Assembly (NCBI GenBank): GCA_025800285.1
Contig: JAOXRX010000062.1
Location: 2,346-66,345 of the forward strand
Direction of reading: 5' to 3'
DNA length: 64,000 bases
From: Alphaproteobacteria bacterium
Lineage (GTDB): Bacteria > Pseudomonadota > Alphaproteobacteria > JAOXRX01
How positions within the stretch are numbered: the stretch's first letter is position 1; the number at the start of each line of letters is the position of its first letter. The notes under the pieces were generated by a model that saw only the letters and a list, made by a program, of their open reading frames with translations, made no database searches and was not told the DNA's origin. The translations under genes were made by a program, and so were the position numbers. Of the stretch, positions 1-64,000 are shown piece by piece.

Positions 1-654
1 TTAGGATCTATCATATCTTTTTTAGTTGATTCAGCTTTAGAATTTTGATTTTCGTCCTTAACTTTAATAGGTTCTTTTTCTTTAACTTTAGAATCTTGTT
101 TTTTATTATCTATGTTTTCTATATCTACTCCATAAAGTGTTTTGTAAACTTCTCTTTTAGGGTTTATTAAAAATTTGCCACCTTTAACAATAGCTTTACC
201 AGCAGTAACGGGTGCTAAAGCAATGTCTTTTAAATCTTTACCAACTCCAACAACTGGTTCTTTAACTAAGTCTTTAACCCCATTACCAATTTTAGAACCT
301 CCTTCTTTAAAATTTCCTTTACAACATTCATATAAACCTCCAAAGGTTCCTTTTAAAAAGCTCCCTCCTCCTTTTATAACACCACTAACTGTATCACTTG
401 CAAAACGAGGAGTTATACTGTGAGCTGCATCTTTAGTTTCTTTTAAGGCTGAATCTACATCTCCTTGTGCTAAATCTACAATTCCTCGAACAGCATTATC
501 AGCAGGACCTAATAAACAATCACCTACACCACCAACAGCTTCTCCAGTTAGTGTAGAGAAATTACCTGTGTTTGGTCCTTCGTTTTTTCCTATTCTTTTA
601 AAGAATGCACTAAGGAATCCATCTTTTTCTTCTTTTTTGTTTTCTTCACTCATT
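1..654 (-). CDS. Hypothetical glycine-rich protein, 5'-partial in window. N-terminus MSEENKKEEKDGF; the C-terminal part continues beyond position 1.
   Basis: Open minus-strand frame with ATG at 652-654. GxxG-rich low-complexity content, no recognisable domain. Coding periodicity is consistent with its neighbours. Confidence 0.45.
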
Positions 655-672
655 TTATATCTCCTTTAATTT

Positions 673-1077
673 TTAAACTTCCATGCCCAGTTTTTTTAAC
701 TGCTCTTTGGTTAAGTTTTGTTTGTTAATTTCTCTATTCAACTCTTTATGACTAGCTATGCCAATTGGAATTGCTCGTTTTGGTAATTTATTATTTATTT
801 CTTCTGCTTTAGATCTTTCAGCATCGTTTAGTTCAATCTTTTTTGCTGTTTTCTCTTCTATCTTCTCTTCAATTCTAGTTTTACTTACTTGTTCTGTGTT
901 AGCAGCAATATCAACAGTTTGTTTATTTTCTAAACTTGCGGATACTTTAGCTTCATCTGAAGAAGAAGATGCAACATTAGAGGCAACGGAAGATTTATCA
1001 GAAGACTCTGGAGCTATATCCGAGCTGAACTGTGCCTCTTCTACTTGTTTGCTATGTTTTTTTTGTTCAGTAATCAT
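673..1077 (-). CDS. Hypothetical acidic, Ser/Glu/Lys-rich, probably disordered protein, 134 aa.
   Basis: ORF from the six-frame track, co-directional and 18 nt upstream of the glycine-rich gene. No recognisable domain. Confidence 0.4.
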   Translation of the reverse strand: MITEQKKHSKQVEEAQFSSDIAPESSDKSSVASNVASSSSDEAKVSASLENKQTVDIAANTEQVSKTRIEEKIEEKTAKKIELNDAERSKAEEINNKLPKRAIPIGIASHKELNREINKQNLTKEQLKKLGMEV

Positions 1078-1212
1078 AAATACCTCTTTTTCTTAGTTTT
1101 TATAGTATGTATTATAATTCTTCTTTAAGAAAAAAACAAGAAAAAATTGATTTTTTAATTTAAAAGCATTATACATTATTCATATTTATCAATTGAATAA
1201 GAGGGAAATAAA

Positions 1213-2163
1213 ATGAATGACATTAAAATAATGAAAGAAACTTTGCTAGAAGAAGCTAATGCAATGATTAAATTAGCGGAAACTCTTGGAGAAGAATGCT
1301 CTAAAATTATAGAACTTATATTAAATATAAAAGGTAGATTAATTATAACTGGAATGGGTAAAAGTGGGCATATCGGTAAAAAGATAGCTGCAACACTTGC
1401 TTCTACGGGGACTCCATCATTTTTTGTACATCCTGGAGAAGCTTCTCATGGAGACTTGGGCATGATTACTTCAAACGATGCGGTTATAGCTATATCTAAC
1501 TCAGGAGAATCAAAAGAATTAGGAGATATAATAACTTACACAAGGAGGTTCTCAATACCTTTAATTTCTATATCTAGAAATTCAGAGTCAACATTAGGAA
1601 AAGCAGCAGACTATCACATCAATTTAAATTATGAGAAAGAGGCTTGCCCTTTAGGAATTGCTCCTACAACATCAACAACACTAACTTTAGCTATTGGAGA
1701 TGCTTTAGCTGTAGCTCTATTGAAAAGAAGAGGTTTTTCTGCAGAAGATTTTGGCAATTTCCACCCAGGAGGAAAACTAGGTGCAGCTTTAATTAGAAAT
1801 GAAGAAATTATGCATGATGATTATGATTTACCATTAGCAAAAGAAGATGATGCTATGAATAAAGTTATAGAAATTATGTCTAATAAGAAAATGGGTTGTG
1901 TTGGAATTGTAGATAATAGCAACAAGTTAGTTGGTATTATTACAGATGGAGATATTCGTCGTCATGTAGAAGATATAATGAATAAAACCGCTAAAGATAT
2001 AATGACTGCTAATCCGATTACAACAACAAAATCATGCTTATCTGCAGAGGGGTTAGCGATTATGAATAACAAATCTATTACAGCTCTTTTTGTTGTGGAT
2101 GAAGCTAATAAAGCAATAGGTATCATACATATGCATGACTATCTAAAAAATGGGGTTATGTAA
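1213..2163 (+). CDS. kdsD: Arabinose-5-phosphate isomerase, KdsD/KpsF type (SIS domain plus tandem CBS domains).
   Basis: SIS motif GMGKSGHIGKKIAATLASTGTPSFFVHPGEASHGDLGMI and a C-terminal CBS pair. RBS AGAGGGA lies upstream of the ATG. Confidence 0.85.
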   Translation: MNDIKIMKETLLEEANAMIKLAETLGEECSKIIELILNIKGRLIITGMGKSGHIGKKIAATLASTGTPSFFVHPGEASHGDLGMITSNDAVIAISNSGESKELGDIITYTRRFSIPLISISRNSESTLGKAADYHINLNYEKEACPLGIAPTTSTTLTLAIGDALAVALLKRRGFSAEDFGNFHPGGKLGAALIRNEEIMHDDYDLPLAKEDDAMNKVIEIMSNKKMGCVGIVDNSNKLVGIITDGDIRRHVEDIMNKTAKDIMTANPITTTKSCLSAEGLAIMNNKSITALFVVDEANKAIGIIHMHDYLKNGVM

Positions 2164-2202
2164 AATCAATTCATCTAAATAATAACAAAAGATTTAACAA
2201 AA

Positions 2203-2229
2203 AAAGGCACTTAAAAAAGTGCCTTTTAT
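2203..2229. terminator. Bidirectional rho-independent terminator hairpin between kdsD and the convergent small ORF (aaggcactt / aagtgcctt).
   Basis: Inverted repeat with 9-bp stems flanked by A- and T-runs, read directly from the sequence. Confidence 0.5.
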
Positions 2230-2237
2230 TATCAATT

Positions 2238-2456
2238 TTAACTTAAACTATGATTTTGCAATTTTTTATAGTATGCAATTCTAGAGTTAGACATTGCCGC
2301 ATCTTTAATCTTAATAGCTGGGATTTCTTTTTTAATCTCAATTGGTTTAACTTTTTCTTCAGTCTTTTTTTCTAATCCTTCACAAAGGCATACCGCTAAA
2401 GCTAATGAAATTAATACATCTTTTGCCATATCTGTTGCTTTATAATTCTCTTCCAT
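2238..2456 (-). CDS. Small hypothetical protein, 72 aa, with one hydrophobic segment.
   Basis: ORF with RBS AAAGGTGA 7 nt upstream of the ATG. No homology recognised. Confidence 0.35.
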   Translation of the reverse strand: MEENYKATDMAKDVLISLALAVCLCEGLEKKTEEKVKPIEIKKEIPAIKIKDAAMSNSRIAYYKKLQNHSLS

Positions 2457-2598
2457 ATTTTCACCTTTCTATTATTTTTTTCATTGTTATATATGAAAAA
2501 TATAGTTAATACTATCATAAAAAAAATGTAATTTCAATAACTTTACTAGTTTTTTATTGAAATAAAAATACTTTCAAAGCTTAAGGTTTTAAAATAAC

Positions 2599-2627
2599 TT
2601 GACAAAGGAGCGATTTTATTGTATATA
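2599..2627 (+). promoter_or_regulatory. Sigma70-like promoter, TTGACA-17 nt-TATATA, upstream of the acetyl-CoA synthetase gene.
   Basis: TTGACA at 2599-2604, a 17-nt spacer, and TATATA at 2622-2627. Confidence 0.4.
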
Positions 2628-2674
2628 GAGTGCTTAAAAATTACTACAATTTATCAAAGAAAGAATCAACAAAA

Positions 2675-4870
2675 ATGAGTACTGAAAATTTAGAATATTT
2701 ATTCGCTCCTAAATCAGTTGCGATGATTGGTGCTTCCAATAGAGAACAATCAATTGGAAGAGTTGTTACAGAAAACCTAATTAAAGGTGAATTCCAAGGG
2801 GAATTAATGTTAGTTAACCCTAAAGGTGCTGAAATCTGTGGTATGCAATCATACCAAAGCATAGATGATTTACCTACAGTTCCAGAATTAGCTCTTATAG
2901 CTATTCGTCCAGATTTTATCCCAGCTACATTAGAGTCTTTAGGTCAAAAAGGAACTAAAGTTGCTCTTATCATCACTGCTGGTTTCGGTGAAATGGGAGA
3001 AGAAGGTAAGAAAAAAGAAGCAGAATTAGTAGAAATCGCTAAAAAATATGGCATGAGAATTGCTGGGCCAAACTGTCTTGGTGTTATGACTCCAGAGGTT
3101 GGACTTGCTGCTGGTTTCGTTATTTGTCCTCCTTTAAAAGGTAATATCGCTTTTGCTGCTCAATCAGGAGCTATCTTAAGTTCAGTTGTTGATTTAGCTA
3201 TGGCTAAAAACATTGGTTTCTCACATCTACTATCTTTAGGTAACATGGCTGATGTTGATTTCGATGATGTTCTAGAACAATTTGGTAACGATGATGCAAC
3301 AGATGCTATAATTATGTATATGGAATCTGTTAAAGAAACAAGAGAATTTATGAAAGCTGCTCGTGAAGCTGCTAAGAAAAAACCTGTTATTTTAATCAAA
3401 TCAGGTAAATCTGATGCTGCTGCAGAAGCTGCTGCTTCTCATACAGGTGCTCTTGCTGGTTCAGATGCTGTTTATGATGCTGCATTCAAAAGAGCTGGTT
3501 TAATTAGAGTTGAAAACCTAAGCGAAATGTTCCAAATTGTTGAAATTATCGCTTCAGGTAAAAAAATTAATAATAACAAATTAACTATTGTTACAAATGG
3601 TGGTGGTATTGGTCTTCTAGCAACAGATGCTTTGATTTCTGATGGTGGTGAACTAACTGAACTAAACCCTGAAACAAAAGCTAAACTTGATGAAGTGCTA
3701 CCTGAAACATGGTCTCATGCAAACCCAATTGATATTATTGGTGATGCTCCAGGAAAAAGATATGAAGATTCTGTAAGAGAAGTATTAGAAGATGAGAACG
3801 ATGACTCAGCTGTTTTAGTTCTTAACTGCCCTCTTGCTGTTTGTGATTCTGCAGATGGTGCAAATGGTGTTGTTAATGCTATTAAAGCTACAAACTCTGA
3901 TAGAGTTGTTTTAGCTAACTGGTTAGGTGCTGGTGCTGCAGAAACTTCAAAGAAAATATTTATGGATAACAAAATTCCTTCATTCAACACTCCTGCTGAA
4001 GCTACAAAAGGATTTATGTATCTTGCTAACTATAAAAAAGATCAAGACTTTTTAAACAGCCCTGCTGTTCCAGTTGCTGATGCTGAATACGATTATGATG
4101 CAGTTAAAGCTATTATAGATGGAGCAATTGCTGAAGGAAGAGAATGGTTATCAGAATATGAAGCTAAGAATGTAGCTCATGCATATTCAATCCCTGTAGC
4201 TAGAACTATTAATGTAGCTACTACAGAAGAAGCTATCGAAGCAGGTGAAGATCTAGGTTATCCTTTAGTGTTAAAAATCTTCTCTCATGATATTACTCAT
4301 AAATCTGATGCTGGTGGTGTTGTTCTAAACATTAAAACTCCAGAACAGTTGAAAACAGAATGTGAAGAAATGCTTGTAAGAGTTGGTAAAAATTGTCCAG
4401 ATGCAAAAATCGAAGGATTCTCAGTTCAAAACTTTGTAAATCTTGATCACTATCACGAATTAATCGTTGGTGTTAATGAAGATGCTCAGTTCGGTCCTGT
4501 TGTTCTATTCGGTAGAGGTGGTACAGCTGTTGAAATCATTAAAGATACAACTTTAGAACTTCCTCCAATGGATATGAATATTGCAACTTCTATGATTAAT
4601 AGAACTAAAGTTTCTGAACTTATGAATGGATACAGAGATGTTCCAGCTGCAAGAAAAGACTTAGTTGCTAAAATTATGGTTAATGTTTGTAAACTAATTG
4701 AAGATTTCCCAGAAATCATTGAATTAGATTTAAACCCTATCTTTGCTAACCACGAAGAAGCTATTGCTCTTGATGCTAGAGTATTAGTAAAACCTTTCAA
4801 TGGTGAAGATAGAAGTGCTAGATTTGCAATTAATCCAAAATCTACATCAAAAGATACAGCTGGTATTTAA
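2675..4870 (+). CDS. Acetate--CoA ligase, ADP-forming, fused alpha/beta (CoA-binding, succinyl-CoA-synthetase-like and ATP-grasp domains). Acyl-CoA synthetase, NDP-forming.
   Basis: N-terminal CoA-binding motif SVAMIGASNREQSIGR. Central HTGALAG-type phospho-His loop (ASHTGALAGSDAVYDAAFKRAG). C-terminal ATP-grasp region. The start is placed at ATG 2675 downstream of the predicted promoter; the alternative GTG at 2630 is in frame. Confidence 0.8.
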   Translation: MSTENLEYLFAPKSVAMIGASNREQSIGRVVTENLIKGEFQGELMLVNPKGAEICGMQSYQSIDDLPTVPELALIAIRPDFIPATLESLGQKGTKVALIITAGFGEMGEEGKKKEAELVEIAKKYGMRIAGPNCLGVMTPEVGLAAGFVICPPLKGNIAFAAQSGAILSSVVDLAMAKNIGFSHLLSLGNMADVDFDDVLEQFGNDDATDAIIMYMESVKETREFMKAAREAAKKKPVILIKSGKSDAAAEAAASHTGALAGSDAVYDAAFKRAGLIRVENLSEMFQIVEIIASGKKINNNKLTIVTNGGGIGLLATDALISDGGELTELNPETKAKLDEVLPETWSHANPIDIIGDAPGKRYEDSVREVLEDENDDSAVLVLNCPLAVCDSADGANGVVNAIKATNSDRVVLANWLGAGAAETSKKIFMDNKIPSFNTPAEATKGFMYLANYKKDQDFLNSPAVPVADAEYDYDAVKAIIDGAIAEGREWLSEYEAKNVAHAYSIPVARTINVATTEEAIEAGEDLGYPLVLKIFSHDITHKSDAGGVVLNIKTPEQLKTECEEMLVRVGKNCPDAKIEGFSVQNFVNLDHYHELIVGVNEDAQFGPVVLFGRGGTAVEIIKDTTLELPPMDMNIATSMINRTKVSELMNGYRDVPAARKDLVAKIMVNVCKLIEDFPEIIELDLNPIFANHEEAIALDARVLVKPFNGEDRSARFAINPKSTSKDTAGI

Positions 4871-5000
4871 TAAATACTCAATCTGTTAAAGAAAAATACC
4901 TCTTGCAATTTGCGGAGGTATTTTTTTTAAAGTTGCATTTTTCAGCTTTATATGCTATTCAAAAAATATAGGTTTAATTAATATTAAAGGGAGACTCCAT

Positions 5001-5456
5001 ATGAAAAAGCTTTTATTTATAGCACTTTTATTAATTAGTGCATGTGCTAAAAACATAGATTCTAATGTTTACAATGAAAGAGAAACTCTTCAGACAAGAA
5101 GCATTTTAAAAGGTAAGATTCTTCAAGTATTACCAGTTAAAGTAGAAGGTGATAAAGTTGTTGGAACAGGAAGTGGTGCTATAATCGGTGGACTTGCAGG
5201 ATCAACAGTTGGAGAAAATGATACAATTAAGGTTCTATCTGCATCTTTAGGAGCATTAATAGGCTCTGGCATAGGGAGAACTATCGATGGTTGGATTACA
5301 AACCAAGGCGGATATCAGTATATAATTGAATTAAGAGCTACAGGAGAAGTTATCTCTATAGTTCAAGGTGATGCTAATCCGTTAAAACCAGGTGATGAAG
5401 TTCTTCTTTTAGAGAACAGAAACCAGACTAGAGTTATAAAAAGTGAATTAAAATAA
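5001..5456 (+). CDS. Glycine-zipper outer-membrane lipoprotein (SlyB/Pcp/17-kDa-antigen-like).
   Basis: Signal peptide with lipobox LLISAC. Gly-zipper stretches GSGAIIGGLAGSTVG and LGALIGSGIG. Confidence 0.65.
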   Translation: MKKLLFIALLLISACAKNIDSNVYNERETLQTRSILKGKILQVLPVKVEGDKVVGTGSGAIIGGLAGSTVGENDTIKVLSASLGALIGSGIGRTIDGWITNQGGYQYIIELRATGEVISIVQGDANPLKPGDEVLLLENRNQTRVIKSELK

Positions 5457-5483
5457 TAGATTCATTTATAATATTAGTTATAA

Positions 5484-5517
5484 AAAGCAGTCTATAAATT
5501 TAGATTGCTTTTTTTTT
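5484..5517 (+). terminator. Rho-independent terminator after the lipoprotein gene.
   Basis: Stem aagcagtct / agattgctt followed by a T9 run. Confidence 0.5.
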
Positions 5518-5571
5518 ATAAATATGATAAAAACAAGCATATTAATACAATATATTTAGGAAAGAGAAGTA

Positions 5572-7233
5572 ATGAAAAAAGAATTAGTTGAAAGACTTAT
5601 AAGTGATGATTTACCTTCAATCGCAGAAATTGAAGCTAAATACCCAAAAAGAAATCTGCCAGAAGGAGCCGTTGTTAGTAGAACAGGACCATCTCCTACT
5701 GGATTTATGCATATTGGAACTATATATCAAACAATGATATCTAAAAAGCTTGTAGAGCAGACTAATGGAAAGTTTTTCTTGAGAATTGAAGATACTGATA
5801 CAAAAAGAGAAGTTTCTGGTGCTAGAGAAATAATTGTTGATTATCTTATTAAATATGGATTATTAAACAAAGAAATTGATGAGGGACCATTTTTAAATGA
5901 TTCTGATAAAGATAACTATGGACCTTATACTCAAAGCAAGAGAGCTAATATATATAAAGCATACATAAAATATATGCTTGAAAATGATTTAGCATACCCT
6001 TGTTTTTGTACAACAGAACAGTTAAATGAAGTTCGTGAAGGACAAAAGAAAGAAGACTTAAGAACTGGATATTATGGTAACTTTGCTAGATGTAGAAGAT
6101 TATCTGAAGAAGATATTATAGCTAAACTTGATGCGGGATTAGATTATGTAATTAGATTTAAATCTAATGGTAAACACTCAAATAAAATCCTAATTGAAGA
6201 CTCTGTTAAAGGGAAAAGAAATATAGCAGAAAATGATTTTGATATTCCAATCCTTAAAGGAGATGGACTGCCAAGCTATCATTTTGCTCATTTAATTGAT
6301 GACCATTTAATGGGAACCAATCTTGTAGTTAGAGGTGATGAATGGATATCATCTCTGCCTTTACACTTACAACTATTTGAAACAATGGGATGGGAGGCTC
6401 CTAAGTATGCTCATATATCCCCTATTGAAAAAATGGATGATGGAAAGAGAAGAAAGTTATCAAAAAGAAAAGATCCAGAAGCAAGTGTTGTTTATTATGA
6501 TGAAGTTGGATATCCTGTGCAAGCAGTGTTGGAATATCTATTTAATATAGCTAATTCTGACTTTGAGCAATGGAGAAAACAAAACCCTTTAGCTGATTTA
6601 AAAGACTTTGAATTAAAAGTGAATAAGCTAAATAAAAGTGGAGCTTTATTTGATTTTGATAAGTTAAATCATGTTTCTCAAAATTATATATCTAGATTAA
6701 CTAAAGATGAAGTCTATAATGAATTAGAGAAATGGGCTATTAATAGAGATGCTCACTTGCATAAAAAAATGGTGCAGAATAAAGATTACATCAAAGAAAT
6801 AATTAATATTGAGAGAGAAAATACAAACAAACCAAGAAAAGACATTACTATGTGGTCTCAAGCTTGGGATACTATGTCTTACTTCTTTGATGATGAATTT
6901 TCTCTGACAAAAGAAGAGTTTATGGAAAAAGCTGGCAACCCAGATCCTGCAGTGGCAAAAGCTATTGTTATTGATTTTATTGCTGATTATGATAAAAATA
7001 TGGCTCTAGATAAATCGGAATGGTTTAACTCATTTAAAGAGCTAGCAGAAAAACATGGATATTGCACAAATGGTAAAGAATATAAGAAGAACCCTGATGC
7101 ATATAAAGGTTCAATGGCTAACTTTGCCAAGATATTCAGAGTTCTGTTAACAGGAGAGCCTCAATCACCAGATTTATACTATATGATGCATGTAATGGGC
7201 AAAGAAAGAGTATTTAAAAGAATATCTATATAA
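5572..7233 (+). CDS. gltX: Glutamate--tRNA ligase (class I aaRS), 553 aa with an extended C-terminal region.
   Basis: HIGH-type motif PSPTGFMHIGT and KMSKS-type motif KLSKRK, in GluRS/GlnRS family architecture. Confidence 0.75.
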   Translation: MKKELVERLISDDLPSIAEIEAKYPKRNLPEGAVVSRTGPSPTGFMHIGTIYQTMISKKLVEQTNGKFFLRIEDTDTKREVSGAREIIVDYLIKYGLLNKEIDEGPFLNDSDKDNYGPYTQSKRANIYKAYIKYMLENDLAYPCFCTTEQLNEVREGQKKEDLRTGYYGNFARCRRLSEEDIIAKLDAGLDYVIRFKSNGKHSNKILIEDSVKGKRNIAENDFDIPILKGDGLPSYHFAHLIDDHLMGTNLVVRGDEWISSLPLHLQLFETMGWEAPKYAHISPIEKMDDGKRRKLSKRKDPEASVVYYDEVGYPVQAVLEYLFNIANSDFEQWRKQNPLADLKDFELKVNKLNKSGALFDFDKLNHVSQNYISRLTKDEVYNELEKWAINRDAHLHKKMVQNKDYIKEIINIERENTNKPRKDITMWSQAWDTMSYFFDDEFSLTKEEFMEKAGNPDPAVAKAIVIDFIADYDKNMALDKSEWFNSFKELAEKHGYCTNGKEYKKNPDAYKGSMANFAKIFRVLLTGEPQSPDLYYMMHVMGKERVFKRISI

Positions 7234-7295
7234 ATTCTTTTAACCTAAATCAATTTTTCTGCAATTCTGACGAGCGGAGATGAGAAAGTTGTAGT

Positions 7296-7680
7296 GTCAT
7301 TTTGAGCGACTGCAAGGAGTCGAAAAATCTTTTTATCATGCTATCTTATTCTATCGTCATTCTGAGTGCAACGAAGAATCTTTTCATGCCTGTGTAATAT
7401 TGATTTACATCCTGCATCATAATGAGATTCTTCACTACCACACAAGTGTGTCCGTTTAGAATGACGGACTGAGTATTAAGGTAGTGTTTTTTTAGATAAT
7501 GTCATTCTGAGTGTAACGAAGAATCTTTTCATGCCTGTGTAATATTGATTTACATCCTGCATAACAATGAGATTCTTCACTACCACATAACTGTGTCCGT
7601 TCAGAATGACGACAAATAGAAAGTTTGGCACTTCTTTAGCATAGTGAGATTCTTATTCGCTCTGCTCATCAGAATAATGA
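7296..7680. repeat. Array of MITE-like palindromic elements. Two near-identical ~105-110 bp copies (7364-7468 and 7500-7612) sit between a degenerate left half (7296-7340) and a degenerate right half (7641-7680).
   Basis: The two copies are about 95% identical. Each has terminal inverted repeats gtcattctgagtg...(c/t)tcagaatgac. The flanking half-copies share the pattern tcatt-tgagcg...gaatga. Confidence 0.75.
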
Positions 7681-7712
7681 ATAGGAAATATTGGAAGAAT
7701 AGAATAACAATT

Positions 7713-9035
7713 TTACTGTCTCAAAAAATCTTCCAATAGACTTTTAAACAATACTGGTATTTGTTTCATCTCTTTTAGCTCTCTTACATAGGATATTCTC
7801 ATTTGAGTTCTCCCCGGATTCTTAGATAATTTCTTCACACTATAAAATCCTAACATTGGAGATAAAAATAGAGTCCTATAATTCCCTTTTATTTTAACTT
7901 TACCATTTGCTGCACAAAACTTAATAAAGTCAACACAATTAAATTTTTCATCAACAATATTTCTAACATCTATAACGGAGTATAAAGAAGCTTCTGCTTT
8001 TGATACTATAATATCAGGCAGCTCTTTTTTAAAGCCCTCTTCTACAGCGGTTGCGATTTTATAATAATGCTTTCTTTGCTTCTCATACCATCTGTTTAAT
8101 TCAGATTTTTTAGCTTCAGCAAGAGCTCCAAATATATACTGTCCAATAGAATTTGCACATAAATTAGCAGTATTCTCTGAAACAGACTTTTCTATAAACT
8201 CCTTGTTATCGGTTATAAGAGCCCCTATTCTCAAACCGCAAGCATTCCACATTTTAGAGCTTGTCTCTATAGATATTCGCCTTCCTTCAATTCCAGGAAC
8301 TTCTTTATCTGTAATTCCCCAAATACTAATAACTTCTTTATCTTTAGTGTATATAAGCTCTCTATAAGCTTCATCACTTAGCATCCAAATATTATATTTA
8401 ACACATAACTTTGCTAAATCTATCATTTGTTGCTTAGTAAACTTTTGTCCAGTTGGGTTATCACAAGGTATCACCAATAAAGAGTTAGGCTTATGCTTCT
8501 TTATTGCTTTCTCTATTTCTTTGATACAAGGAATAGCAAAAAGCCCATCTTCATTCAGGTGCCTAGTAATAGAAACAGTTTTTCTGCCTAATCTTCTTGC
8601 TATAGACATATAGTTAGTATAAGCAGCATCCATTACCATAAGAGGTTTATTCTTTTTGCCTGCTTCTCCGCATATACCTAAAATAGCTAATTCCATGGCC
8701 TTTGAACCACCGTCTGTTATTTGAGTATAAAGATTACTAATATCAAACCCTTCATGTTTTAATATATTCAAAAAAGCATTGTTAGCCTCTTCTGTTCCTC
8801 TAGTACAAGTATAACTGTTTACCCCATTCGCAAAGGGTGATGTCTCATTACATAAATTAAACATCCTTTTTTGTAAAATCTTAGGCATAGGCAAAGATAC
8901 ATTACCTACAGATACATCTAATACATTAATTTCATTTCTATCTTCTCTTTTTGAGAATTCTAATCCAGACAATCTAATTGCACTTGGCTGTATAGAGTCA
9001 AAATATTTTGACATTCTTGGCATATTATTTTTCAT
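7713..9035 (-). CDS. PLP-dependent aminotransferase, class I/II fold (aspartate/aromatic or LL-DAP-type aminotransferase-like).
   Basis: 440 aa. N-terminal SAIRLSGLEF motif and an internal SSKMWNACGLRIGA PLP-lysine region typical of class I aminotransferases. Confidence 0.7.
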   Translation of the reverse strand: MKNNMPRMSKYFDSIQPSAIRLSGLEFSKREDRNEINVLDVSVGNVSLPMPKILQKRMFNLCNETSPFANGVNSYTCTRGTEEANNAFLNILKHEGFDISNLYTQITDGGSKAMELAILGICGEAGKKNKPLMVMDAAYTNYMSIARRLGRKTVSITRHLNEDGLFAIPCIKEIEKAIKKHKPNSLLVIPCDNPTGQKFTKQQMIDLAKLCVKYNIWMLSDEAYRELIYTKDKEVISIWGITDKEVPGIEGRRISIETSSKMWNACGLRIGALITDNKEFIEKSVSENTANLCANSIGQYIFGALAEAKKSELNRWYEKQRKHYYKIATAVEEGFKKELPDIIVSKAEASLYSVIDVRNIVDEKFNCVDFIKFCAANGKVKIKGNYRTLFLSPMLGFYSVKKLSKNPGRTQMRISYVRELKEMKQIPVLFKSLLEDFLRQ

Positions 9036-9180
9036 TTTTTTCTCGCTATATATTATATATTTTTCATACTTATAGCATAAAAAAATATTTTTTCAAACTA
9101 ATTTTAATGTAATCAGGCATATACTTTTTATGAATTTTATGATATAATACTCCATAATTAAAAAGGAATGTAAAAATATT

Positions 9181-9786
9181 ATGTCATCAGTATTAACAGT
9201 AGAAGATAAAAAGATAATTAATAGATTATCTGAAATTGAAAACTTTGATAATTACAAACCTGTATCTTCTAAAATTTTAAAACAAAAATTAAGGTATGAG
9301 TTTGAAAAAATACACTACACTTTAGACAGACTGTATAACTATAATAATGAAAAATTAGAGATAAAAAACTTTCCTATTCAAAAAATTAAGAACACTAAAC
9401 AAAATAAATATTATTTTTATATGAATCCTCATAAGAAATGTTTGCAATGGGTCTCTGAAGAATTAAGAAAAGATCATGGAGAACCAGATTTCATACCAGA
9501 AAATTGGAAATCAACAGTATTATTAGCAAATATACTAAAGATTTCTAACAATAGACTCTATACTGAAGTAAAAAGAATATATGAAAACAAAAACTCTTGG
9601 GACCCCCAAAAAGAGGGGTTTGAGTTTCCTATTAAAGAAGGTCAAAAAATTAATAAAAAATATACAAAAGGATATTATTTAAATCCTGATAAAAAAGTAA
9701 TGGAATGGTTTAAAAATATAGTAAACAAATCTCTTAAAAATAAAACTAAAAGAAGGGTTAATAATAGCTTTTACATAACTCCTTAA
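9181..9786 (+). CDS. Hypothetical lysine-rich protein, 201 aa, with two internal repeats of a YY(F/L)NP(H/D)KK-x-(L/M)(Q/E)W(V/F) motif.
   Basis: ORF with RBS AAGGAA. Internal repeats YYFYMNPHKKCLQWVSEELRK and KGYYLNPDKKVMEWFKNIVNK. No known domain. Confidence 0.5.
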   Translation: MSSVLTVEDKKIINRLSEIENFDNYKPVSSKILKQKLRYEFEKIHYTLDRLYNYNNEKLEIKNFPIQKIKNTKQNKYYFYMNPHKKCLQWVSEELRKDHGEPDFIPENWKSTVLLANILKISNNRLYTEVKRIYENKNSWDPQKEGFEFPIKEGQKINKKYTKGYYLNPDKKVMEWFKNIVNKSLKNKTKRRVNNSFYITP

Positions 9787-9857
9787 AAACTTAGCTGTAC
9801 TTTTATTAAATAATGTGATATTATTATATAATATTTTAATAAAAGGAGATAGGTAAA

Positions 9858-10181
9858 GTGAATAATATTATAATAAATCACAACTGGTTATCCTCTGAAG
9901 ATTTGGCTAAAAGATATAATATAAAAGTATTTGATGCCTTAGATGTAATAGATAAGTTAAAGAAACAAAAAGAAAATTTAGAATATATAAAAGTCGGTAG
10001 AAAAAAGAAAACAGATTTTGTTAATAAAACTTTTATTTCTCCAGAAGAAGACTTTTTAAAGAAAGTAAAAAAAGAATTACAAATAATTCATAAGAAGAGA
10101 ATAGCTATATCACAAAAAATAAAAATAACAAAACAAAAAAGTTTAAGCAAAAAAAGAAATAGAGAGAAGGAAAAAATATAA
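9858..10181 (+). CDS. Hypothetical lysine-rich protein, 107 aa, GTG start.
   Basis: RBS AAGGAGA 7 nt upstream of the GTG. The region is extremely A-rich. No known domain. Confidence 0.4.
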   Translation: MNNIIINHNWLSSEDLAKRYNIKVFDALDVIDKLKKQKENLEYIKVGRKKKTDFVNKTFISPEEDFLKKVKKELQIIHKKRIAISQKIKITKQKSLSKKRNREKEKI

Positions 10182-10292
10182 AAATTTAGTTCCTGAAGAT
10201 AGCTTATCTGCAAATGATTTAGAGAAAATTACCAAAATTAGAGCAAACACAATTAGAAAAATTCTAAAAGAATTATATAAATTGAAAGGTTC

Positions 10293-10751
10293 ATGGGGGG
10301 CTCAAAAACTTTTCCCTTCCCTATAGTAAAAGGCTTAAAACTAAGAACTTCTGGTTATGAAGGGTTGTATATATTGGCAGATAAAAAATCAAAGAATTGG
10401 GCTTATAAGCAATTAGGAGCTAACATAAAATCATACATAGATGATTCTTTTTTAAGTTATAAAGATATATCTGAAAAAACAGGTTTAGATACCGAGCTAA
10501 TCAAAAACTTTCTAAGAAATTCATTTGAAAATAAAGAAAACTTAGATAAGTATTTTAAGAACTCTATAGTAAAAGGAAGAAAAAAACATCATTCTTCTAC
10601 ACAAATTTATTTAGACTCTAGCGAAGAGGCCTTAAACTGGTTCAAGCAAGAAATAAAAGTAAAAAGACCTTCAATTGAAGAGGCTAAAAAGACTAAAATA
10701 GTACCTATCTTAAACACAAAAAAAGTTATATCTGAAAGTCTTGTTATATAA
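10293..10751 (+). CDS. Hypothetical lysine-rich protein, 152 aa, sharing the SSEEALNWFKQEIK motif with the 9181-9786 ORF.
   Basis: ORF with RBS GAAAGG. Contains IYLDSSEEALNWFKQEIKVKR, a module similar to those in the neighbouring gene. Confidence 0.45.
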   Translation: MGGSKTFPFPIVKGLKLRTSGYEGLYILADKKSKNWAYKQLGANIKSYIDDSFLSYKDISEKTGLDTELIKNFLRNSFENKENLDKYFKNSIVKGRKKHHSSTQIYLDSSEEALNWFKQEIKVKRPSIEEAKKTKIVPILNTKKVISESLVI

Positions 10752-10753
10752 TT

Positions 10754-11185
10754 TTAGTTAAGAACTAAATCGTTCTGTTTATTTATATTATCTTTACCGC
10801 TATTAGCAATGTTAATAATCTGCTTATTGTATTCTTTCATTAATTTTGGATTATTTCTAATTCTCTTTTTATAATTATTGATTCTTAATAAGCTATTTAC
10901 ACTACCTTTGTTTAAATTACCTTTTAAAAATGACTTTAATAAATCTTTATTTTTACTTTTAATAATTTTTCTTATAAAAAAAACTTCATAATCTTTAATT
11001 ACAGGTTTTTTAGCATCTAATCTTTCTTTATAAGAGCTTAAACACTGTTTGTATTCACTGTTTTCTTCTAACAACAGATTAAACTTTTTTTCTTGTCCTA
11101 CATTTATAATTTTAGGAGAAGCTGCTACAACAATAATAGCACCTAAAACAAGAGTTACATTTGATTTTAATATTTGTTTTAACAT
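10754..11185 (-). CDS. Hypothetical secreted or membrane-anchored lysine-rich protein, 143 aa.
   Basis: N-terminal hydrophobic segment VTLVLGAIIVVAASP (signal peptide or anchor). No known domain. Confidence 0.45.
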   Translation of the reverse strand: MLKQILKSNVTLVLGAIIVVAASPKIINVGQEKKFNLLLEENSEYKQCLSSYKERLDAKKPVIKDYEVFFIRKIIKSKNKDLLKSFLKGNLNKGSVNSLLRINNYKKRIRNNPKLMKEYNKQIINIANSGKDNINKQNDLVLN

Positions 11186-11292
11186 TTTTTCTTCCTTTTT
11201 TTACAGTATTTTATCATAAAAAAGAGTAAAAATCAACATAAGGTGGTAAATTTACCACCTTATGTTATTAAAAATTAAAAAATAAATTAACT

Positions 11293-12744
11293 TTAACCTA
11301 ATTTTTCTTTAAGTAATTTATTTGCAATACCTGGGTTTGCTTTACCTTGAGACTTTTTCATAACCTGTCCAACAAAGAAACCAAATATTCTATCATTACC
11401 ACCTTGATAGTCAGCTACTTGAGTTTGATTTTCAGCAATAACCTCATCTACAATAGCTTCAATAGCTCCAGTGTCTGTAACCTGTTTCAAGCCTTTTTCT
11501 TCAACTATAGTAGAAGGATCTTTGCTTGTTTCAAACATAACTTCAAACACTTGTTTTGCTATCTTACCAGATATAGTGTTGTCCTCAATTAACCCCACTA
11601 ATTCACCTAATTGTTTCGCTGATATAGGGCTATTTTCTAACTCAATTAAGTTTTTGTTTAATATCCCTAATAATTCTGAAACTAACCAATTAGAAACAAG
11701 TTTACCATCTTTCCCTGCAGCAGCTTCTTCATAAAAATCTGCACGGTACTTCTCTTGAGTTAAGATATCTGCATCATAATCTGTAATTCCATATTCTTTT
11801 ACAAATCGTTCTCTTTTAGCATCTGGAAGCTCTGGTAAAGTTTTTCTAACATCCTCAATAAACTCATCAGTAATTACTAAAGGAAGCAAGTCTGGATCTG
11901 GGAAGTATCTATAATCATGAGCATCTTCTTTTGATCTCATAACTCTAGTTTCTCCTTTGTTTATATCCCATAGAAGAGTACATTGATCGATAGTTCCACC
12001 AGCTTCAAGAGTTTTAACTTGATACATAGACTCATAAGCAATTGCATTTTCAATATGCTTAATAGAGTTCATATTTTTAATTTCACGACGAGTTCCTAAT
12101 CCTTCACCCACTCTATTAACAGACACATTAACATCAGCTCTCATAGAACCTTGATCCATATTACCATCACATGTTTCTAGATATCTAACTATGGATCTTA
12201 GTTTTCTAAAGTAAGCACCAGCCTCTTCCGCAGAATGAATATCTGGCTTAGAAACAATTTCCATTAGACAAACACCTGAACGATTTAAATCAATAAATGT
12301 TTTTCTTGGATGCATGTCATGAATTGATTTACCAGCATCTTGCTCGATGTGTAACTGCTCAATTCTAACTTTTTTAATATAGTCTCCCATATTAACCTCG
12401 ACAACACCCTCTCCTACTAGAGCTTGTCCAGCTGGCTGAGTAATCTGATAACCTTGAGGTAAATCAGCATAGAAATAATTTTTTCTAGCGAAAACTGATT
12501 TTTTATTAATAATAGCATTAAGACCAAGCCCTGTTTTAACAGCTTGTCTAACACATTCCATATTTACAACTGGAAGCATCCCCGGCATAGCAGCATCAAC
12601 TAATGAAACATTGCTATTTGGTTCTGCACCGAATGTTGTTGGAGCTCCTGAGAACAGTTTACTATTTGAAATAACTTGAGCATGCACTTCAAGCCCGATA
12701 ACTATTTCCCAATCTCCAGTATTTCCTTTTATAATTTTTCTCAT
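11293..12744 (-). CDS. gatB: Aspartyl/glutamyl-tRNA(Asn/Gln) amidotransferase subunit B.
   Basis: Full-length GatB architecture: N-terminal [13 protein letters not shown], conserved central region, and a C-terminal GatB/YqeY domain. Confidence 0.95.
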
Positions 12745-12770
12745 TTTTTATTCCTTTTACCTCTTTTTTT

Positions 12771-12836
12771 TAATACTCTCCCCCTGTGGGAGGGTCGAAA
12801 CTAGTTTTGCTAGTTTCGGGGAGGGGTGCAATTTTC
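12771..12836. repeat. GC-rich hairpin repeat, copy 1 (ctctccccctgtgggaggg...cgaaactag-ttttg-ctagtttcg...gggagggg). It overlaps the 3' end of the DUF559 gene.
   Basis: Nested inverted repeats. It resembles the copies at 13205-13272 and 13300-13390 and stands out as a GC-rich island in AT-rich DNA. Confidence 0.5.
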
Positions 12837-13211
12837 ATTGCATATTACATCATTTATTCTTTCAATGCAACCCTCAATATTTTCTAATATATCGTTGTTC
12901 CAAAATCTTAAAACTTTAAAATCACGATCTCTCAAATCTTTATCCCTTTGTTTGTCCTTTTCGCTACCACAATGTTGGCTACCATCTAATTCTATAATCA
13001 ACTTTCTTTCTAAACAAATAAAGTCAACAATGTATTTATTGTCTAAGACATACTGTCTACGAAATTTAACTCCCAATTGTTTATTTCTAATAAACTTCCA
13101 CAATATAATTTCTTCTTTTGTTGATGCCTTTCTCATATTTCTTGAAAATGTTTTGATATTTTCTTTTATTTGAGTATGACAAGGATTATCATATATAGAG
13201 CTATTAACCAT
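12810..13211 (-). CDS. DUF559 / Vsr-like (very-short-patch-repair endonuclease fold) endonuclease-domain protein, 133 aa.
   Basis: C-terminal motif FKVLRFWNNDILENIEGCIERI, typical of the DUF559 restriction-endonuclease-like family. GC-rich hairpin repeats overlap both termini. Confidence 0.65.
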   Translation of the reverse strand: MVNSSIYDNPCHTQIKENIKTFSRNMRKASTKEEIILWKFIRNKQLGVKFRRQYVLDNKYIVDFICLERKLIIELDGSQHCGSEKDKQRDKDLRDRDFKVLRFWNNDILENIEGCIERINDVICNENCTPPRN

Positions 13212-13390
13212 ATATACCCTCCCCTTGTGGTAGGGTCAAATCTGCGAGCAGATGTGGGGAGGGTTGCATAATTGAAAAGATAGAACTAAACACTTATATT
13301 GCACCCCTCACCCAATCGAGCTTCGCCCTTCGACAAGCTCAGGGAACTTGCTCTCTTGGACTCTCCCACAAAGGGAGAGTATTTAATGCA
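13205..13390. repeat. Two more copies of the GC-rich hairpin repeat, 13205-13272 (accctcccc...gtggggaggg) and 13300-13390 (..ctctccc-acaaa-gggagag..).
   Basis: Same ccctccc / gggaggg palindromic core as copy 1. Perfect 7-bp stem ctctccc/gggagag at 13358-13376. Confidence 0.5.
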
Positions 13391-13437
13391 TGTAATTTTC
13401 CTTTTGATAATTTTTCTTATCATTTGTTTGCTTTCTT

Positions 13438-14160
13438 TTATTTTTTATAAAAAGGTGCTATAACCTTTTTAGTTTCCCAACTAGAATCTCCTGTTAAAGA
13501 TAAAATCTTATTAGTAAGCTTAACCACTTCTTTTATTTCTTTATTTTTAAATGATGTGTGAAAAACTTTACTAAATTCTTTATACATTTTTTCATCTTGC
13601 TTATTTAAAGCTCTTAATCTATGTTTTTCAACTCTAGTAGTTGACCACATTTTGTTATATCTTAAATAAAAATCAGAAAGAGTCCCATACAACAAACTAA
13701 GAGAAGTATAAAAATCACTTTCATTCTTTGCACCAATAACATCATCTCTAGCATCAGCTATTATATGTTTATAAGTGTATATTTCTTGTTTAGACAATAC
13801 TTTAGGACCTTTTTTAAGAAGTTTCTTAGCTTTGTTCTGTATTCTTTTACTTACTTTGTTTTCTATCATAGGTTTAGCAAAACCTAACATATATAAAGCT
13901 CCACCGGTCCCCAAGTTCCTAGCTCTTTCAAACCATAAATTAAGGCTTTTTTCAGAATTAAAGAATAATTCAACAGGGAAATCTTTATAATAAAAACTTT
14001 TTCTATATGCTTTAGGTAAATCTTTATCTGACATAATTATTTGTATATCTATATCAGAAGCTTTTGTTTCTAATCCACTTGCAAAAGACCCGCATAAAAA
14101 TACAGTTTTAGCTTTTGGATATTTCTTAATTATATCATTAACTATTTCTAAATGTTTCAT
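13438..14160 (-). CDS. Nucleotidyltransferase of the Pol-beta superfamily (KNTase / aminoglycoside-nucleotidyltransferase-like; N-terminal NT domain plus C-terminal helical domain), 240 aa.
   Basis: Motif LCGSFASGLETKASDIDIQII (GS-x9-DxD signature). The start codon lies 1 nt from the gatA stop. RBS AGAGGG. Confidence 0.65.
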   Translation of the reverse strand: MKHLEIVNDIIKKYPKAKTVFLCGSFASGLETKASDIDIQIIMSDKDLPKAYRKSFYYKDFPVELFFNSEKSLNLWFERARNLGTGGALYMLGFAKPMIENKVSKRIQNKAKKLLKKGPKVLSKQEIYTYKHIIADARDDVIGAKNESDFYTSLSLLYGTLSDFYLRYNKMWSTTRVEKHRLRALNKQDEKMYKEFSKVFHTSFKNKEIKEVVKLTNKILSLTGDSSWETKKVIAPFYKK

Positions 14161-14161
14161 A

Positions 14162-15637
14162 TTACCCTCTTATATCTGGAGTTAATTCAAAGCCTGCTAC
14201 TCTTTCAAGAGCATCTGCTACTTTTATAACTGTTTCTTCATCAAAAGCTTTACCTATTAATTGAACACCAATTGGTAATCCATTCTCTGCTTTAGCAACT
14301 GGAACTGAAATACCTGGCAAACCAGCCATTGATGTAGGAATTGTAAATACATCCCCCATATACATTTCAACTGGAGACAACTCATCTTCAATTGCATATG
14401 CTGTTGTTGGAGTAACTGGAGTTAATATAGCATCTACTTTCTCAAATGCTTCTTTAAAGTCTTGAGATATAAGAGTTCTAACTTTTTGAGCTTTTGTATA
14501 GTAAGCATCATAATATCCTGCAGAAAGAACATATGTTCCAACCAATATTCTTCTTCTTACTTCTTCACCAAAGCCTTCTGCTCTAGTTTTTGCATACATA
14601 TCATCCAGAGAAGAAACTTTCTCTTCGGTTCTGTGTCCATATCTAACACCATCATATCTAGCTAAGTTAGCTGAGGCTTCAGCTGGAGCTACGATATAAT
14701 ATGTTGAAACAGCATATTTAGTATGAGGTAAAGAAATATCTATTATTTCCGCACCTTGTTTTTTTAATAACTCTGCTGCTTTATCCCATGCTGATTTAAT
14801 TTCAGTTGACATATTATCACTTCTGTATTCAGCTGGAATACCAATTTTCATTCCAGCTATATCTTGCCCTATCATAGCAGATAAGTTTGGAACTGGCAAG
14901 TTAACTGATGTAGAGTCCTTTGGATCAAACCCCATCATGTTCTCTAGCATTAAAGCTGTGTCAGCAACTGTTCTACACATTGCACCTGATTGATCAAGAG
15001 AACTAGCAAAAGCTACAACTCCCCACCTTGAACATCTACCATATGTTGGTTTCATTCCCACAATACCTGTAAATGATGCAGGTTGTCTAATTGAGCCACC
15101 TGTATCAGTTCCTGTAGCTCCAATTGCTGCGAAAGAAGCAACTGCTGCCGCAGAACCACCTGATGATCCTCCTGGGACAATATGAGCATCTGTTCTTGTT
15201 TTATCTTTCCATGGGTTCATAACTGGTCCAAAATAAGAAGTCTTATTTGATCCTCCCATAGCATATTCATCATTAGAAACTTTTCCTAATAAAACCACAC
15301 CGGCATCAGCAAGATTTTGAGATACTGTTGATTCATATTCAGGAACAAAATTCTCTAGCATTCTTGATGCTGCTGTTGTTTTAATACCTTTTGTGCAGAA
15401 TAAATCTTTCATTGCTATTGGCAAACCATCCATTGGCAAAGCTTTACCTTCAGCTCTTCTTTTATCTGATTCTTCTGCTTGTTTTAAAGCTACATCTCTA
15501 GTTTCTGTTATGTAAGAATTTAACTCTTTTGTAGCATCCATAGCATCAAAATAAGCTTTAACTAGTTCAACAGCTGTAAAATCTTTGTTTTCTAGCCCTT
15601 TTAGAGCATCAATCATTGTTAGTTCATTTAATTTCAT
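14162..15637 (-). CDS. gatA: Glutamyl-tRNA(Gln) amidotransferase subunit A.
   Basis: Amidase signature region [12 protein letters not shown] and full-length GatA. Confidence 0.95.
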
Positions 15638-15643
15638 ATCTTT

Positions 15644-15931
15644 TTACTCCACTACTTTAGGAACAGTGAAGAATCCCTCTTCCGCCTCTGTTGCATTTGA
15701 TAACACTTTTTCAGGATAATTCCCATCGTTAATAACATCTTCTCTCTGTCTTAAAACCATATCATAAGTTGATGTCATTGGTTCAACTCCATCTGTATTA
15801 ACTTCAGCTAATTGTTCTGCTAGTTCTAAAATAGTTGATAAGTCATCTTTATACTCATCTAACTGTTCTTCTTTTATCTCTATTCTAGCAAGCTTAGCAA
15901 TCTTCTTTATATCTTTTGTTTCTAATGCCAT
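15644..15931 (-). CDS. gatC: Glutamyl-tRNA(Gln) amidotransferase subunit C.
   Basis: 95 aa with a GatC-like sequence, lying immediately upstream of gatA. Confidence 0.9.
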   Translation of the reverse strand: MALETKDIKKIAKLARIEIKEEQLDEYKDDLSTILELAEQLAEVNTDGVEPMTSTYDMVLRQREDVINDGNYPEKVLSNATEAEEGFFTVPKVVE

Positions 15932-16101
15932 TCTTAAACCTTTCTAATTTATAAAATAGATTTTATTTTATTAACATTTTTATACTCTAAAATCAAGTTT
16001 TATTAACAATATTTTTTCTCTCAGATCATACAATAAGATATAATACACCTGTTATAAAGAATAAAACTTCTAAAAAAGTAAAAAAAGCCAAAAGATTTTG
16101 C

Positions 16102-16899
16102 TTAAACTAAATTCATAGAGTTTTTTATACTATGTTCTAGAGTATCGTAATGACTCATCCCATAAACAACTAGAACAACATCCTCCGAGATAAAAATATC
16201 CTCAATTTCATCTAAAACTTTTTTGTCTCGGATTTTTGTTAAATCTCCTGATATTGTTGAAATTTCATCTCTGTCAAATGGAGCGGTCATATTTGATTTA
16301 TAATTATCATAACTTAAATCTTTTTTATATTTAGACTTAAACCAATTTTTGAATTTATCAAAAGATATTTCATCTTTATCTAAATTTAAAATTTTAATCC
16401 TATATAAATAAAATTTATCATCTTTATAAGCTTTTGCTCTTTTTATAAAATTATCTTTATATTTTTCTATCTTAAAATTATTCAAATACCTTAAGTAATA
16501 ATAAAAAGCTATATCTATTTTTTCATAACCCAACTTTATTAACTCTGATATTTGTTCATCAAAACAAGGCTCACCAAAAACTATCCCTCTCCCTCCACAT
16601 TTATTTATAGCATAAGAAAACTCTGAACATTTTTGTTTTTTATCTAATATTTTTTTAATAAAAGGTTTAAAACTTTTATCTCTTTCTATTATAACCTTAT
16701 CAATCTTAAACTCTTTAAAAGCTTTATCAATTAAAGAAAAAGTTTTAGCATTTTCCCCATGTTTTGCTGCGACAAATATTAGAGTTTTAGTATTCTTATT
16801 AAAAACATTAATTGAAGGCTCTCTTCTTGGAGAACTTATTTGAGAGAATCTTTTAATTAAATCTTTGTCAAACTTTATCTTCATAAAGAAACTATACAT
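16102..16899 (-). CDS. Hypothetical protein, 265 aa. No confident domain assignment.
   Basis: ORF of ordinary size and codon usage. No family recognised. Confidence 0.45.
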   Translation of the reverse strand: MYSFFMKIKFDKDLIKRFSQISSPRREPSINVFNKNTKTLIFVAAKHGENAKTFSLIDKAFKEFKIDKVIIERDKSFKPFIKKILDKKQKCSEFSYAINKCGGRGIVFGEPCFDEQISELIKLGYEKIDIAFYYYLRYLNNFKIEKYKDNFIKRAKAYKDDKFYLYRIKILNLDKDEISFDKFKNWFKSKYKKDLSYDNYKSNMTAPFDRDEISTISGDLTKIRDKKVLDEIEDIFISEDVVLVVYGMSHYDTLEHSIKNSMNLV

Positions 16900-16964
16900 T
16901 TAAAAACACTATAAAACAAGTTTTTTATTGCCTTTTTCTATACTATGGTATATTTTTAATTCCT

Positions 16965-18044
16965 ATGACACATAACTCAAAAATAATAATAGATAAGAAT
17001 GCTATAAGATATAATACATCTGTTATAAAAAAGAAAACTTCTAAAAAAGCTAAAATATCAGCTGTTATTAAAGCAAATGCTTATGGTGTTGGAGGTCAAA
17101 AAATTGCTCCACTACTTTACCAAGAAGGAATTAGAGACTTTTTTGTAGCTCATTTTAAAGAGGCTAAAAATATAAAAAGATCTCTAAAGTTTAAAAAGGC
17201 AAACATATATATACTATATGACTTTGCAGAAGATAATTATAAAAACATAATTAGAAAAGCTTTTATTCCTGTATTAAATACTCCTGAGGATATTATCCTA
17301 TGGCATAAAGTAGCTAAAAACAAACCTTGTGTTATACATTTAGATACAGGATTGTCTAGGTTAGGAATTGATGAAGAAAAAATTAAATCTTTAAGAAATC
17401 AAAATATATTTGAAGAGCTAAACATAGCTTATGTTATGTCTCATTTCTCTTCAGCCAATATTGAGGATTCATCTGCTTGTGAAAGAGAATACAAAGAATT
17501 TAGACGATTAGTAAAATACTTTCCTAAAGGAACTAAATTATCTATCGCTAACTCTGGAGGTATATTTAGAAATAAAAAATATCATTTAGATATGGTTAGA
17601 GCTGGAAGAACTTTTTATGGTTTATCTCCATTATATAATGAAAACAATGAACTAAAATCAGCTATAAGCTTAAAAGCAAATGTTTTACAAATAAAAGAAG
17701 TGAAAAAAGGTCAAAAAATTGGTTATCTAGGGACATATAAAGCTAAAAAGAATGGTAAAATAGCTATTGTCAATATAGGATATGCTGATTCTCTTCTAAG
17801 AGGACACTCTAATAATGGGTTTTTATATTTCAAAGGGCAGAAACTTCCTATAATAGGGTTAATATCTATGGATGTTGCAACCGTAGATATTAGTAACTTA
17901 AAAAATGAAGAAATAAAGCAAGGAGATTTTTTAGAAGTATTAGGAGAAAATCAATCTGTTGATGAGTTAGGATCTTGTGCTAACACAAATGGTTGTGAAA
18001 TCTTAACAAAGCTATCTACAAGATATGATTGGATTTTTAAATAA
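16965..18044 (+). CDS. alr: Alanine racemase.
   Basis: PLP-lysine motif AVIKANAYGVG and a C-terminal beta-domain of the right length (359 aa). Confidence 0.85.
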   Translation: MTHNSKIIIDKNAIRYNTSVIKKKTSKKAKISAVIKANAYGVGGQKIAPLLYQEGIRDFFVAHFKEAKNIKRSLKFKKANIYILYDFAEDNYKNIIRKAFIPVLNTPEDIILWHKVAKNKPCVIHLDTGLSRLGIDEEKIKSLRNQNIFEELNIAYVMSHFSSANIEDSSACEREYKEFRRLVKYFPKGTKLSIANSGGIFRNKKYHLDMVRAGRTFYGLSPLYNENNELKSAISLKANVLQIKEVKKGQKIGYLGTYKAKKNGKIAIVNIGYADSLLRGHSNNGFLYFKGQKLPIIGLISMDVATVDISNLKNEEIKQGDFLEVLGENQSVDELGSCANTNGCEILTKLSTRYDWIFK

Positions 18045-18216
18045 AAACCCCTTGATTTTTTAAAAAACTTATGATATATTCTTTTCAAGAAATTCAAAAA
18101 TAGGAACGAATAAAAAATTATGACAAAAAATTACTTACTTCTTAACAACCTTCTACTGCTTCTTAGGAAAGCAGAGTTTTGTGTTGAATAAGTAATTAAA
18201 AATTTCAATTTAAAAA

Positions 18217-18248
18217 CTCTGCTGATTAAAAAGCAGAGTTTTTTTTAT
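18217..18248 (+). terminator. Rho-independent terminator after alr (stem ctctgct/agcagag plus T8). A weaker related hairpin lies at 18148-18178.
   Basis: Inverted repeat followed by a T-run. Confidence 0.55.
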
Positions 18249-18274
18249 AACTAATTAATAAGGAGAAAAAATAA

Positions 18275-18442
18275 TGACAAAAGAAATTAATAAAAATAAA
18301 GCTATTGGAGCAGCTGGAGTTGATGAAAAAATTAAGAGACATCCTCTTTACAGACCTGTTTTAAATTGGAGCAGGCAAGATAACAAACAACATAAATCTT
18401 CTACACCAAGTAAACAAGCGGGGTTATATCAACCAAATTAAA
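18275..18442 (+). CDS. Small hypothetical protein, 55 aa (MTKEINKNKAIGAAGVDEKIKRHPLYRPV...).
   Basis: Strong RBS AAGGAGAAAAAATAATG. Below the cutoff of the ORF track. Confidence 0.3.
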
Positions 18443-18475
18443 AAAGCACTTAACTAAAATTTAAAGGAAAAGAAC

Positions 18476-18676
18476 ATGTCAGAAAAAACAAAAGATGAAA
18501 TTGTAATTTTTTCTTCAGATACAGTGCAAACGGGCAAACCATTTATTGACCTTGATGATCCAAAAGTTCTCAAAGAGTTCCAAGAAGCAGGTAAAAGAAT
18601 GAATAAAATAGCAGGCTACCCTTCATTGCACCCTAAATACAAAGGGAAAAAACCAGATACACCTCAAAACACATAA
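18476..18676 (+). CDS. Small hypothetical protein, 66 aa, followed by terminator hairpin 18679-18703.
   Basis: RBS AAAGGAAAAGAACATG. Terminator aagacct/aggtctt plus T7 immediately downstream. Confidence 0.4.
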   Translation: MSEKTKDEIVIFSSDTVQTGKPFIDLDDPKVLKEFQEAGKRMNKIAGYPSLHPKYKGKKPDTPQNT

Positions 18677-18758
18677 AAAAAGACCTTTTCAGGTCTTTTT
18701 TTGTTGATTTTTACTTTAATTTTAATTATACAATATAGCTAAATTCAAGGAGATAAGC

Positions 18759-19406
18759 ATGAATAGTAAAATGGTTATAGCAATCGACGGTCCTGCGGGT
18801 GCGGGAAAAGGCACAGTAAGCAAAGCATTAGCAAAAGATTTAAACTTAGCATATATGGATACAGGAGCTCTTTATAGAGCCGTTGCATACTCAATGCTGG
18901 AGAACAATGCGAATATTGAAAATGCAGAAGAAGCAGGAAAATATGCTAGCATGCTAGGAAATGAGATATCTTTTGATGTTTTAAACTCTCCAAATTTGAG
19001 AACAGCTGAAGTTGGAATCGCTGTTTCTAAAATCGCAGCGATAACTGAAGTTAGAAAAGCTCTTTTTGAATGCCAGATTAATTTTGCTAAAAACCCTCCT
19101 TTAGATAAAAATGGAAGCATATTAGACGGAAGAGATATAGGTACTGTTATATGCCCTACTGCAGATTTTAAATTATTTGTAACAGCATCAGCTGAAGTTA
19201 GAGCAGAAAGAAGACATAAAGAATTGCTTGAAAAAGGTGAAAATATTGCATTTGAAACAGTATTAAATGATATTAGAGAAAGAGATGAGAGAGATTCAAA
19301 TAGAAAAGATGCTCCTTTAAAGCCAGCTGAAGATGCAATAATTATTGACACAAGTAACTTATCAATACTTGAAGCAATCAATAAATGTAAAGAGAATATA
19401 AAATAA
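18759..19406 (+). CDS. cmk: Cytidylate kinase.
   Basis: P-loop AIDGPAGAGKGTVSK and CMP-kinase length (215 aa). Confidence 0.9.
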   Translation: MNSKMVIAIDGPAGAGKGTVSKALAKDLNLAYMDTGALYRAVAYSMLENNANIENAEEAGKYASMLGNEISFDVLNSPNLRTAEVGIAVSKIAAITEVRKALFECQINFAKNPPLDKNGSILDGRDIGTVICPTADFKLFVTASAEVRAERRHKELLEKGENIAFETVLNDIRERDERDSNRKDAPLKPAEDAIIIDTSNLSILEAINKCKENIK

Positions 19407-19431
19407 GCTCGTAAAATAACAAGGTATAAAA

Positions 19432-20121
19432 ATGAAACTTTCAAAAAAAAATTTATTAAAAGCTAGTGTTTCTGGTGCTATTGCCATATCTTTTATATAT
19501 GGTGGCAAAGCCGTTTATGAAAAATACTTCAAAATAGAAAGAATTAATTTAACTACTGAAATTTTAAGAGCATACAATGCAGACAAGATAAAACATTGCG
19601 AAGAATTTAGAAGCGATGTATATATGTGTTATAAAAAAGCCCCAACTATAGGATATGGAACTAAACTCCCTTTAACAAAAGAAGAGATGAAAATAATTAA
19701 TATAAATACTAAAAATCCTAAAAAAATTAAAAAAGCTCAAGCTGAAATGCTATTATTTAAAAGATTAAACGATAGCAAGAGATATTTGTCCAAATATTCA
19801 TTTTATAAAAATGCTCCAGATAGTGTGAAAATGGCATTAACAGATATGTGCTACAATATGGGAATTGGCAGTCTATTAACTTTTAAAAACATGATAAGAT
19901 GCATAAAGAGTAAAGATTTTGATCAAGCCTCAAAAGAATGTATGAATAGCAACTATGGAAGAGAATTAACCACTAGAGCTTTATCAAACTCTTTATTAAT
20001 TAAAAGAGCATGTTCTTTTAATGAATTACTAAATCAAGCTCCAAAAATTGAGAGACCAGATATTAAAGGCATAAACAAAATAGACTTTCCTTTAGATGTT
20101 TGTATAAATAACCTATATTAA
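19432..20121 (+). CDS. GH24-family lysozyme-like muramidase with an N-terminal signal anchor.
   Basis: Motif CEEFRSDVYMCYKKAPTIGYGTKL (phage-lysozyme E...D...TIGYG pattern). N-terminal hydrophobic segment ASVSGAIAISFIYGG. Confidence 0.55.
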   Translation: MKLSKKNLLKASVSGAIAISFIYGGKAVYEKYFKIERINLTTEILRAYNADKIKHCEEFRSDVYMCYKKAPTIGYGTKLPLTKEEMKIININTKNPKKIKKAQAEMLLFKRLNDSKRYLSKYSFYKNAPDSVKMALTDMCYNMGIGSLLTFKNMIRCIKSKDFDQASKECMNSNYGRELTTRALSNSLLIKRACSFNELLNQAPKIERPDIKGINKIDFPLDVCINNLY

Positions 20122-20131
20122 ACTAAAAAAC

Positions 20132-20160
20132 TTGCTTTTTATAAAAAAAACTGTTATAAA
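20132..20160 (+). promoter_or_regulatory. Candidate sigma70 promoter for rpsA: TTGCTT-17 nt-TATAAA.
   Basis: Spacing is consistent with a promoter. It lies about 110 nt upstream of the rpsA ATG and would give a leader containing a GC-rich structured segment. This is a weak call because such matches are common in AT-rich DNA. Confidence 0.25.
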
Positions 20161-20274
20161 ATAAGCTCTTCTTTTTAGAAGAACTGGTTAGTTTAGGATT
20201 ATGCCCGTAGTCGGGGTCTTAACGGCCTATTACCGCTCCGAAAACAGGAGCAAAAAAAGGAAATCATAAAAATT

Positions 20275-21969
20275 ATGACAAAAAAAGAAACAGAAGAATT
20301 CATACTAAACGAAAGCTTCGAAGATTTATTAAACGAAACTATCGGTAAAGATACAAAATTTGAAGGATCAGTTGTTAAAGGAACTATCATTGAACTAGAT
20401 AGCGACTTCGCTACAATTGATGTTGGACTGAAATCAGAAGGTAAAGTGCCTCTGAAAGAATTCAATGCTTCAGCTAAAGACCTAACTGTTGGAGATCAAG
20501 TAGATGTTTACATCGAAAGAGTTGAAAGCAAAAATGGTTCTGCTGTTCTTAGCCGTGAAAAAGCTGTTAGAGAAGAAGCTTGGGTTGAACTAGAAAAACT
20601 TTACAACAATGGTGAACATGTTGTTGGAACAATCTTCAATAAAATCCGTGGTGGTTTTGCTGTTGATGTTATGGGAACAGTTGCATTCTTGCCAGGTTCT
20701 CAAATTGATGTAAGACCTATCAAAGATGCTACTCCACTAATGAACAACCCTCAACCATTCGCAATCGTGAAAATGGACAAACAAAGAGGAAATATTGTTG
20801 TTTCTAGAAGAGCTATCTTAGAAGAAAACCAAGAAGAAACAAGAGCTGAACTACTTTCAAAAATGGAAGAAGGTCAAGTTGTTAAAGGTATCGTTAAAAA
20901 CATCACAGATTATGGTGCATTTATCGATCTTGGTGGTATTGATGGACTACTTCATGTAACTGATATCTCATGGAGCAGAATCAATCACCCTTCAGAAGCT
21001 TTACAAATCGGTCAAACTATTGATGTAAAAATCACTAAGTTTAATAAAGAAACTAACAGAATATCTTTGGGAATGAAACAATTAGAAGAAAACCCATGGA
21101 TTGATGTTTCAAAAAGATATAAAGTTGGACAAGTTGTAAAAGGTAAAGTTACAAACATTACTGATTACGGTGCATTCATAGAACTTGAAAAAGGTCTTGA
21201 AGGTCTAACTCATGTTTCTGAAATTTCTTGGACAAAGAAAAATATCAACCCTGCTAAAGTAGTATCTACTTCTCAAGAAGTTGATGCTATGATCCTAGAA
21301 GTTGATGAAGAAAAACAAAGAATTTCTTTAGGACTAAAACAATGTACTCCAAACCCATGGGAAAGCTTCCATAATGAGCACCCTGATGGAGAAGTAATTG
21401 AAGGTCCAGTTAAAAACATCACAGAATTCGGTCTATTCATCGGTTTAAACGAAGAAATTGATGGAATGGTTCATTTATCAGACATATCTTGGGATATCTC
21501 AGGTGAAGAAGCTGTTAAAGAATACAAAAAAGGTGATATCGTTAAAGCTAGAATCTTAGATGTTAATATAGAAAAAGAAAGAATCTCTTTAGGTATTAAA
21601 CAACTTACTGAAGATACTTTCGAATCTTCTCTAAAAGGCATTAAAAAAGGTTCTGCTGTAAAAGGTAAAATCTCTAAAGTATTAGAAGAAGGTGTTGAAG
21701 TTGAAATCAATGAAGAACTTCACGGTTTTGTTAAAGTTACAGATTTAGCTAAAGCTAAAGCTGACCAAGATGTAACAAAATACAACGAAGGTGACGAGAT
21801 TGAAGCTAAAGTTATTTCTATAGACAGAAGCTCAAGACAAGTTACTCTATCAGTTAGAGCTCTTGAAATAGCTGCTGAAAAAGAAGCTATTGCTGAGTAC
21901 ACAAAAAATGAAGAATTTACTTCATCATTTGGTGATATCTTAGACAATGCTCTAAATTCAAAAAAATAA
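20275..21969 (+). CDS. rpsA: 30S ribosomal protein S1.
   Basis: Six S1 RNA-binding repeats, 564 aa. RBS AAGGAAA. Confidence 0.95.
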   Translation: MTKKETEEFILNESFEDLLNETIGKDTKFEGSVVKGTIIELDSDFATIDVGLKSEGKVPLKEFNASAKDLTVGDQVDVYIERVESKNGSAVLSREKAVREEAWVELEKLYNNGEHVVGTIFNKIRGGFAVDVMGTVAFLPGSQIDVRPIKDATPLMNNPQPFAIVKMDKQRGNIVVSRRAILEENQEETRAELLSKMEEGQVVKGIVKNITDYGAFIDLGGIDGLLHVTDISWSRINHPSEALQIGQTIDVKITKFNKETNRISLGMKQLEENPWIDVSKRYKVGQVVKGKVTNITDYGAFIELEKGLEGLTHVSEISWTKKNINPAKVVSTSQEVDAMILEVDEEKQRISLGLKQCTPNPWESFHNEHPDGEVIEGPVKNITEFGLFIGLNEEIDGMVHLSDISWDISGEEAVKEYKKGDIVKARILDVNIEKERISLGIKQLTEDTFESSLKGIKKGSAVKGKISKVLEEGVEVEINEELHGFVKVTDLAKAKADQDVTKYNEGDEIEAKVISIDRSSRQVTLSVRALEIAAEKEAIAEYTKNEEFTSSFGDILDNALNSKK

Positions 21970-21999
21970 TAATTTAATAATTAATTAAATTAATTTTAA

Positions 22000-22030
22000 G
22001 GTGAGAATTATAAAGTTCTCACCTTTTTTT
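22000..22030 (+). terminator. Rho-independent terminator after rpsA (ggtgagaa/ttctcacc plus T-run).
   Basis: Perfect 8-bp stem followed by T7. Confidence 0.6.
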
Positions 22031-22085
22031 CTCTCAAAACATATAAAACACAAATTATTAACTTTCTTATCTTTTTTATTGCTTT

Positions 22086-23189
22086 TTGTGTTATTTTATG
22101 CTACAAGAAGTTAAAGATACGGCAATTATAATAAATAAAACAATGATTTGCATTGTTACCAAGGATTTTTATGGGGGAAAAATGATAAAATCTGAGAATA
22201 TGTTACCAAGCAATATTGAAGATGAGTTTTTATACTTAATAAATGAATTAAATGAGTGTTTTTATGACTCCATAGATAAAGAAATCTTAGACACCTATGT
22301 GGGGGACAACCTGATTTATCAAGACCCTAATTTTTTTATAAAAATGATACATCCTCAATACATGCCTCATTTATTAAGAACAGAAGGTATGCAATCAGCC
22401 TTATATGATGAAAGAAGAGAAATCAATGATTCAGATGATGAATACAAAGAACCAGAACTTTTAATATCAATTATTAATAAATTAAACATTGAAGGCTATG
22501 GCGATGAGCTATTAGATAACTTAAGTGCTTTAGCTGGTGAATTTAACAGAGAAAGTGCGAGAGATATAATAAAACATTCTGAAAGTACTATTAGTTATCG
22601 ATTACCTGAAAACAAAGGTATTATGAGAAGACTAAAAGACGATTTAAAAAACGGCAGATTCTCTTGTTTATTTGCGATAATGAACAATGTAAATAAAAAC
22701 AAAAGCTTATCATATAGACAATCTATGGATTTAATTGAAGATATATTACCTGGAGAGTTTGTTACTAAAAGTTTTAAATATATGATTAACATGATACCAG
22801 AGATGGTTATAGGATATGCTATGACTCTCCCTCAAGTTCAAAAAAGTTTCATTAATGAAAGTAAAGAAGATAAGTACCATATTTTTGAGGATTTAATGTA
22901 TTTGATACAAAACTTTGAAAGTCAAGAGCAGAAAGAAATATTAAATAATTTACCAAAGTCATATTTAAAAAAATCTGAAGTATCTTCTATCATAGATTAT
23001 AGATTTTTACATAAAACAATCACTTATGACATAAGAGATTGTGAATTAAATACAATGAAGTCTAATGATAATTATAGACAAACTGATAACTCTAGAAAGA
23101 GTATAAATATAAATAATTATGATATAAGACTAAAGACAAGAGGTTCTCAAAATGCTGAAAAAGCTAATTTTTCATTTACAAGCATTTAA
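22086..23189 (+). CDS. Hypothetical protein, about 335-367 aa, Asn/Asp/Lys-rich, with no recognisable domain.
   Basis: Long ORF with alternative starts at 22086 and 22185. Orphan-like. Confidence 0.45.
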   Translation: MCYFMLQEVKDTAIIINKTMICIVTKDFYGGKMIKSENMLPSNIEDEFLYLINELNECFYDSIDKEILDTYVGDNLIYQDPNFFIKMIHPQYMPHLLRTEGMQSALYDERREINDSDDEYKEPELLISIINKLNIEGYGDELLDNLSALAGEFNRESARDIIKHSESTISYRLPENKGIMRRLKDDLKNGRFSCLFAIMNNVNKNKSLSYRQSMDLIEDILPGEFVTKSFKYMINMIPEMVIGYAMTLPQVQKSFINESKEDKYHIFEDLMYLIQNFESQEQKEILNNLPKSYLKKSEVSSIIDYRFLHKTITYDIRDCELNTMKSNDNYRQTDNSRKSININNYDIRLKTRGSQNAEKANFSFTSI

Positions 23190-23190
23190 A

Positions 23191-24603
23191 TTAAAAAGCT
23201 ATAACCTTATATCCTTTATCTGACAAATTTAAAGAATCTATTATTTTACCATTCTTATTAATAATAGCGGAAATACCGTAATTCCCTACTCTAACGACTG
23301 GTAAGCCCGTTGCTATTGCTTGAGATTTAGCTATACCAAAGTGTTGATAAGGACCTGATGATATACCGTAAAAGGTATCATTTGATACATTGAATAAAAA
23401 CTCTGGTTTTGAAGACTTATTTATAACTTTATTTGGAAAAATCATTTCGTAACAAACTAAAGGAGAAAATGATGGTATCCCTTCAACTTTAACAGTTTTT
23501 ACCCCACTGCCTTTTGAGAACATAAAATTAAACCCTACGATTTTCTCTATATCAATATATTTATCAAATGGCATATACTCTCCAAATGGAACCAAGTGAG
23601 ATTTATCATAATCTGCTATTATTTCACCATCTGAGTTTATAACAACTATAGAATTATAATATTTACCTTCTTCTTCTCTGATACTACCTGTCATTAAAAC
23701 TACACCCTCTGGTATTATATCAGACAAAAGAGATAGATATTCTGGATAATTGTTTATCGCAAAAGGTATAGCTGTTTCTCCCCATACAATAGCATCAATA
23801 GAATCTTCTTTAGTTATCGCCTCTTTAGTCATTAAATAATATTCATCAAAAGTTTTCATAGAATCTAAATTAGATATTTCTAATGATAAAGATGGCTGAA
23901 TAAATAATATATTTTTATTAAATGGTTTATATACTAACTCATCATTTTCTATTTTTTTATCACCAATAATAAATAAAAATACAATTGTAATAACAGATAT
24001 CGCATTAATTAATACCGCTAATTTAAACTTACTCTTATTAAAGAATAAATAAGGTGTTGAGAATATTAATATGCTTAAAAAAGAAAATCCATACACTCCT
24101 AAAAAGTTAATATTCTGAAAAATAGAAAGGTAATTCTCCCAAGTATAAGCAGTTAGATTCCAAGGAAAACCTGATAAAAGAATCCCTCTTAAAAACTCAA
24201 ATATAAAATAAGTAACTGCAAAAGATAACATCAAAATAAAATCGTTAGATGTTTTATTGGATATAAATTTTGTTATATATCCAACCGCCCCTATATAAAT
24301 CGATAGTAAAGCAGGAATCCCCAATAAAGCTAATGGCAACAAGTATGGAAAATCATTAGCAATAGCATTAGATATCCAGTATAAGCCAAAAGTAAAATAC
24401 CCCATTCCAAACAAAAACCCACTTAAGAAAGCTGTTTTATTGTTTATAGAAGTCTTAAATAAGTATAAAAGAGTTGGAAAAGAGAAAAATAATATAGGGA
24501 AAGCACAATACGGAGGCATTGCTAAAGCAGATAAAGCACCTAAAACTAAAGACAAAAGATATCTATTTTTCGTTAAGAATAGCTTTTTATTAATTTTAAA
24601 CAT
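23191..24603 (-). CDS. lnt: Apolipoprotein N-acyltransferase.
   Basis: N-terminal polytopic membrane domain plus a C-terminal CN-hydrolase domain with catalytic-Cys region LVCYEMIFP. Confidence 0.9.
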   Translation of the reverse strand: MFKINKKLFLTKNRYLLSLVLGALSALAMPPYCAFPILFFSFPTLLYLFKTSINNKTAFLSGFLFGMGYFTFGLYWISNAIANDFPYLLPLALLGIPALLSIYIGAVGYITKFISNKTSNDFILMLSFAVTYFIFEFLRGILLSGFPWNLTAYTWENYLSIFQNINFLGVYGFSFLSILIFSTPYLFFNKSKFKLAVLINAISVITIVFLFIIGDKKIENDELVYKPFNKNILFIQPSLSLEISNLDSMKTFDEYYLMTKEAITKEDSIDAIVWGETAIPFAINNYPEYLSLLSDIIPEGVVLMTGSIREEEGKYYNSIVVINSDGEIIADYDKSHLVPFGEYMPFDKYIDIEKIVGFNFMFSKGSGVKTVKVEGIPSFSPLVCYEMIFPNKVINKSSKPEFLFNVSNDTFYGISSGPYQHFGIAKSQAIATGLPVVRVGNYGISAIINKNGKIIDSLNLSDKGYKVIAF

Positions 24604-24607
24604 TTGT

Positions 24608-25369
24608 TTACTCTTCTTCTGTGATAATTTCTTTAATCTTAACCGTTTTAATAGTTCTAGGATTAGCCTCTAATATTTCAAAAACAACTCCGCTATTCAA
24701 AGATATTAACTCTCCCTTTACAGGGATTCTTCCAATTTCATCAACAATCACTCCACCAACCGTATCAATATCATCATCATCTGTTAAGATTATACCTATT
24801 TCTTTTTGCAGATCCTCAAGTTCTATTCTCGCATCCAAAGTAATAGTACCATTTTTGTGTCTATTAATACCCTGCATTACATCTTGGTTGGAAACTCCTT
24901 TAATTTCACCAACAATTTCTTCCATGATATCAGCAGCTGAAATCAACCCATCAATACCACCAAATTCATCAACAACCAAAGCTGTTTTAATATTCTCTGT
25001 TCTCATTTTTAATAGCAAGTCTAGTACAGGCATAGCTGGAGATATAAATACACAGTCTATCATTACATCAGTAATTTTTAGTTTTTTAGTATGAATCATG
25101 TGAATTAGAAGCTCATTTAATCTAACCATACCCAATATCTCATCAAGAGAGTCTTTATATACAGGGTAAATAAAATGAGGATTTCTTTTAACTTTCTCTA
25201 AAACTTTCCTATGAGATTCATTTTTATCTATACCTACAATATCAGCTCTAGGTATCATTATATCAATAGCTTTCAAATTTTTTAAATCTAAAACATTATC
25301 TATAATTAAGAGCTCATTCTGGTTAACACTACTGTCAACTTCTTCTTTAATAGTATTCTTTGTAATCAT
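24608..25369 (-). CDS. corC: CBS-pair / CorC-HlyC domain protein (CorC-like Mg/Co efflux accessory protein).
   Basis: Two CBS domains plus a C-terminal CorC_HlyC transporter-associated domain. Conserved ybeY-corC-lnt neighbourhood. Confidence 0.8.
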   Translation of the reverse strand: MITKNTIKEEVDSSVNQNELLIIDNVLDLKNLKAIDIMIPRADIVGIDKNESHRKVLEKVKRNPHFIYPVYKDSLDEILGMVRLNELLIHMIHTKKLKITDVMIDCVFISPAMPVLDLLLKMRTENIKTALVVDEFGGIDGLISAADIMEEIVGEIKGVSNQDVMQGINRHKNGTITLDARIELEDLQKEIGIILTDDDDIDTVGGVIVDEIGRIPVKGELISLNSGVVFEILEANPRTIKTVKIKEIITEEE

Positions 25370-25381
25370 AACTTTAACAAT

Positions 25382-25843
25382 CTACAACAATTTATACGGA
25401 TTTTCAATATTTATTTTTGATAAAAGCTCTATTTCTAAACTTTCCATATCTTCTGCTTCATCATCGTATATATGGTCGTAACCTATTAGATGTAAAATAC
25501 CATGTATTAATATATGCATACAATGATTATAAAAAGTTTTCCCTTGTTCATTTGCTTCAACATCTATAACATCAAATGCCAAAAATAATTCACCTAGAAT
25601 ATAATTATCTGAACCATCATCATTAAATGCAAAAGTTAAAATATTAGTGCTTTTATCTTTACCTCTATAGTCTCTATTTAACTCATGAACCTTATGATTG
25701 TTTGTGAAAACTATACTTATCTCTTTATCAGAGTTAAACTCATGAGACTTTTCAACTAGATCAACAGCTATCTTAGCCATATTATCTATGTCAAAATCTT
25801 TCCATTTATTTTCTTCAAATATATTTGTTTCTATTTTTATCAT
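25382..25843 (-). CDS. ybeY: Endoribonuclease YbeY (rRNA maturation factor).
   Basis: Zinc motif HGILHLIGYDH, 153 aa. Confidence 0.9.
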   Translation of the reverse strand: MIKIETNIFEENKWKDFDIDNMAKIAVDLVEKSHEFNSDKEISIVFTNNHKVHELNRDYRGKDKSTNILTFAFNDDGSDNYILGELFLAFDVIDVEANEQGKTFYNHCMHILIHGILHLIGYDHIYDDEAEDMESLEIELLSKINIENPYKLL

Positions 25844-25911
25844 AACTGTTAATAGTTATAAATTAAAAAGATTATTTGTGCAAGTTTTTACTTTACATTT
25901 GCCTTTAAAGA

Positions 25912-27063
25912 ATGTATCCTTTGGCTCATATGGATATTATTACAAAAACAGACGAGCTAAAAAAGTTTTGCAAAGAATGCAGAAAATCATCATACTTAGC
26001 TATAGACACAGAGTTTATCAGAAGAAGCACATACAGAGCTATATTATGCCTAATACAGGTTAATAATGGCAAAAGATGTGTTGCTATTGATCCAATGTCT
26101 CTAAAAGATTTAAAACCTTTTTATAGATTAATTAATAATACTCCAAAAATAGTTAAAATATTTCATGCTGCAAAACAAGATTTAGAAATATTCTTTAATG
26201 ACTCTGGTAAAGTGCCTAGCAATATATTTGATACTCAAATAGCTGCTACAGTTTGCGGTTTCCCAGACTGTGTTGGATATGCTAGTTTAGCAGAAAAAAT
26301 ATGTAATAAGAATTTAGAAAAACAATATCAGTCTTCTGATTGGACTAAAAGACCTTTAAATAAAAAACAGGTTAGGTATGCTATACAAGATGTTGAATAT
26401 CTGCCAGAAATATATTTTTATCTAAAAAGAAAAATAGAAAAAAACAATAGAAAATCTTGGATAGAAGATGATTTATTAGCTTTATCTAATAAAAAGAACT
26501 TTAAGCCAAACCCTTCTGAATGTTGGAAAAAATTAAAAACAAGAGCTAAAACTCCTAGCTATCTAGCAATATTAAAAGAGCTAGCAAGTACAAGAGAAAA
26601 AATAGCAATAAAAAATAATATCCCTAAAACATTTGTTATAACTGATGAGGGTATTATTAAAATATCTCTTATGGAGTCTCCAACTGTTGATGAGATCAAA
26701 AACTCTTGCAGGATAAAAGAAGAATATGCAACAAAACTATTAAATGCATTAAAAAGAGGTAAAAAGACCAAGGAAAAAAATTATCCTACAATTCAAAGAA
26801 GAAAAAAAACTATAAAGCCTTTAGAACACATGTTAAAGCTGGTTTTAACTTTAGTTTCTGATGATTTAGAAGTTGCAGGCAAGGTTATTGCTACTGGAGA
26901 TAATTTAGCAGATTTAGCCTCAAAAAATCCTTCTCCTGAAAACCCTTGTATGCATGGCTGGAGATACAATGTATTTGGCAAGTATTTAGAGGGCATAAAA
27001 TCTGGAAACATCAGAATTGGTTTAGATAAAAAAGGAAAAATGAGGATATTTGATGAAAGTTAA
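25912..27063 (+). CDS. rnd: Ribonuclease D (3'-5' exonuclease plus HRDC domain).
   Basis: DEDDy exonuclease motifs (AIDTEF.., HAAKQDLEI, Y..QDVEYL), 383 aa. Confidence 0.85.
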   Translation: MYPLAHMDIITKTDELKKFCKECRKSSYLAIDTEFIRRSTYRAILCLIQVNNGKRCVAIDPMSLKDLKPFYRLINNTPKIVKIFHAAKQDLEIFFNDSGKVPSNIFDTQIAATVCGFPDCVGYASLAEKICNKNLEKQYQSSDWTKRPLNKKQVRYAIQDVEYLPEIYFYLKRKIEKNNRKSWIEDDLLALSNKKNFKPNPSECWKKLKTRAKTPSYLAILKELASTREKIAIKNNIPKTFVITDEGIIKISLMESPTVDEIKNSCRIKEEYATKLLNALKRGKKTKEKNYPTIQRRKKTIKPLEHMLKLVLTLVSDDLEVAGKVIATGDNLADLASKNPSPENPCMHGWRYNVFGKYLEGIKSGNIRIGLDKKGKMRIFDES

Positions 27064-27637
27064 GGTTATAAATCAAGAAGAATTATTAAACACAGGCTTT
27101 TTAAAAGTCGATAAATATACTCTTGAGCAACCTTTAGCCGATGGCAATACAATACAATATCAAAGACAATGCATGTTCAGAGGCAATGCTGTTGCCATTG
27201 TTCCATACGACAAAAAAAGAGAATGTGTAGTAATGATAAATCAAATAAGAATTGCTAATGTTGTTGATGGAGGACACTCCCCTTCCCTAGAATTTCCCGC
27301 AGGCATGATTGATGAGGGAGAAGACCCTTTGCAAAGTGCCACAAGAGAACTATATGAAGAAACTGGGTTAGAGGCTTTAAATATTGAACAAACTTACTCT
27401 AATTCAATATATACTACTGCTGGAGCATCAAATGAAAAGATGTACTATTTTTTAGCGGAAGTTGATTCATCTAAAGTTTTAGCAACAACTGGAGAAATTG
27501 GACAACATGAATACATTGAAACTTGTGTAATTCCTGTTCAAGAATTGTTTAAAATGGCATTTGAAGATAACTCTTTATTAAATGCCTCAACAATTATAAA
27601 TACATTTATACTAAAATCTAAAATTAATAATGATTAG
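27050..27637 (+). CDS. NUDIX hydrolase (ADP-ribose pyrophosphatase-like).
   Basis: Nudix box GMIDEGEDPLQSATRELYEETGL. Confidence 0.8.
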   Translation: MMKVKVINQEELLNTGFLKVDKYTLEQPLADGNTIQYQRQCMFRGNAVAIVPYDKKRECVVMINQIRIANVVDGGHSPSLEFPAGMIDEGEDPLQSATRELYEETGLEALNIEQTYSNSIYTTAGASNEKMYYFLAEVDSSKVLATTGEIGQHEYIETCVIPVQELFKMAFEDNSLLNASTIINTFILKSKINND

Positions 27638-28034
27638 GAGTTTCTTCTACTCCCCAAGGATCATCAACATCTACTAAAGATATTTCTATATCTGAAACAG
27701 ATATTCTTAGTTTTTTATTATCTGAAAAAATAATGATAATGTATCCATTCTCAAAACATATATCTAACAATGAAAGCTTTTGCTTTCTATCTGTTATATC
27801 AATATTTTTTGTTTGCATAGCATTAGCATTAAGAATTGAAAACACTGAATTAGATCTTTGCTTTTTGTCATTAACTTCCCAACAGTACCTATTTAAAGCA
27901 AACATAACTTTATTTTCCTGCTTTATATAAGCAAAATCCCCTATTGGTAATATCGCATCTTGTATTAGAGATGCAATAACTTTTAAATCTTCTTTTGTTT
28001 TAGCTTTCAATTTAATCATATTTTTTTGTATCAC
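27624..28034 (-). CDS. Hypothetical conserved protein, 136 aa. Its 3' end overlaps the NUDIX gene convergently by 14 nt.
   Basis: ORF only, no confident family. Confidence 0.45.
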   Translation of the reverse strand: MIQKNMIKLKAKTKEDLKVIASLIQDAILPIGDFAYIKQENKVMFALNRYCWEVNDKKQRSNSVFSILNANAMQTKNIDITDRKQKLSLLDICFENGYIIIIFSDNKKLRISVSDIEISLVDVDDPWGVEETPNHY

Positions 28035-28096
28035 ATATTAAATTTATAAGCAATATATATTTAAATTTATTTTTAAAAGAAATCAAGAATAAAATT

Positions 28097-28816
28097 CTAT
28101 TTTAATAAAACTTTAGCCAAGCCTAAAACATAAACTTTACACCCTTTTTTATGCTGTTTATGCATAGCTTTTATACAATTATTAATCGTAGCTCCAGTAG
28201 TAATAACATCATCTATAAGTAAGATATTTTTATTATTTAAATCATATTTTGCATTAGCTTCAAAAGCACCTTTTAAGTTATTTTTCCTTATAGACCTGCT
28301 AAAATGGCCTTGAGGCTTTGTATGTTTAACTCTAATTAAAGCATCTGCTATAAACTTTTTATTAGCTTTTTTAGCTATAGTTTTTGCTAACAATGCTGAT
28401 TGATTATATTTTCTTACAAAAAGCCTTTTTCTATGCAAAGGCACTGGAATTATAACATCAATTTCCTTTAAAATGTCTCTACCAGCTCTTATCATAAAAT
28501 CAGATAGCACCTTCACAGTATCAGTTCTATCTCCATACTTTAAAGAAAGTATTATTTGTTTTGCTTTATCATTATAGACAAATACATTTCTCATCTTTTC
28601 AAAACATTGAACTTCTGATAAGCACTCCGCACACAAACTATCATCTTGAACAGCAAAATCAAATGGTGTACCACATTTATTACACATTGGTTCGTCGATA
28701 AAGTCTAGTTCTTTCCAACAATCTATGCAAACACCACTATTTAAATCAAATAATCTAGTTTGACAAGATATACAAGTTGCAGGCAATATTACATTAAGAA
28801 GCTTTTTAAGTAACAT
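28097..28816 (-). CDS. comF: ComF family protein (double zinc ribbon plus phosphoribosyltransferase domain).
   Basis: N-terminal Cys pairs CISCQ...CIDCW...CNKCG. PRTase motif ILLIDDVITTGATI. Confidence 0.75.
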   Translation of the reverse strand: MLLKKLLNVILPATCISCQTRLFDLNSGVCIDCWKELDFIDEPMCNKCGTPFDFAVQDDSLCAECLSEVQCFEKMRNVFVYNDKAKQIILSLKYGDRTDTVKVLSDFMIRAGRDILKEIDVIIPVPLHRKRLFVRKYNQSALLAKTIAKKANKKFIADALIRVKHTKPQGHFSRSIRKNNLKGAFEANAKYDLNNKNILLIDDVITTGATINNCIKAMHKQHKKGCKVYVLGLAKVLLK

Positions 28817-29267
28817 TTAAGCTCCCTGTAGGAGGATTATCATTTTTTTTAGCTTGAATTCCTTTTTTTATTTTTTCATTGTGAGCAGCCAATCTTCCTT
28901 CCCAACTTGAAATAGCCTTTTTTCTTTTCATTCTTTTTGCTCTTTCAACAACTTTTTGTTTTCTATACTGTTTATAAACAAATTCCGAAGGGCTACCCTC
29001 CCGATTCTGCATATTATTTATAACATTCTGCCAAATATCTTCAGCTTTAATATTAATGCTTATTCCATTAATTTTGAAATTAACTTCTTTAGTATCTGTT
29101 AAAGGCATGACAGATATAATTCTTTTTAGAACATTTTTTACTTCATTCTCATTACACACATACTTCTTTTTTTTCTTAAAATTTGATATAAATTTCAAAA
29201 AGTTAATTGGCATAATCTTACTCCTTATATATAGTAAGATAATGCCATAAAAATATTTCCTTCTCAA
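28806..29267 (-). CDS. Hypothetical basic protein, about 135-153 aa, overlapping the comF start.
   Basis: ORF only. The start is uncertain: M at 29267 or an internal MPINFL. Confidence 0.35.
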   Translation of the reverse strand: MRRKYFYGIILLYIRSKIMPINFLKFISNFKKKKKYVCNENEVKNVLKRIISVMPLTDTKEVNFKINGISINIKAEDIWQNVINNMQNREGSPSEFVYKQYRKQKVVERAKRMKRKKAISSWEGRLAAHNEKIKKGIQAKKNDNPPTGSLNVT

Positions 29268-29286
29268 GAAAAAAAATATTTAAATA

Positions 29287-31905
29287 TTAATTTTTTGCTA
29301 ATTCAACTAATTTATACAACTGATCTAGAGCTTCTCTTGGAGATAAATCATCAACTTTTATCTCATTTAGAGCATCTACTACTGGATGATTATCCATAAT
29401 TTCAGGAGCTGATGAAAATAATGGTAAATCATCTTCTAATCTTTCAATAGCTCCAGATCTTTCATCCTTTTCAAGCACCTTAAGAACATCTTTTGCTCTT
29501 TGAATTACAGATTTAGGAACTCCAGCTAATTGAGCAACATGAATACCAAATGAGCCTTTTGCTTCTCCTGCAACGACAGAATGTAAGAATATGACATTTT
29601 CTTCCCACTCTTTTACATCCATTGTATGACATGAAAGTTTATTTAGTTGACCTTTTAAATATGTCAATTCATGATAATGAGTAGCAAATAATGTTCTACA
29701 ATTTGAAACTTCGTGTAAGTATTCAACACATGCCCAAGCTATAGCTAATCCATCAAAAGTAGCTGTCCCTCGACCTATTTCATCTAAGATTACAAAAGAT
29801 CTATTCGTTGCTCTGTTTAAAATAGCTGCAGTCTCTACCATTTCAACCATGAATGTTGATTTACCTTTTGATAAATCATCTGAGGCTCCAACTCTAGAAA
29901 AGACTTTGTCAACTATACCAATAGTTGCACTCTCTGCTGGCAAATACAAACCAGCTTGAGCCATAATAACAAGTATTGCATTTTGTCTTAAGAAAGTAGA
30001 TTTACCCGCCATATTAGGACCAGTTAACAACCATAAATTACTGTCCTCTTCCAAGTTACAATCATTAGATATAAAATCTTGATTTTGAGATTTTAAAGAC
30101 TCTTCAACAACAGGATGCCTTGCAGATTTAACATCAAACACATAGTCATCTGTTATAATTGGACGACAATATGAGTTTTCTTTAGCAAAAATTGCAAAAG
30201 ATGATGATAAATCAACTTTAGCAAAAGAATTAGATGCTTTTAAGATATGATCTTTATCTTTTAGAACTCTAGCAACTAACTCATCATAAATTTTAAGCTC
30301 AATTGCTAAAGATTTCTCTTTTGCATCAATAATCTTAGTTTGCAAATCAGAAAGCTCTACAGTGGTAAACCTAACTGCATTAGCCATTGTTTGCCTATGA
30401 ATAAATAATTCATCTTCCATAAGAGCATCAGCATTTTTTGCTGTAACCTCTATAAAATAACCAAGCACATTATTATGCTTTATTTTTAACTTATCAATTT
30501 TAGTTCTTAGAGAATATTGTCTTTGCAAATCATTTATCATAGCTCTGCTTTCATCTCTAAGCCTCACAAGCTCATCAAATCCTGCATCATATCCTTTAGC
30601 AATAAAACCACCATCTCTTGATAACATAGGTAGTTCTGGCTTTAGAGCTCTAGTTAACATATCAATCAATATAGTATGTTGTCCAAAATTTCTTGTTATG
30701 TCAATTAAGCATATTGATTGATCTAGCCCATTATGCATATAATTTTTAACAATAGCTACTTTTTCTAATCCTATTTTTAATGCTTGTAAGTCTCTAGGAC
30801 CTCCTCTACCTACAGCTAATCTACCTATAGCTCTTTCTAAATCTGGCAAGCCTTTTAGAATATCTGTAACTTCATAAGCATATTTCATATTATTCAAGAA
30901 GAAATCTATAACATCAAGCCTATCTCTAATTTCAACTTTATCTATAGATGGATTAGATAATCTTTCTACTAAAAGCCTTGTCCCTACTGCTGTTTTTGTC
31001 TTTTTCAAAGCAGATAACAAAGAGCCTTTATAATTACCAGATAGTGTTTGAGTAATTTCTAAATTTCTTCTTGTTGATGAGTCCATTTCTAAATAACCAC
31101 TAGCAAAAACTTTGCTCGGCTTTGATATATGCTTTGCAGTACCTTTTTGTGTTAGGTTAATATAATCAATTAATACTCCACAAGCTGTGATCTCAGCATT
31201 TGAAAAAGTTCCCAGAGCATCCACATCTGATATGCTATAGTATTCTAATAAATTCTTTTTGGCATTTAAGAACTCGAACCTTGCATCACTTTGTACTGTT
31301 ATGTTATCTTTCCAAAAATTAAATGTTTCATATAACTCATCATCTTCATAAATTCTATTAGGCAATAAAATTTCGCTTGGATTAATCCTCGCTAAGTTTG
31401 CATCAATATCTCTTTCATATATATCACAAACAAAAAAATCCCCTGTTGATATATCCATCCATGCACAAGCATATTCAGAGTTATTTAAACAAACAATACT
31501 TGCTAAATAGTTATTACTATCAGAGTTTAATAGATTATCCTCTGTAATAGTCCCTGGAGTAACAATTCTGACAACATCTCTTTTAACAATAGCTGAAGAG
31601 CCTCTTTTTTTAGCCTCTGCCACTGATTCAACCTGCTCACATATTGCAACTTTATAACCATGCTTTGTTAATTTAGCTAAATAACTTTCATAAGCATGGA
31701 ACGGTACTCCACACATTGGTATATCTTGTCCATCTGTTTTGCCTCTTTTTGTTAAAGTAATATCTAGCACTTTAGATGCTATTATTGCATCGTCCATAAA
31801 TAATTCGTAAAAATCACCCATTCTATAAAAAAGCAGACAATCTTCATGTCTCTCTTTTACTTCTAAATACTGAGCCATCATTGGAGTTAGTTTTTTAGTA
31901 GCCAT
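29287..31905 (-). CDS. mutS: DNA mismatch repair protein MutS.
   Basis: 872 aa. Walker [10 protein letters not shown]. MutS domains I-V are recognisable. Confidence 0.95.
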
Positions 31906-31908
31906 ATT

Positions 31909-32346
31909 TTAATTTAACTCTTCCTCTTTTGTATCCTCAACCTCAAAATCAAATGTAGTAGCTATATACTTAATAGTATCTAGCATTTTCTTTCTAAGAT
32001 TAGGATCTAAAATTTTTCTATATGCTTTCACTAGATCTAAAGCTTCTCTATTCATAACTTCATTTTCATCACAATCATAACTGTCATTATCATCACACAG
32101 CCTTCTTTTATTGTAATTTCTTGGTAAATCTTTGAAAAAGAAAGAAACTGTAGTATCTAACATAACAGACATTTCATAAAGTCTGCTTGCTCCTATTCTG
32201 TTTTTACCTGTTTCATACTTCTGAACTTGTTGAAAAGTTATTCCTAAATAGCTAGCTAATTCCGACTGAGAAATACCTAGACTAACTCTTCTTTTTCTAA
32301 TATTTTGCCCAACATGTATATCAATTGGATGAGCTTCTGTAGTCAT
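31909..32346 (-). CDS. XRE-family helix-turn-helix transcriptional regulator.
   Basis: HTH region GISQSELASYLGITFQQVQKYETGKNRIGASRL. Lies 3 nt upstream of mutS. Confidence 0.75.
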   Translation of the reverse strand: MTTEAHPIDIHVGQNIRKRRVSLGISQSELASYLGITFQQVQKYETGKNRIGASRLYEMSVMLDTTVSFFFKDLPRNYNKRRLCDDNDSYDCDENEVMNREALDLVKAYRKILDPNLRKKMLDTIKYIATTFDFEVEDTKEEELN

Positions 32347-32464
32347 ATTTTTACTCCTTAAAATACAATTATAAGTTTAGTTACTCAATATTATACAACT
32401 ATGAGTTAAATTGCAAGAATATTTTTCTCTTGTTTTTTCAAATAATAAGTGTTAATTCTGTTTT

Positions 32465-34459
32465 ATGGTATCATTAAACAAAATAAAAACTTTAAGAGGT
32501 GAGACTTCTCCTTTAGGAGCAAGCATAAAAAGGAATGGTGTTAACTTTTCTATAGCTTCAAAAACAGCTCAAGAAGTGTATTTATGCTTATTCTCGGAAG
32601 AGAAAGAAACTCATAAGATTAAGCTCCATAAAACAGGTCATGTATTTCATATATTTGTAGAAGGCATTAAAGCTGGTCAGTTATATGGATACAGAGCAAA
32701 AGGTCAATATTTACCTGAAAAAGGATTAAGATTTAACTTTAATAAATTACTTATAGACCCATATGCAAAAGAGCTATATGGAGAGATAGTTCATACTCCT
32801 GATAATAAGGATAACAATGATACAGATAATAAAAACAATATACCTAAATCTGTAGTTATTGATACAAATTTTGATTGGGAAGAAGTTTTAAAACCTCAAA
32901 CACCATTAAAAGATACAATAATATATGAATCTCATATTAAAGGCATGACAATGCTACATCCAGATGTTCCTAAAGAACACAAAGGAAAGTTTTTAGGAAT
33001 GTGTCATGACTCTATTATAAAACACCTTAAGGATCTTGGAATAACAGCTATAGAGGTTATGCCTATACAAAAATTTATATCAGAAGAATTTCTCATAGAC
33101 AAAAAACTATCTAATTATTGGGGATACAGTCCTCTTAACTACTTCTCCATACATAATGATTACGGAACACTAAATGAGTTTAAGTATATGGTAAAGAAAT
33201 ATCATGAAAATGGCTTAGAAGTAATAATGGATGTAGTTTACAATCATACATGTGAAGGAAATGATGAAGGAGCCACCTACTCTTTTAAAGGTATAGATAA
33301 CCCCTCTTATTATATACTAGCTAAAGATGCTATTGCATGTAATTATGAAAACCATACCGGTTGTGGAAATAGCTTCAATATTGATAGTGAAATAGGCTTA
33401 AAAATAGTTATTGATAGTATTTTATACTTTTCAGAAGAATGCAAAATAGATGGTTTTAGATTTGATTTAGCTACTACTTTATTAAGAGATTTAGGAACCC
33501 TTGATAAATCTAGACTCTTAACAGAAATTGCGAGCAATAAAAAACTAGCTAATTTAAAGCTTATAGCGGAGCCTTGGGACATAGGACCTAACGGGTATCA
33601 ACTAGGTAGATTTAAGAGTAAATTCTGCGAATGGAACGACTCATTCAGAAACGGTGCTAGAGCATTCTGGAAAGGTGATGAATGCGAGGTAAAAAACTTT
33701 GCTAAAAACATTTCAGGTAGCGAAAATATCTTTAAAAATCATGAGCATGGAGCATTGTCTTCAATTAACTTTATAACTTCACATGATGGTTTTACTCTTG
33801 AGGATTTAGTATCGTACAACGATAAACATAATGATGCAAACCTTGAAGAAAATCGCGATGGAAATAACTATAACCTATCATGCAATTATGGAATAGAAGG
33901 CAAGACTTCTAATAAAGAAATAAATAAGTTAAGGCTTAGACAAAAGAAGAATTTAATAACTACAAACATACTATCAAAAGGTGTCCCTATGATACTCTCT
34001 GGAGATGAAGTTGGGAACTCTCAATCAGGAAATAACAATGCTTATTGTCAAGATAATGCAATTGGATGGATAAATTGGGATGAAGTTAAAAAACAAGATT
34101 GCGAATTTTATAATTTTATTAAAAATATAATAAAATTCAGAAAAATAAATGGAAAATTAATAAACAACGACTTTCTAACACCAAATAATGCTAAGTGGTA
34201 TTCATCGACTGGAGATGAAATGACTGATGAATGTTGGGATACACCTTATGTAAAACATCTAAATCTAATAACAGATAATAAGTTTATATTTTTATTCAAT
34301 TCTCATACAGAAGATATTGAATTTAAACTACCTTATACAGTATCAGGCAAGATTATACTAGATACCTATTCAAAAGATAGTTTCAATAAAAAAATATTAA
34401 ACATATCATCTTCTGTATTAGTAAGAAATAGAAGTATCGTAGTAATAAAAATTAAATAG
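32465..34459 (+). CDS. glgX: Glycogen debranching enzyme (GH13, GlgX/isoamylase-type).
   Basis: N-terminal CBM48-like region plus a GH13 catalytic core (GFRFDLA, EPWD motifs). Confidence 0.85.
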   Translation: MVSLNKIKTLRGETSPLGASIKRNGVNFSIASKTAQEVYLCLFSEEKETHKIKLHKTGHVFHIFVEGIKAGQLYGYRAKGQYLPEKGLRFNFNKLLIDPYAKELYGEIVHTPDNKDNNDTDNKNNIPKSVVIDTNFDWEEVLKPQTPLKDTIIYESHIKGMTMLHPDVPKEHKGKFLGMCHDSIIKHLKDLGITAIEVMPIQKFISEEFLIDKKLSNYWGYSPLNYFSIHNDYGTLNEFKYMVKKYHENGLEVIMDVVYNHTCEGNDEGATYSFKGIDNPSYYILAKDAIACNYENHTGCGNSFNIDSEIGLKIVIDSILYFSEECKIDGFRFDLATTLLRDLGTLDKSRLLTEIASNKKLANLKLIAEPWDIGPNGYQLGRFKSKFCEWNDSFRNGARAFWKGDECEVKNFAKNISGSENIFKNHEHGALSSINFITSHDGFTLEDLVSYNDKHNDANLEENRDGNNYNLSCNYGIEGKTSNKEINKLRLRQKKNLITTNILSKGVPMILSGDEVGNSQSGNNNAYCQDNAIGWINWDEVKKQDCEFYNFIKNIIKFRKINGKLINNDFLTPNNAKWYSSTGDEMTDECWDTPYVKHLNLITDNKFIFLFNSHTEDIEFKLPYTVSGKIILDTYSKDSFNKKILNISSSVLVRNRSIVVIKIK

Positions 34460-34470
34460 GAGAATATATA

Positions 34471-36468
34471 ATGAGTAATGAAAAAGATATGAAAACAGCT
34501 TTTGATTTTTTTAATATAGATTCTGATTACTATGATGCAATGGGGGGGCATCATACTTTGAGTCATGATTATAAAGTTAAATTTTTAAATATTTTTGGTT
34601 TAAAAGAAAATAATATTCAGGAAGAGTTAGAGAAACTACAAAACAAGGTTTGGCTTACCCCTCTTGAGCCAATATATGTAATAAGAGAAAACAAATCAGA
34701 GTTTAGAATCTACTTTTATGAAAAAGTAAATTTCGACTATAATCAAGCACAGCTTTATATCAACAAGACTCCCTACCCTGTAAGCTGGCCAGGCAAAAGC
34801 TCTGAATATAGGCTAATTGGCAAAGATATATACCATAAGCACTATTTTGATATTCCTCATTTAGATATAGGATACCACTCTATAGAACTAGTTATAAATA
34901 ATAAAAAACATAAATCAACATTGGTGATAGCTCCAGAGTTTAGCTATTTACCAGAAGATATAGAAAATGGTAAAAATATAGGAATAGCTTGTCATTTATA
35001 TTCTTTACACTCTAAGAATTCTCAAGGTATTGGAGATTTTTCAGACTTAAGCAAAATCTTAAAGAAAACAAAAATCGCTGGAGGAAACATATTATTAACT
35101 CAACCAAGTCATTATACATCCATTTTAACAGATGACAATCAAAGTCCCTACTATCCTTTAAGCAGATTATTTTTAAACCCTTTATATATTGATTTAAAGC
35201 AATTAGGGATAAAAATAAAAAACAACCTTAATTTAGGAAGCTATGTAGATTATAATCAGGTTATAGAATATAAAATTCCACTTTTAAAAAAATACTTTAA
35301 AAAATTCACTTCAGATAAATCTTTTATTCAGTTCAAAAAGAGTAATAAAATGCTAGAAAGTTTTGCTTGTTTTTGTACATTATATGAAAAACATGACAAA
35401 ATATCTTGGAGAGACTGGCCTAAAGAGTATCAAAAGCCCAATACTAAAGCTATAAAAGAGTTTATATCAAAAAACAAATCAGAAATAGATTTTCATAAGT
35501 TTTTACAATATATAGCTTCTCAGCAGTTAGAAGATAATTATAAATTAACTCAAGAGTTAAACATGAGTATTGGTTTGTGTAATGATTTAGCTCTAGGAGC
35601 TGGACATCATAGCTTTGAAGCCTGGTATTACTCTAAGAGTTTTGTTTTTAATGCAGAAGTCGGAGCTCCGCCAGATGAAATGAATATACAAGGACAAAGT
35701 TGGGGCTTCCCTCCTTATAACCCCATTGAACTAAGAAAATCTGCTTATAAAGTATATATAGATTTACTTAAAAAGAACATGAAACATTTTGGAGCAATAA
35801 GAATAGATCATGCAATGCATATTCTGAGATTATATTGGAACATTAGTAAAAAGCATAATGATATGATAGGCTCTTATGTGTATTATAATATTGATGAGAT
35901 TCTAGGTATAATAGCTTTAGAAAGCCACCTGAACAAATGTATTGTAATAGCAGAAGACTTAGGAACTGTAGCAGAAGGTTTTAGAGAAAGGTTAAAAGAA
36001 GAAAAGATATTAACAACTAAAGAGTTATATTTTGAATTGGATGAAAATAGAGATTTCAAAAATCCAGAAGAAGAATATGAAAAATTATCAATATCTACAA
36101 TACATACTCACGATACAGCAACTGTTGAAGGCTATATAAGAAATCATGATTTAGATATTCAGTATAATTTAGGAATTTTAAACAAATCACAATATAAGTC
36201 AGAGAAACTAGCAAGACAAACAGCAATTAAACACTTGTTAGAAAAGCATAATACAAATGACAAAAAAGAATTAAAATCTATCTTTAATAATATGATAATA
36301 AATTCAAAATCATGCATTAGCTTACTATACATTGATGATTTTACAGATGAACTAGAACAGTTAAATTTACCGGGAACAACTCATGAACATAGGAATTGGA
36401 GTCATAAGTTAAGCAAGTCTTTAGAAGAAATTGAGATAAAATTTGAAAAAAAGCTTGATAAATTTTAA
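34471..36468 (+). CDS. malQ: 4-alpha-glucanotransferase (amylomaltase, GH77) with an N-terminal extension.
   Basis: GH77 motifs in the C-terminal 500 aa (RIDHAMHILRLYW, EDLGTV). Confidence 0.8.
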   Translation: MSNEKDMKTAFDFFNIDSDYYDAMGGHHTLSHDYKVKFLNIFGLKENNIQEELEKLQNKVWLTPLEPIYVIRENKSEFRIYFYEKVNFDYNQAQLYINKTPYPVSWPGKSSEYRLIGKDIYHKHYFDIPHLDIGYHSIELVINNKKHKSTLVIAPEFSYLPEDIENGKNIGIACHLYSLHSKNSQGIGDFSDLSKILKKTKIAGGNILLTQPSHYTSILTDDNQSPYYPLSRLFLNPLYIDLKQLGIKIKNNLNLGSYVDYNQVIEYKIPLLKKYFKKFTSDKSFIQFKKSNKMLESFACFCTLYEKHDKISWRDWPKEYQKPNTKAIKEFISKNKSEIDFHKFLQYIASQQLEDNYKLTQELNMSIGLCNDLALGAGHHSFEAWYYSKSFVFNAEVGAPPDEMNIQGQSWGFPPYNPIELRKSAYKVYIDLLKKNMKHFGAIRIDHAMHILRLYWNISKKHNDMIGSYVYYNIDEILGIIALESHLNKCIVIAEDLGTVAEGFRERLKEEKILTTKELYFELDENRDFKNPEEEYEKLSISTIHTHDTATVEGYIRNHDLDIQYNLGILNKSQYKSEKLARQTAIKHLLEKHNTNDKKELKSIFNNMIINSKSCISLLYIDDFTDELEQLNLPGTTHEHRNWSHKLSKSLEEIEIKFEKKLDKF

Positions 36469-36499
36469 AATATAAGGTATAAAATAGTTCTTGAAAAAA

Positions 36500-36573
36500 G
36501 GCGCGGTGGCGGAGAGGCTACGCAGAGGTCTGCAAAACCTTGTACACCGGTTCGAGTCCGGTCCGCGCCTCCA
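36500..36573 (+). tRNA. tRNA-Cys (GCA).
   Basis: 74-nt cloverleaf: GGCGCGG acceptor stem, anticodon loop cuGCAaa, T-arm GGTTCGAGTCC, and an encoded CCA. Confidence 0.9.
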
Positions 36574-36827
36574 TAAAAAAGCAACCCTTTTGGGTTGTTT
36601 TTTTGTGGTCTGGTCGGTCGTGACGAGAACCGCAGGTTCGACAATTGTTCTTCATTTCGCAGGACAGAGTCCGCACGAAATGTTAGAAATTGCAACTTTT
36701 AGAAATGCGAAGCATTGAATAAAAGAAGTCCTAGGTCCGCACCTCCATAAAAAAGCAACCCTTTTGGGTTGTTTTTTTTGTGGTCTGGTCGGTCGTGACG
36801 AGAACCGCAGGTTCGACAATTGTTCTT
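36560..36827 (+). repeat. 93/94-bp direct repeat (36560-36652 and 36734-36827). It comprises the last 14 nt of tRNA-Cys, a terminator hairpin (gcaaccc-tttt-gggttg) and about 55 nt downstream. The copies lie about 80 bp apart.
   Basis: The copies differ at only 2 positions (gcgcc versus gcacc, and one extra T). Confidence 0.8.
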
Positions 36828-36899
36828 GATTTTAAAAATATATTAGTCTATAAATTATATTAATAATTAAAAACTTAATTAATGTATAGGTAAAACACA

Positions 36900-38159
36900 A
36901 TGCTTCCACAAGAAATTATAATAAAGAAAAGAAAAAAACAAAAACTCTCAAAAGAAGATATACAAGAATTTATAGATGATATAATATCAAATACAGCTGA
37001 CGATGCTCAGATAGCGGCATTTACCATGGAAGTATTATTAAACAAGCTTTCAAAAGAAGAAAGAGTTAATTTAACCATGGCAATGGCTAACTCTGGTAAA
37101 GTTTTAAGCTATAAAGATTTAAATTTGAAAAAACCAATTATAGACAAGCACTCTACAGGTGGAGTTGGAGATAAAGTATCACTAATGTTAGCTCCTATAG
37201 TTGCATGTTTAGGAATATGCAACCCTATGATTGCTGGCAGAGGCTTAGGTCATACCGGAGGAACTATAGATAAACTAGAATCAATTCCAGGATATAACTG
37301 CTACCCTAATGAGAAACAATTTAAAAAAGTAATAAAGAATGTCGGTTGTGGAATCATGGGAGCAACAAAAGATATAGCTCCTGCAGATAAAAAAATGTAT
37401 GCAATAAGAGATATCTCTGGAACAGTTGAGTCTATGGACTTAATAACCGCATCTATATTATCTAAAAAACTTGCTGCCGGATTAGAAGGCTTAGTTATGG
37501 ATGTCAAATTTGGCAATGGAGCTTTTATGGAAAATAAAAGAAAAGCAAAAAAGCTTGCTAAATATATAGAGTCTGTAGGAAAAGGAGCAAATCTAAAAAT
37601 AAAAGCTATACTAACAGATATGAATTCAGTATTAGGGAGAAATGTCGGAAACTCTCTTGAAGTAATTGAGGCAATTGATTTCTTAGAAGGGAATTATGAT
37701 AAAAAGTTATATAAAGTAACTGAGAAACTAGCTGTAGAAATGTTGCTATTAGGTAACATTTATAAAAATAGAAAGCATGCTAAAGAAGCAATTTATAAAG
37801 TAATTCACAATGGCGAAGCATTAAATAAGTTCCAAGAAATGGTTTCTGCCATGGGAGGACCCAAAAACCTATCTAAAAAAGATTTAAAAATAGCTAAATA
37901 TAAAAAAGATATATACCCTCAAAAAACAGGTAGAGTTAAAAAAATAGATACTCATGCAATAGGAATTGCTTTAATAGAGTTAGGTGGCGGAAGAACAGAT
38001 CCAGAACAAGATATAGACTCTTCTGTTGGGTTTGAAAACTTTTGCCAAATTGGAGAAAAAATAGGTAAAAACATAAAACCAATAGCTACTATTTATGCAA
38101 ATAAAAAAGAGGATATCAACAAAATTTCAAAGACATTAATACTAAGTGTAAAAAATTAA
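36900..38159 (+). CDS. deoA: Thymidine / pyrimidine-nucleoside phosphorylase.
   Basis: Motifs DKHSTGGVGDKVS and TGRGLGHTGGT, 419 aa. Confidence 0.85.
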   Translation: MLPQEIIIKKRKKQKLSKEDIQEFIDDIISNTADDAQIAAFTMEVLLNKLSKEERVNLTMAMANSGKVLSYKDLNLKKPIIDKHSTGGVGDKVSLMLAPIVACLGICNPMIAGRGLGHTGGTIDKLESIPGYNCYPNEKQFKKVIKNVGCGIMGATKDIAPADKKMYAIRDISGTVESMDLITASILSKKLAAGLEGLVMDVKFGNGAFMENKRKAKKLAKYIESVGKGANLKIKAILTDMNSVLGRNVGNSLEVIEAIDFLEGNYDKKLYKVTEKLAVEMLLLGNIYKNRKHAKEAIYKVIHNGEALNKFQEMVSAMGGPKNLSKKDLKIAKYKKDIYPQKTGRVKKIDTHAIGIALIELGGGRTDPEQDIDSSVGFENFCQIGEKIGKNIKPIATIYANKKEDINKISKTLILSVKN

Positions 38160-38220
38160 AACTTTTATTGCTTTCCTCTTGTTTTTATGATATATTATTT
38201 CTTTAAATAAAGGATGTAAT

Positions 38221-38799
38221 ATGTCAAAAAACAAAATGATTCAAAATGTAAGAAGAAGGTTAAACCGAATTCATATATTATCTGATGATAGAGAAAAAAT
38301 GAGTGGAATACACGATTTGAAAAAATCTATAGATGAGCAAATAGAAAATCAAAGCAAAGCTTTTCAAGCACACTTAGCAAAAACTTTAATCAACAATGGT
38401 GTAAAAATGAATTACTTTGCTGATACTTTTTTGAAAAATTCATATCCTAGACTAATACCGGATTTAATAGATACTCTTAATCAATGTGATGACTTTAAGG
38501 TAAATGAAATAGCAGATTTAGCTATTGAGCTTACAGAATCTGATGTTCTAATAGAAACTTTTATGGAACTAATGAATTGTGAAGATTTTAAAATAAATGA
38601 TTATGCGGAAAAAGCTATGAAAAAATGCTCATCACCTGTTGAACTATATTTTTTAGTTTCTATTATGGAAAGAGATAGTGAATTTGATAAAAACAAGTTT
38701 CACGATATAGCTGAAGAAATTACTTCAGATGGAAGGAGAAAGAAATTAAAGAGATCTAAGCAAACTGATACTAAGAAAATAATAACCTGTAGTTATTAA
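38221..38799 (+). CDS. Hypothetical protein, 192 aa. Terminator hairpin (agagata/tatctct plus T8) at 38810-38838.
   Basis: ORF with a downstream terminator. No family recognised. Confidence 0.45.
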   Translation: MSKNKMIQNVRRRLNRIHILSDDREKMSGIHDLKKSIDEQIENQSKAFQAHLAKTLINNGVKMNYFADTFLKNSYPRLIPDLIDTLNQCDDFKVNEIADLAIELTESDVLIETFMELMNCEDFKINDYAEKAMKKCSSPVELYFLVSIMERDSEFDKNKFHDIAEEITSDGRRKKLKRSKQTDTKKIITCSY

Positions 38800-38938
38800 T
38801 TATAAAAAAGAGATATAAATTTATCTCTTTTTTTTATTTATTGAATTAATTGAAAAAAACACAATTTTTATGTTGATAAAAATTTAACTTTTATGTATAA
38901 GATAACTATATACATAAAATTAATAAGGAATAAATAAA

Positions 38939-39427
38939 ATGGAAGAAATTGAAGATTTAATGGGATACGGCAAAATGGTTGAAAAATCTTTAAAAGCTGT
39001 TGTTAGAGAAAGTTTGAAAAAGGTTGAAAAAGATGGGCTTATGGGCTCTCATCATTTTTTTATAACTTTTAAAACCAATGCTAAAGATGTTTCAATATCA
39101 GAAACTTTAAAAAACAAGTACCCAGATGAGATGACAATAGTTCTACAACATCAATTTTATGATTTACAAGTTGATGCATCTCAGTTCTCTGTAACTCTAG
39201 GTTTTAACGGAGTAAATGAAACTTTAGTTGTTCCTTTTAATTCTATTGTAGTTTTTGCCGACCCTTCTGTAGAGTTCGTACTACAATTTCAACATCTAAG
39301 TGAAGGTGAAGCTGAAGAAATAATGGGAGAAGCTGAAATAAACAAAGCCTCTCTTTTAGAAGAAGATAACTTCAAGCCTGCAGAGATAGTATCTCTAGAT
39401 TTTAAAAAGAAAAAAGTAAATAAATAA
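38939..39427 (+). CDS. sspB: SspB-like ClpXP adaptor (alphaproteobacterial SspB-alpha type).
   Basis: Conserved block SHHFFITFKT...YPDEMTIVLQHQFYDLQV...FADPSVEFVLQF. Confidence 0.6.
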   Translation: MEEIEDLMGYGKMVEKSLKAVVRESLKKVEKDGLMGSHHFFITFKTNAKDVSISETLKNKYPDEMTIVLQHQFYDLQVDASQFSVTLGFNGVNETLVVPFNSIVVFADPSVEFVLQFQHLSEGEAEEIMGEAEINKASLLEEDNFKPAEIVSLDFKKKKVNK

Positions 39428-39441
39428 AGGAGCGAATTCTA

Positions 39442-40878
39442 ATGAATTCTAGTAAAAATAGAAGTAAAACAACAAAAAGACAAACAAAAATTATAGCAAC
39501 TCTAGGACCATCATCATCTACTTATGAAGAGATTGAAAATATTTTCTTAGCTGGTGCAGATGTTTTCAGATTAAATTTTTCTCATGCAACATATCCAGAA
39601 CACCAACAAAGATATGACTACATAAGACAAATAGAAGAAAAACATAATACTCCAATATGTGTTTTTGCAGATATGCAAGGACCAAAAATAAGAGTTGGAA
39701 CTTTCAAAAATCAGTGTGAGTTATTACAAGTTGGGCAAGAATTTACATTTGATCTAAAAGATGAAGAAGGTGATAACACAAGAGTTAAGCTTCCTCATCC
39801 AGAAATTATTAAAGCTGTAGAAGTTGATACTTGCCTATTAGTTGACGACGGCAATATAAGACTTAAAGTTAAATCAAAAAGTGATACACACTTATTGACA
39901 GAAGTAATTGTAGGCGGAAAAATTTCAGATAAAAAAGGTGTTAATATTCCAGAAACAATAATTCCAGTTAATGCTCTAACAGAAAAAGATAAAAAAGATT
40001 TAGAATATGCTCTTAATATGGGAGTGGATTGGGTAGCTCTTTCTTTTGTTCAAACAAAACAAGATGTAGAATATGCAAAAGAAATCATTAAAGGCAGAGC
40101 TCCAATTATATCAAAAATTGAAAAACCATCTGCATTAACTCATTTAGACGAGATCATAGAAGTATCAGATGGTATTATGCTTGCTCGTGGAGATTTAGGT
40201 GTTGAAATTCCAGCAGAAAATGTTCCTGTAGTTCAAAAGAAAGTGATTACAAAAGCTAGAAAAGCTGGCAAACCTGTTATTGTAGCAACTCAAATGTTAG
40301 AATCAATGACTGAAAGACCAGTACCTACTCGTGCTGAAGCAACTGATGTAGCAACCGCCGTTTATGACGGAGCTGATGCTGTTATGCTATCTGCGGAAAC
40401 AGCTTCTGGTAACTTCCCTACTGATGCAGTACAAATGATGCAAAAAATAGCTAAAAGAGTTGAAACAGATTCTTTATATATGCAAGAACAAAAAGAGCAT
40501 TGTTTAACTCCAGATCACTCTAGAGCAGATGCTATTGCTTTCGCAGCATATCAAACAACTGTAGGATTAAACAGCTCTGTTGTAGCAACATTCACAGTTT
40601 CTGGTTTCACAACACTAAGAATAGCAAGAGAAAGACCTCCTGTGCCTATTATATCAGTAACAACAGATGCTAAAGTTGCTAGAAAACTTATGTTGGTTTA
40701 CGGTGTTCAATCATTTATATTCGATAAAGTTGATAGCTTTAAGAAAATGGAAGAAGAAGCTCTAAAAATTGTTAAGAGATATAAGTATGCAGAAGAAGGA
40801 GAGAATGTTGTTATCACCGCTAGTTACCCTGTAGAAGACACTGGTGAAACAAATATGATGCATATCGTAAATATTTAA
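39442..40878 (+). CDS. pyk: Pyruvate kinase.
   Basis: Motifs KIIATLGPSS and MLARGDLGVEIP, 478 aa. Confidence 0.9.
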   Translation: MNSSKNRSKTTKRQTKIIATLGPSSSTYEEIENIFLAGADVFRLNFSHATYPEHQQRYDYIRQIEEKHNTPICVFADMQGPKIRVGTFKNQCELLQVGQEFTFDLKDEEGDNTRVKLPHPEIIKAVEVDTCLLVDDGNIRLKVKSKSDTHLLTEVIVGGKISDKKGVNIPETIIPVNALTEKDKKDLEYALNMGVDWVALSFVQTKQDVEYAKEIIKGRAPIISKIEKPSALTHLDEIIEVSDGIMLARGDLGVEIPAENVPVVQKKVITKARKAGKPVIVATQMLESMTERPVPTRAEATDVATAVYDGADAVMLSAETASGNFPTDAVQMMQKIAKRVETDSLYMQEQKEHCLTPDHSRADAIAFAAYQTTVGLNSSVVATFTVSGFTTLRIARERPPVPIISVTTDAKVARKLMLVYGVQSFIFDKVDSFKKMEEEALKIVKRYKYAEEGENVVITASYPVEDTGETNMMHIVNI

Positions 40879-40976
40879 TTGTAAAAGAATATTTTTATAC
40901 AAACTAATTAAAACAACATGAGTTTTGTTTTTTAACTGTATGTCAGTTAAAAAATAATAAACAGAAAGGTAAAAAA

Positions 40977-41249
40977 ATGGATAATGTTACTGCAAACTCT
41001 GATGCTTCAAAAGCAAGACTTAGATCTTACATTGAAAGAGTTGAAAGGTTAGAAGAAAATAAAAAAGAAATTGCTGAAGATATTAAAGAAGTATTCAAAG
41101 AAGCTAAATCAGAAGGCTTTGATACAAAAATAATGAAGCAAGTTATAAAATTAAGAAAAATGGATGCTGAAGATAGAATTATGCAAGAAGAATTACTTGA
41201 TATATACAAGCATGCATTAGGAATGATTTTCACAGATCCAACAGAATAA
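40977..41249 (+). CDS. gapR: GapR-like nucleoid-associated protein (DUF2312 / UPF0335).
   Basis: 90 aa coiled-coil protein with block [47 protein letters not shown]. Confidence 0.7.
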
Positions 41250-41281
41250 AATTATATTTAATTTTTATTTCAAAAGATTCA

Positions 41282-41327
41282 AACCCCATTGTAGTACCGA
41301 TATGTACAAGAATGGGGTTAAATTTTT
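41282..41327. terminator. Bidirectional terminator between gapR (+) and rarA (-): 9-bp stem aaccccatt/aatggggtt flanked by A- and T-runs.
   Basis: Inverted repeat read directly from the sequence. Confidence 0.5.
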
Positions 41328-41337
41328 GCCTAACAAT

Positions 41338-42663
41338 TTATTTAAAATTTTTGATTTTTTTCCAGAACTCTAATCTTTTCTCAATTTCTCTTTCAAACCC
41401 TCTAGAGTTAGGAATATATAATTCTGTACCTTTAATTTCCTCTGGAAAGAATTCTTGTCCTGAAAAGGCATGAGGGTAATCATGATCGTATTTATAACCA
41501 TCGTTATACCCCATATCTTTCATCATTTTTGTAGGAGCATTTAATATATGCATCGGAGGATTTAAATTAGATGTTTGTTTTGCTAGAGACAAAGCTGAAT
41601 TATAAGCAGAATAAGAAGCATTAGATTTAGGAGCTGTAGCTAAATAACTAACAGCCTGTGCTAAACATATTTCCCCCTGAGGGCTTCCTATTTTTGAGTA
41701 AGCCTCCGCTGCAGCTGAGGCTATCAATATACCTTGCGGATCAGCATTCCCAATATCTTCACTAGCAATGATTATTAGTCTTCTGGCAACATATCTCATA
41801 TCTTCTCCAGCAGCAACCATTCTAGCAAAATAATACATAGCAGCATCCACATCAGATCCTCTTATTGATTTTTGAAAAGCAGATATAAGATTATAATGTT
41901 GCTCTCCTGCTTTATCATGATTAGTGTGCTTTTTGTTTAATATATTTTGAATATCTTTTTCTGTTAATTCTTTATCTGTATCAATAGAAAATAATATTTC
42001 TAACATATTTAACAAGAACCTACCGTCGTTATGAGCCATAGAAACAACCATATCTCTAGCTTCTTCTGTAAGATTTATCTTTTTATCTTCAAGTCTTTCT
42101 GCTCTAGAAATTATTTCTAACAAACTATCTTTATCTAAAGATTTAATAGGAAATACTCTACATCTAGATAAAAGAGCAGAATTAACTTCAAAAGATGGAT
42201 TCTCTGTGGTAGCACCAACCAAAACTATAGTACCGCTTTCGACTGCATGTAAAAAGGCATCTTGTTGAGATTTATTAAACCTGTGTATTTCATCAATAAA
42301 TAAAAGAGTACCTTTCCCTTGTTCTCTTCTTATTTCAGCCTGATTAAGAGCTGCCCTAACCTCTTTAACTCCAGATAAAACTGCAGACATAGTCTCAAAA
42401 TGCAATCCTACTTTACTTGCCAGCAATCTAGCTATAGTGGTTTTACCACAACCAGCAGGTCCCCAAAGTATTAAAGATATAAGCTTATTATTATCTAACA
42501 TAACTCTAAGAGCCTTATTATCTCCTAGTATATGATTTTGCCCTAAAACTTCATCTAATGTTTCAGGTCTTAATCTCTCTGCTAACGGTGAAAACTTATC
42601 TTTATTCATAATAAATAACTTATACAACTTTTTTCTTTTTTTTTCAATATTTTTAATTGACAA
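41338..42663 (-). CDS. rarA: Replication-associated recombination protein A (AAA+ ATPase, MgsA/WRNIP).
   Basis: Walker A GPAGCGKTT plus a C-terminal MgsA helical domain. Confidence 0.85.
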   Translation of the reverse strand: MSIKNIEKKRKKLYKLFIMNKDKFSPLAERLRPETLDEVLGQNHILGDNKALRVMLDNNKLISLILWGPAGCGKTTIARLLASKVGLHFETMSAVLSGVKEVRAALNQAEIRREQGKGTLLFIDEIHRFNKSQQDAFLHAVESGTIVLVGATTENPSFEVNSALLSRCRVFPIKSLDKDSLLEIISRAERLEDKKINLTEEARDMVVSMAHNDGRFLLNMLEILFSIDTDKELTEKDIQNILNKKHTNHDKAGEQHYNLISAFQKSIRGSDVDAAMYYFARMVAAGEDMRYVARRLIIIASEDIGNADPQGILIASAAAEAYSKIGSPQGEICLAQAVSYLATAPKSNASYSAYNSALSLAKQTSNLNPPMHILNAPTKMMKDMGYNDGYKYDHDYPHAFSGQEFFPEEIKGTELYIPNSRGFEREIEKRLEFWKKIKNFK

Positions 42664-42731
42664 AAGTGTATTTCTATATTATTTTTTGTGCATAGTTTTA
42701 TATAGATAAATAAATAAAAGGAAATAAATAT

Positions 42732-43820
42732 ATGTCAGAAATGAAAAGAATTGGTATCCTCACTAGTGGAGGAGACTGTCCTGGTTTAAATGCAGCTATC
42801 AGAGCTGTATTTTTAGCTGCTAACAAAAAAGGTTGGGAAGTGTACGGTATAGAAGACTCAACAACTGGATTTGTTGAAGGAAGAATCTATCAACTAACAG
42901 AAGATCACTTCGCTGATGGTGTGTTAATGAGATTAGGAGGAACATTCTTAGGATCTACAAACAAAGGTGTTTTAGAAAACACTCTTGCTTTCCATATGCC
43001 TGACGGAACTATCAAAGATAGATCTGGTGAACTAAAAGATATGGTGCAAAAATTTAAATTAGACTATGTTATTGGTGTTGGTGGAGACGGAAGTTTCGCA
43101 ATTATATCTAACTTAGCTAAATTATGTGGATTTAAATTCATTGGTATTCCAAAAACAATCGATAACGATGTAAGCAATACAGAATATTGCATTGGTTTTG
43201 ATTCAGCTGTTTCTCTAGCTACTAAGGCTGTTGATGACTTACTTCCTACAGCAAAATCTCATAAAAGAGTTCAAGTGCTAGAAGTTATGGGTAGAGGAGC
43301 TGGTAATATTGCTCTGAACACTGGTATAGCAGCTGGTGCAGATGTAATTCTTATACCTGAAATACCTTATCATATTGATAATGTAATTAATAAAATTAAA
43401 TCTGTTCACGATTCTGGAAGAAATTATGCTCTTGTAGTTGTTTCTGAAGCTATTAAAGATTTATCTGGTGCTGAAGTTGCTAAAATGCAAGATGGTATTC
43501 CAAGATTTGGCGGAGTTGCAAAACACATCAGAAATGAAATAGAAGAAAGAACAGGACTAGAAACAAGAGAAACTGTTCTTGGTGCAATGCAAAGAGGTTG
43601 TGCTCCAGGTGCTAAAGATAGATTAATTGCTTGTGCATTTGGTGCTAAAGCTGTTGATATGATTGCCAAAGGTGAAAACAACAAAATGGTTGCATGGCAA
43701 GCTGGTGAAGCTGTATCTATTGATTTAAACGATGGAATTGAAGAATATGGTGCAGTAAAAACTGATGGTCTAGGAGTTAGAACTGCTAGAGCTCTTGACA
43801 TCTGCTTAGGTGATGAGTAA
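42732..43820 (+). CDS. pfk: 6-phosphofructokinase.
   Basis: N-terminal motif IGILTSGGDCPGLNAAIR, plus GGDGS and MGR motifs. Confidence 0.85.
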   Translation: MSEMKRIGILTSGGDCPGLNAAIRAVFLAANKKGWEVYGIEDSTTGFVEGRIYQLTEDHFADGVLMRLGGTFLGSTNKGVLENTLAFHMPDGTIKDRSGELKDMVQKFKLDYVIGVGGDGSFAIISNLAKLCGFKFIGIPKTIDNDVSNTEYCIGFDSAVSLATKAVDDLLPTAKSHKRVQVLEVMGRGAGNIALNTGIAAGADVILIPEIPYHIDNVINKIKSVHDSGRNYALVVVSEAIKDLSGAEVAKMQDGIPRFGGVAKHIRNEIEERTGLETRETVLGAMQRGCAPGAKDRLIACAFGAKAVDMIAKGENNKMVAWQAGEAVSIDLNDGIEEYGAVKTDGLGVRTARALDICLGDE

Positions 43821-43887
43821 AATAAAAGAAAATTTAAAGCTCTATAATTAAATATAGAGCTTTTTTTATATAAAAGGACAAATTATT

Positions 43888-44685
43888 ATGCCTAAAAAGA
43901 AAAAAGTTAATGTGATAACTATTAAATGGGGAACAGCATATAAAGCTGAAGAAGTTAATAGATTATATAACATGGTAAAAAAGAACACTACATTTGATGT
44001 AAACTTTTATTGTTTTACAGAAAAGAAAAAAGGGCTAGATAAAAACATCATTGTTAAGCCGTTACCTAAAATGAATATGAAATTAGCAGATTGTAAGTAT
44101 GCCTATAGAAAAGAAGCTGGGCTTTGTGATGATAATCTAGGAGATTTAAATGGACAAAGAGTTCTATTCTTTGATTTAGATATGGTTATAACAGATAATA
44201 TTGACGATTTTTTCACTTTACCTAAAAAAGATGAATTCTACATAATAAATGATTGGCATACAAATGGAACCCATGTTGGACAAGCATCTTGTTACTCTTG
44301 GAAAGTGGGGACATTAGGATATATCAAATCATATTTTGAAAAGAATCATAAAGAATGTATAGATAAGTTCTATACAGCTTCTCAAGAATACCTATCTAGT
44401 AAAGTTATTGAAAAATACGGTAATCTTAATTTTTGGCCAGAAAAATGGTGTAAAAGCTTTCGTTTCCATTGCTTACCAATAGGTATATTAAGAAGATTTA
44501 TTTCTCCTAAGTTACCTGAAGGAGCTAAAATATTAGCATTTCACGGCTCACCTAAAGTTGATGATGCTATCGCTGGAATATGGGGTGGTCATAAAGATGC
44601 CCTAGGGAAGAAAAAGAACATATGGTGGAAAAAGCTGTTATATAAGAACCTAAGACCTGCTACTTGGGTAAAAGAATATTTTTAA
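43888..44685 (+). CDS. Hypothetical protein, possibly a glycosyltransferase-like enzyme associated with the downstream LPS-core cluster. Terminator hairpin at 44688-44715.
   Basis: 265 aa with no secure family. It lies beside GT9 and GT4 genes. The terminator is agctcct/aggagct plus T-run. Confidence 0.35.
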   Translation: MPKKKKVNVITIKWGTAYKAEEVNRLYNMVKKNTTFDVNFYCFTEKKKGLDKNIIVKPLPKMNMKLADCKYAYRKEAGLCDDNLGDLNGQRVLFFDLDMVITDNIDDFFTLPKKDEFYIINDWHTNGTHVGQASCYSWKVGTLGYIKSYFEKNHKECIDKFYTASQEYLSSKVIEKYGNLNFWPEKWCKSFRFHCLPIGILRRFISPKLPEGAKILAFHGSPKVDDAIAGIWGGHKDALGKKKNIWWKKLLYKNLRPATWVKEYF

Positions 44686-44734
44686 ATAAAAAGCTCCTAA
44701 AAAGGAGCTTTTTTAATAATCATATTTATTAATA

Positions 44735-45673
44735 CTATTTAATAAACTTGATTTTATTTAATTTTTTATAAACATCTTCAGGAGTTAAATCTTTTAAATG
44801 CTCGACTTTCATAAAATCTACTTTATCTCCCGGAGGCAAAGATGCTTCGTTTGATTCTGTAGAAGCATATAAAACTAATGTAGGGCAATTAGCAACACCT
44901 GACATAATAGCTGGACCTGTATCATTAGATACACATAAAGAAGCCTTTTTACAAATCTCTCCAAGCTCGAATATATTTGTTTTAGAAGTTAAATCTATAG
45001 CCATTGAACAGTGATTCATTATCTCTGAGTTCTCTTTTTTCTCTGCTTTTGTTCCTATTAGAACAGGAGTATAGCCATGTTTAGCATACAACATATTTGC
45101 CAGTCTAGCATAAGATAAAGAAGACCATCTTTTTAAAGGTCTATGTGCAGAACAACCAGCAACTATTAAAACATATTTTTCTGGTAAATTAAATTTATTA
45201 ATATCTTCATTTAACCAATCTAGATTAGGTTTCTCTTTATTAGGCAAAAGTTTTCTTTTAGGATATACATTAAATATTCTAAATTTCATTTTAGTAAACC
45301 TGCACCAGTCTGGCTTTTTTAGAGGAAATAGTAACCAATAATAAAACTTCATCCTATCATTACATTGCATATCAGCAACAAGATCTATACTTTTGAATCT
45401 GTATCTCAGTCTTTTATAAAACTCAAATATCTTCTTTAAGTTTTTCTTATTAATGTCTTTTTTCTTCACTCTATCATCTATTATAATTCTATCAAAATAG
45501 CCTGTTTTCTTAGCCATTTCCTTAAAAGGTTTAGTAGTTAATAAAGTAATTCTAGCATTAGGATACCTCTCTCTTATATACTTCATATCACCTAAAGCAA
45601 ATAAAAAATCTCCGAAAGCAGAAAGCTTAATTATTAAAATATTTTTGTATTCTTTCATAAAGTAATTATTCAT
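44735..45673 (-). CDS. ADP-heptose:LPS heptosyltransferase (GT9 family).
   Basis: C-terminal GT9 motif LCVSNDTGPAIMS and a donor-binding region. Confidence 0.7.
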   Translation of the reverse strand: MNNYFMKEYKNILIIKLSAFGDFLFALGDMKYIRERYPNARITLLTTKPFKEMAKKTGYFDRIIIDDRVKKKDINKKNLKKIFEFYKRLRYRFKSIDLVADMQCNDRMKFYYWLLFPLKKPDWCRFTKMKFRIFNVYPKRKLLPNKEKPNLDWLNEDINKFNLPEKYVLIVAGCSAHRPLKRWSSLSYARLANMLYAKHGYTPVLIGTKAEKKENSEIMNHCSMAIDLTSKTNIFELGEICKKASLCVSNDTGPAIMSGVANCPTLVLYASTESNEASLPPGDKVDFMKVEHLKDLTPEDVYKKLNKIKFIK

Positions 45674-46841
45674 CCTCTAATAATGAGTTATAAACAGAAA
45701 ATAAAGATTTTATCATAACATCTGATGAAAAATTCTCTTTAACATGTTTTTTAGCCTTATTTGCAAACATAGTTTTTTGTCTTGCAGTCATTTTCAAATA
45801 TTTTTCTATATTATCAGCCAAAGCCTTAGAATCTTCTTTATCTATTAAAGCTCCGACTTTACCATCAACAACAGTTTCTAAAAAGCCTCCCAATTTGGTT
45901 GCTATAACAGGTCTCCCCATAGCAAAAGCTTCAATTGGAACTCTACCGAAACCTTCCTCTACAACTGAAAGGCAAGCTACAACATCAGATATTGTATAAG
46001 CTGTAGGCATATCATTTGTTCCACTTATCATATAGAAATTATCTTTTAAATCATTTTTTGCAATCTCATCTAAAAGCATTTGTGAGTATTCAACTCTCCC
46101 TTGATCAGATCCTAAAAAAACATAAGATACATCATTTATTCCTCTATCTTTAAGAATCTTAGCGGCTTCAATAAGAGTTTTTTGCCCTTTAATTTTAGAT
46201 AATCTACCTGGGCAAAGCACAACAGGATTACCTTCTGGAATATGCCAATCATTGATAATCTTCGACATAGTTTCATTAGTAACTTTTTCTGGATTGAATT
46301 TTTCTAATTCAACTCCTCTAATTACAACATCAATCTTAGAGTTATCTAAAGCATAATTTTCATTTATATATTTCTTGATAAATTTTGATATAGAAACTAC
46401 TCTATCTCCTTTTGCCATAACAGAGTTATATTTTCTCTTTATGCGATTTGAAAATTTATATTTAGCATGAAAAGTTGTTACAAATTTAGCTGTAGATTTT
46501 TTACAAGCAAAGTAACAAGACCAAGCAGGAGCTCTACTTCTAGCATGAACTATATCAACATCATACTCTTTTATAAGTTTTTTTAGAGCAAAAACATTTG
46601 AAATCATTTTAAAAACATTTTTTGTATGAACAGGAAGTTTAATATGATGAGCCTTAGCTATCATAATCTCATCTGCTATCTTGCCACCATTTGACACAAC
46701 AATAGATTTACCTCCAGCTTTTGTTATAGCTTTAGATACATCTGCAGTACCTCTTTCTACTCCACCCTGTTCTAAATTAGGCAGAACCTGCATTATAACA
46801 GCAGGTTGACCATTTGCTTTTTCCAATAAATATTTTGACAT
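45666..46841 (-). CDS. Glycosyltransferase family 4 (GT-B, group 1).
   Basis: EX7E-type motif EGFGRVPIEAFAMGRPVIAT. Confidence 0.75.
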   Translation of the reverse strand: MSKYLLEKANGQPAVIMQVLPNLEQGGVERGTADVSKAITKAGGKSIVVSNGGKIADEIMIAKAHHIKLPVHTKNVFKMISNVFALKKLIKEYDVDIVHARSRAPAWSCYFACKKSTAKFVTTFHAKYKFSNRIKRKYNSVMAKGDRVVSISKFIKKYINENYALDNSKIDVVIRGVELEKFNPEKVTNETMSKIINDWHIPEGNPVVLCPGRLSKIKGQKTLIEAAKILKDRGINDVSYVFLGSDQGRVEYSQMLLDEIAKNDLKDNFYMISGTNDMPTAYTISDVVACLSVVEEGFGRVPIEAFAMGRPVIATKLGGFLETVVDGKVGALIDKEDSKALADNIEKYLKMTARQKTMFANKAKKHVKENFSSDVMIKSLFSVYNSLLEDE

Positions 46842-46852
46842 TATATTTCTTT

Positions 46853-47932
46853 CTATTTTTCTTCTAGCATAGCTGTTAATTTTTCTGCTTCATCAGCAGC
46901 TATTAACGAGTTAACAATCTCTAACACTACTTCTTCATCACCCATCATAAATTTATCTAATTTATATAGGGTTAAATTGATTCTATGGTCTGAGACTCTA
47001 CCTTGAGGGAAATTATAAGTTCTAATTCTTTCAGATCTATCTCCAGAACCAACCTGAGACTTTCTATTTGCAGATCTTTCAGCATCAGCAATAGCTCTTT
47101 GATGGTCATATAATCTAGCTCTTAGAATCTTCATACCTTTAGCTCTATTTTTGTGTTGAGACTTTTCATCTTGTTGAGAAACTACAATGCCTGTAGGTAT
47201 ATGAGTAATTCTAACAGCACTATCTGTTGTATTAACACACTGACCTCCTGGACCAGAGGCTCTATAAGTATCGATTCTTAAATCTTTATCTTCTATATGA
47301 ATATCAACATCTTCTGCTTCTGGCAAAACAGCTACTGTAGCAGCAGAAGTATGCACTCTCCCGCCACTTTCTGTTTTAGGGACTCTTTGAACACGATGCA
47401 CTCCTGATTCATACTTAAGCTTAGCAAACACATCTGTTCCAGAAATATTGGCTGTTGCTTCTTTGAAGCCCCCTATTCCTGTTTCAGAAATTTCCATAAC
47501 TTCAAACTTCCAACCTTGAGTTCTAGCAAAATTTTGATACATATGGAATAATTCGGCAGCAAATAAAGCAGCCTCATCCCCACCTGTTCCTGCTCTAACC
47601 TCAAGAATAGCATTTTTTTCATCCGCTTCATCTTTTGGGATAAGAGCAATCTGAATATCTTTTTCCATTTCAGGTATTCTTTTTTGCAAATCAATTAACT
47701 CTGAATGAGCCATATCTTTCATTTCTGGATCTTCCAGCATAGACTTCAAGTCTTCAATTTCACTTAAAGATGATTGATATGCTTGTATTTTTTCAACTAC
47801 AGAGCTAAGGCTTGAATGCTCTTTAGAAAGAGCGACTAATTCTTTACCATCCAGATTACTAGAGTCAGCCAACTTTGCATTGAGCTCTTCGTATCTGTGT
47901 AAGATTGGATCTAATTTTTCTTGTAACTTCAT
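46853..47932 (-). CDS. prfA: Peptide chain release factor 1.
   Basis: GGQ motif [10 protein letters not shown] and an RF1-type tripeptide-region variant (PKT). Confidence 0.9.
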
Positions 47933-47984
47933 AATAGAGATTTATATCAAAAATTAATAATAAAATCAAGGGAAAATATACTTA

Positions 47985-48980
47985 TTAATCTTCTTTATTA
48001 ACTTTTCTATATCTTTCTTTTCTTAGGTTTCTATTAGAAAGAGAAATGTAACCTGTAGCTTCTCCATTTTCACCTAAAGATTTTAGCTGCTTCCCTTTGT
48101 AAATCAAAGAAACTCCACCAGCATTACCTGCATTTAATATCAAATCTTTTTTATTTGGAACAATAATTTTATCATTTTTATAAAAAGTACCAACAAATAC
48201 ACTTTTTCTTTCATCATTGTCGTAAACATCAATCCATGATGTATCATCTAAAGATATAGTTAGCAGAGAATCTTTAATAAACCTTTGACCATAAACAGAA
48301 GGCTCTTGCATTACTATTTCTTCTATACTTATTTGATGAGGATTAAGCATTGTCTTTTCGACCTCAACAACTTCTTCAACCTCCTCGGGCATTTTTTCAA
48401 CTTCTAAAGAATCTTCCTCAATAAAATCTACTTTGTTATCAATAACAACAGGCATATCATTGGATTCAATAACCTCTTCCTCTGATACAATTGATGAAGT
48501 ATTATACTCCACAACATCTGCGGTTTTATTAAACACTGAAAATAAAATTACTATAAGAGTTATAATTACAGCTAAAACAATTAATCCTAGATTACTAAAA
48601 TCACCATTTTCTTGATGTATAAGTTTTTCATAAACAGGCTTTTTCTTCTTAATTGGCTCTATTTCTTGCCCCATTCTATTAAAGACATGAGCTTTTTTAT
48701 TAGAGAATTGCTCTTTTATTAGCTGCTTAACAACATCATCACCATCTAACCCTAAATAATTTGCATAATTTTTAACAAATCCTGTCATATATGCATCACC
48801 AGGAAATTTAGAGTAATCATCATGCTCAATACCTTCAAGATATTTAACACTTATCTTAAGATCTTCTGAGATTGTTTTTAATTTGATTTTTTGTCTTTTT
48901 CTGGCATCCTGAATAACACAGCCGACAGTAAGGCCTAGTTCTAAAGTTTCTGTAATTTGTCTTTCATGATTATCAGTCAT
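47985..48980 (-). CDS. rodZ: RodZ-like cytoskeleton protein (N-terminal XRE HTH, TM segment, C-terminal DUF4115-like).
   Basis: HTH LKLKTISEDLKISVKYLEGIEHDDYSKFPGDAYMTGFVKNYANYLGL and a TM segment LGLIVLAVIITLIVILFSV. The start is set at MTDNHERQ because the longer ORF runs through tRNA-Leu. Confidence 0.6.
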   Translation of the reverse strand: MTDNHERQITETLELGLTVGCVIQDARKRQKIKLKTISEDLKISVKYLEGIEHDDYSKFPGDAYMTGFVKNYANYLGLDGDDVVKQLIKEQFSNKKAHVFNRMGQEIEPIKKKKPVYEKLIHQENGDFSNLGLIVLAVIITLIVILFSVFNKTADVVEYNTSSIVSEEEVIESNDMPVVIDNKVDFIEEDSLEVEKMPEEVEEVVEVEKTMLNPHQISIEEIVMQEPSVYGQRFIKDSLLTISLDDTSWIDVYDNDERKSVFVGTFYKNDKIIVPNKKDLILNAGNAGGVSLIYKGKQLKSLGENGEATGYISLSNRNLRKERYRKVNKED

Positions 48981-49008
48981 AAGTATCCACCCTTTTAATA
49001 AAAAGAAA

Positions 49009-49094
49009 TGGTGGCCTCGGCCGGACTTGAACCGGCACGTCCAAAGGACACACGATTTTAAGTCGTGGGCGTCTACCAATTCCGCCACGAGGCC
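49009..49094 (-). tRNA. tRNA-Leu (TAA) with a long variable arm.
   Basis: On the reverse complement: GGCCTCG acceptor stem, anticodon loop cuUAAaa, long variable arm, T-arm GGTTCAAGTCC, and CCA. Confidence 0.85.
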
Positions 49095-49223
49095 ATTAAT
49101 GCCATTTGAGAAAGACTATAACTCAATTTTAAAAAAAAAGCTAGTATTTTTTTAAAAAAAATGCTATTTTTTTTGCAAATAATAAAAAAGTACAAAAAAC
49201 AACCATTTAACGAAAAGGAAATT

Positions 49224-50456
49224 ATGAAAAAAGGCAATTTAAAGGTAGTATCTTTCGGGTGTAGATTAAACACTCTTGAAGGAGAGATAATAAAACAGCA
49301 CATAAAAGATATAGATTTTGATCTCTTGGTAATAAATTCATGCGGAGTTACTAACGAAGCAGAACGACAATTAAGACAATTTATAAGAAAAGAAAAAAGA
49401 CTAAATCCATCTTTTAAAGTAGTTTTAACAGGATGTGCTTCTGAAATAAACAGAGATTCTTACGAAAAAATGCCTGAAGTTGACTATATAATACCAGCAA
49501 TAGCTAAATTAGATGAAAATATTTGGTCAAACTTAGATTCATTAGAATCTTATGTTGAAGACATGGATTATATGCTACCACCTATTATAGATAATTTTAC
49601 AGATAAACAAAGAGCTTATGTTCAAATACAAAACGGCTGTGATCAAGCTTGTACATATTGTGCTACAAGATTAGCAAGAGGAAAAGCTATATCATTTCCT
49701 CCTAGTTATATAGTAAAACAAATTGATGCTCTAAAAAAATACAATGAGATTGTATTAACTGGAGTCAATATATCTTCATATAATTATGAAGGAGCTAAGC
49801 TTAAAGACTTAATAGAGCATGTATTGGATAAATGTGATGTTCCTCGCTTAAGACTATCCTCTTTAGATATAGCAGATATAGATGATGACTTTATCCAACT
49901 AATAGAAAAAGAAAATAGAATCATGTCTCATTTCCATTTCTCATTACAATCTGGGGACAATACTATACTAAATAAAATGGCAAGAAGACACACAAAAGAA
50001 GAAGTATTAGAAAAAATTGAAAAAATAAGAGCAATCAGACCTGATGCTACATTTGGAGCAGATATTATAACTGGTTTCCCTACAGAAACAGAAGAAATGT
50101 TTGAAAACTCTGTAGATGTGGTAAGAAAGGGTAACATAGCTTTTTTACATGTATTCCCTTACTCTGAAAAACAAAACACTGTTGCTGCTAAAATGAAACA
50201 AATAGAAAAAAAAGTTCGTAAAGAAAGAGCAAAAAGATTAAGAAGAGTAGCTCACTCACTGATGTTTGATTATTTAAAAACAAGAGTTGGGAAAACTACA
50301 GATGCACTTATTGAAGGTGGATTTATAGCAAGAGCCGATGACTACTCTAGAATCGTATTTGATGGGGATGCAGAAGTTGGTAGCATACAAAAAATAAGAA
50401 TATTAGAAGTAAACATAAACAATGTGTTAAGAGGAGAACTATGTTCAGAAAGCTAA
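49224..50456 (+). CDS. mtaB: Radical-SAM methylthiotransferase, MtaB/MiaB-like (tRNA threonylcarbamoyladenosine or i6A methylthiolation).
   Basis: N-terminal MTTase domain, radical SAM motif CDQACTYCA, and a TRAM-like C-terminus. The start is placed at MKKGNLKVVSFGCRLN. Confidence 0.75.
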   Translation: MKKGNLKVVSFGCRLNTLEGEIIKQHIKDIDFDLLVINSCGVTNEAERQLRQFIRKEKRLNPSFKVVLTGCASEINRDSYEKMPEVDYIIPAIAKLDENIWSNLDSLESYVEDMDYMLPPIIDNFTDKQRAYVQIQNGCDQACTYCATRLARGKAISFPPSYIVKQIDALKKYNEIVLTGVNISSYNYEGAKLKDLIEHVLDKCDVPRLRLSSLDIADIDDDFIQLIEKENRIMSHFHFSLQSGDNTILNKMARRHTKEEVLEKIEKIRAIRPDATFGADIITGFPTETEEMFENSVDVVRKGNIAFLHVFPYSEKQNTVAAKMKQIEKKVRKERAKRLRRVAHSLMFDYLKTRVGKTTDALIEGGFIARADDYSRIVFDGDAEVGSIQKIRILEVNINNVLRGELCSES

Positions 50457-51355
50457 AACTAAAAGCAGGACTAGAAAAATCTACAATCAAATTATCTCAA
50501 AATCTAAAAACAGCCTTTTTATCAAAAAAAGTTGATGAAGAAATGCTGGAAGAATTAGAAGATAGCTTAATAATGTCAGATGTAAGCTTTTCTGTTACAG
50601 AAAAACTTGTGGGAAACTTAGCAAAAATAAAATTTGGCAAAGAAGCAAACGAACAAGAAATAAAAAAGTTCTTAGCAAATGAAATCAAAACTATTCTAGA
50701 ACCTATAGCTAAAGATTTAGAAATAGATGAAAGCAAATCTCCTTTTGTTATACTAATGATTGGGATTAATGGCTCTGGGAAGACTACATCTATAGGAAAA
50801 ATAGCTAATAAACTAAAAGATGAAGGTAAAAAAGTAATGCTAGTAGCCGGAGATACCTTTAGAGCTGCAGCTGTAGAACAACTTGAAGAATGGGGTAAAA
50901 GATCTGATATTCCTGTTATGAAAAAAGAGATTGGCTCTGATGCTGCATCTCTAGTATATGAAGCTTATGAAACAGCAAAAAAAGAATCCACTGATGTATT
51001 AATTATTGATACAGCTGGAAGACTACATAACAATTCCAATTTAATGTCTGAATTAGAAAAAATACAAAGAGTTCTAAGCAAACACAATGAAGAGCTACCC
51101 CATAAAACTTTACTATCAATAGATGCGACCACGGGGCAAAATGCTATTGTGCAAATTGAAGAGTTTAATAAATGTATAAATATAGACGGCATACTGTTAA
51201 ATAAACTAGACGGGACAGCTAAAGGTGGAGTAACAATTACTATCGCTGATAAATTTAAAAACATACCTATAAATTATTTAGGTATTGGTGAGCAAATAGA
51301 TGATTTACAGAGTTTTAATCCTGATGATTTCGCTGAAGATTTATTAGGCTTATAA
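50441..51355 (+). CDS. ftsY: Signal recognition particle receptor FtsY.
   Basis: NG-domain motifs GINGSGKTTSIGK, DTAGR and NKLDGTAKGG. Confidence 0.9.
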   Translation: MFRKLKLKAGLEKSTIKLSQNLKTAFLSKKVDEEMLEELEDSLIMSDVSFSVTEKLVGNLAKIKFGKEANEQEIKKFLANEIKTILEPIAKDLEIDESKSPFVILMIGINGSGKTTSIGKIANKLKDEGKKVMLVAGDTFRAAAVEQLEEWGKRSDIPVMKKEIGSDAASLVYEAYETAKKESTDVLIIDTAGRLHNNSNLMSELEKIQRVLSKHNEELPHKTLLSIDATTGQNAIVQIEEFNKCINIDGILLNKLDGTAKGGVTITIADKFKNIPINYLGIGEQIDDLQSFNPDDFAEDLLGL

Positions 51356-51386
51356 AAAGCAAATACAAACTATTTAATATAAAAAC

Positions 51387-51413
51387 AAATCCCATATTTA
51401 ATTATGGGATTTA
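51387..51413. terminator. Bidirectional terminator hairpin between ftsY (+) and rpmJ (-): aaatcccata/tatgggattt.
   Basis: 10-bp inverted repeat. Confidence 0.5.
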
Positions 51414-51445
51414 TATTTATAAATAAATATTCAATAAAAAAAAGA

Positions 51446-51586
51446 TTATTTTCTTTTCTTAGTTCCTTGTTTAGCTTTATTTCTAGGATTTTTAGGATCA
51501 ATAACGATTAATTGACCTTTTCTTCTAATTAGCTTACAAGTTTTACTTCTTTTCTTTAGAGTTTTTAAAGAGTTTACAACTTTCAT
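51446..51586 (-). CDS. rpmJ: 50S ribosomal protein L36 (alphaproteobacterial bL36 type).
   Basis: 46-aa product [46 protein letters not shown], matching the bL36 pattern. Absent from the ORF track because it is below the cutoff. Confidence 0.8.
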
Positions 51587-51684
51587 TTTTCTAACTTTCT
51601 TTTGGTTTTATTTCAAATAGAGTTAATTTATATACTTTTTTTAAGAATAAGTCAAGAGAAAAGACTAAGTATATAAATAAAAAA

Positions 51685-52058
51685 GTAATGGACGGGCTGT
51701 AAGCCGGGTTCTGTCAAAGATAACTATTCATCTAGATTATACATTACTGCATAATTCTTGCAACCTACCTATCGGTTATAAGGTGTGGGAATACACCTAA
51801 AGAACGAATCTTTTCCCGTTAATTTGGTCTTGCTCCTGATAGGGTTTACCTTGCCTGTAACTATCACTAGCACAGCGGTGAGCTCTTACCTCACCTTTTC
51901 ACCATTACCAACAAAAGCTGGCAGTCTATTCTCTGTGGCACTTTCCCGTAGATTACTCCAGCTGGCCGTTAACCAGTATCATATTCCCATGGAGCCCGGA
52001 CTTTCCTCAAGCACTAGGTTTCCCAATTGTACCCGCAGTTATCACCCATCCATTTAAC
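51685..52058 (-). ncRNA. rnpB: RNase P RNA (bacterial type A).
   Basis: The reverse complement carries the universally conserved blocks GGAAAGTCCGGGCTCCAT, GGTGAAAAGGTGAGGTAAGAGCTCACC, AGGAGCAAGACCAAAT and CTAGATGAATAG...GACAGAACCCGGCTTACAG. Its P1 pairs with the 5' end. The ORF at 51785-52057 is antisense to this RNA. Confidence 0.85.
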
Positions 52059-52151
52059 ATAACTTATAACATATATTAAATTATTAGGCAATAAAAAACC
52101 GCCCTACTTTACAATAGGACGGTTTAATTTACTTAAAAAATAATGCTTAAA

Positions 52152-52655
52152 TTATTTTTTAGCTTCTTCTTTTTCAGTTTTTGCTTTTGGTAATTCAACT
52201 ATTGTTATTTTACCACCAGCTTTTTCAACAGCTTTAACAGCTGCTTCAGAAGCTTTTTGAACTTCTAGTGTTAATTTAGCTTTTAGCTCACCTTTTGCAA
52301 GGATTTTAACACCGCCGTTTTCTAATTTATTGATGATACCAGCTTCTTTAAGAGCTTTAGCATCTAATTTAGCACCGTCTTTTATTTTCTTTCTGTCAAC
52401 AAAGTCTTGTAAAACAGTTAGGTTAACAACAGCATATCTAGTTCTATTGATTGGTGAGAAGCCTCTTTTAGCAAGTCTTCTGAACATATTTGTTTGACCA
52501 CCTTCAAAACCATTTATAGACACACCAGATCTTGATTTTTGACCTTTTTGACCTTTACCAACTGTGTGTCCACCTTTACCAGAACCAATACCTCTACCAA
52601 TTCTAGTTCTGTTTTTTCTAGCACCTTGATTATCTCTTAATTCATTAAGTCTCAT
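52152..52655 (-). CDS. rplO: 50S ribosomal protein L15.
   Basis: The sequence is Gly/Lys-rich and L15-like. It lies downstream of rpmD. Confidence 0.9.
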   Translation of the reverse strand: MRLNELRDNQGARKNRTRIGRGIGSGKGGHTVGKGQKGQKSRSGVSINGFEGGQTNMFRRLAKRGFSPINRTRYAVVNLTVLQDFVDRKKIKDGAKLDAKALKEAGIINKLENGGVKILAKGELKAKLTLEVQKASEAAVKAVEKAGGKITIVELPKAKTEKEEAKK

Positions 52656-52656
52656 G

Positions 52657-52845
52657 TTACTTCTCCTCTACGATAGTTACAAGGTGTTGAACTTTATTGA
52701 TCATACCTCTAACAGATGGAGTATCTTCCAAAGTACTTACACGATGCATTTTGTTAAGTTTTAAACCAATCAAAGTAGCTCTTTGATCTTTAGTTCTACC
52801 AATTGGACTTTTAACTTGTTTAACTGTAATTGTTTTCTTAGCCAT
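52657..52845 (-). CDS. rpmD: 50S ribosomal protein L30.
   Basis: 62 aa, L30-like, in the spc operon position. Confidence 0.85.
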
Positions 52846-52847
52846 TT

Positions 52848-53393
52848 TTATGCCTCACTTTCAGAAGCTTCTTCAGCTTCAACTGCATTATTTTTACCAA
52901 GAACTTCACTTACTTTGATACCTCTTCTAGCAGCAACACTTCTTGGGCTTGACATTCTTTTGAAACCTTCAAAAACAGCTTTAACCATGTTATATGGGTT
53001 TGAGCTACCGTTAGATTTCGCAACAACATCTTGTAGACCTAAAGCTTCGAAAACAGCACGAACAGGACCACCAGCGATGATACCAGTACCTGAAGGAGCA
53101 GATCTCATAAATACTTTACCAGCACCAAAGATACCCATTGTATCATGATGTAAAGTTCTACCTTCTCTTAGAGGAACTCTAACCATTGCTTTTTTAGCAT
53201 TTTCTGTAGCTTTTTGGATTGCTGGAGCAACTTCTCTTGCTTTACCAGAACCGTATCCAACTCTACCTTTACCGTCACCAACAACAACTAAAGCAGCGAA
53301 AGACATATTTCTACCACCTTTAACAGTTTTAGCAACACGGTTAATGCTTACTAATTTTTCAATTACTTCTGTATTTTTTTCATTTCTAGCCAT
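52848..53393 (-). CDS. rpsE: 30S ribosomal protein S5.
   Basis: S5 dsRBD and C-terminal domain motifs ([23 protein letters not shown]). Confidence 0.95.
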
Positions 53394-53404
53394 CTTTATG
53401 CTCC

Positions 53405-53761
53405 TTAAAATTTTAAGCCAGCTTCACGAGCAGCGTCTGCAAGAGCTTTAACTCTTCCATGGAATAATAGTCCGCTACGATCGAAAACTACTTCTGAGAT
53501 TTTAGCTTTAACAGCTCTTTCAGCAACTAATTTACCAACAGCTTCTGCTGCCATTTTGTTACCACCATTTTTCAAATTTAACTCTTTTTCTAGAGATGAA
53601 GCTGAAACTAAAGTTTTACCAGCAACATCATCAATGATTTGAGCATAAATGTGCTTAGATGAACGATTAACAGATAGTCTTACTTTACCTTTAGAAACTT
53701 TCTTAAGGTTAGCTCTAGATCTATCTTTTCTTCTTTGTCTTCTATCTTGTATTTTAATCAT
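53405..53761 (-). CDS. rplR: 50S ribosomal protein L18.
   Basis: 118 aa, L18-like ([18 protein letters not shown]). Confidence 0.9.
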
Positions 53762-53932
53762 ATTAAAATCTTTCTTAAATTTAAATTAAACAATAAAAAA
53801 ACCATCCTATTTATTAATAGAATAGCGATTTAATGTCGTGATTTATGAGGAACAAATCTTCCTCGGGATTTTCAAACATTATTTTTATAACATTACTTTT
53901 AAAAAAATGCAAGCTTTTTATTTATACGAAAG

Positions 53933-54799
53933 CTAAAATATTAACAGTGCAATACCCGACAATATTATAGCCGCAGAAAGAGCTCTAATCTTATTGAATT
54001 TGTTTTTAATAAACATATACTCCAACATAAATATAACAACCAACTCTATACTACCAATACCCGCAACCTTACCTATTGGTAAAAACTTATATGAATACAT
54101 TTGAAGAACAACAGCTATAGTTAGCAAGAATCCCGTAAAAACCAATGGAATTGCATGTTTTTTAGATAGATTTAATATTTTTCTTACATTTTTATGCCTA
54201 ACTTTATAAAAAAACATAAAGAATAAAAACATTATAAAATAAATACTCCAAATAAATGATATAACTGACCCTTCTAATATAGCTTTCTTTGATACAACTC
54301 CAATTAAACTACTTAGTATCATAATTAACACAACAAGCAACCAACCAGATCTTCTAAAATGAAATCTTGATATTCTCTTAACTCTGCTTAATTCTAACAA
54401 TACAGTTCCCGAAACAACAACAAACATACCTAATACATTTAATAAAGAAAAAGTCTCTTTAAGAAAAAGAACTCCCATCAATGCCATCAATAATGGAGTA
54501 GATGCATTTAAAACTGTAATGTAAGATATATCAAACTTTTTTAAAGCCCTGTAATAAAGCAAAGTTTTAGATATATTCAATATAGATAATAAAAAAACAT
54601 AGAACAAGAATAGCCCATTAGATAAATAATGAACTTGATTAAAAAACAAAAGAGGTATTGTCAAAAATAACAAAGGAACCAAGTTTCTATACAATCCCAT
54701 CAAAACATAATCTATTTTTAACTTAGATATAATTCTTTTATCATTTACCTTTTGGAAAGCATAAACGAAACCCATTAAAACTGCTAATAAATAAGACAT
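53933..54799 (-). CDS. EamA/DMT-family permease with ten predicted TM helices.
   Basis: Two EamA-like halves with hydrophobic periodicity. Inserted inside the spc ribosomal operon. Confidence 0.7.
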   Translation of the reverse strand: MSYLLAVLMGFVYAFQKVNDKRIISKLKIDYVLMGLYRNLVPLLFLTIPLLFFNQVHYLSNGLFLFYVFLLSILNISKTLLYYRALKKFDISYITVLNASTPLLMALMGVLFLKETFSLLNVLGMFVVVSGTVLLELSRVKRISRFHFRRSGWLLVVLIMILSSLIGVVSKKAILEGSVISFIWSIYFIMFLFFMFFYKVRHKNVRKILNLSKKHAIPLVFTGFLLTIAVVLQMYSYKFLPIGKVAGIGSIELVVIFMLEYMFIKNKFNKIRALSAAIILSGIALLIF

Positions 54800-54825
54800 C
54801 TAAACTCTTTTCTTTAAATCTAAAA

Positions 54826-55896
54826 TTACAATGATATATAATGCTTCTCTTCTAATATAGAATTACACATTTCCCTATCTATTTCCCCTGATATATTTTG
54901 TTGAAAAATAAATTTAAAATCTTTGTAACTAACATTTTGCCCCAACATCCACATACACTTTGAGCACACACACTCTGGGCTCATATCAAAAGCTTCAATT
55001 ATATTTAAATTCATATTCTTTTGCTCTAATATTTTATACTCTGTATAAGACGTAGTTCCTTCTTTACAAGCACTAGCAACAATAACAGGAATTTCTCTTC
55101 TTCTCAAATTTTCTAAAGTATTAACAAAATTATTTGGCAATATTCCAGTTCCTAAAACCATAAATATAACCGCTTTTAATCTATCATCAGATAATTCTTT
55201 TAAAAATTCAATATCCATATCTGGAGTTAAAGATAAACATAAAACACTGTCATCAAACCCCTTTTTAAAATCTGGAGCTATATCATGCCTTACATACCTA
55301 TCATCGTTTCTTTTTGAAGATAATGATGAGAATATATTATTTGTTACAGCAAAGTCATCTTTATTAAAACTAGAAAAAGAATCCAAACTGATTCTAGAAG
55401 TTCTAGTTGCCCTAGTCCCTAATATTATTTTACTCCCGAACACAACAAAAACTCCCGATAGATTTGTTATAGCAACACAAAGTGAATTAATTAAATTAAT
55501 TTTAGCATCTGTTTTAATCTCATATATTGAATTTCTTGCTCCAGTTAATATAATAGGCTTACCTAAGTTCTGAATAACAAATGAAAGAGCTGAAGATAAA
55601 TACCCCATAGTATCTGCCCCTGTTGTAATGACAAAACCATCATATTCATTATATTTTTCTTCAATAATATTAATTATTTTATTCCACTTATCAAGTGTTA
55701 CATTATGAGAAAAACCTTGAGAAACGACTTCTACATCCATAGAAGCTATATGATCAATACCTGGAACATGATTCATTATATCTTTTGCTACATCATTATC
55801 TTCAATCCTACTATCTAAGACAGGACTATCATCAACAGATGGCTTCATTGTTATCACACCACCACAAACCAGAACTAAAACTTTTTTATTAAACAA
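54826..55896 (-). CDS. L-asparaginase/glutaminase family protein (type I-like) with a substituted nucleophile motif.
   Basis: N-terminal VLVLVCGGVITM where AnsA has AYTGGTIGM, and TTGADTMGY where AnsA has HGTDTM. The fold is recognisable but the first catalytic Thr appears replaced by Val. Confidence 0.65.
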   Translation of the reverse strand: MFNKKVLVLVCGGVITMKPSVDDSPVLDSRIEDNDVAKDIMNHVPGIDHIASMDVEVVSQGFSHNVTLDKWNKIINIIEEKYNEYDGFVITTGADTMGYLSSALSFVIQNLGKPIILTGARNSIYEIKTDAKINLINSLCVAITNLSGVFVVFGSKIILGTRATRTSRISLDSFSSFNKDDFAVTNNIFSSLSSKRNDDRYVRHDIAPDFKKGFDDSVLCLSLTPDMDIEFLKELSDDRLKAVIFMVLGTGILPNNFVNTLENLRRREIPVIVASACKEGTTSYTEYKILEQKNMNLNIIEAFDMSPECVCSKCMWMLGQNVSYKDFKFIFQQNISGEIDREMCNSILEEKHYISL

Positions 55897-55992
55897 TTTA
55901 ATCCTCCTGTTTTTTTAAATTATACTTATACAAAATAAATAATTTTGCAAGAAAAAATTATTTTTTATAAAATAAAATGATTAAATAAATAT

Positions 55993-56364
55993 TTAAGATT
56001 TAGAAAAATATATAACTCTGCTACTATCTTTTTTTCTTTTGATGAAAATGCCTTTTTTTCTAAGAGATGACTCTCTGAACTTATCATCTGCATTTTTTAT
56101 GAATTTATCAAATTTTGCTTTATTAGTTGAGGTGTTAGCATTACCAGAAACACCCATTTCTCTAAAGTAAAATTTAACACCACTAGCTATAATAGATTTA
56201 AAATATTTAAAGTCTTTATGAGACATCGATCTACTATGATTATCAAAATGCTCTTCAACAGAGAATCTATCTTCTGACATTTTTATAGTGCTATTTCTCA
56301 GTTTAAAAGTTACATTTTGAATCTGATTATCATAAATTTGAACATGTATAGTTTTATTTTGCAT
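55993..56364 (-). CDS. Hypothetical protein, 123 aa.
   Basis: ORF only. It is the first gene of the cassette inserted between rplF and rplR. Confidence 0.4.
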   Translation of the reverse strand: MQNKTIHVQIYDNQIQNVTFKLRNSTIKMSEDRFSVEEHFDNHSRSMSHKDFKYFKSIIASGVKFYFREMGVSGNANTSTNKAKFDKFIKNADDKFRESSLRKKGIFIKRKKDSSRVIYFSKS

Positions 56365-56534
56365 TTTTACCTCTTATATAACTAATATTAAAAAGCTATA
56401 ATATCATAAAAAAGAGCTTTTTTCAACAAAAGATATGTCATTTAGCATAAAAAATGCAGAAATTAATTTTAGCATCAAACATATGATTTATGATATAAAA
56501 AAACATCCATTAACAGGGATACTCCCTTAAATAT

Positions 56535-56725
56535 AAAAAATATATTTATCTGAATTTTAGATTTGATTTCAACGACCGCGGTGTAAAATAAATTAACCAT
56601 AAAAAAATCCCAACATAATGTCGGGATTTAGTTCTTTGGAAAGAAATATATTTATATAAATTTCAGATTTTGTTTCAATGGCCGTGGTGTAGAATACACT
56701 ACATGAGTTAGCCATTGAAACAAAA
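56535..56725. repeat. Palindromic repeat module. A full element lies at 56640-56725, with a 15-bp perfect stem ttttgtttcaatggc/gccattgaaacaaaa. A truncated half copy lies at 56535-56600. A minus-strand terminator hairpin (aaatccc/gggattt plus T7) sits between them at 56605-56639.
   Basis: About 80% identity over roughly 50 nt between the copies. The hairpin followed by a T-run reads as a terminator for the minus-strand rplF transcript. Confidence 0.6.
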
Positions 56726-56743
56726 AAATAAAATCTATAAAAA

Positions 56744-57274
56744 CTATTTCTTTTTACCTTCTTTTCTGATAATAACTTCATCAGAGTATTTAACACCTTT
56801 ACCTTTATAAGGCTCTGGTTTTCTCCATGCTCTGATATCAGCTGCTACTTGACCAACTTTTTGTTTGTCAGCACCAGATATTACTAATACAGTTGGTTTT
56901 TCAGCTTTAGCTTCAACACCTTCTGGTAACTCATAGTTAACATCATGTGAGAAACCTAAGTTTAGTTTTACAACTCTACCTTGAACTTGAGCTTTATAAC
57001 CAACACCATTGATTTCTAATGTTTTTGAAAAACCTTTTGAAACACCTTCAACAAGATTATTAATTAAAGCTCTTGTTGTTGCCCACATTGGAGTAGGCTT
57101 TGCTTCATTTGCTGGTTTTACAACGATTTCATTTTCGTTTTTCTCAACAACAGCATCAGCATGTATAGGCATTGATAATTGACCTAATTTCCCTTTAACA
57201 GAGATTTCGTTATCAGCAATAGTAACTTCTACACCTTCTGGAATAGCTACAGGACGATTTCCAATTCTTGACAT
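56744..57274 (-). CDS. rplF: 50S ribosomal protein L6.
   Basis: 176 aa, L6-like. Confidence 0.95.
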   Translation of the reverse strand: MSRIGNRPVAIPEGVEVTIADNEISVKGKLGQLSMPIHADAVVEKNENEIVVKPANEAKPTPMWATTRALINNLVEGVSKGFSKTLEINGVGYKAQVQGRVVKLNLGFSHDVNYELPEGVEAKAEKPTVLVISGADKQKVGQVAADIRAWRKPEPYKGKGVKYSDEVIIRKEGKKK

Positions 57275-57288
57275 AATCTTCTACCCTC

Positions 57289-57687
57289 CTAAAATACTTT
57301 TGCTAGAACTTCGCCACCTAAGTGAGCTGCTCTTGCATTGTGGTCACTCATAACACCTTTTGGTGTTGATACGATACAGATACCAAGTCCGTTATAGTAT
57401 TTTGGTAAATCTTTAATTTTTGAGTAAACTCTTCTTGAAGGTTTTGAAACTCTGTGAAGTTCTTTAATAGCACCTTCATCATCAAAGTATTTTAATACTA
57501 CTGAGATTTCATCGAAACCTTTATCATTTTTAGCTACTGAATAATCAGAGATATAACCTTCTTCTTTTAACACTGCTAAAACAGACAGTCTTAGTTTTGA
57601 AGATGGACTTGTAATTGTTTTTAACTTAGCTTGCTGGCCGTTTCTAATACGAGCTAGCATATCGCCTAATGGATCTATAATTGCCAT
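57289..57687 (-). CDS. rpsH: 30S ribosomal protein S8.
   Basis: 132 aa, S8-like. Confidence 0.95.
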   Translation of the reverse strand: MAIIDPLGDMLARIRNGQQAKLKTITSPSSKLRLSVLAVLKEEGYISDYSVAKNDKGFDEISVVLKYFDDEGAIKELHRVSKPSRRVYSKIKDLPKYYNGLGICIVSTPKGVMSDHNARAAHLGGEVLAKVF

Positions 57688-57705
57688 AATTTTGTGCTCC
57701 TTTCC

Positions 57706-58008
57706 TTACCAGCTTGATTTCTTAACACCTGGAAGTAAACCAAGTGAAGCTAATTTTCTTAAACATATACGACACATGCCGAATTTTCTGTAAACAGAAT
57801 GAGGTCTACCGCATATACGACATCTTCTTTGATATCTAATTGGATTTCCATCTTTTGGAAGATTATTTAATTCTTGACAAGCTGCGAATACTTCAGCTGG
57901 ATCACCAGATCTTTTAATTTTAGATTTGATTCTTGATCTTTTAGCTTGTTGCTTAAGAATTTTAACACCTCTTTTTTTATTTTTATCAGCCATACTTACT
58001 TTTGACAT
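57706..58008 (-). CDS. rpsN: 30S ribosomal protein S14 (long, 100-aa form).
   Basis: C-terminal [22 protein letters not shown]. Confidence 0.9.
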
Positions 58009-58017
58009 AGCTACCTC

Positions 58018-58560
58018 CTAATTTTTAAATGGAAGCTTGAACTTTGATAACAAAGCTTTTGCTTCTTCATTTGTTTTTGCAGTTGTACAAATCACAACGT
58101 TTAAACCACGGATTTGATCAACTTTATCAAAATCGATTTCTGGGAAAATTATTTGCTCTTTGATACCCATAGAGTAATTACCTCTACCATCAAAAGCTTT
58201 TCCTGAAATACCACGGAAGTCTCTAACTCTTGGTAAAGAGATAGTAACTAGTCTATCTAAGAAATCATACATTCTGTCTTTTCTTAGAGTAACTTTAGCA
58301 CCGATTGGCATACCTTCTCTAAGTTTGAACTGAGCTATAGATTTTTTAGCTTTAGTAACAACAGCTTTTTGACCAGCAATTAAAGTTAGCTCATCAGCAG
58401 CATTTTGCACTTTTTTCTTATCATTAATTCCTTCACCAACACCCATGTTTAACACGATTTTAGTGATTTTTGGAATTTCCATAACATTTTTATAACCAAA
58501 TTCTTCTTGAAGTTCTTTAGCTATTTTATCGTTATATAATTCTTTTAATCTTGATGTCAT
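58018..58560 (-). CDS. rplE: 50S ribosomal protein L5.
   Basis: 180 aa, L5-like. Confidence 0.95.
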
Positions 58561-58572
58561 TTGCTATTCTCC

Positions 58573-58887
58573 TTAATCAATAACTTCGCCAGATTTTTTT
58601 GCAAATCTCACTTTTTTACCATCTTTAAGAACTTTAAATCCAACTCTTGTTGGTTTTTTAGTTTTTGGATCGATAATAGCAACATTTGAAACATCAATAG
58701 CCATTTCTTTTTCAACGATTCCACCAGCAGACATTGGAGATGGTTTTACATGTTTTTTCACCATGTTTACACCAGCAACAATAACTTTGTTATCTTTTGG
58801 TAGAGACTTAACAACTTCGCCTGTTTTTCCTTTATCTTTACCAGATAAAACAATAACATTATCACCTTTTTTAATTTTAGAAGCCAT
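58573..58887 (-). CDS. rplX: 50S ribosomal protein L24.
   Basis: KOW motif [21 protein letters not shown]. Confidence 0.95.
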
Positions 58888-58888
58888 A

Positions 58889-59263
58889 TTATAGCACCTC
58901 CGAAGCTAGTGAAACGATTTTCATCATACCAGGAACTTCTCTCATTTCTCTTGGGATAGGTCCAAAGATACGAGTACCAATCATTTCTTTTGAGTTTTTA
59001 TTAAGAATAACAGCTGCATTATTATCAAACTTGATAGTTGAGCCATCTTTTCTTTTAATTTCTTTTGTAGTTCTAACTACAACAGCCATAACTACATCAC
59101 CTTTACTTACTTTACCGTTTGGAGCAGCTTCTTTAACAGATGCCATAATGATATCGCCCACACGAGCATATCTTCTATGAGATCCACCTAAAACTTTAAT
59201 GCACTGCACTCGTTTTGCGCCTGAGTTATCAGCAACGGTCAAGTTGGTTTGCATTTGAATCAT
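58889..59263 (-). CDS. rplN: 50S ribosomal protein L14.
   Basis: [28 protein letters not shown]. Confidence 0.95.
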
Positions 59264-59767
59264 ATTTTTATTTCCTAATCATTATTAAATGCACGAATAA
59301 ATGCAGACAGAAAAAAGAAATATTTTGTCAAGCAGTCAAATACCTATATGTATGTGACACTTGCCAAAACTTTTTTTGTATACATTTCTCGCACATTTTC
59401 TAACGATTAACCATGCAAAAATTGCAAACAAAATTCTTTTCAGCGAACACATTTTTAAACTAGTCTCTAATAACAATTAACCTTTCTTAGTTAGTTTTAA
59501 AAATATTTATAGATTATCTTAGAGTAATTCTAAAAAAATCTAACTTGTTGCCATTTTAAGGTTGACAAAACCTTTATTTTTTTCAAAAAAAGAATCTTAA
59601 GAAAAACCAGCTACAACTTAAATTGCACGATGTTAATCTTATTATTCTTTTATTATCAATGACTTAAGTAAGATGAAAACCTCACAAAAACCATCTATTT
59701 GATTAAAGAAAATATACTATATTTTAGATTAAAAGTCAAGAGAAATACAAAATTATATTTAGAGCGC

Positions 59768-60445
59768 CTAAGGATATATATTAGAAGAAATAGAGCTTTT
59801 TGAAGTTACAAGTAAATGATCTTTTGAATACTTTGATATATATTTTAATGCTAATTTTACTACATCAGAATCACTATCTTTTAACTTTTGCTTTACAGCT
59901 AAAAAAACTCTTTCATCATTTATCTCTGATGATAAAGATTTTAATGCAGACTCTCTAACAAAAAAATCATCATCATTTAAACTATTCAAAAGAGCTTCTT
60001 TAATATTTTTTCTATGAGATACAGGAGATAAAGCTTGTACTATATTTCTTCTTACATCTGCATAAGAGAATTCATCCCCTAATTCTTGCAGTAAACATTT
60101 TTGGACATTTTCATTATTTACATTATAAGAAAGAGATTTTATTGCAGCTCTCCTTATAAGAAAATCATCATGCCCTGCATTATACTTAATTTTATCAAAG
60201 ATTTCTTTTTCACAACTCACTGGCGATAAAGCTATTAAAGCACACTCAAGCATATGAGAAGAAGATGTTTCATCAACAATCTTAATAAGAGCATCTCTAA
60301 TCTCTCTATTATCTTTAACAAATAAAGATAATTCAGCAAATAACTCGTTTCTTTTTTCAGGAAAAAATATAGGATTTATGCTTTTTAACCTCTGCAGAAG
60401 GTGCTTGTGTTTATTTTTATCATTTTTCAATACTCTCTCCTCCAT
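59768..60445 (-). CDS. HEAT-repeat (PBS-lyase-type) protein, about 225 aa.
   Basis: Repeated helical pairs of the pattern ...R..AI.AL... The start is set at MEERV, which has RBS AAGGAGA; the longer ORF extends to 60496. Confidence 0.55.
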   Translation of the reverse strand: MEERVLKNDKNKHKHLLQRLKSINPIFFPEKRNELFAELSLFVKDNREIRDALIKIVDETSSSHMLECALIALSPVSCEKEIFDKIKYNAGHDDFLIRRAAIKSLSYNVNNENVQKCLLQELGDEFSYADVRRNIVQALSPVSHRKNIKEALLNSLNDDDFFVRESALKSLSSEINDERVFLAVKQKLKDSDSDVVKLALKYISKYSKDHLLVTSKSSISSNIYP

Positions 60446-60516
60446 AAAAATCTCCTTAATAAACATTATAATAACATAAAAGAATAAAATTTTCAAATGT
60501 CTAATATTAAAGCATT

Positions 60517-61467
60517 CTAAGCCTTATTAAGCAAAGCAGAGTGAAGCATTAAGTTAACCAAGTTTCTTTTATTTATTCCAAAAGATTTAGACTGACATGG
60601 TAAATCACTAGTATTTGTCATCCCAGGCAATGTATTAACTTCTAATACATAAAACCTACCCTCTTCTGTAAGTATAAAATCAACTCTTGAAAATCCCGAG
60701 CAGCTTAACTCTTTAAAAGCTTTTACAGCTATACTCTTTATTTCATTACTTATAAAGCTATCTATATTTGCTGGAGATGTATGTATTAAAGCTCCTTCTG
60801 TATATTTATTATTATAATCATAATTACCATTTTTAACTTCAACCTCTAATATATCAGTTGCAAAAATATGATTATTTAACTGCAAAACACCTACAGTTAA
60901 CTCTCTACCAATTAATAACTCTTCTATTATAGGCTTAGAATTGCAATTCTCCACCTCTTTTAATATAGTTTGCAATTCTTGTTTATTATTAGCTACACCA
61001 GAAGCAAGGCTTGAGCCCTGATCTATAGGCTTACAAAAAACAGGATAATTTATCTGACTAGAGTCAGAATATGACTTAGGAACTAAAACACCTGCTTTAT
61101 TTAAATGTTTTTTAGTCTTCTCTTTATTCATACATAAAGAACTAGCTAATACTCCTGAGCCTGTGTAAGGAATTCCAATATTTTCTAGAATTGATTGAAT
61201 ATAACCATCTTCACCATATGTTCCGTGTAATGCAAGAAAAGCTATATCTATTTCAAAGCATTTGAGTTCACTTTTATAATCACCTTTTAAATCAACTATA
61301 AAAGAATTATAATACCCTAAACCTTTAAGAGCCTCATAACAATTCTCACCACTTTTAAGAGAAACTTTTCTTTCTCTTGATTTTCCACCACATATTACCG
61401 CTATTTTTGCATTTTTACTTATATCATTTAAATTATTTATAACATTTAAAAGTAATTCTTTTTCCAT
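60517..61467 (-). CDS. ddl: D-alanine--D-alanine ligase.
   Basis: ATP-grasp Ddl motifs (HGTYGEDG, NTLPGMT), 316 aa. RBS AAGGAGA. Confidence 0.85.
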   Translation of the reverse strand: MEKELLLNVINNLNDISKNAKIAVICGGKSRERKVSLKSGENCYEALKGLGYYNSFIVDLKGDYKSELKCFEIDIAFLALHGTYGEDGYIQSILENIGIPYTGSGVLASSLCMNKEKTKKHLNKAGVLVPKSYSDSSQINYPVFCKPIDQGSSLASGVANNKQELQTILKEVENCNSKPIIEELLIGRELTVGVLQLNNHIFATDILEVEVKNGNYDYNNKYTEGALIHTSPANIDSFISNEIKSIAVKAFKELSCSGFSRVDFILTEEGRFYVLEVNTLPGMTNTSDLPCQSKSFGINKRNLVNLMLHSALLNKA

Positions 61468-61605
61468 ATAAAATCTCCTTAATAAATATTAATAACATTA
61501 TATTAATAACTTTTTTAAATTCAATAATAAAAAAATAAATAAATTATTTATTGTCGCGGAGATGTATTAACTTCATAATAAAAAATTATATAGACTAAAT
61601 ATAAA

Positions 61606-61640
61606 AAAAGCCCCGCTATCGCTGAGGCTTTTATTATTTG
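61606..61640 (-). terminator. Possible terminator downstream of rpsQ. On the minus strand it reads hairpin aagcc..ggctt followed by T7.
   Basis: Short stem with flanking A- and T-runs. Confidence 0.3.
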
Positions 61641-61776
61641 TAATATCTAAAAAAAGTTTCTAACTTAATTTATTAAGTAATTTTTAAATTGATTTAGACT
61701 GTGAAGCGAGCCCTTGCCTATACATTAAAGTATTGCTATGAGGGTAAGCTTCACAAAAATAAATCAAGAATAAAAA

Positions 61777-62004
61777 CTATTTAATAACTTTAAACTTTTT
61801 CTTTTTAGAAATTGGAGCACATTCTTCAATTCTAACAACATCTCCCACTTTACATGAATTATCTTCATCGTGAGCAGAATATTTTTTAGATTTCTTAACG
61901 AACTTCTTGTATAAAGGATGCATAACTTGTCTAGTTACTAGAACTGTTACTGTTTTATCAGCTTTGTCTGATACAACTTCTCCTTGTAGTATTCTTTTAG
62001 GCAT
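61777..62004 (-). CDS. rpsQ: 30S ribosomal protein S17.
   Basis: 75 aa, S17-like ([18 protein letters not shown]). Confidence 0.95.
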
Positions 62005-62198
62005 TATTTTTCACCTTTCTTTTCTGATAATACTGTTTTGATTTTTGCTACAGTTTTTTTAACTTCGCTCATTCTAGCAGTATTTTCAAGTTGGCCACTA
62101 GCTTTTTGGAATCTAAGATTGAAAAGTTCTTTTTTCAAAGAAACGATTTCCGCTTTTAATTCATCGATGCTTTTAGCTCTAATATCTGTAATTTTCAT
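62004..62198 (-). CDS. rpmC: 50S ribosomal protein L29.
   Basis: 64 aa, L29-like. Confidence 0.9.
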
Positions 62199-62213
62199 TT
62201 TTAAATTCCCTTT

Positions 62214-62624
62214 CTAGTGGTTTCTAGTTATGAATTTAGTGTTAACAGGAAGTTTAGCAGAAGCTAAAGCAAAAGCTTCTCTTGCGATTTCTTCTTCAAC
62301 ACCGTCTAATTCAAACATAACTCTTCCAGGTTTAACTCTAGCTACCCAATGATCTACAGAACCCTTACCTTTACCTTGTCTAACCTCTAAAGGTTTTTTA
62401 GTCACAGGAACATCTGGGAAGATTCTAATCCATAATCTACCTTTTCTTTTCATGTGTCTAGTAATAGCTCTTCTAGCAGCCTCGATTTGTCTTGAAGTAA
62501 TTCTCTCAGGAGAAAGTGCTTTAAGACCATAAGCCCCAAAGTTCAGAGTAGTTCCACCTTTAGCGTTACCATGAATTCTACCTTTATGAGCTTTTTTAAA
62601 TTTAGTTCTTTTTGGTTGTAACAT
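62214..62624 (-). CDS. rplP: 50S ribosomal protein L16.
   Basis: [16 protein letters not shown]. Confidence 0.95.
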
Positions 62625-62633
62625 TTACTTCTC

Positions 62634-63314
62634 CTATCTTACTTTGCTATTTTTCATAGCACGATTGTCTCTAGCTTGAGGGTTATGTTCCATAACTTCA
62701 CCTTTGAAAACCCAAACTTTAACACCGATGATACCGTATGTTGTTAAAGCTTCTGAGAAACCATAGTCAATATCAGCTCTTAGAGTAGCTAGAGGAACTC
62801 TACCTTCTCTGTACCATTCTGTTCTAGCAATCTCAGCACCGCCAAGTCTACCTGCACAGTTAATTCTGATACCACCAACACCTAACCTCATCGCTGACTG
62901 TTGAGCTCTTTTCATAGCTCTTCTGAAAGAAACTCTTCTTTCAAGTTGGTTAGCAATTGTTTCAGATATAAGTTGAGCATCTGTTTCTGGTTTTCTGATT
63001 TCGATAATGTTTAGAGCTACAGGAGTTCCAAATTTCTTAACGATTTTCTTTTTAAGAGTTTCGATATCTGCACCTTTTTTACCGATAATAATACCAGGTC
63101 TTGAAGTGTGGATATTTACTTTAACTTTATCAGCTGCTCTTTCGATTACAACTCTAGAAACACCAGCTTGCTTAAGTTCTTTTTTGATAAATTTTCTTAG
63201 CTCTAAGTCTTGGTGAATTTTATCTGCATAGTCTTCTTTACCTGCATACCAAAGACTTTCCCAAGTTCTGTTGATACCAAGTCTAAGACCGATTGGATTT
63301 ACTTTTTGTCCCAT
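62634..63314 (-). CDS. rpsC: 30S ribosomal protein S3.
   Basis: [18 protein letters not shown]. Confidence 0.95.
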
Positions 63315-63691
63315 TATTTTTTCTCCTCAACTTCTTTCACAACAATAGTAAGATTACTGAATGGTTTCAAAATTCTAGCACCACGACCTTTAGCTCTTGC
63401 TCTAAATCTTTTCATAACGATAGATTTACCAACGAAAGCTTCGCTCACGATTAATTTATCAACATTTAAGTTGTGATTGTTTTCCGCATTAGCAATAGCT
63501 GAGTTTAAAACAGCTTTTACTTCATTTGCAACTCTTCTTTTACAGAAGTCAAGAGCTCTTAAAGCTTCAGCGACATTTTTACCTCTAATTAAAGCTGCTA
63601 CTAAGTTCATTTTTCTTGGGCTAGTTCTAATGTGTTTAGCAAAAGCTCTAGCTTCATTTTTCTCTACTCTTGGAGCATTTGTTTTCGCCAT
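63314..63691 (-). CDS. rplV: 50S ribosomal protein L22.
   Basis: 125 aa, L22-like. Confidence 0.9.
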
Positions 63692-63693
63692 AA

Positions 63694-63972
63694 CTAACCT
63701 CTTTTCGCTTTCTTGTCTGCACCGTGACCATAGTATGTTCTAGTCGGAGCAAATTCACCAAACTTATGTCCAATCATATCTTCAGTCACTAGAACAGGAA
63801 TAAATTTCTGCCCGTTATGAACACCGAATGTTAGACCAACGAATTGTGGTAAGATTGTAGATCTTCTAGACCATGTTTTAATAACATCACTTCTTCCAGA
63901 TTCTCTAACTTTCTCAGCCTTTTTAAGTAAGTAGCCATCAAAGAAAGGCCCTTTCCATATAGATCTTGTCAT
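63694..63972 (-). CDS. rpsS: 30S ribosomal protein S19.
   Basis: [18 protein letters not shown]. Confidence 0.95.
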
Positions 63973-64000
63973 AATAAAATACCTTTCTATTTAGTTCTTC

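Follow-up and report, generated by a model that had tools for sequence, protein, structure and literature searches.

The locus

The window, by which the whole analysed stretch of 64 kb is meant, carries an S10-spc ribosomal-protein cluster on its minus strand. In the direction of that strand the gene order is rpsS-rplV-rpsC-rplP-rpmC-rpsQ, then ddl and a gene for a HEAT-repeat protein, then rplN-rplX-rplE-rpsN-rpsH-rplF, followed by hyp123, an asparaginase-like gene and an EamA gene, then rplR-rpsE-rpmD-rplO and finally rnpB and rpmJ. The sites of insertion, rpsQ/rplN and rplF/rplR, are called here slot 1 and slot 2, and their content the cargo. The features are as follows.

61777..63972, minus: distal S10-operon block rpsS, rplV, rpsC, rplP, rpmC, rpsQ (ORFs; S17 by Pfam; tblastn)
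61603..61632, minus: predicted intrinsic terminator after rpsQ, AAAAGCCUCAGCGAUAGCGGGGCUUUUUUU (sequence and fold)
59746..61636, no strand: slot 1, strain-variable segment with terminator, ddl and HEAT allele (blocks of window against L170)
60517..61467, minus: ddl, D-alanine--D-alanine ligase, 316 aa (NCBIfam, Pfam)
59768..60445, minus: HEAT-repeat protein, 225 aa with the ATG at 60445 as start (Pfam HEAT_2, E=3.7e-12)
59578..59745, minus: conserved promoter and two-hairpin leader, ~475-310 nt upstream of rplN (conservation; folds)
56744..59263, minus: middle block rplN, rplX, rplE, rpsN, rpsH, rplF (ORFs; Pfam; tblastn)
56535..56753, minus: junction elements 3' of rplF, namely a long hairpin, a predicted intrinsic terminator and two direct repeats (repeat search, terminator scan, fold)
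55993..56364, minus: hyp123, small protein whose domain family is rare
54826..55896, minus: asparaginase-fold protein with non-canonical catalytic motifs (Pfam Asparaginase N and C)
53933..54799, minus: EamA-family transporter (Pfam EamA)
53762..53912, minus: conserved promoter and leader directly upstream of rplR (conservation; folds)
52152..53761, minus: distal spc block rplR, rpsE, rpmD, rplO (NCBIfam equivalogs, each above cut-off)
52096..52125, minus: predicted intrinsic terminator after rplO, 13-bp stem and U-run (scan and fold)
51684..52053, minus: rnpB, RNase P RNA class A (Rfam RF00010, 275.7 bits, cut-off 100)
51446..51586, minus: rpmJ, L36 type B, rpmJ2-like (Pfam L36; NCBIfam)
51385..51414, no strand: bidirectional terminator where rpmJ and ftsY converge (terminator scan)

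S17, L14, L6, L18, S5, L30, L15, L36, Ddl, HEAT_2, Asparaginase N and C and EamA were identified with Pfam and NCBIfam, and S19, L22, S3, L16, L29, L24, L5, S14 and S8 by tblastn with reference operons. All gene calls of the first-pass annotation were thereby reproduced; the order and the three breaks that it had described are borne out by these searches and Rfam, and the order is repeated in assemblies. The gaps measure 2.5 kb (rpsQ stop at 61777 to rplN start at 59263) and 3.0 kb (rplF stop at 56744 to rplR start at 53761), and every inserted gene lies on the same strand as the ribosomal genes, in agreement with the co-directional inserts of 2.5 kb and 3-kb reported earlier. Beyond the window the S10 block continues upstream with rplB, rplW and rplD, as seen in L001.

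The earlier observation that secY is absent after rplO and that rnpB and rpmJ come next also holds (tblastn, Rfam, Pfam); secY, adk, rpsM, rpsK, rpoA and rplQ were not detected by tblastn within the 64-kb window. The terminator 3' of rplO, found in L086 as a homologue in homologous context, is predicted to mark the end of a truncated spc operon. Among the NCBIfam models rpmJ fits NF002021 (type B) best, with 59.6 bits, under the cut-off of 70, and it scores 28.1 with TIGR01022, above the cut-off of 22.7. The type B paralogue is normally located outside spc (PMC8046335). A reading of rpmJ as a displaced spc gene was rejected, since the gene is the type B paralogue and priA follows rplO in relatives.

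The cargo is heterogeneous. Ddl scores 293.8 bits with NF002378 (cut-off 243) and 251.4 with TIGR01205 (cut-off 245.65). Hyp123 matches no Pfam or NCBIfam family, and its relatives number only 7 cluster representatives at E<=1e-3 among 1.84 billion. In the asparaginase-like protein, which has relatives in the PDB, alignment shows CGGV for TGGT and TGADT for HGTDT, and the score with TIGR00519 is 186.9, under the cut-off of 260.5. In L082 and L083 this gene and its EamA neighbour are kept together at loci that are not ribosomal; they are a portable pair, with EamA as the conserved partner.

Breakpoints in relatives

The three breakpoints are a feature of one alphaproteobacterial lineage and are common to relatives. 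The lineage forms a clade (100% bootstrap on L6) of uncultured, AT-rich organisms with ~30% GC, which share <=58% identity with other Alphaproteobacteria over S14+S8+L6. Outside the clade an insert was found at S17/L14 in 0 of 110 loci and at L6/L18 in 0 of 153, and secY was missing after L15 in 0 of 96, so the rarity claimed for the breaks stands. The nearest L6 outside the clade is of the Rhodospirillales/Azospirillaceae type (60-62% identical), and the window also codes for glycolysis, glycogen-metabolism and LPS-related (glycosyltransferase) genes; there is no sign of the reduced Rickettsiales or Holosporales endosymbiont that had been considered.

The same sites hold other genes in other members. 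L085, L086 and L087 have a PKD/DUF285 gene or a tandem-repeat protein at S17/L14, a hypothetical of 191 or 272 aa at L6/L18 and priA 3' of L15; the P0122 lineage has a SEC-C protein 3' of L6, and L173 has panD upstream of L14. The rplF-rplR junction is intact in some clade members, and in the L6 tree intact (L089, L174, L175) and broken junctions are intermingled, at a support of only 31-78%; the breaks may have a single origin, or may have spread or reverted. A gene order shared with relatives had been said to lessen the novelty of the finding: the breaks are indeed a feature of the lineage, but the cargo is neither ancestral nor constant between strains with 99%-identical flanks.

Variation of the slots between strains

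The window and L170 are 99% identical up to the slot-1 boundaries at 59746 and 61636; all flanks are 98.9-99.4% identical and the surrounding 10 kb stays at 99%. Within these boundaries L170 has a 740-nt replacement segment, which carries a different terminator and a HEAT allele that has diverged, the two HEAT proteins being collinear and 39-42% identical, and ddl is missing from slot 1. This alternative arrangement is reproduced in three assemblies (L170, L171 and L172), all lacking ddl there, and the HEAT gene is a hypervariable allele. In slot 2 of L170, hyp123 is present (99% identical) with an extra 221-aa gene, a two-repeat paralogue of hyp123; of the asparaginase-EamA pair there remain an 83-nt asparaginase remnant (87%) and the last ~85 nt of EamA, the rest being gone. 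The differences between strains comprise divergent alleles, presence or absence of genes (ddl, the 221-aa gene) and deletion scars. Similarly, L085 and L086 are ~98.6% identical in the flanks and have unrelated cargo in slot 1. SNPs cluster near the slots, which fits recombination but would also fit weaker constraint on non-coding DNA.

The breaks could be explained as neutral scars fixed under strong drift, as in host-restricted bacteria, with ordinary indels accounting for the cargo. Gene order is disturbed elsewhere too: in the window a nucleotidyltransferase and a DUF559 gene interrupt gatA/gatB and a lysozyme-family gene interrupts cmk/rpsA, in L176 rplC is joined directly to rplN, and in L086 rpsJ follows fusA without an intervening tuf. 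This explanation is nevertheless unlikely. The cargo of the same two sites changes across several species and strains, in contrast to the 99%-identical surroundings, ordinary vertical divergence cannot yield a 39%-identical HEAT allele within 99%-identical flanks, and the conserved promoter and leader blocks described below point to selection on the split units.

Terminators, promoters and leaders

The terminator after rpsQ was missed by the consensus scan because its stem contains a 1-nt bulge; L170 has a different hairpin and U-run at this position, and L086 a strong predicted terminator 3' of rpsQ. After rplF the predicted terminator occupies 56629-56605 and a U-run. The promoter upstream of rplN (TTGACT-17-TATATT, 59739-59711) and its leader are 78% identical over 169 nt to those of L085, L086 and L087, though the upstream cargo differs, and compensatory changes occur in 5 of 38 predicted pairs. 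The rplR promoter (TTGCAT-17-TATAAA with TGn, 53912-53884) is followed by two hairpins, hairpin 1 at 53864-53847 and hairpin 2, terminator-like and with U7, at 53826-53794; here identity to the same three relatives is 79% over 140 nt, and hairpin 1 is GAGGAA/UUCCUC in the window versus GAGAGA/UCUCUC in the relatives. The covariation in the leaders is drawn from two distinct sequence types.

The promoter scan found 67 promoter-like matches in the window against 57.9 expected, which is the chance level in AT-rich DNA, so what speaks for the promoters is their conservation, in two diverged lineages only. The promoter-like sites which ddl (TTGAAT-16-TATAAT, 61524-61497), the HEAT gene and hyp123 each possess come from this same scan, overall no better than chance.

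The S8 site in the E. coli spc mRNA is reportedly an autoregulatory ribosomal-protein leader RNA. The structured 5' regions before rplN and rplR resemble such leaders in being conserved and, in one case, in having a predicted terminator-like hairpin; they match no Rfam family and, as predicted structures, show conservation in two diverged lineages only.

It had been proposed that the inserted genes may ride on transcription of the ribosomal operon, and one could go further and suppose that they were recruited into it, so that cell-wall synthesis (ddl), transport and metabolism are coupled to ribosome synthesis. Their common orientation with the ribosomal genes would suit this, intrinsic terminators are rarely 100% efficient, and the rplR-leader hairpin lies between EamA and rplR, so that, if the promoter upstream of it is unused, some read-through must reach rplR. 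Such recruitment is doubtful all the same, and the earlier proposal is not supported: predicted hairpin and U-run terminators directly follow rpsQ and rplF, another follows rplO, the promoters before rplN and rplR are conserved whatever the cargo upstream, slot-1 cargo lies on the opposite strand in L085 and L173, and a fixed regulatory coupling does not fit cargo that is dispensable and varies between strains. The predicted terminators, together with conserved sigma-70-type promoters and leaders, favour separate transcription units; each block is most likely a unit of its own, and leaky terminators may allow some read-through co-transcription.

Elements at the rplF junction

The palindromic repeat and terminator noted earlier next to rplF were recovered by repeat search and terminator scan. 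The hairpin has 43-nt arms (56753-56711 and 56682-56640), the fold has z=-7.35, and the junction has two direct repeats of 61 nt, at 56701-56641 and 56595-56535. The hairpin keeps its position in L085, L087 and L088 with differing stem sequences.

Delivery of the cargo by an IS, a transposon, an integron-like or other site-specific element targeting the junctions is improbable. The palindrome and the repeats might suggest it, as might the extra gene of L170, which sits directly after the second 61-nt repeat, the endonuclease-like nature of the DUF559 gene between gatA and gatB, and a DUF559 domain within priA, adjoining rplO, in L085 and L086. However, transposase, integrase and recombinase domains were found in no cargo protein, the repeat search found neither insert bracketed by terminal inverted repeats or target duplications, the 61-nt repeat has no other copy within the 64-kb window, and cargo composition is native (GC3 of 0.155-0.232, inside the native 0.12-0.27).

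Chimeric joins at the three junctions, which would have invalidated the finding and were worth considering for a metagenome-assembled genome, are excluded, since the order is identical in the separate Logan assembly of run SRR15960039 (which may also be the source of the MAG's reads), the same breakpoints recur in assemblies from several other samples, including contigs of 500-558 kb, the alternative allele occurs in three assemblies and the non-coding framework of the junctions is conserved.

Comparison with known systems

A survey of 204 Gammaproteobacteria and Bacilli genomes found that the spc-alpha pair was never separated, that just a single species had secY outside spc and that 65% of rearrangements left operons intact. 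As in such surveys, where multigene insertions part concatenated ribosomal operons, the S10/spc boundary is interrupted here; rpmJ and secY also occur singly outside spc at times, and rpmJ2-type L36 outside the cluster. The present cluster differs in that spc itself is cut at rplF/rplR and truncated after rplO, with strain-variable content, in an alphaproteobacterial clade that those surveys did not cover.

Inserts within the cluster at other junctions occur in other Alphaproteobacteria, and this kind of rearrangement is thus already known. They were found at L16/L29 in 6 of 106 loci (SUKH immunity protein and ion channel in Rhodobacterales-type loci) and at L30/L15 in 17 of 108 (acyltransferase-3 genes or an HxlR regulator in Sphingomonadales-type loci). 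The likeness lies in accessory, non-ribosomal genes at lineage-specific sites within S10/spc; the difference is that S17/L14 and L6/L18 inserts and loss of secY are combined here in one cluster, and that, among the inserts compared, strain-level turnover is documented for the present clade only.

In SAR11, the variable gene set HVR2, of ~50-80 genes, lies between the genes for 23S and 5S rRNA (Grote et al. 2012, PMC3448164). HVR2 and the present slots share a fixed position between highly conserved translation genes, the splitting of one operon and differences between close strains; the islets described here comprise 1-3 genes and have ribosomal-protein genes, not RNA genes, on either side. 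Flexible genomic islands are defined operationally by low metagenomic recruitment, and the islets are likened to them by position and content.

Proposed organization

The gene order, the shared breakpoints with no counterpart outside the clade, the strain variability and the conserved non-coding framework are observed, and a lineage-specific restructuring of the S10-spc cluster into three blocks with variable slots and transcription units of their own is their probable explanation. The cluster is cut into blocks ending with rpsQ, running from rplN to rplF and from rplR to rplO, and the secY/alpha-operon part would have been relocated away from rplO. Each of the three blocks would end at a predicted terminator, and the second and third would start at conserved promoters with structured leaders. 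The turnover of cargo would most likely proceed by homologous recombination anchored in the highly conserved flanking ribosomal genes, to which local microhomology deletions may add. The two gaps would serve this lineage as permissive slots, fixed in position, in which small islets of accessory genes turn over fast.

Organization of the cluster in the window

The S10-spc-alpha cluster is a textbook example of a gene order that resists rearrangement. In the window the order is canonical within three blocks (S19-L22-S3-L16-L29-S17, L14-L24-L5-S14-S8-L6 and L18-S5-L30-L15), and the spacers inside the blocks are 3-36 nt long. Contiguity is broken between rpsQ and rplN (S17|L14, 2.5 kb, slot 1) and between rplF and rplR (L6|L18, 3.0 kb, slot 2), and both gaps contain non-ribosomal genes, the cargo. 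The gene order and the breaks reported in the first-pass annotation are borne out by identities obtained with Pfam and NCBIfam, with tblastn using reference operons, and with Rfam.

63972-63694, minus: rpsS, the first ribosomal gene of the series, followed by rplV, rpsC, rplP and rpmC
62004-61777, minus: rpsQ, the last gene before slot 1
61467-60517, minus: ddl, in slot 1
60445-59768, minus: HEAT-repeat gene, in slot 1 between ddl and rplN
59263-58889, minus: rplN, which opens the middle block, followed by rplX, rplE, rpsN and rpsH
57274-56744, minus: rplF, which closes the middle block
56364-55993, minus: hyp123, a small hypothetical protein gene, the first of slot 2
55896-54826, minus: asparaginase-fold gene, in slot 2
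54799-53933, minus: EamA transporter gene, in slot 2, nearest rplR
53761-53405, minus: rplR, which opens the third block, followed by rpsE and rpmD
52655-52152, minus: rplO, the end of the third block
52053-51684, minus: rnpB, downstream of rplO
51586-51446, minus: rpmJ, downstream of rnpB; the next gene, ftsY, is convergent

No secY, adk, rpsM, rpsK, rpoA or rplQ was detectable within the 64-kb window by tblastn with reference operons. The exact order recurs in a separate Logan assembly of run SRR15960039 (possibly the MAG's own reads), which speaks against a chimeric contig.

The rnpB gene encodes a class A RNase P RNA (Rfam, 275.7 bits against a gathering threshold of 100, model positions 1-367), and rpmJ lies after it, not after secY. 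The L36 protein passed the general L36 model; its best model is that of type B (NF002021), at 59.6 bits under the cut-off of 70. Proteobacterial genes of the rpmJ2 type are normally located outside spc (PMC8046335). Because type B L36 genes normally lie elsewhere and the relatives carry priA after rplO, the rnpB-rpmJ pair is regarded as a later juxtaposition specific to the window rather than a leftover from the end of spc. That rpmJ replaces the missing tail of the operon, as had been suggested, is unsupported.

Rarity of the breaks

Sixteen ribosomal genes were placed by tblastn in about 160 alphaproteobacterial loci around L6, among the matches listed. The window and its relatives belong to an uncultured AT-rich alphaproteobacterial group, the clade. 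The baseline outside the clade was drawn from L6 scans of genome and metagenome contigs, where the matches listed were all at most 62% identical; close relatives were located through a protein homologue search and then through the encoding contigs. Outside the clade, the S17-L14 spacing exceeded 400 nt in none of 110 loci (maximum 332 nt) and the L6-L18 spacing in none of 153 (maximum 93 nt). SecY lies within 2.5 kb of L15 in all 96 outside-clade loci with enough sequence; in the survey it is lacking only from the contig of the window itself and from three relatives in the clade.

It is not rare for other junctions to carry inserts: 6 of 106 loci have one at L16|L29, and 17 of 108 at L30|L15. 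The cargo there includes SUKH immunity protein, ion channel, HxlR regulator and acyltransferase-3 genes. In the Rhodobacterales-/Sphingomonadales-type loci L015 (4540-7497 and 11780-13672) and L078 (about 11950-14540), the inserts at these two junctions carry a SUKH-1 immunity protein, an ion channel, an HxlR regulator and two acyltransferase-3 genes. Among 204 genomes of Gammaproteobacteria and Bacilli, 115 rearrangements of the wider cluster have been described, 65% of which merely parted whole operons; the spc-alpha pair was separated in none of the 204, and secY was found outside spc in one species (PMC8046335). Given these inserts and the published rearrangements, the kind of event is already known. 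What is uncommon here is where the breaks lie and, most of all, that rplO is no longer followed by secY and the alpha operon.

The clade and its relatives

The nearest L6 among GTDB species representatives is 60% identical and comes from Rhodospirillales-/Sphingomonadales-type loci, among the matches listed. A small set of metagenomic relatives is present in a collection of 5.8 billion proteins (L6 76-88% and L14 81-98% identical). They form a clade with 100% bootstrap on the L6 tree, and its members are at most 58% identical to other Alphaproteobacteria over S14+S8+L6. Other genes of the window code for pyruvate kinase, phosphofructokinase, glycogen-metabolism enzymes, MutS, KpsF and an ADP-forming acyl-CoA synthetase-type protein, and the adjoining flank in the Logan contig holds glycosyltransferases. 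Neither this gene content nor the nearest relatives suggest a strongly reduced endosymbiont of the Rickettsiales or Holosporales, and the endosymbiont setting considered at first is unsupported.

The same two sites, S17|L14 and L6|L18, are occupied across the window, L170 (a close strain), L085-L087, the L088/P0122 lineage and L173. L085, L086 and L087 represent one species, whose L6 is 80% identical to that of the window, on contigs of up to 558 kb from three JGI samples; all three break sites of the window are also cut in them. The slot-1 cargo of L085 is a 722-aa PKD/DUF285 gene on the opposite strand, and that of L086 and L087 is a tandem-repeat helical protein. In all three, slot 2 contains a hypothetical protein of 191 or 272 aa, and an oppositely oriented priA follows L15. 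In L086 the slot-1 gene (5967-7482) is made of 183-195-nt tandem repeats and includes a run of N (a scaffold gap), so that its ORFs of 128 and 294 aa are probably a single longer repeat protein. In the P0122/L088 lineage (88%) a SEC-C-motif protein lies downstream of L6, and in L173 (L14 93%) panD is found upstream of rplN on the opposite strand.

The rplF-rplR junction is intact in L089, L174 and L175 (L6 84, 82 and 77%), where the two genes are 7-9 nt apart. Lineages with the intact and the broken junction are interleaved on the L6 tree, with weak to moderate support (31-78%). The breaks could have had one origin that the tree is too poorly resolved to show, could have spread by recombination, or could have reverted to the intact state in some lineages. 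The breakpoints are a lineage feature; the cargo is not. The novelty claimed for the fragmentation is accordingly reduced as regards the breakpoints, which are lineage-wide, and gains a previously unseen aspect in the turnover of cargo between strains.

Two other departures from the usual order were seen in the clade. In L176 (6-821), a deeper member (L14 81%), only 3 nt separate rplN from the C-terminus of L3, which has an acidic tail, and the nine genes from rplD to rpsQ are absent between them. In L086 (1-683) fusA (EF-G) is directly followed by rpsJ (S10) without tuf, unlike the usual str-S10 junction.

Turnover of the cargo between strains

The most informative result is the turnover of the cargo at the strain level. 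L170 is a JGI contig that has also been deposited as a second NCBI MAG; L171 and L172 were assembled independently. Over all the ribosomal genes and the non-coding DNA that frames the slots, these three match the window at 98.9-99.4% identity. The part of slot 1 that varies between the window and L170 spans 61636 to 59746. Its first element is the rpsQ terminator hairpin, the sequence of which differs in each strain, and its end coincides exactly with the -35 box of the predicted rplN promoter. L170 has no ddl in this slot, and its HEAT protein is collinear with that of the window and just 39-42% identical to it.

In slot 2 of L170, hyp123 is kept at 99% identity and is accompanied by an additional 221-aa gene consisting of two repeats paralogous to hyp123. 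An 83-nt internal fragment of the asparaginase-like gene (87%) and the last ~85 nt of the EamA gene (97%) remain, and the deletion junctions show short microhomology. These remnants and junctions indicate that the asparaginase-EamA cassette was once present in L170 and was later deleted. Similarly, L085 and L086 have flanks that are ~98.6% identical and unrelated slot-1 cargo. In two respects the slots resemble flexible genomic islands: a fixed position in related genomes, and a content that differs between strains with near-identical flanks. The distribution of SNPs between the window and L170 is compatible with recombination and with relaxed constraint alike.

Predicted leaders, terminators and transcription units

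Although their cargo differs, the window and the 80% species (L085-L087) share conserved non-coding DNA around the slots. The block upstream of rplN (169 nt, 78% identical) opens with TTGACT-17-TATATT/TATCTT, which is followed by two hairpins; 5 of 38 predicted pairs are altered on both sides yet still paired. Between this leader and rplN (59336-59500, minus) a AAGAAAGG-N7-TTG motif is conserved; the short ORF after it, 46 codons long in the window and 18 in L085 and L087, may be a leader peptide. The block upstream of rplR (140 nt, 79% identical) contains TTGCAT-17-TATAAA with a TGn extension and a hairpin with the arms GAGGAA/UUCCUC in the window and GAGAGA/UCUCUC in the other species. A second hairpin, terminator-like with seven U, is located ~40 nt before the start codon. 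An Rfam E-value scan of 51000-64000 for known leader RNAs or sRNAs in the junctions gave noise only.

A terminator (hairpin and U-run) is predicted 3' of rpsQ in the window, L170 and L086. The palindrome and terminator noted 3' of rplF proved real by repeat search, terminator scan and folding: a long hairpin (fold z=-7.35) precedes a canonical predicted terminator, and its position is kept in other species while the stem sequences differ. A strong terminator is predicted 3' of rplO, in a context common to the window and L086. Promoter-like sites precede each of ddl, the HEAT gene and hyp123; they carry little weight, because such matches occur at chance level in this AT-rich DNA. The cluster therefore most likely consists, as read from these predicted signals, of three insulated units, between which the cargo is expressed independently. 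Co-transcription of the cargo with the ribosomal genes, which its common orientation had suggested, is unsupported, since the predicted terminators and the conserved promoters and leaders suggest separate units.

Identity and origin of the cargo

The ddl product is a D-alanine-D-alanine ligase by NF002378 (293.8, cut-off 243) and TIGR01205 (251.4, cut-off 245.65), and contains Pfam Dala_Dala_lig_N and _C. The asparaginase-like protein matches the Pfam fold family and scores 186.9 with TIGR00519, below the cut-off of 260.5 for type I L-asparaginase. Its catalytic motifs, as in its two closest homologues, are CGGV and TGADT instead of TGGT and HGTDT. In a large asparaginase-fold family (P0002-P0066) the nucleophilic Thr is replaced by Cys (FCGGTISM); in the subgroup of the window protein (54826-55896), which is consistently paired with an EamA transporter, the second catalytic Thr is also lost (TGADT), and the activity of the subgroup probably differs from that of canonical asparaginase. 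The two genes form a conserved module, whose closest homologues are at non-ribosomal loci, near HMGL-like and pntAB genes in L082 (61%) and near pheS in L083 (54%).

With 7 cluster representatives among 1.84 billion, the domain of hyp123 (55993-56364) is a very rare one, and it occurs in 5-11 tandem copies in proteins of 860-1250 aa (P0363, P0364, P0367). A sub-threshold Pfam match to the Legionella effector VipE was seen (E=0.012), and the AlphaFold model of hyp123 has a mean pLDDT of 56. Comparison with the 191- and 272-aa slot-2 proteins of L085-L087 gave nothing significant, with weak matches only without composition correction. Homology of the window HEAT protein to the tandem-repeat protein of L086 was ruled out (hhalign probability 0.04; BLASTP E=0.17).

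The cargo carries no transposase or integrase domains by Pfam, NCBIfam and PADLOC searches, and a repeat search found no terminal repeats or target-site duplication bracketing either insert, so that a transposon, an IS or an integron cassette is unlikely. In the window a 61-nt repeat lies on one side of slot 2 only and is not a dispersed element. Foreign origin was rejected on the GC3 of the cargo (0.155-0.232), which is inside the native range. A role in defence is unsupported, PADLOC giving just a generic HEAT-ARM match of 27 bits.

Other interruptions in the window

A second normally contiguous operon is interrupted in this genome, since two accessory genes part gatA (15637-14162) and gatB (12744-11293) on the minus strand (11293-15637): a Pol-beta-type nucleotidyltransferase (14160-13438) and a DUF559 endonuclease-like protein (13211-12810). 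The genes cmk and rpsA are usually adjacent; here (18759-21969, plus) a phage-lysozyme-family gene (19432-20121) lies between cmk (18759-19406) and rpsA (20275-21969). The priA gene beside rplO contains an inserted DUF559/MTES_1575 endonuclease-like domain in L085 (13510-16110, 866 aa) and L086 (13588-16212, 874 aa), and is without it in L087 (6486-8636, 716 aa); the domain could be a mobile one that targets conserved genes. ORFs of very low GC (22-24%) without a Pfam family (201, 152 and 265 aa) are found among housekeeping genes at 9181-10751 and 16102-16899, and may be further small accessory islets. At 47985-49094 the longest ORF of a RodZ-like gene (GTG at 49088) overlaps tRNA-Leu(taa) (49009-49094), which places its true start further downstream; the Logan gene call is 331 aa.

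Implications

One reading, put forward tentatively and rather doubtful as it stands, is that the ribosomal-protein genes, as the best-conserved DNA of the genome, serve as recombination anchors for miniature hypervariable islets inside S10-spc, and that new rplN and rplR promoters and leaders evolved to tolerate the split. With such anchors, cassettes, among them highly divergent HEAT alleles, could pass from strain to strain and perhaps from species to species, and this exchange would account for the patchy distribution of intact and broken junctions; the rplR leader would bear an attenuator-like terminator. By analogy, the split cluster resembles SAR11 HVR2, a variable region that splits an operon of the translation apparatus, namely the rRNA operon between the 23S and 5S genes (PMC3448164). 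Unlike in the closest described phenomena, spc is cut internally in the window clade, secY and the alpha operon are detached, and islets of one to three genes vary between 99%-identical strains.

In practical terms the finding is of modest value; it mainly refines the limits of ribosomal gene-order conservation. The clade offers a ready-made natural test of the constraints proposed for this order: operon concatenation, translational coupling and stoichiometric co-expression. Under the anchor reading, the rplN and rplR leaders would be previously undescribed ribosomal-protein regulatory elements. Whatever the reading, the conserved leaders, if regulatory, would show how a cell rebuilds control after an operon has been split.

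Follow-up and report, generated by a model that had tools for sequence, protein, structure and literature searches.

Bacterial-type asparaginases have been much studied, both as drugs and as model enzymes. In their active site, two groups of residues can be distinguished: (i) S58 and D90, which hold the amino-acid moiety of the substrate; and (ii) T12, T89 and K162, which do the chemistry. To our knowledge, no enzyme of the asparaginase fold works without a Thr nucleophile. Among permease-asparaginase catabolic operons, those of the ansP-ansA type (e.g., Rhizobium etli ansPAB) encode an APC-family asparagine permease together with an active enzyme. The EamA/DMT transporters of small metabolites, in turn, include the Escherichia coli exporters EamA/YdeD and RhtA, as well as the S-adenosylmethionine importer of Rickettsia.

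The locus described here lies in a window of 64,000 nucleotides (the whole stretch of alphaproteobacterial DNA that was analysed) and, as in ansP-ansA operons, it places an asparaginase-family gene and a transporter gene in one operon. But while those operons combine an APC permease with an active enzyme, the pair in the window combines a DMT/EamA protein with a homolog that lacks the catalytic residues. A search of the literature found (i) no description of an asparaginase-EamA pairing; (ii) no previous account of a bacterial asparaginase-fold protein that is non-catalytic; and (iii) no conserved natural member without the catalytic threonines and the lysine.

Organization of the Locus

On the minus strand of the window, rplF is followed by a 123-aa ORF, a 356-aa asparaginase homolog, a 288-aa EamA/DMT protein and rplR (Table 1). 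The insertion between rplF and rplR that had been noted in the initial annotation is real according to the ORF list, and the stretch flagged there (53933-56364) corresponds exactly to the three inserted ORFs. The asparaginase-like protein is identical to NCBI MCV6599520.1.

Table 1. Position of genes and predicted signals in and around the rplF-rplR spacer of the window.
Feature	Coordinates	Strand	Remarks
rplF (L6), upstream flank	56744..57274	-	From the ORF list; protein identical in sister strains
Structured spacer	56535..56745	-	Directly after the rplF stop; tandem 61-nt repeat (56535-56595 and 56641-56701) and long hairpin (perfect 15-bp stem, 56668-56682/56711-56725)
Terminator-like hairpin and T-run	56605..56629	-	3' of rplF; conserved in strain L086; strain L090 has two at the same place
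Promoter-like site, TTGAAA-17-TATTAT with extended TG	56398..56426	-	5' of the orphan ORF; conserved in L086 and L090
123-aa orphan ORF	55993..56364	-	Lineage-specific; in the rplF-rplR spacer
AGGAGG Shine-Dalgarno	55903..55908	-	6 nt 5' of the asparaginase-like TTG start; read directly from the sequence
Asparaginase-like gene	54826..55896	-	356 aa; TTG start; predicted type-I-asparaginase fold, catalytic residues replaced
EamA/DMT transporter gene (predicted)	53933..54799	-	288 aa; 26 bp 3' of the asparaginase-like gene
EamA-rplR spacer	53762..53932	-	Promoter-like site, TTGCAT (53912-53907)-17-TATAAA (53889-53884), read by eye; AU-rich hairpin (about 53826-53802) with U7, about 30 nt 5' of the rplR ATG
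rplR (L18), downstream flank	53405..53761	-	From the ORF list

The promoter and terminator calls in the spacers are consensus matches, and, overall, promoters are called no more often than in shuffled sequence. In these sequence predictions, three strains share the hairpins 3' of rplF and the promoter-like sites ahead of the orphan and of rplR; for the hairpin and the orphan site, the strains are the window, L086 and L090. A permissive Rfam search of the spacers returned a chance lncRNA match only and no known RNA element. Such terminator- and promoter-like signals bound the spacer, which suggests that the pair is expressed apart from the ribosomal operon; the pair would probably lie outside that operon. 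If so, the S10-spc ribosomal gene cluster, rigid as a rule, can be split into several units. For insertions in the spc operon, the literature search gave no relevant result.

The Asparaginase-like Protein

Pfam recognizes both asparaginase domains in the 356-aa protein (PF00710, N-terminal, 2e-43; PF17763, C-terminal, 4e-19). Its AlphaFold model (pLDDT 90.7, pTM 0.92) finds its best Foldseek matches among Thermococcus/Pyrococcus type I asparaginases, GatD and E. coli AnsA, with TM values of 0.75-0.88. From these predictions, a full-length, two-domain type I asparaginase fold can be assigned with confidence, and the product would be cytoplasmic. The protein shares this fold with the type I L-asparaginases (EC 3.5.1.1; E. 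coli AnsA; Pyrococcus/Thermococcus, PDB 2p2d, 1wls, 5ot0), along with S58, D90 and many structural motifs (YDGFVI, GKP and W/F core residues among them). It differs from them in T12/T89/K162, which read V/A/R, and in seven more near-invariant positions; its nearest canonical homologs are only 40-44% identical to it. The cutoff of neither family model is reached: TIGR00519 of NCBIfam (type I asparaginase) gives 186.9 bits against 260.5, and PRK09461 gives 145.4 against 376.

The catalytic residues were compared across 119 aligned homologs, with E. coli AnsA and AnsB added; three clade members, the window protein among them, stand here against 116 others. The motifs GGVITM and TTGADTMGY, quoted in the initial annotation, are present as given. 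In the T12 column (EcAII numbering; T14 in EcAI), within the GGT motif, the clade has V/A/V (Val14 in the window) and the others have 88 Thr and 1 Ser. In the T89/T91 column, within the HGTDT motif, all three members have Ala (Ala94, TGADT), while Thr is found in 116/116 others and in the PDB enzymes. In the K162/K163 column, all three have Arg (Arg165, RATR), while Lys is found in 116/116 others. These changes at T12, T89 and K162 are therefore common to the whole clade and absent from every other homolog. D90/D92 is kept as Asp95, and S58 as Ser63. The seven further near-invariant positions are altered in this clade only. The clade-specific replacements are themselves invariant (F62, H64, R121, S123 and R165); H64 is a His at the Q59 position.

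The earlier reading of the first catalytic Thr as Val is borne out, since Val occupies the T12 column without gap or shift. A shifted nucleophile was considered as well and rejected: in the ungapped block, the Thr two residues after this Val (GGVITM) aligns with the Ser/Ala of the canonical GGTISM/GGTIAM, so the nucleophile is not a displaced Thr. The suggestion of a pseudo-enzyme gains strength, as T89->A and K162->R had escaped the initial annotation and, with T12->V, bring the replaced catalytic residues to three out of four; D90 alone is retained. Hydrolysis via the classical mechanism is, on these residues, unlikely.

The EamA/DMT Partner

The 288-aa protein matches Pfam EamA (PF00892) over two stretches (4.6e-24) and shows some 9-10 hydrophobic segments in a hydropathy scan. 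It is thus predicted to be a DMT/EamA transporter with about 10 transmembrane segments, sharing with the known members two EamA repeats and a similar number of hydrophobic segments, but very divergent: it reaches no characterised subfamily model, as all NCBIfam scores fall far under their cutoffs (the best, TIGR03340, gives 43 bits against 288). Its only relatives at E<=1e-5 are orthologs linked to the same partner. In a word-index search of 5.8 billion proteins at this threshold, it matches only itself and one complete ortholog; a second ortholog, in the lineage here called L001, is cut off by the contig end.

The coupling to EamA proposed in the initial annotation holds, as all three lineages with the pair (the window, L001 and L002) conserve it and its tight spacing. 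In both L001 and L002 (55% identity), the EamA ortholog is directly 3' of the asparaginase-like gene, and the gap between the two genes is 9-26 bp across all three lineages. The other neighbours differ: pheS and a hydrolase flank the pair in L001, and an HMGL-like gene and pntAB in L002, so that the chromosomal site differs in every lineage. In the window and in L002 neither ORF is interrupted, and the asparaginase-like ORF of L001 is intact too.

Distribution and Strain Variability

The asparaginase-like protein has only two close relatives, at 61-62% identity, which make up with it the clade of three. Among GTDB species representatives, nothing above 40% identity and no further member of the pair was found, nor did the JGI metagenome collection yield one when scanned. 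The pair is confined to a small, poorly sampled alphaproteobacterial lineage. Relatives of its ribosomal protein S1 are found at 99% and 83-86%, and the next ones are generic Alphaproteobacteria at only ~60-63%. The clade is known from metagenome assemblies only.

Among the three lineages, protein identity is 55-62% and 76% of alignment columns are conserved. The dN/dS values are 0.22-0.28 for the asparaginase-like gene and 0.22 for the EamA gene, rough figures given that dS is saturated (>1.2). Judged from these values, the pair is intact under purifying selection.

The pair is not a fixed feature of the operon: it is accessory cargo that varies between strains, and the spacer in which it lies, a hypervariable one, splits the spc cluster. 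In sister strains whose flanks are 98-99% identical, and whose L6 is identical, the pair has been deleted and the orphan kept. These strains retain scars, namely a degraded 114-bp asparaginase-like fragment and the last 80 bp of EamA, and their EamA-rplR spacer is 93-98% identical. Because sister strains have deleted it, the pair is dispensable. In this lineage, strains also gain and lose genes within the S10-spc cluster.

The 123-aa protein belongs to no significant Pfam family, and it is paralogous to a two-domain protein of 218/221 aa in sister strains. It occurs in the spacer with or without the pair, and it is absent beside the pair in L001 and L002. The orphan is, in short, an independent, lineage-specific and older resident of the rplF-rplR spacer, apart from the pair, and the "trio" of the initial annotation does not stand: sister strains have the orphan without the pair, and two other lineages the pair without the orphan.

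Proposed Function and Alternative Explanations

The preferred reading, which is tentative and falls a little short of an even chance, is that, in this two-gene operon, a non-hydrolytic, ligand-binding protein of the asparaginase fold would work with a dedicated DMT transporter, the pair being expressed on its own. Its elements are as follows: (i) the product of the first gene would no longer hydrolyse asparagine or glutamine; (ii) it would act as a binding-only partner (sensor, adaptor or substrate-capture) for the transporter; (iii) the EamA transporter would move an amino acid or a related small metabolite; and (iv) the pair would be expressed separately from the ribosomal operon, as the terminator- and promoter-like signals suggest. 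The partner role is drawn from synteny and residue patterns in three lineages only, so the co-occurrence statistics are thin.

A parallel is found in laboratory single mutants of an active enzyme, guinea-pig asparaginase 1 (T19A, T116A and K188M), where T19, T116 and K188 are, by family numbering, presumably the same three catalytic positions as those replaced here. The structures of these mutants, which were among the Foldseek matches (PDB 5dnc, 5dnd, 5dne), are described as "Asn-bound"; by analogy, this suggests that such catalytic-site substitutions can leave Asn binding intact. In the clade, on the other hand, the three changes occur together, are natural and are conserved in three lineages. 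More specifically, this natural pseudo-asparaginase family might have come to serve a DMT transporter as a dedicated cytoplasmic subunit, for ligand binding or gating. This proposal is speculative and on balance unlikely; if true, the pair would form a two-component transporter for small metabolites, a kind with no earlier description.

Several other explanations have to be weighed against the binding-only partner. The protein might still be an enzyme of altered chemistry or substrate, using other residues (e.g., His64, Ser63, Asp95 or Arg165) or a bound water, with EamA importing the substrate or exporting the product, much like the "amide processing and export module" of the initial annotation. 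The pocket residues S58 and D90 are indeed kept, the invariant clade-specific replacements (H64, R121, S123, R165 and F62) could mark a remodelled active site, and the gene is under purifying selection. An Arg in place of K162 and a His in place of Q59 might in principle allow other chemistry, which speaks against the binding-only reading. Nevertheless, the two catalytic threonines and the lysine have all been replaced at once, and 0/116 other homologs tolerate even one of these changes. Single "catalytically deficient" variants can, according to a review (PMC8948990), keep residual activity, a point in favour of this alternative, which is rather unlikely all the same. The loss of the pair in close relatives, which makes it non-essential, could be read as ongoing decay, and a relic without current function, being lost from a shrinking AT-rich genome, would account for the scars in sister strains with near-identical flanks and for the lower identity of the clade to outgroups (33-34%, as compared with 39-41% for the canonical sister group). 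Such decay is improbable, however, in view of (i) the intact ORFs in the window and L002, with the L001 asparaginase-like gene intact and its EamA gene running off the contig end; (ii) the tight spacing of the pair, conserved while the lineages diverged to 55-62% protein identity; (iii) a dN/dS of ~0.2-0.3 with 76% of columns conserved; and (iv) the strong Shine-Dalgarno before the asparaginase-like gene.

The initial annotation had taken the three genes as one module, co-transcribed with the spc operon at ribosomal-protein levels. As this would require, the three genes share one strand and are placed between rplF and rplR, but rplF is followed by terminator-like hairpins, and promoter-like sites are found ahead of both the orphan and rplR; besides, the orphan is also found where the pair is missing, the pair is found elsewhere with neither the orphan nor ribosomal genes beside it, and near-identical strains differ in whether they carry the pair. 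Hence, only a slim chance is given to such a module, and expression of the pair at ribosomal-protein levels is unlikely. Finally, a GatD-like subunit of a tRNA-dependent amidotransferase (GatD is the archaeal Glu-tRNAGln amidotransferase subunit) is suggested by 163 bits in the NCBIfam GatD models and by GatD structures among the top fold matches, and yet it can be regarded as effectively refuted: that score is far under the cutoffs of 310-324; the match begins at GatD position 63-77 and runs to the end, the GatD N-terminal domain being absent; GatD requires the same Thr/Thr/Asp/Lys residues, lost here; and the window encodes bacterial GatA and GatB, with no gatE seen.

If the preferred reading, a binding-only partner with a private DMT transporter, is correct, it would be a new role for the asparaginase fold and would point to accessory subunits of a new kind in DMT transporters. 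In practical terms the impact is modest, as the family is tiny, comes from metagenome assemblies only and is dispensable in close relatives.

Additional Observations

The GC content of the cassette (0.25-0.29) is below that of the ribosomal genes and near the window mean (0.304); horizontal transfer was considered on the basis of composition, which is uninformative here given this closeness. An anti-phage defence island was rejected, as PADLOC gives no match for the three proteins or for the 221-aa paralog. In the same search, a nearby HEAT protein alone gives a weak match.

Gene Layout Between rplF and rplR

Between rplF and rplR, comparison of related sequences identifies a pair of mobile genes, conserved together and under selection, which would encode a catalytically disabled asparaginase-fold protein (356 aa) and a private DMT transporter of the EamA family (288 aa). 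The ORF list gives the minus-strand order rplN, rplX, rplE, rpsN, rpsH, rplF, 123-aa ORF (the orphan), 356-aa ORF, 288-aa ORF, rplR, rpsE, rpmD and rplO, matching the three-ORF layout of the initial annotation. In NCBI, all three inserted proteins come from the MAG 'Alphaproteobacteria bacterium'. The 356-aa ORF starts at a TTG preceded, 6 nt upstream, by AGGAGG.

Features of the window discussed in the text
Feature	Position	Strand	Source or remark
rplF	56744-57274	minus	ORF list
Orphan, 123-aa ORF	55993-56364	minus	Pfam: nothing significant; NCBI MCV6599521, hypothetical
Asparaginase-like, 356-aa ORF	54826-55896	minus	Pfam Asparaginase N and C; NCBI MCV6599520, 'asparaginase domain-containing protein'
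EamA, 288-aa ORF	53933-54799	minus	Pfam EamA; NCBI MCV6599519, 'DMT family transporter'
rplR	53405-53761	minus	ORF list
Terminator-like hairpin and T-run	56629-56605	minus	Predicted, 3' of rplF
Tandem 61-nt direct repeat	56535-56595 and 56641-56701		80% identical; only two copies in the window
Perfect 15-bp inverted repeat	56668-56682 / 56711-56725		Immediately 3' of the rplF stop
EamA-rplR spacer	53762-53932		TTGCAT-17-TATAAA by eye, then AU-rich hairpin and U7 ~30 nt 5' of the rplR start
S10-spc cluster	51684-63691		Interrupted at several points
ddl	60517-61467		S17-L14 gap
HEAT-repeat gene	59768-60496		S17-L14 gap
RNase P RNA	51684-52053		Next to rplO
ADP-forming acetate-CoA ligase, with glgX and malQ	2630-4870		Archaeal or anaerobe type

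Fold and Catalytic Residues

The AlphaFold2 model of the asparaginase-like protein, built on a 119-sequence alignment, reached a pLDDT of 90.7 and a pTM of 0.92, and Foldseek matched the protein in the PDB to the type I asparaginases of Thermococcus and Pyrococcus, to GatD and to E. coli AnsA (TM 0.75-0.88). Its NCBIfam scores fall under the cutoffs for both type I asparaginase (186.9 vs 260.5) and GatD (163 vs 310-324). According to a review, the established catalytic and binding residues are T12, Y25, T89, D90 and K162 (PMC8948990).

Catalytic columns were read, in EcAII numbering, from an alignment in which E. coli AnsA and AnsB were added to the 119 closest homologs, the AnsA segment being confirmed by PDB alignment. 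The clade formed by the window protein and its two closest relatives (P0002 and P0003) has (i) V, A and V in the T12 column, where the other 116 homologs show 88 T and 1 S, the rest being N-truncated; (ii) A in all three at T89 (T in the other 116); and (iii) R in all three at K162 (K in the other 116). S58, invariant in the other 116, and D90 are kept. Seven further near-invariant positions are changed only in the clade: D62F, Q121R, P123S, G226D, Q276A/R, G290 and L314. The first-motif block aligns without gaps (KVLVLVCGGVITM vs KILLLFCGGTISM) and, in consequence, the Thr of GGVITM corresponds to the canonical Ser/Ala and is no displaced nucleophile. The Thr-to-Val replacement noticed in the initial annotation was therefore correctly read; alignment to AnsA and AnsB adds the loss of the second Thr and the Lys, D90 alone of the four catalytic residues remaining, and favors the pseudo-enzyme option that had been proposed. 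A GatD-like role is ruled out by the residue losses, and would also be needless because GatCAB is present.

Guinea-pig asparaginase variants T19A, T116A and K188M are deposited in the PDB as 'Asn-bound active site mutants'; from family numbering, without alignment, we take these positions to be T12, T89 and K162. The pattern of the clade, with the residues that hold the amino acid kept and those for the chemistry gone, would be what is usually seen in a pseudo-enzyme that only binds its ligand.

The 116 other homologs comprise 67 with D at D90 and 49 type I asparaginase homologs (P0007-P0053 etc.) with N, that is, GTNT in place of GTDT; one named example, from a Magasanikbacteria MAG (P0032), was checked. 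This D90N change co-varies with N248D and with Tyr-to-Asn at the E283 column, and the GTNT homologs are a second atypical clade, whose chemistry might be altered.

Conservation of the Pair

Among 5.8 billion proteins, the only close sequences were P0002 and P0003 (61-62% identity), followed by P0004-6, which are canonical (40-44% identity; T/T/D/K intact). The JGI gene call of P0003 (L002 4255-5343) starts late by 16 codons and thereby misses the CGGVITM motif; at full length the ORF begins MYNKKVLIISCGGVITM, which restores the first strand and the motif. Neither the GTDB species representatives nor two metagenome scans yielded further members, and the family is very small, has been seen in metagenome assemblies only, and is dispensable in close relatives.

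The coupling to EamA put forward in the initial annotation holds, as an EamA ortholog is the next gene downstream in all three lineages (55% identity to the window protein in L001 and L002, the two other loci bearing the pair), after gaps of 11 bp in L001, 9 bp in L002 and 26 bp in the window; the EamA ORF of L001 is truncated by the contig end. The pair is flanked by pheS and an alpha/beta hydrolase gene in L001, and by an HMGL-like gene and pntAB in L002. No EamA neighbor was found beside the canonical relatives P0004 and P0007, and the EamA protein had, among 5.8 billion proteins, no relative at E<=1e-5 other than the pair-linked orthologs. The asparaginase-like gene gave pairwise dN/dS values of 0.22-0.28 and EamA a value of 0.22, at saturated dS. 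The same partner in differing surroundings, together with low dN/dS, identifies the pair, and not the proposed trio, as the functional unit; the pair is kept by selection and moves as a unit.

Strain Variation and the Orphan

Contigs encoding an identical L6 show two arrangements: (i) L6, orphan, asparaginase-like, EamA and L18 in the window strain (L085); and (ii) L6, a 218/221-aa protein, orphan and L18 in the sister strains L086 and L087, an order that L088 shares as far as the orphan, where its contig ends. Flanks are 98-99% identical between strains (blastn). Both L086 and L087 retain 114 bp from the interior of the asparaginase-like gene (window 55233-55346), degraded to 82% identity and carrying indels and stops, and also the final 80 bp of EamA, at 98% (from window 54013). 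These remnants are deletion scars; the pair was ancestral here, and the sister strains have since lost it.

The orphan is independent of the pair. L090, with ribosomal genes of 97% nucleotide identity, has no pair, and its orphan lies directly upstream of rplR; an in-frame TAA interrupts this copy (305-712) at codon 16, and its C-terminus differs as well, so that it would be either decaying or a functional ORF from Met29. Against 1.84 billion representatives, phmmer found only two credible relatives: P0125, an ortholog (81%), and P0128, a 218-aa protein with two tandem copies of the orphan's ~95-aa domain (27% identity). The 218/221-aa gene (L086 5237-5902; L087 846-1502) follows rplF and precedes the orphan, an interval that measures 79 bp in the window, and its product and the orphan form a lineage-specific paralog family.

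Predicted Transcription Signals and Possible Function

The spacer directly 3' of rplF is strongly structured (z = -4.3), with a long hairpin and the terminator-like one. Both the latter and a promoter-like site with a TG extension, 5' of the orphan, are found again in L086 and L090, and L090 has 4 terminator-like sites vs 0.2 expected. The 61-nt repeat region (56535-56745) may have originated as a MITE-like scar or an RNA element. The EamA-rplR spacer, conserved also in strains without the pair and with no match in Rfam, may provide a new promoter, with a leader or attenuator, from which rplR-rpsE-rpmD-rplO would be read as a unit of their own.

The predicted signals speak against the ribosomal promoter as the one that drives the cassette and, together with the population data, make the initially suggested co-expression at ribosomal-protein levels unlikely. 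That the pair is a decaying relic is contradicted by its conservation. A remodelled enzyme is plausible, but lacks precedent without the Thr nucleophile: to our knowledge, no asparaginase-fold enzyme works without it. As regards a defense-system role, PADLOC gave no match. Under the pseudo-enzyme reading, the asparaginase-like protein would bind an amino-acid-like ligand without hydrolysis and could act as the sensor, adaptor or capture subunit of the transporter. Literature searches yielded nothing on natural asparaginase pseudo-enzymes or asparaginase-EamA pairs, and such a pseudo-enzyme/transporter pairing is apparently undescribed.

The Ribosomal Cluster and the Organism

The spc cluster is fragmented, in itself unusual, and the pair inside it varies by strain. 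Both in the window and in L085, the S10-spc cluster ends at rplO, followed by RNase P RNA in place of secY, adk and rpoA. The S17-L14 spacer (window 59768-61467 vs L086 1231-1970) is hypervariable between strains with 99% identical flanks; L086 has no ddl there, only a HEAT gene with ~72% nucleotide identity to that of the window, and PADLOC matches the HEAT protein weakly to HEAT-ARM.

The source lineage is, by its sequences, a deep and poorly sampled one: relatives of ribosomal protein S1 stand at 99%, then at 83-86%, and then at only ~60-63% (other Alphaproteobacteria). The window, with a GC content of ~30%, also encodes GatA, GatB, GltX, MutS, glycogen enzymes and an ADP-forming acetyl-CoA synthetase. 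The acetate-CoA ligase alongside glycogen genes in a 30% GC MAG may point to a lifestyle that is fermentative or host-associated.
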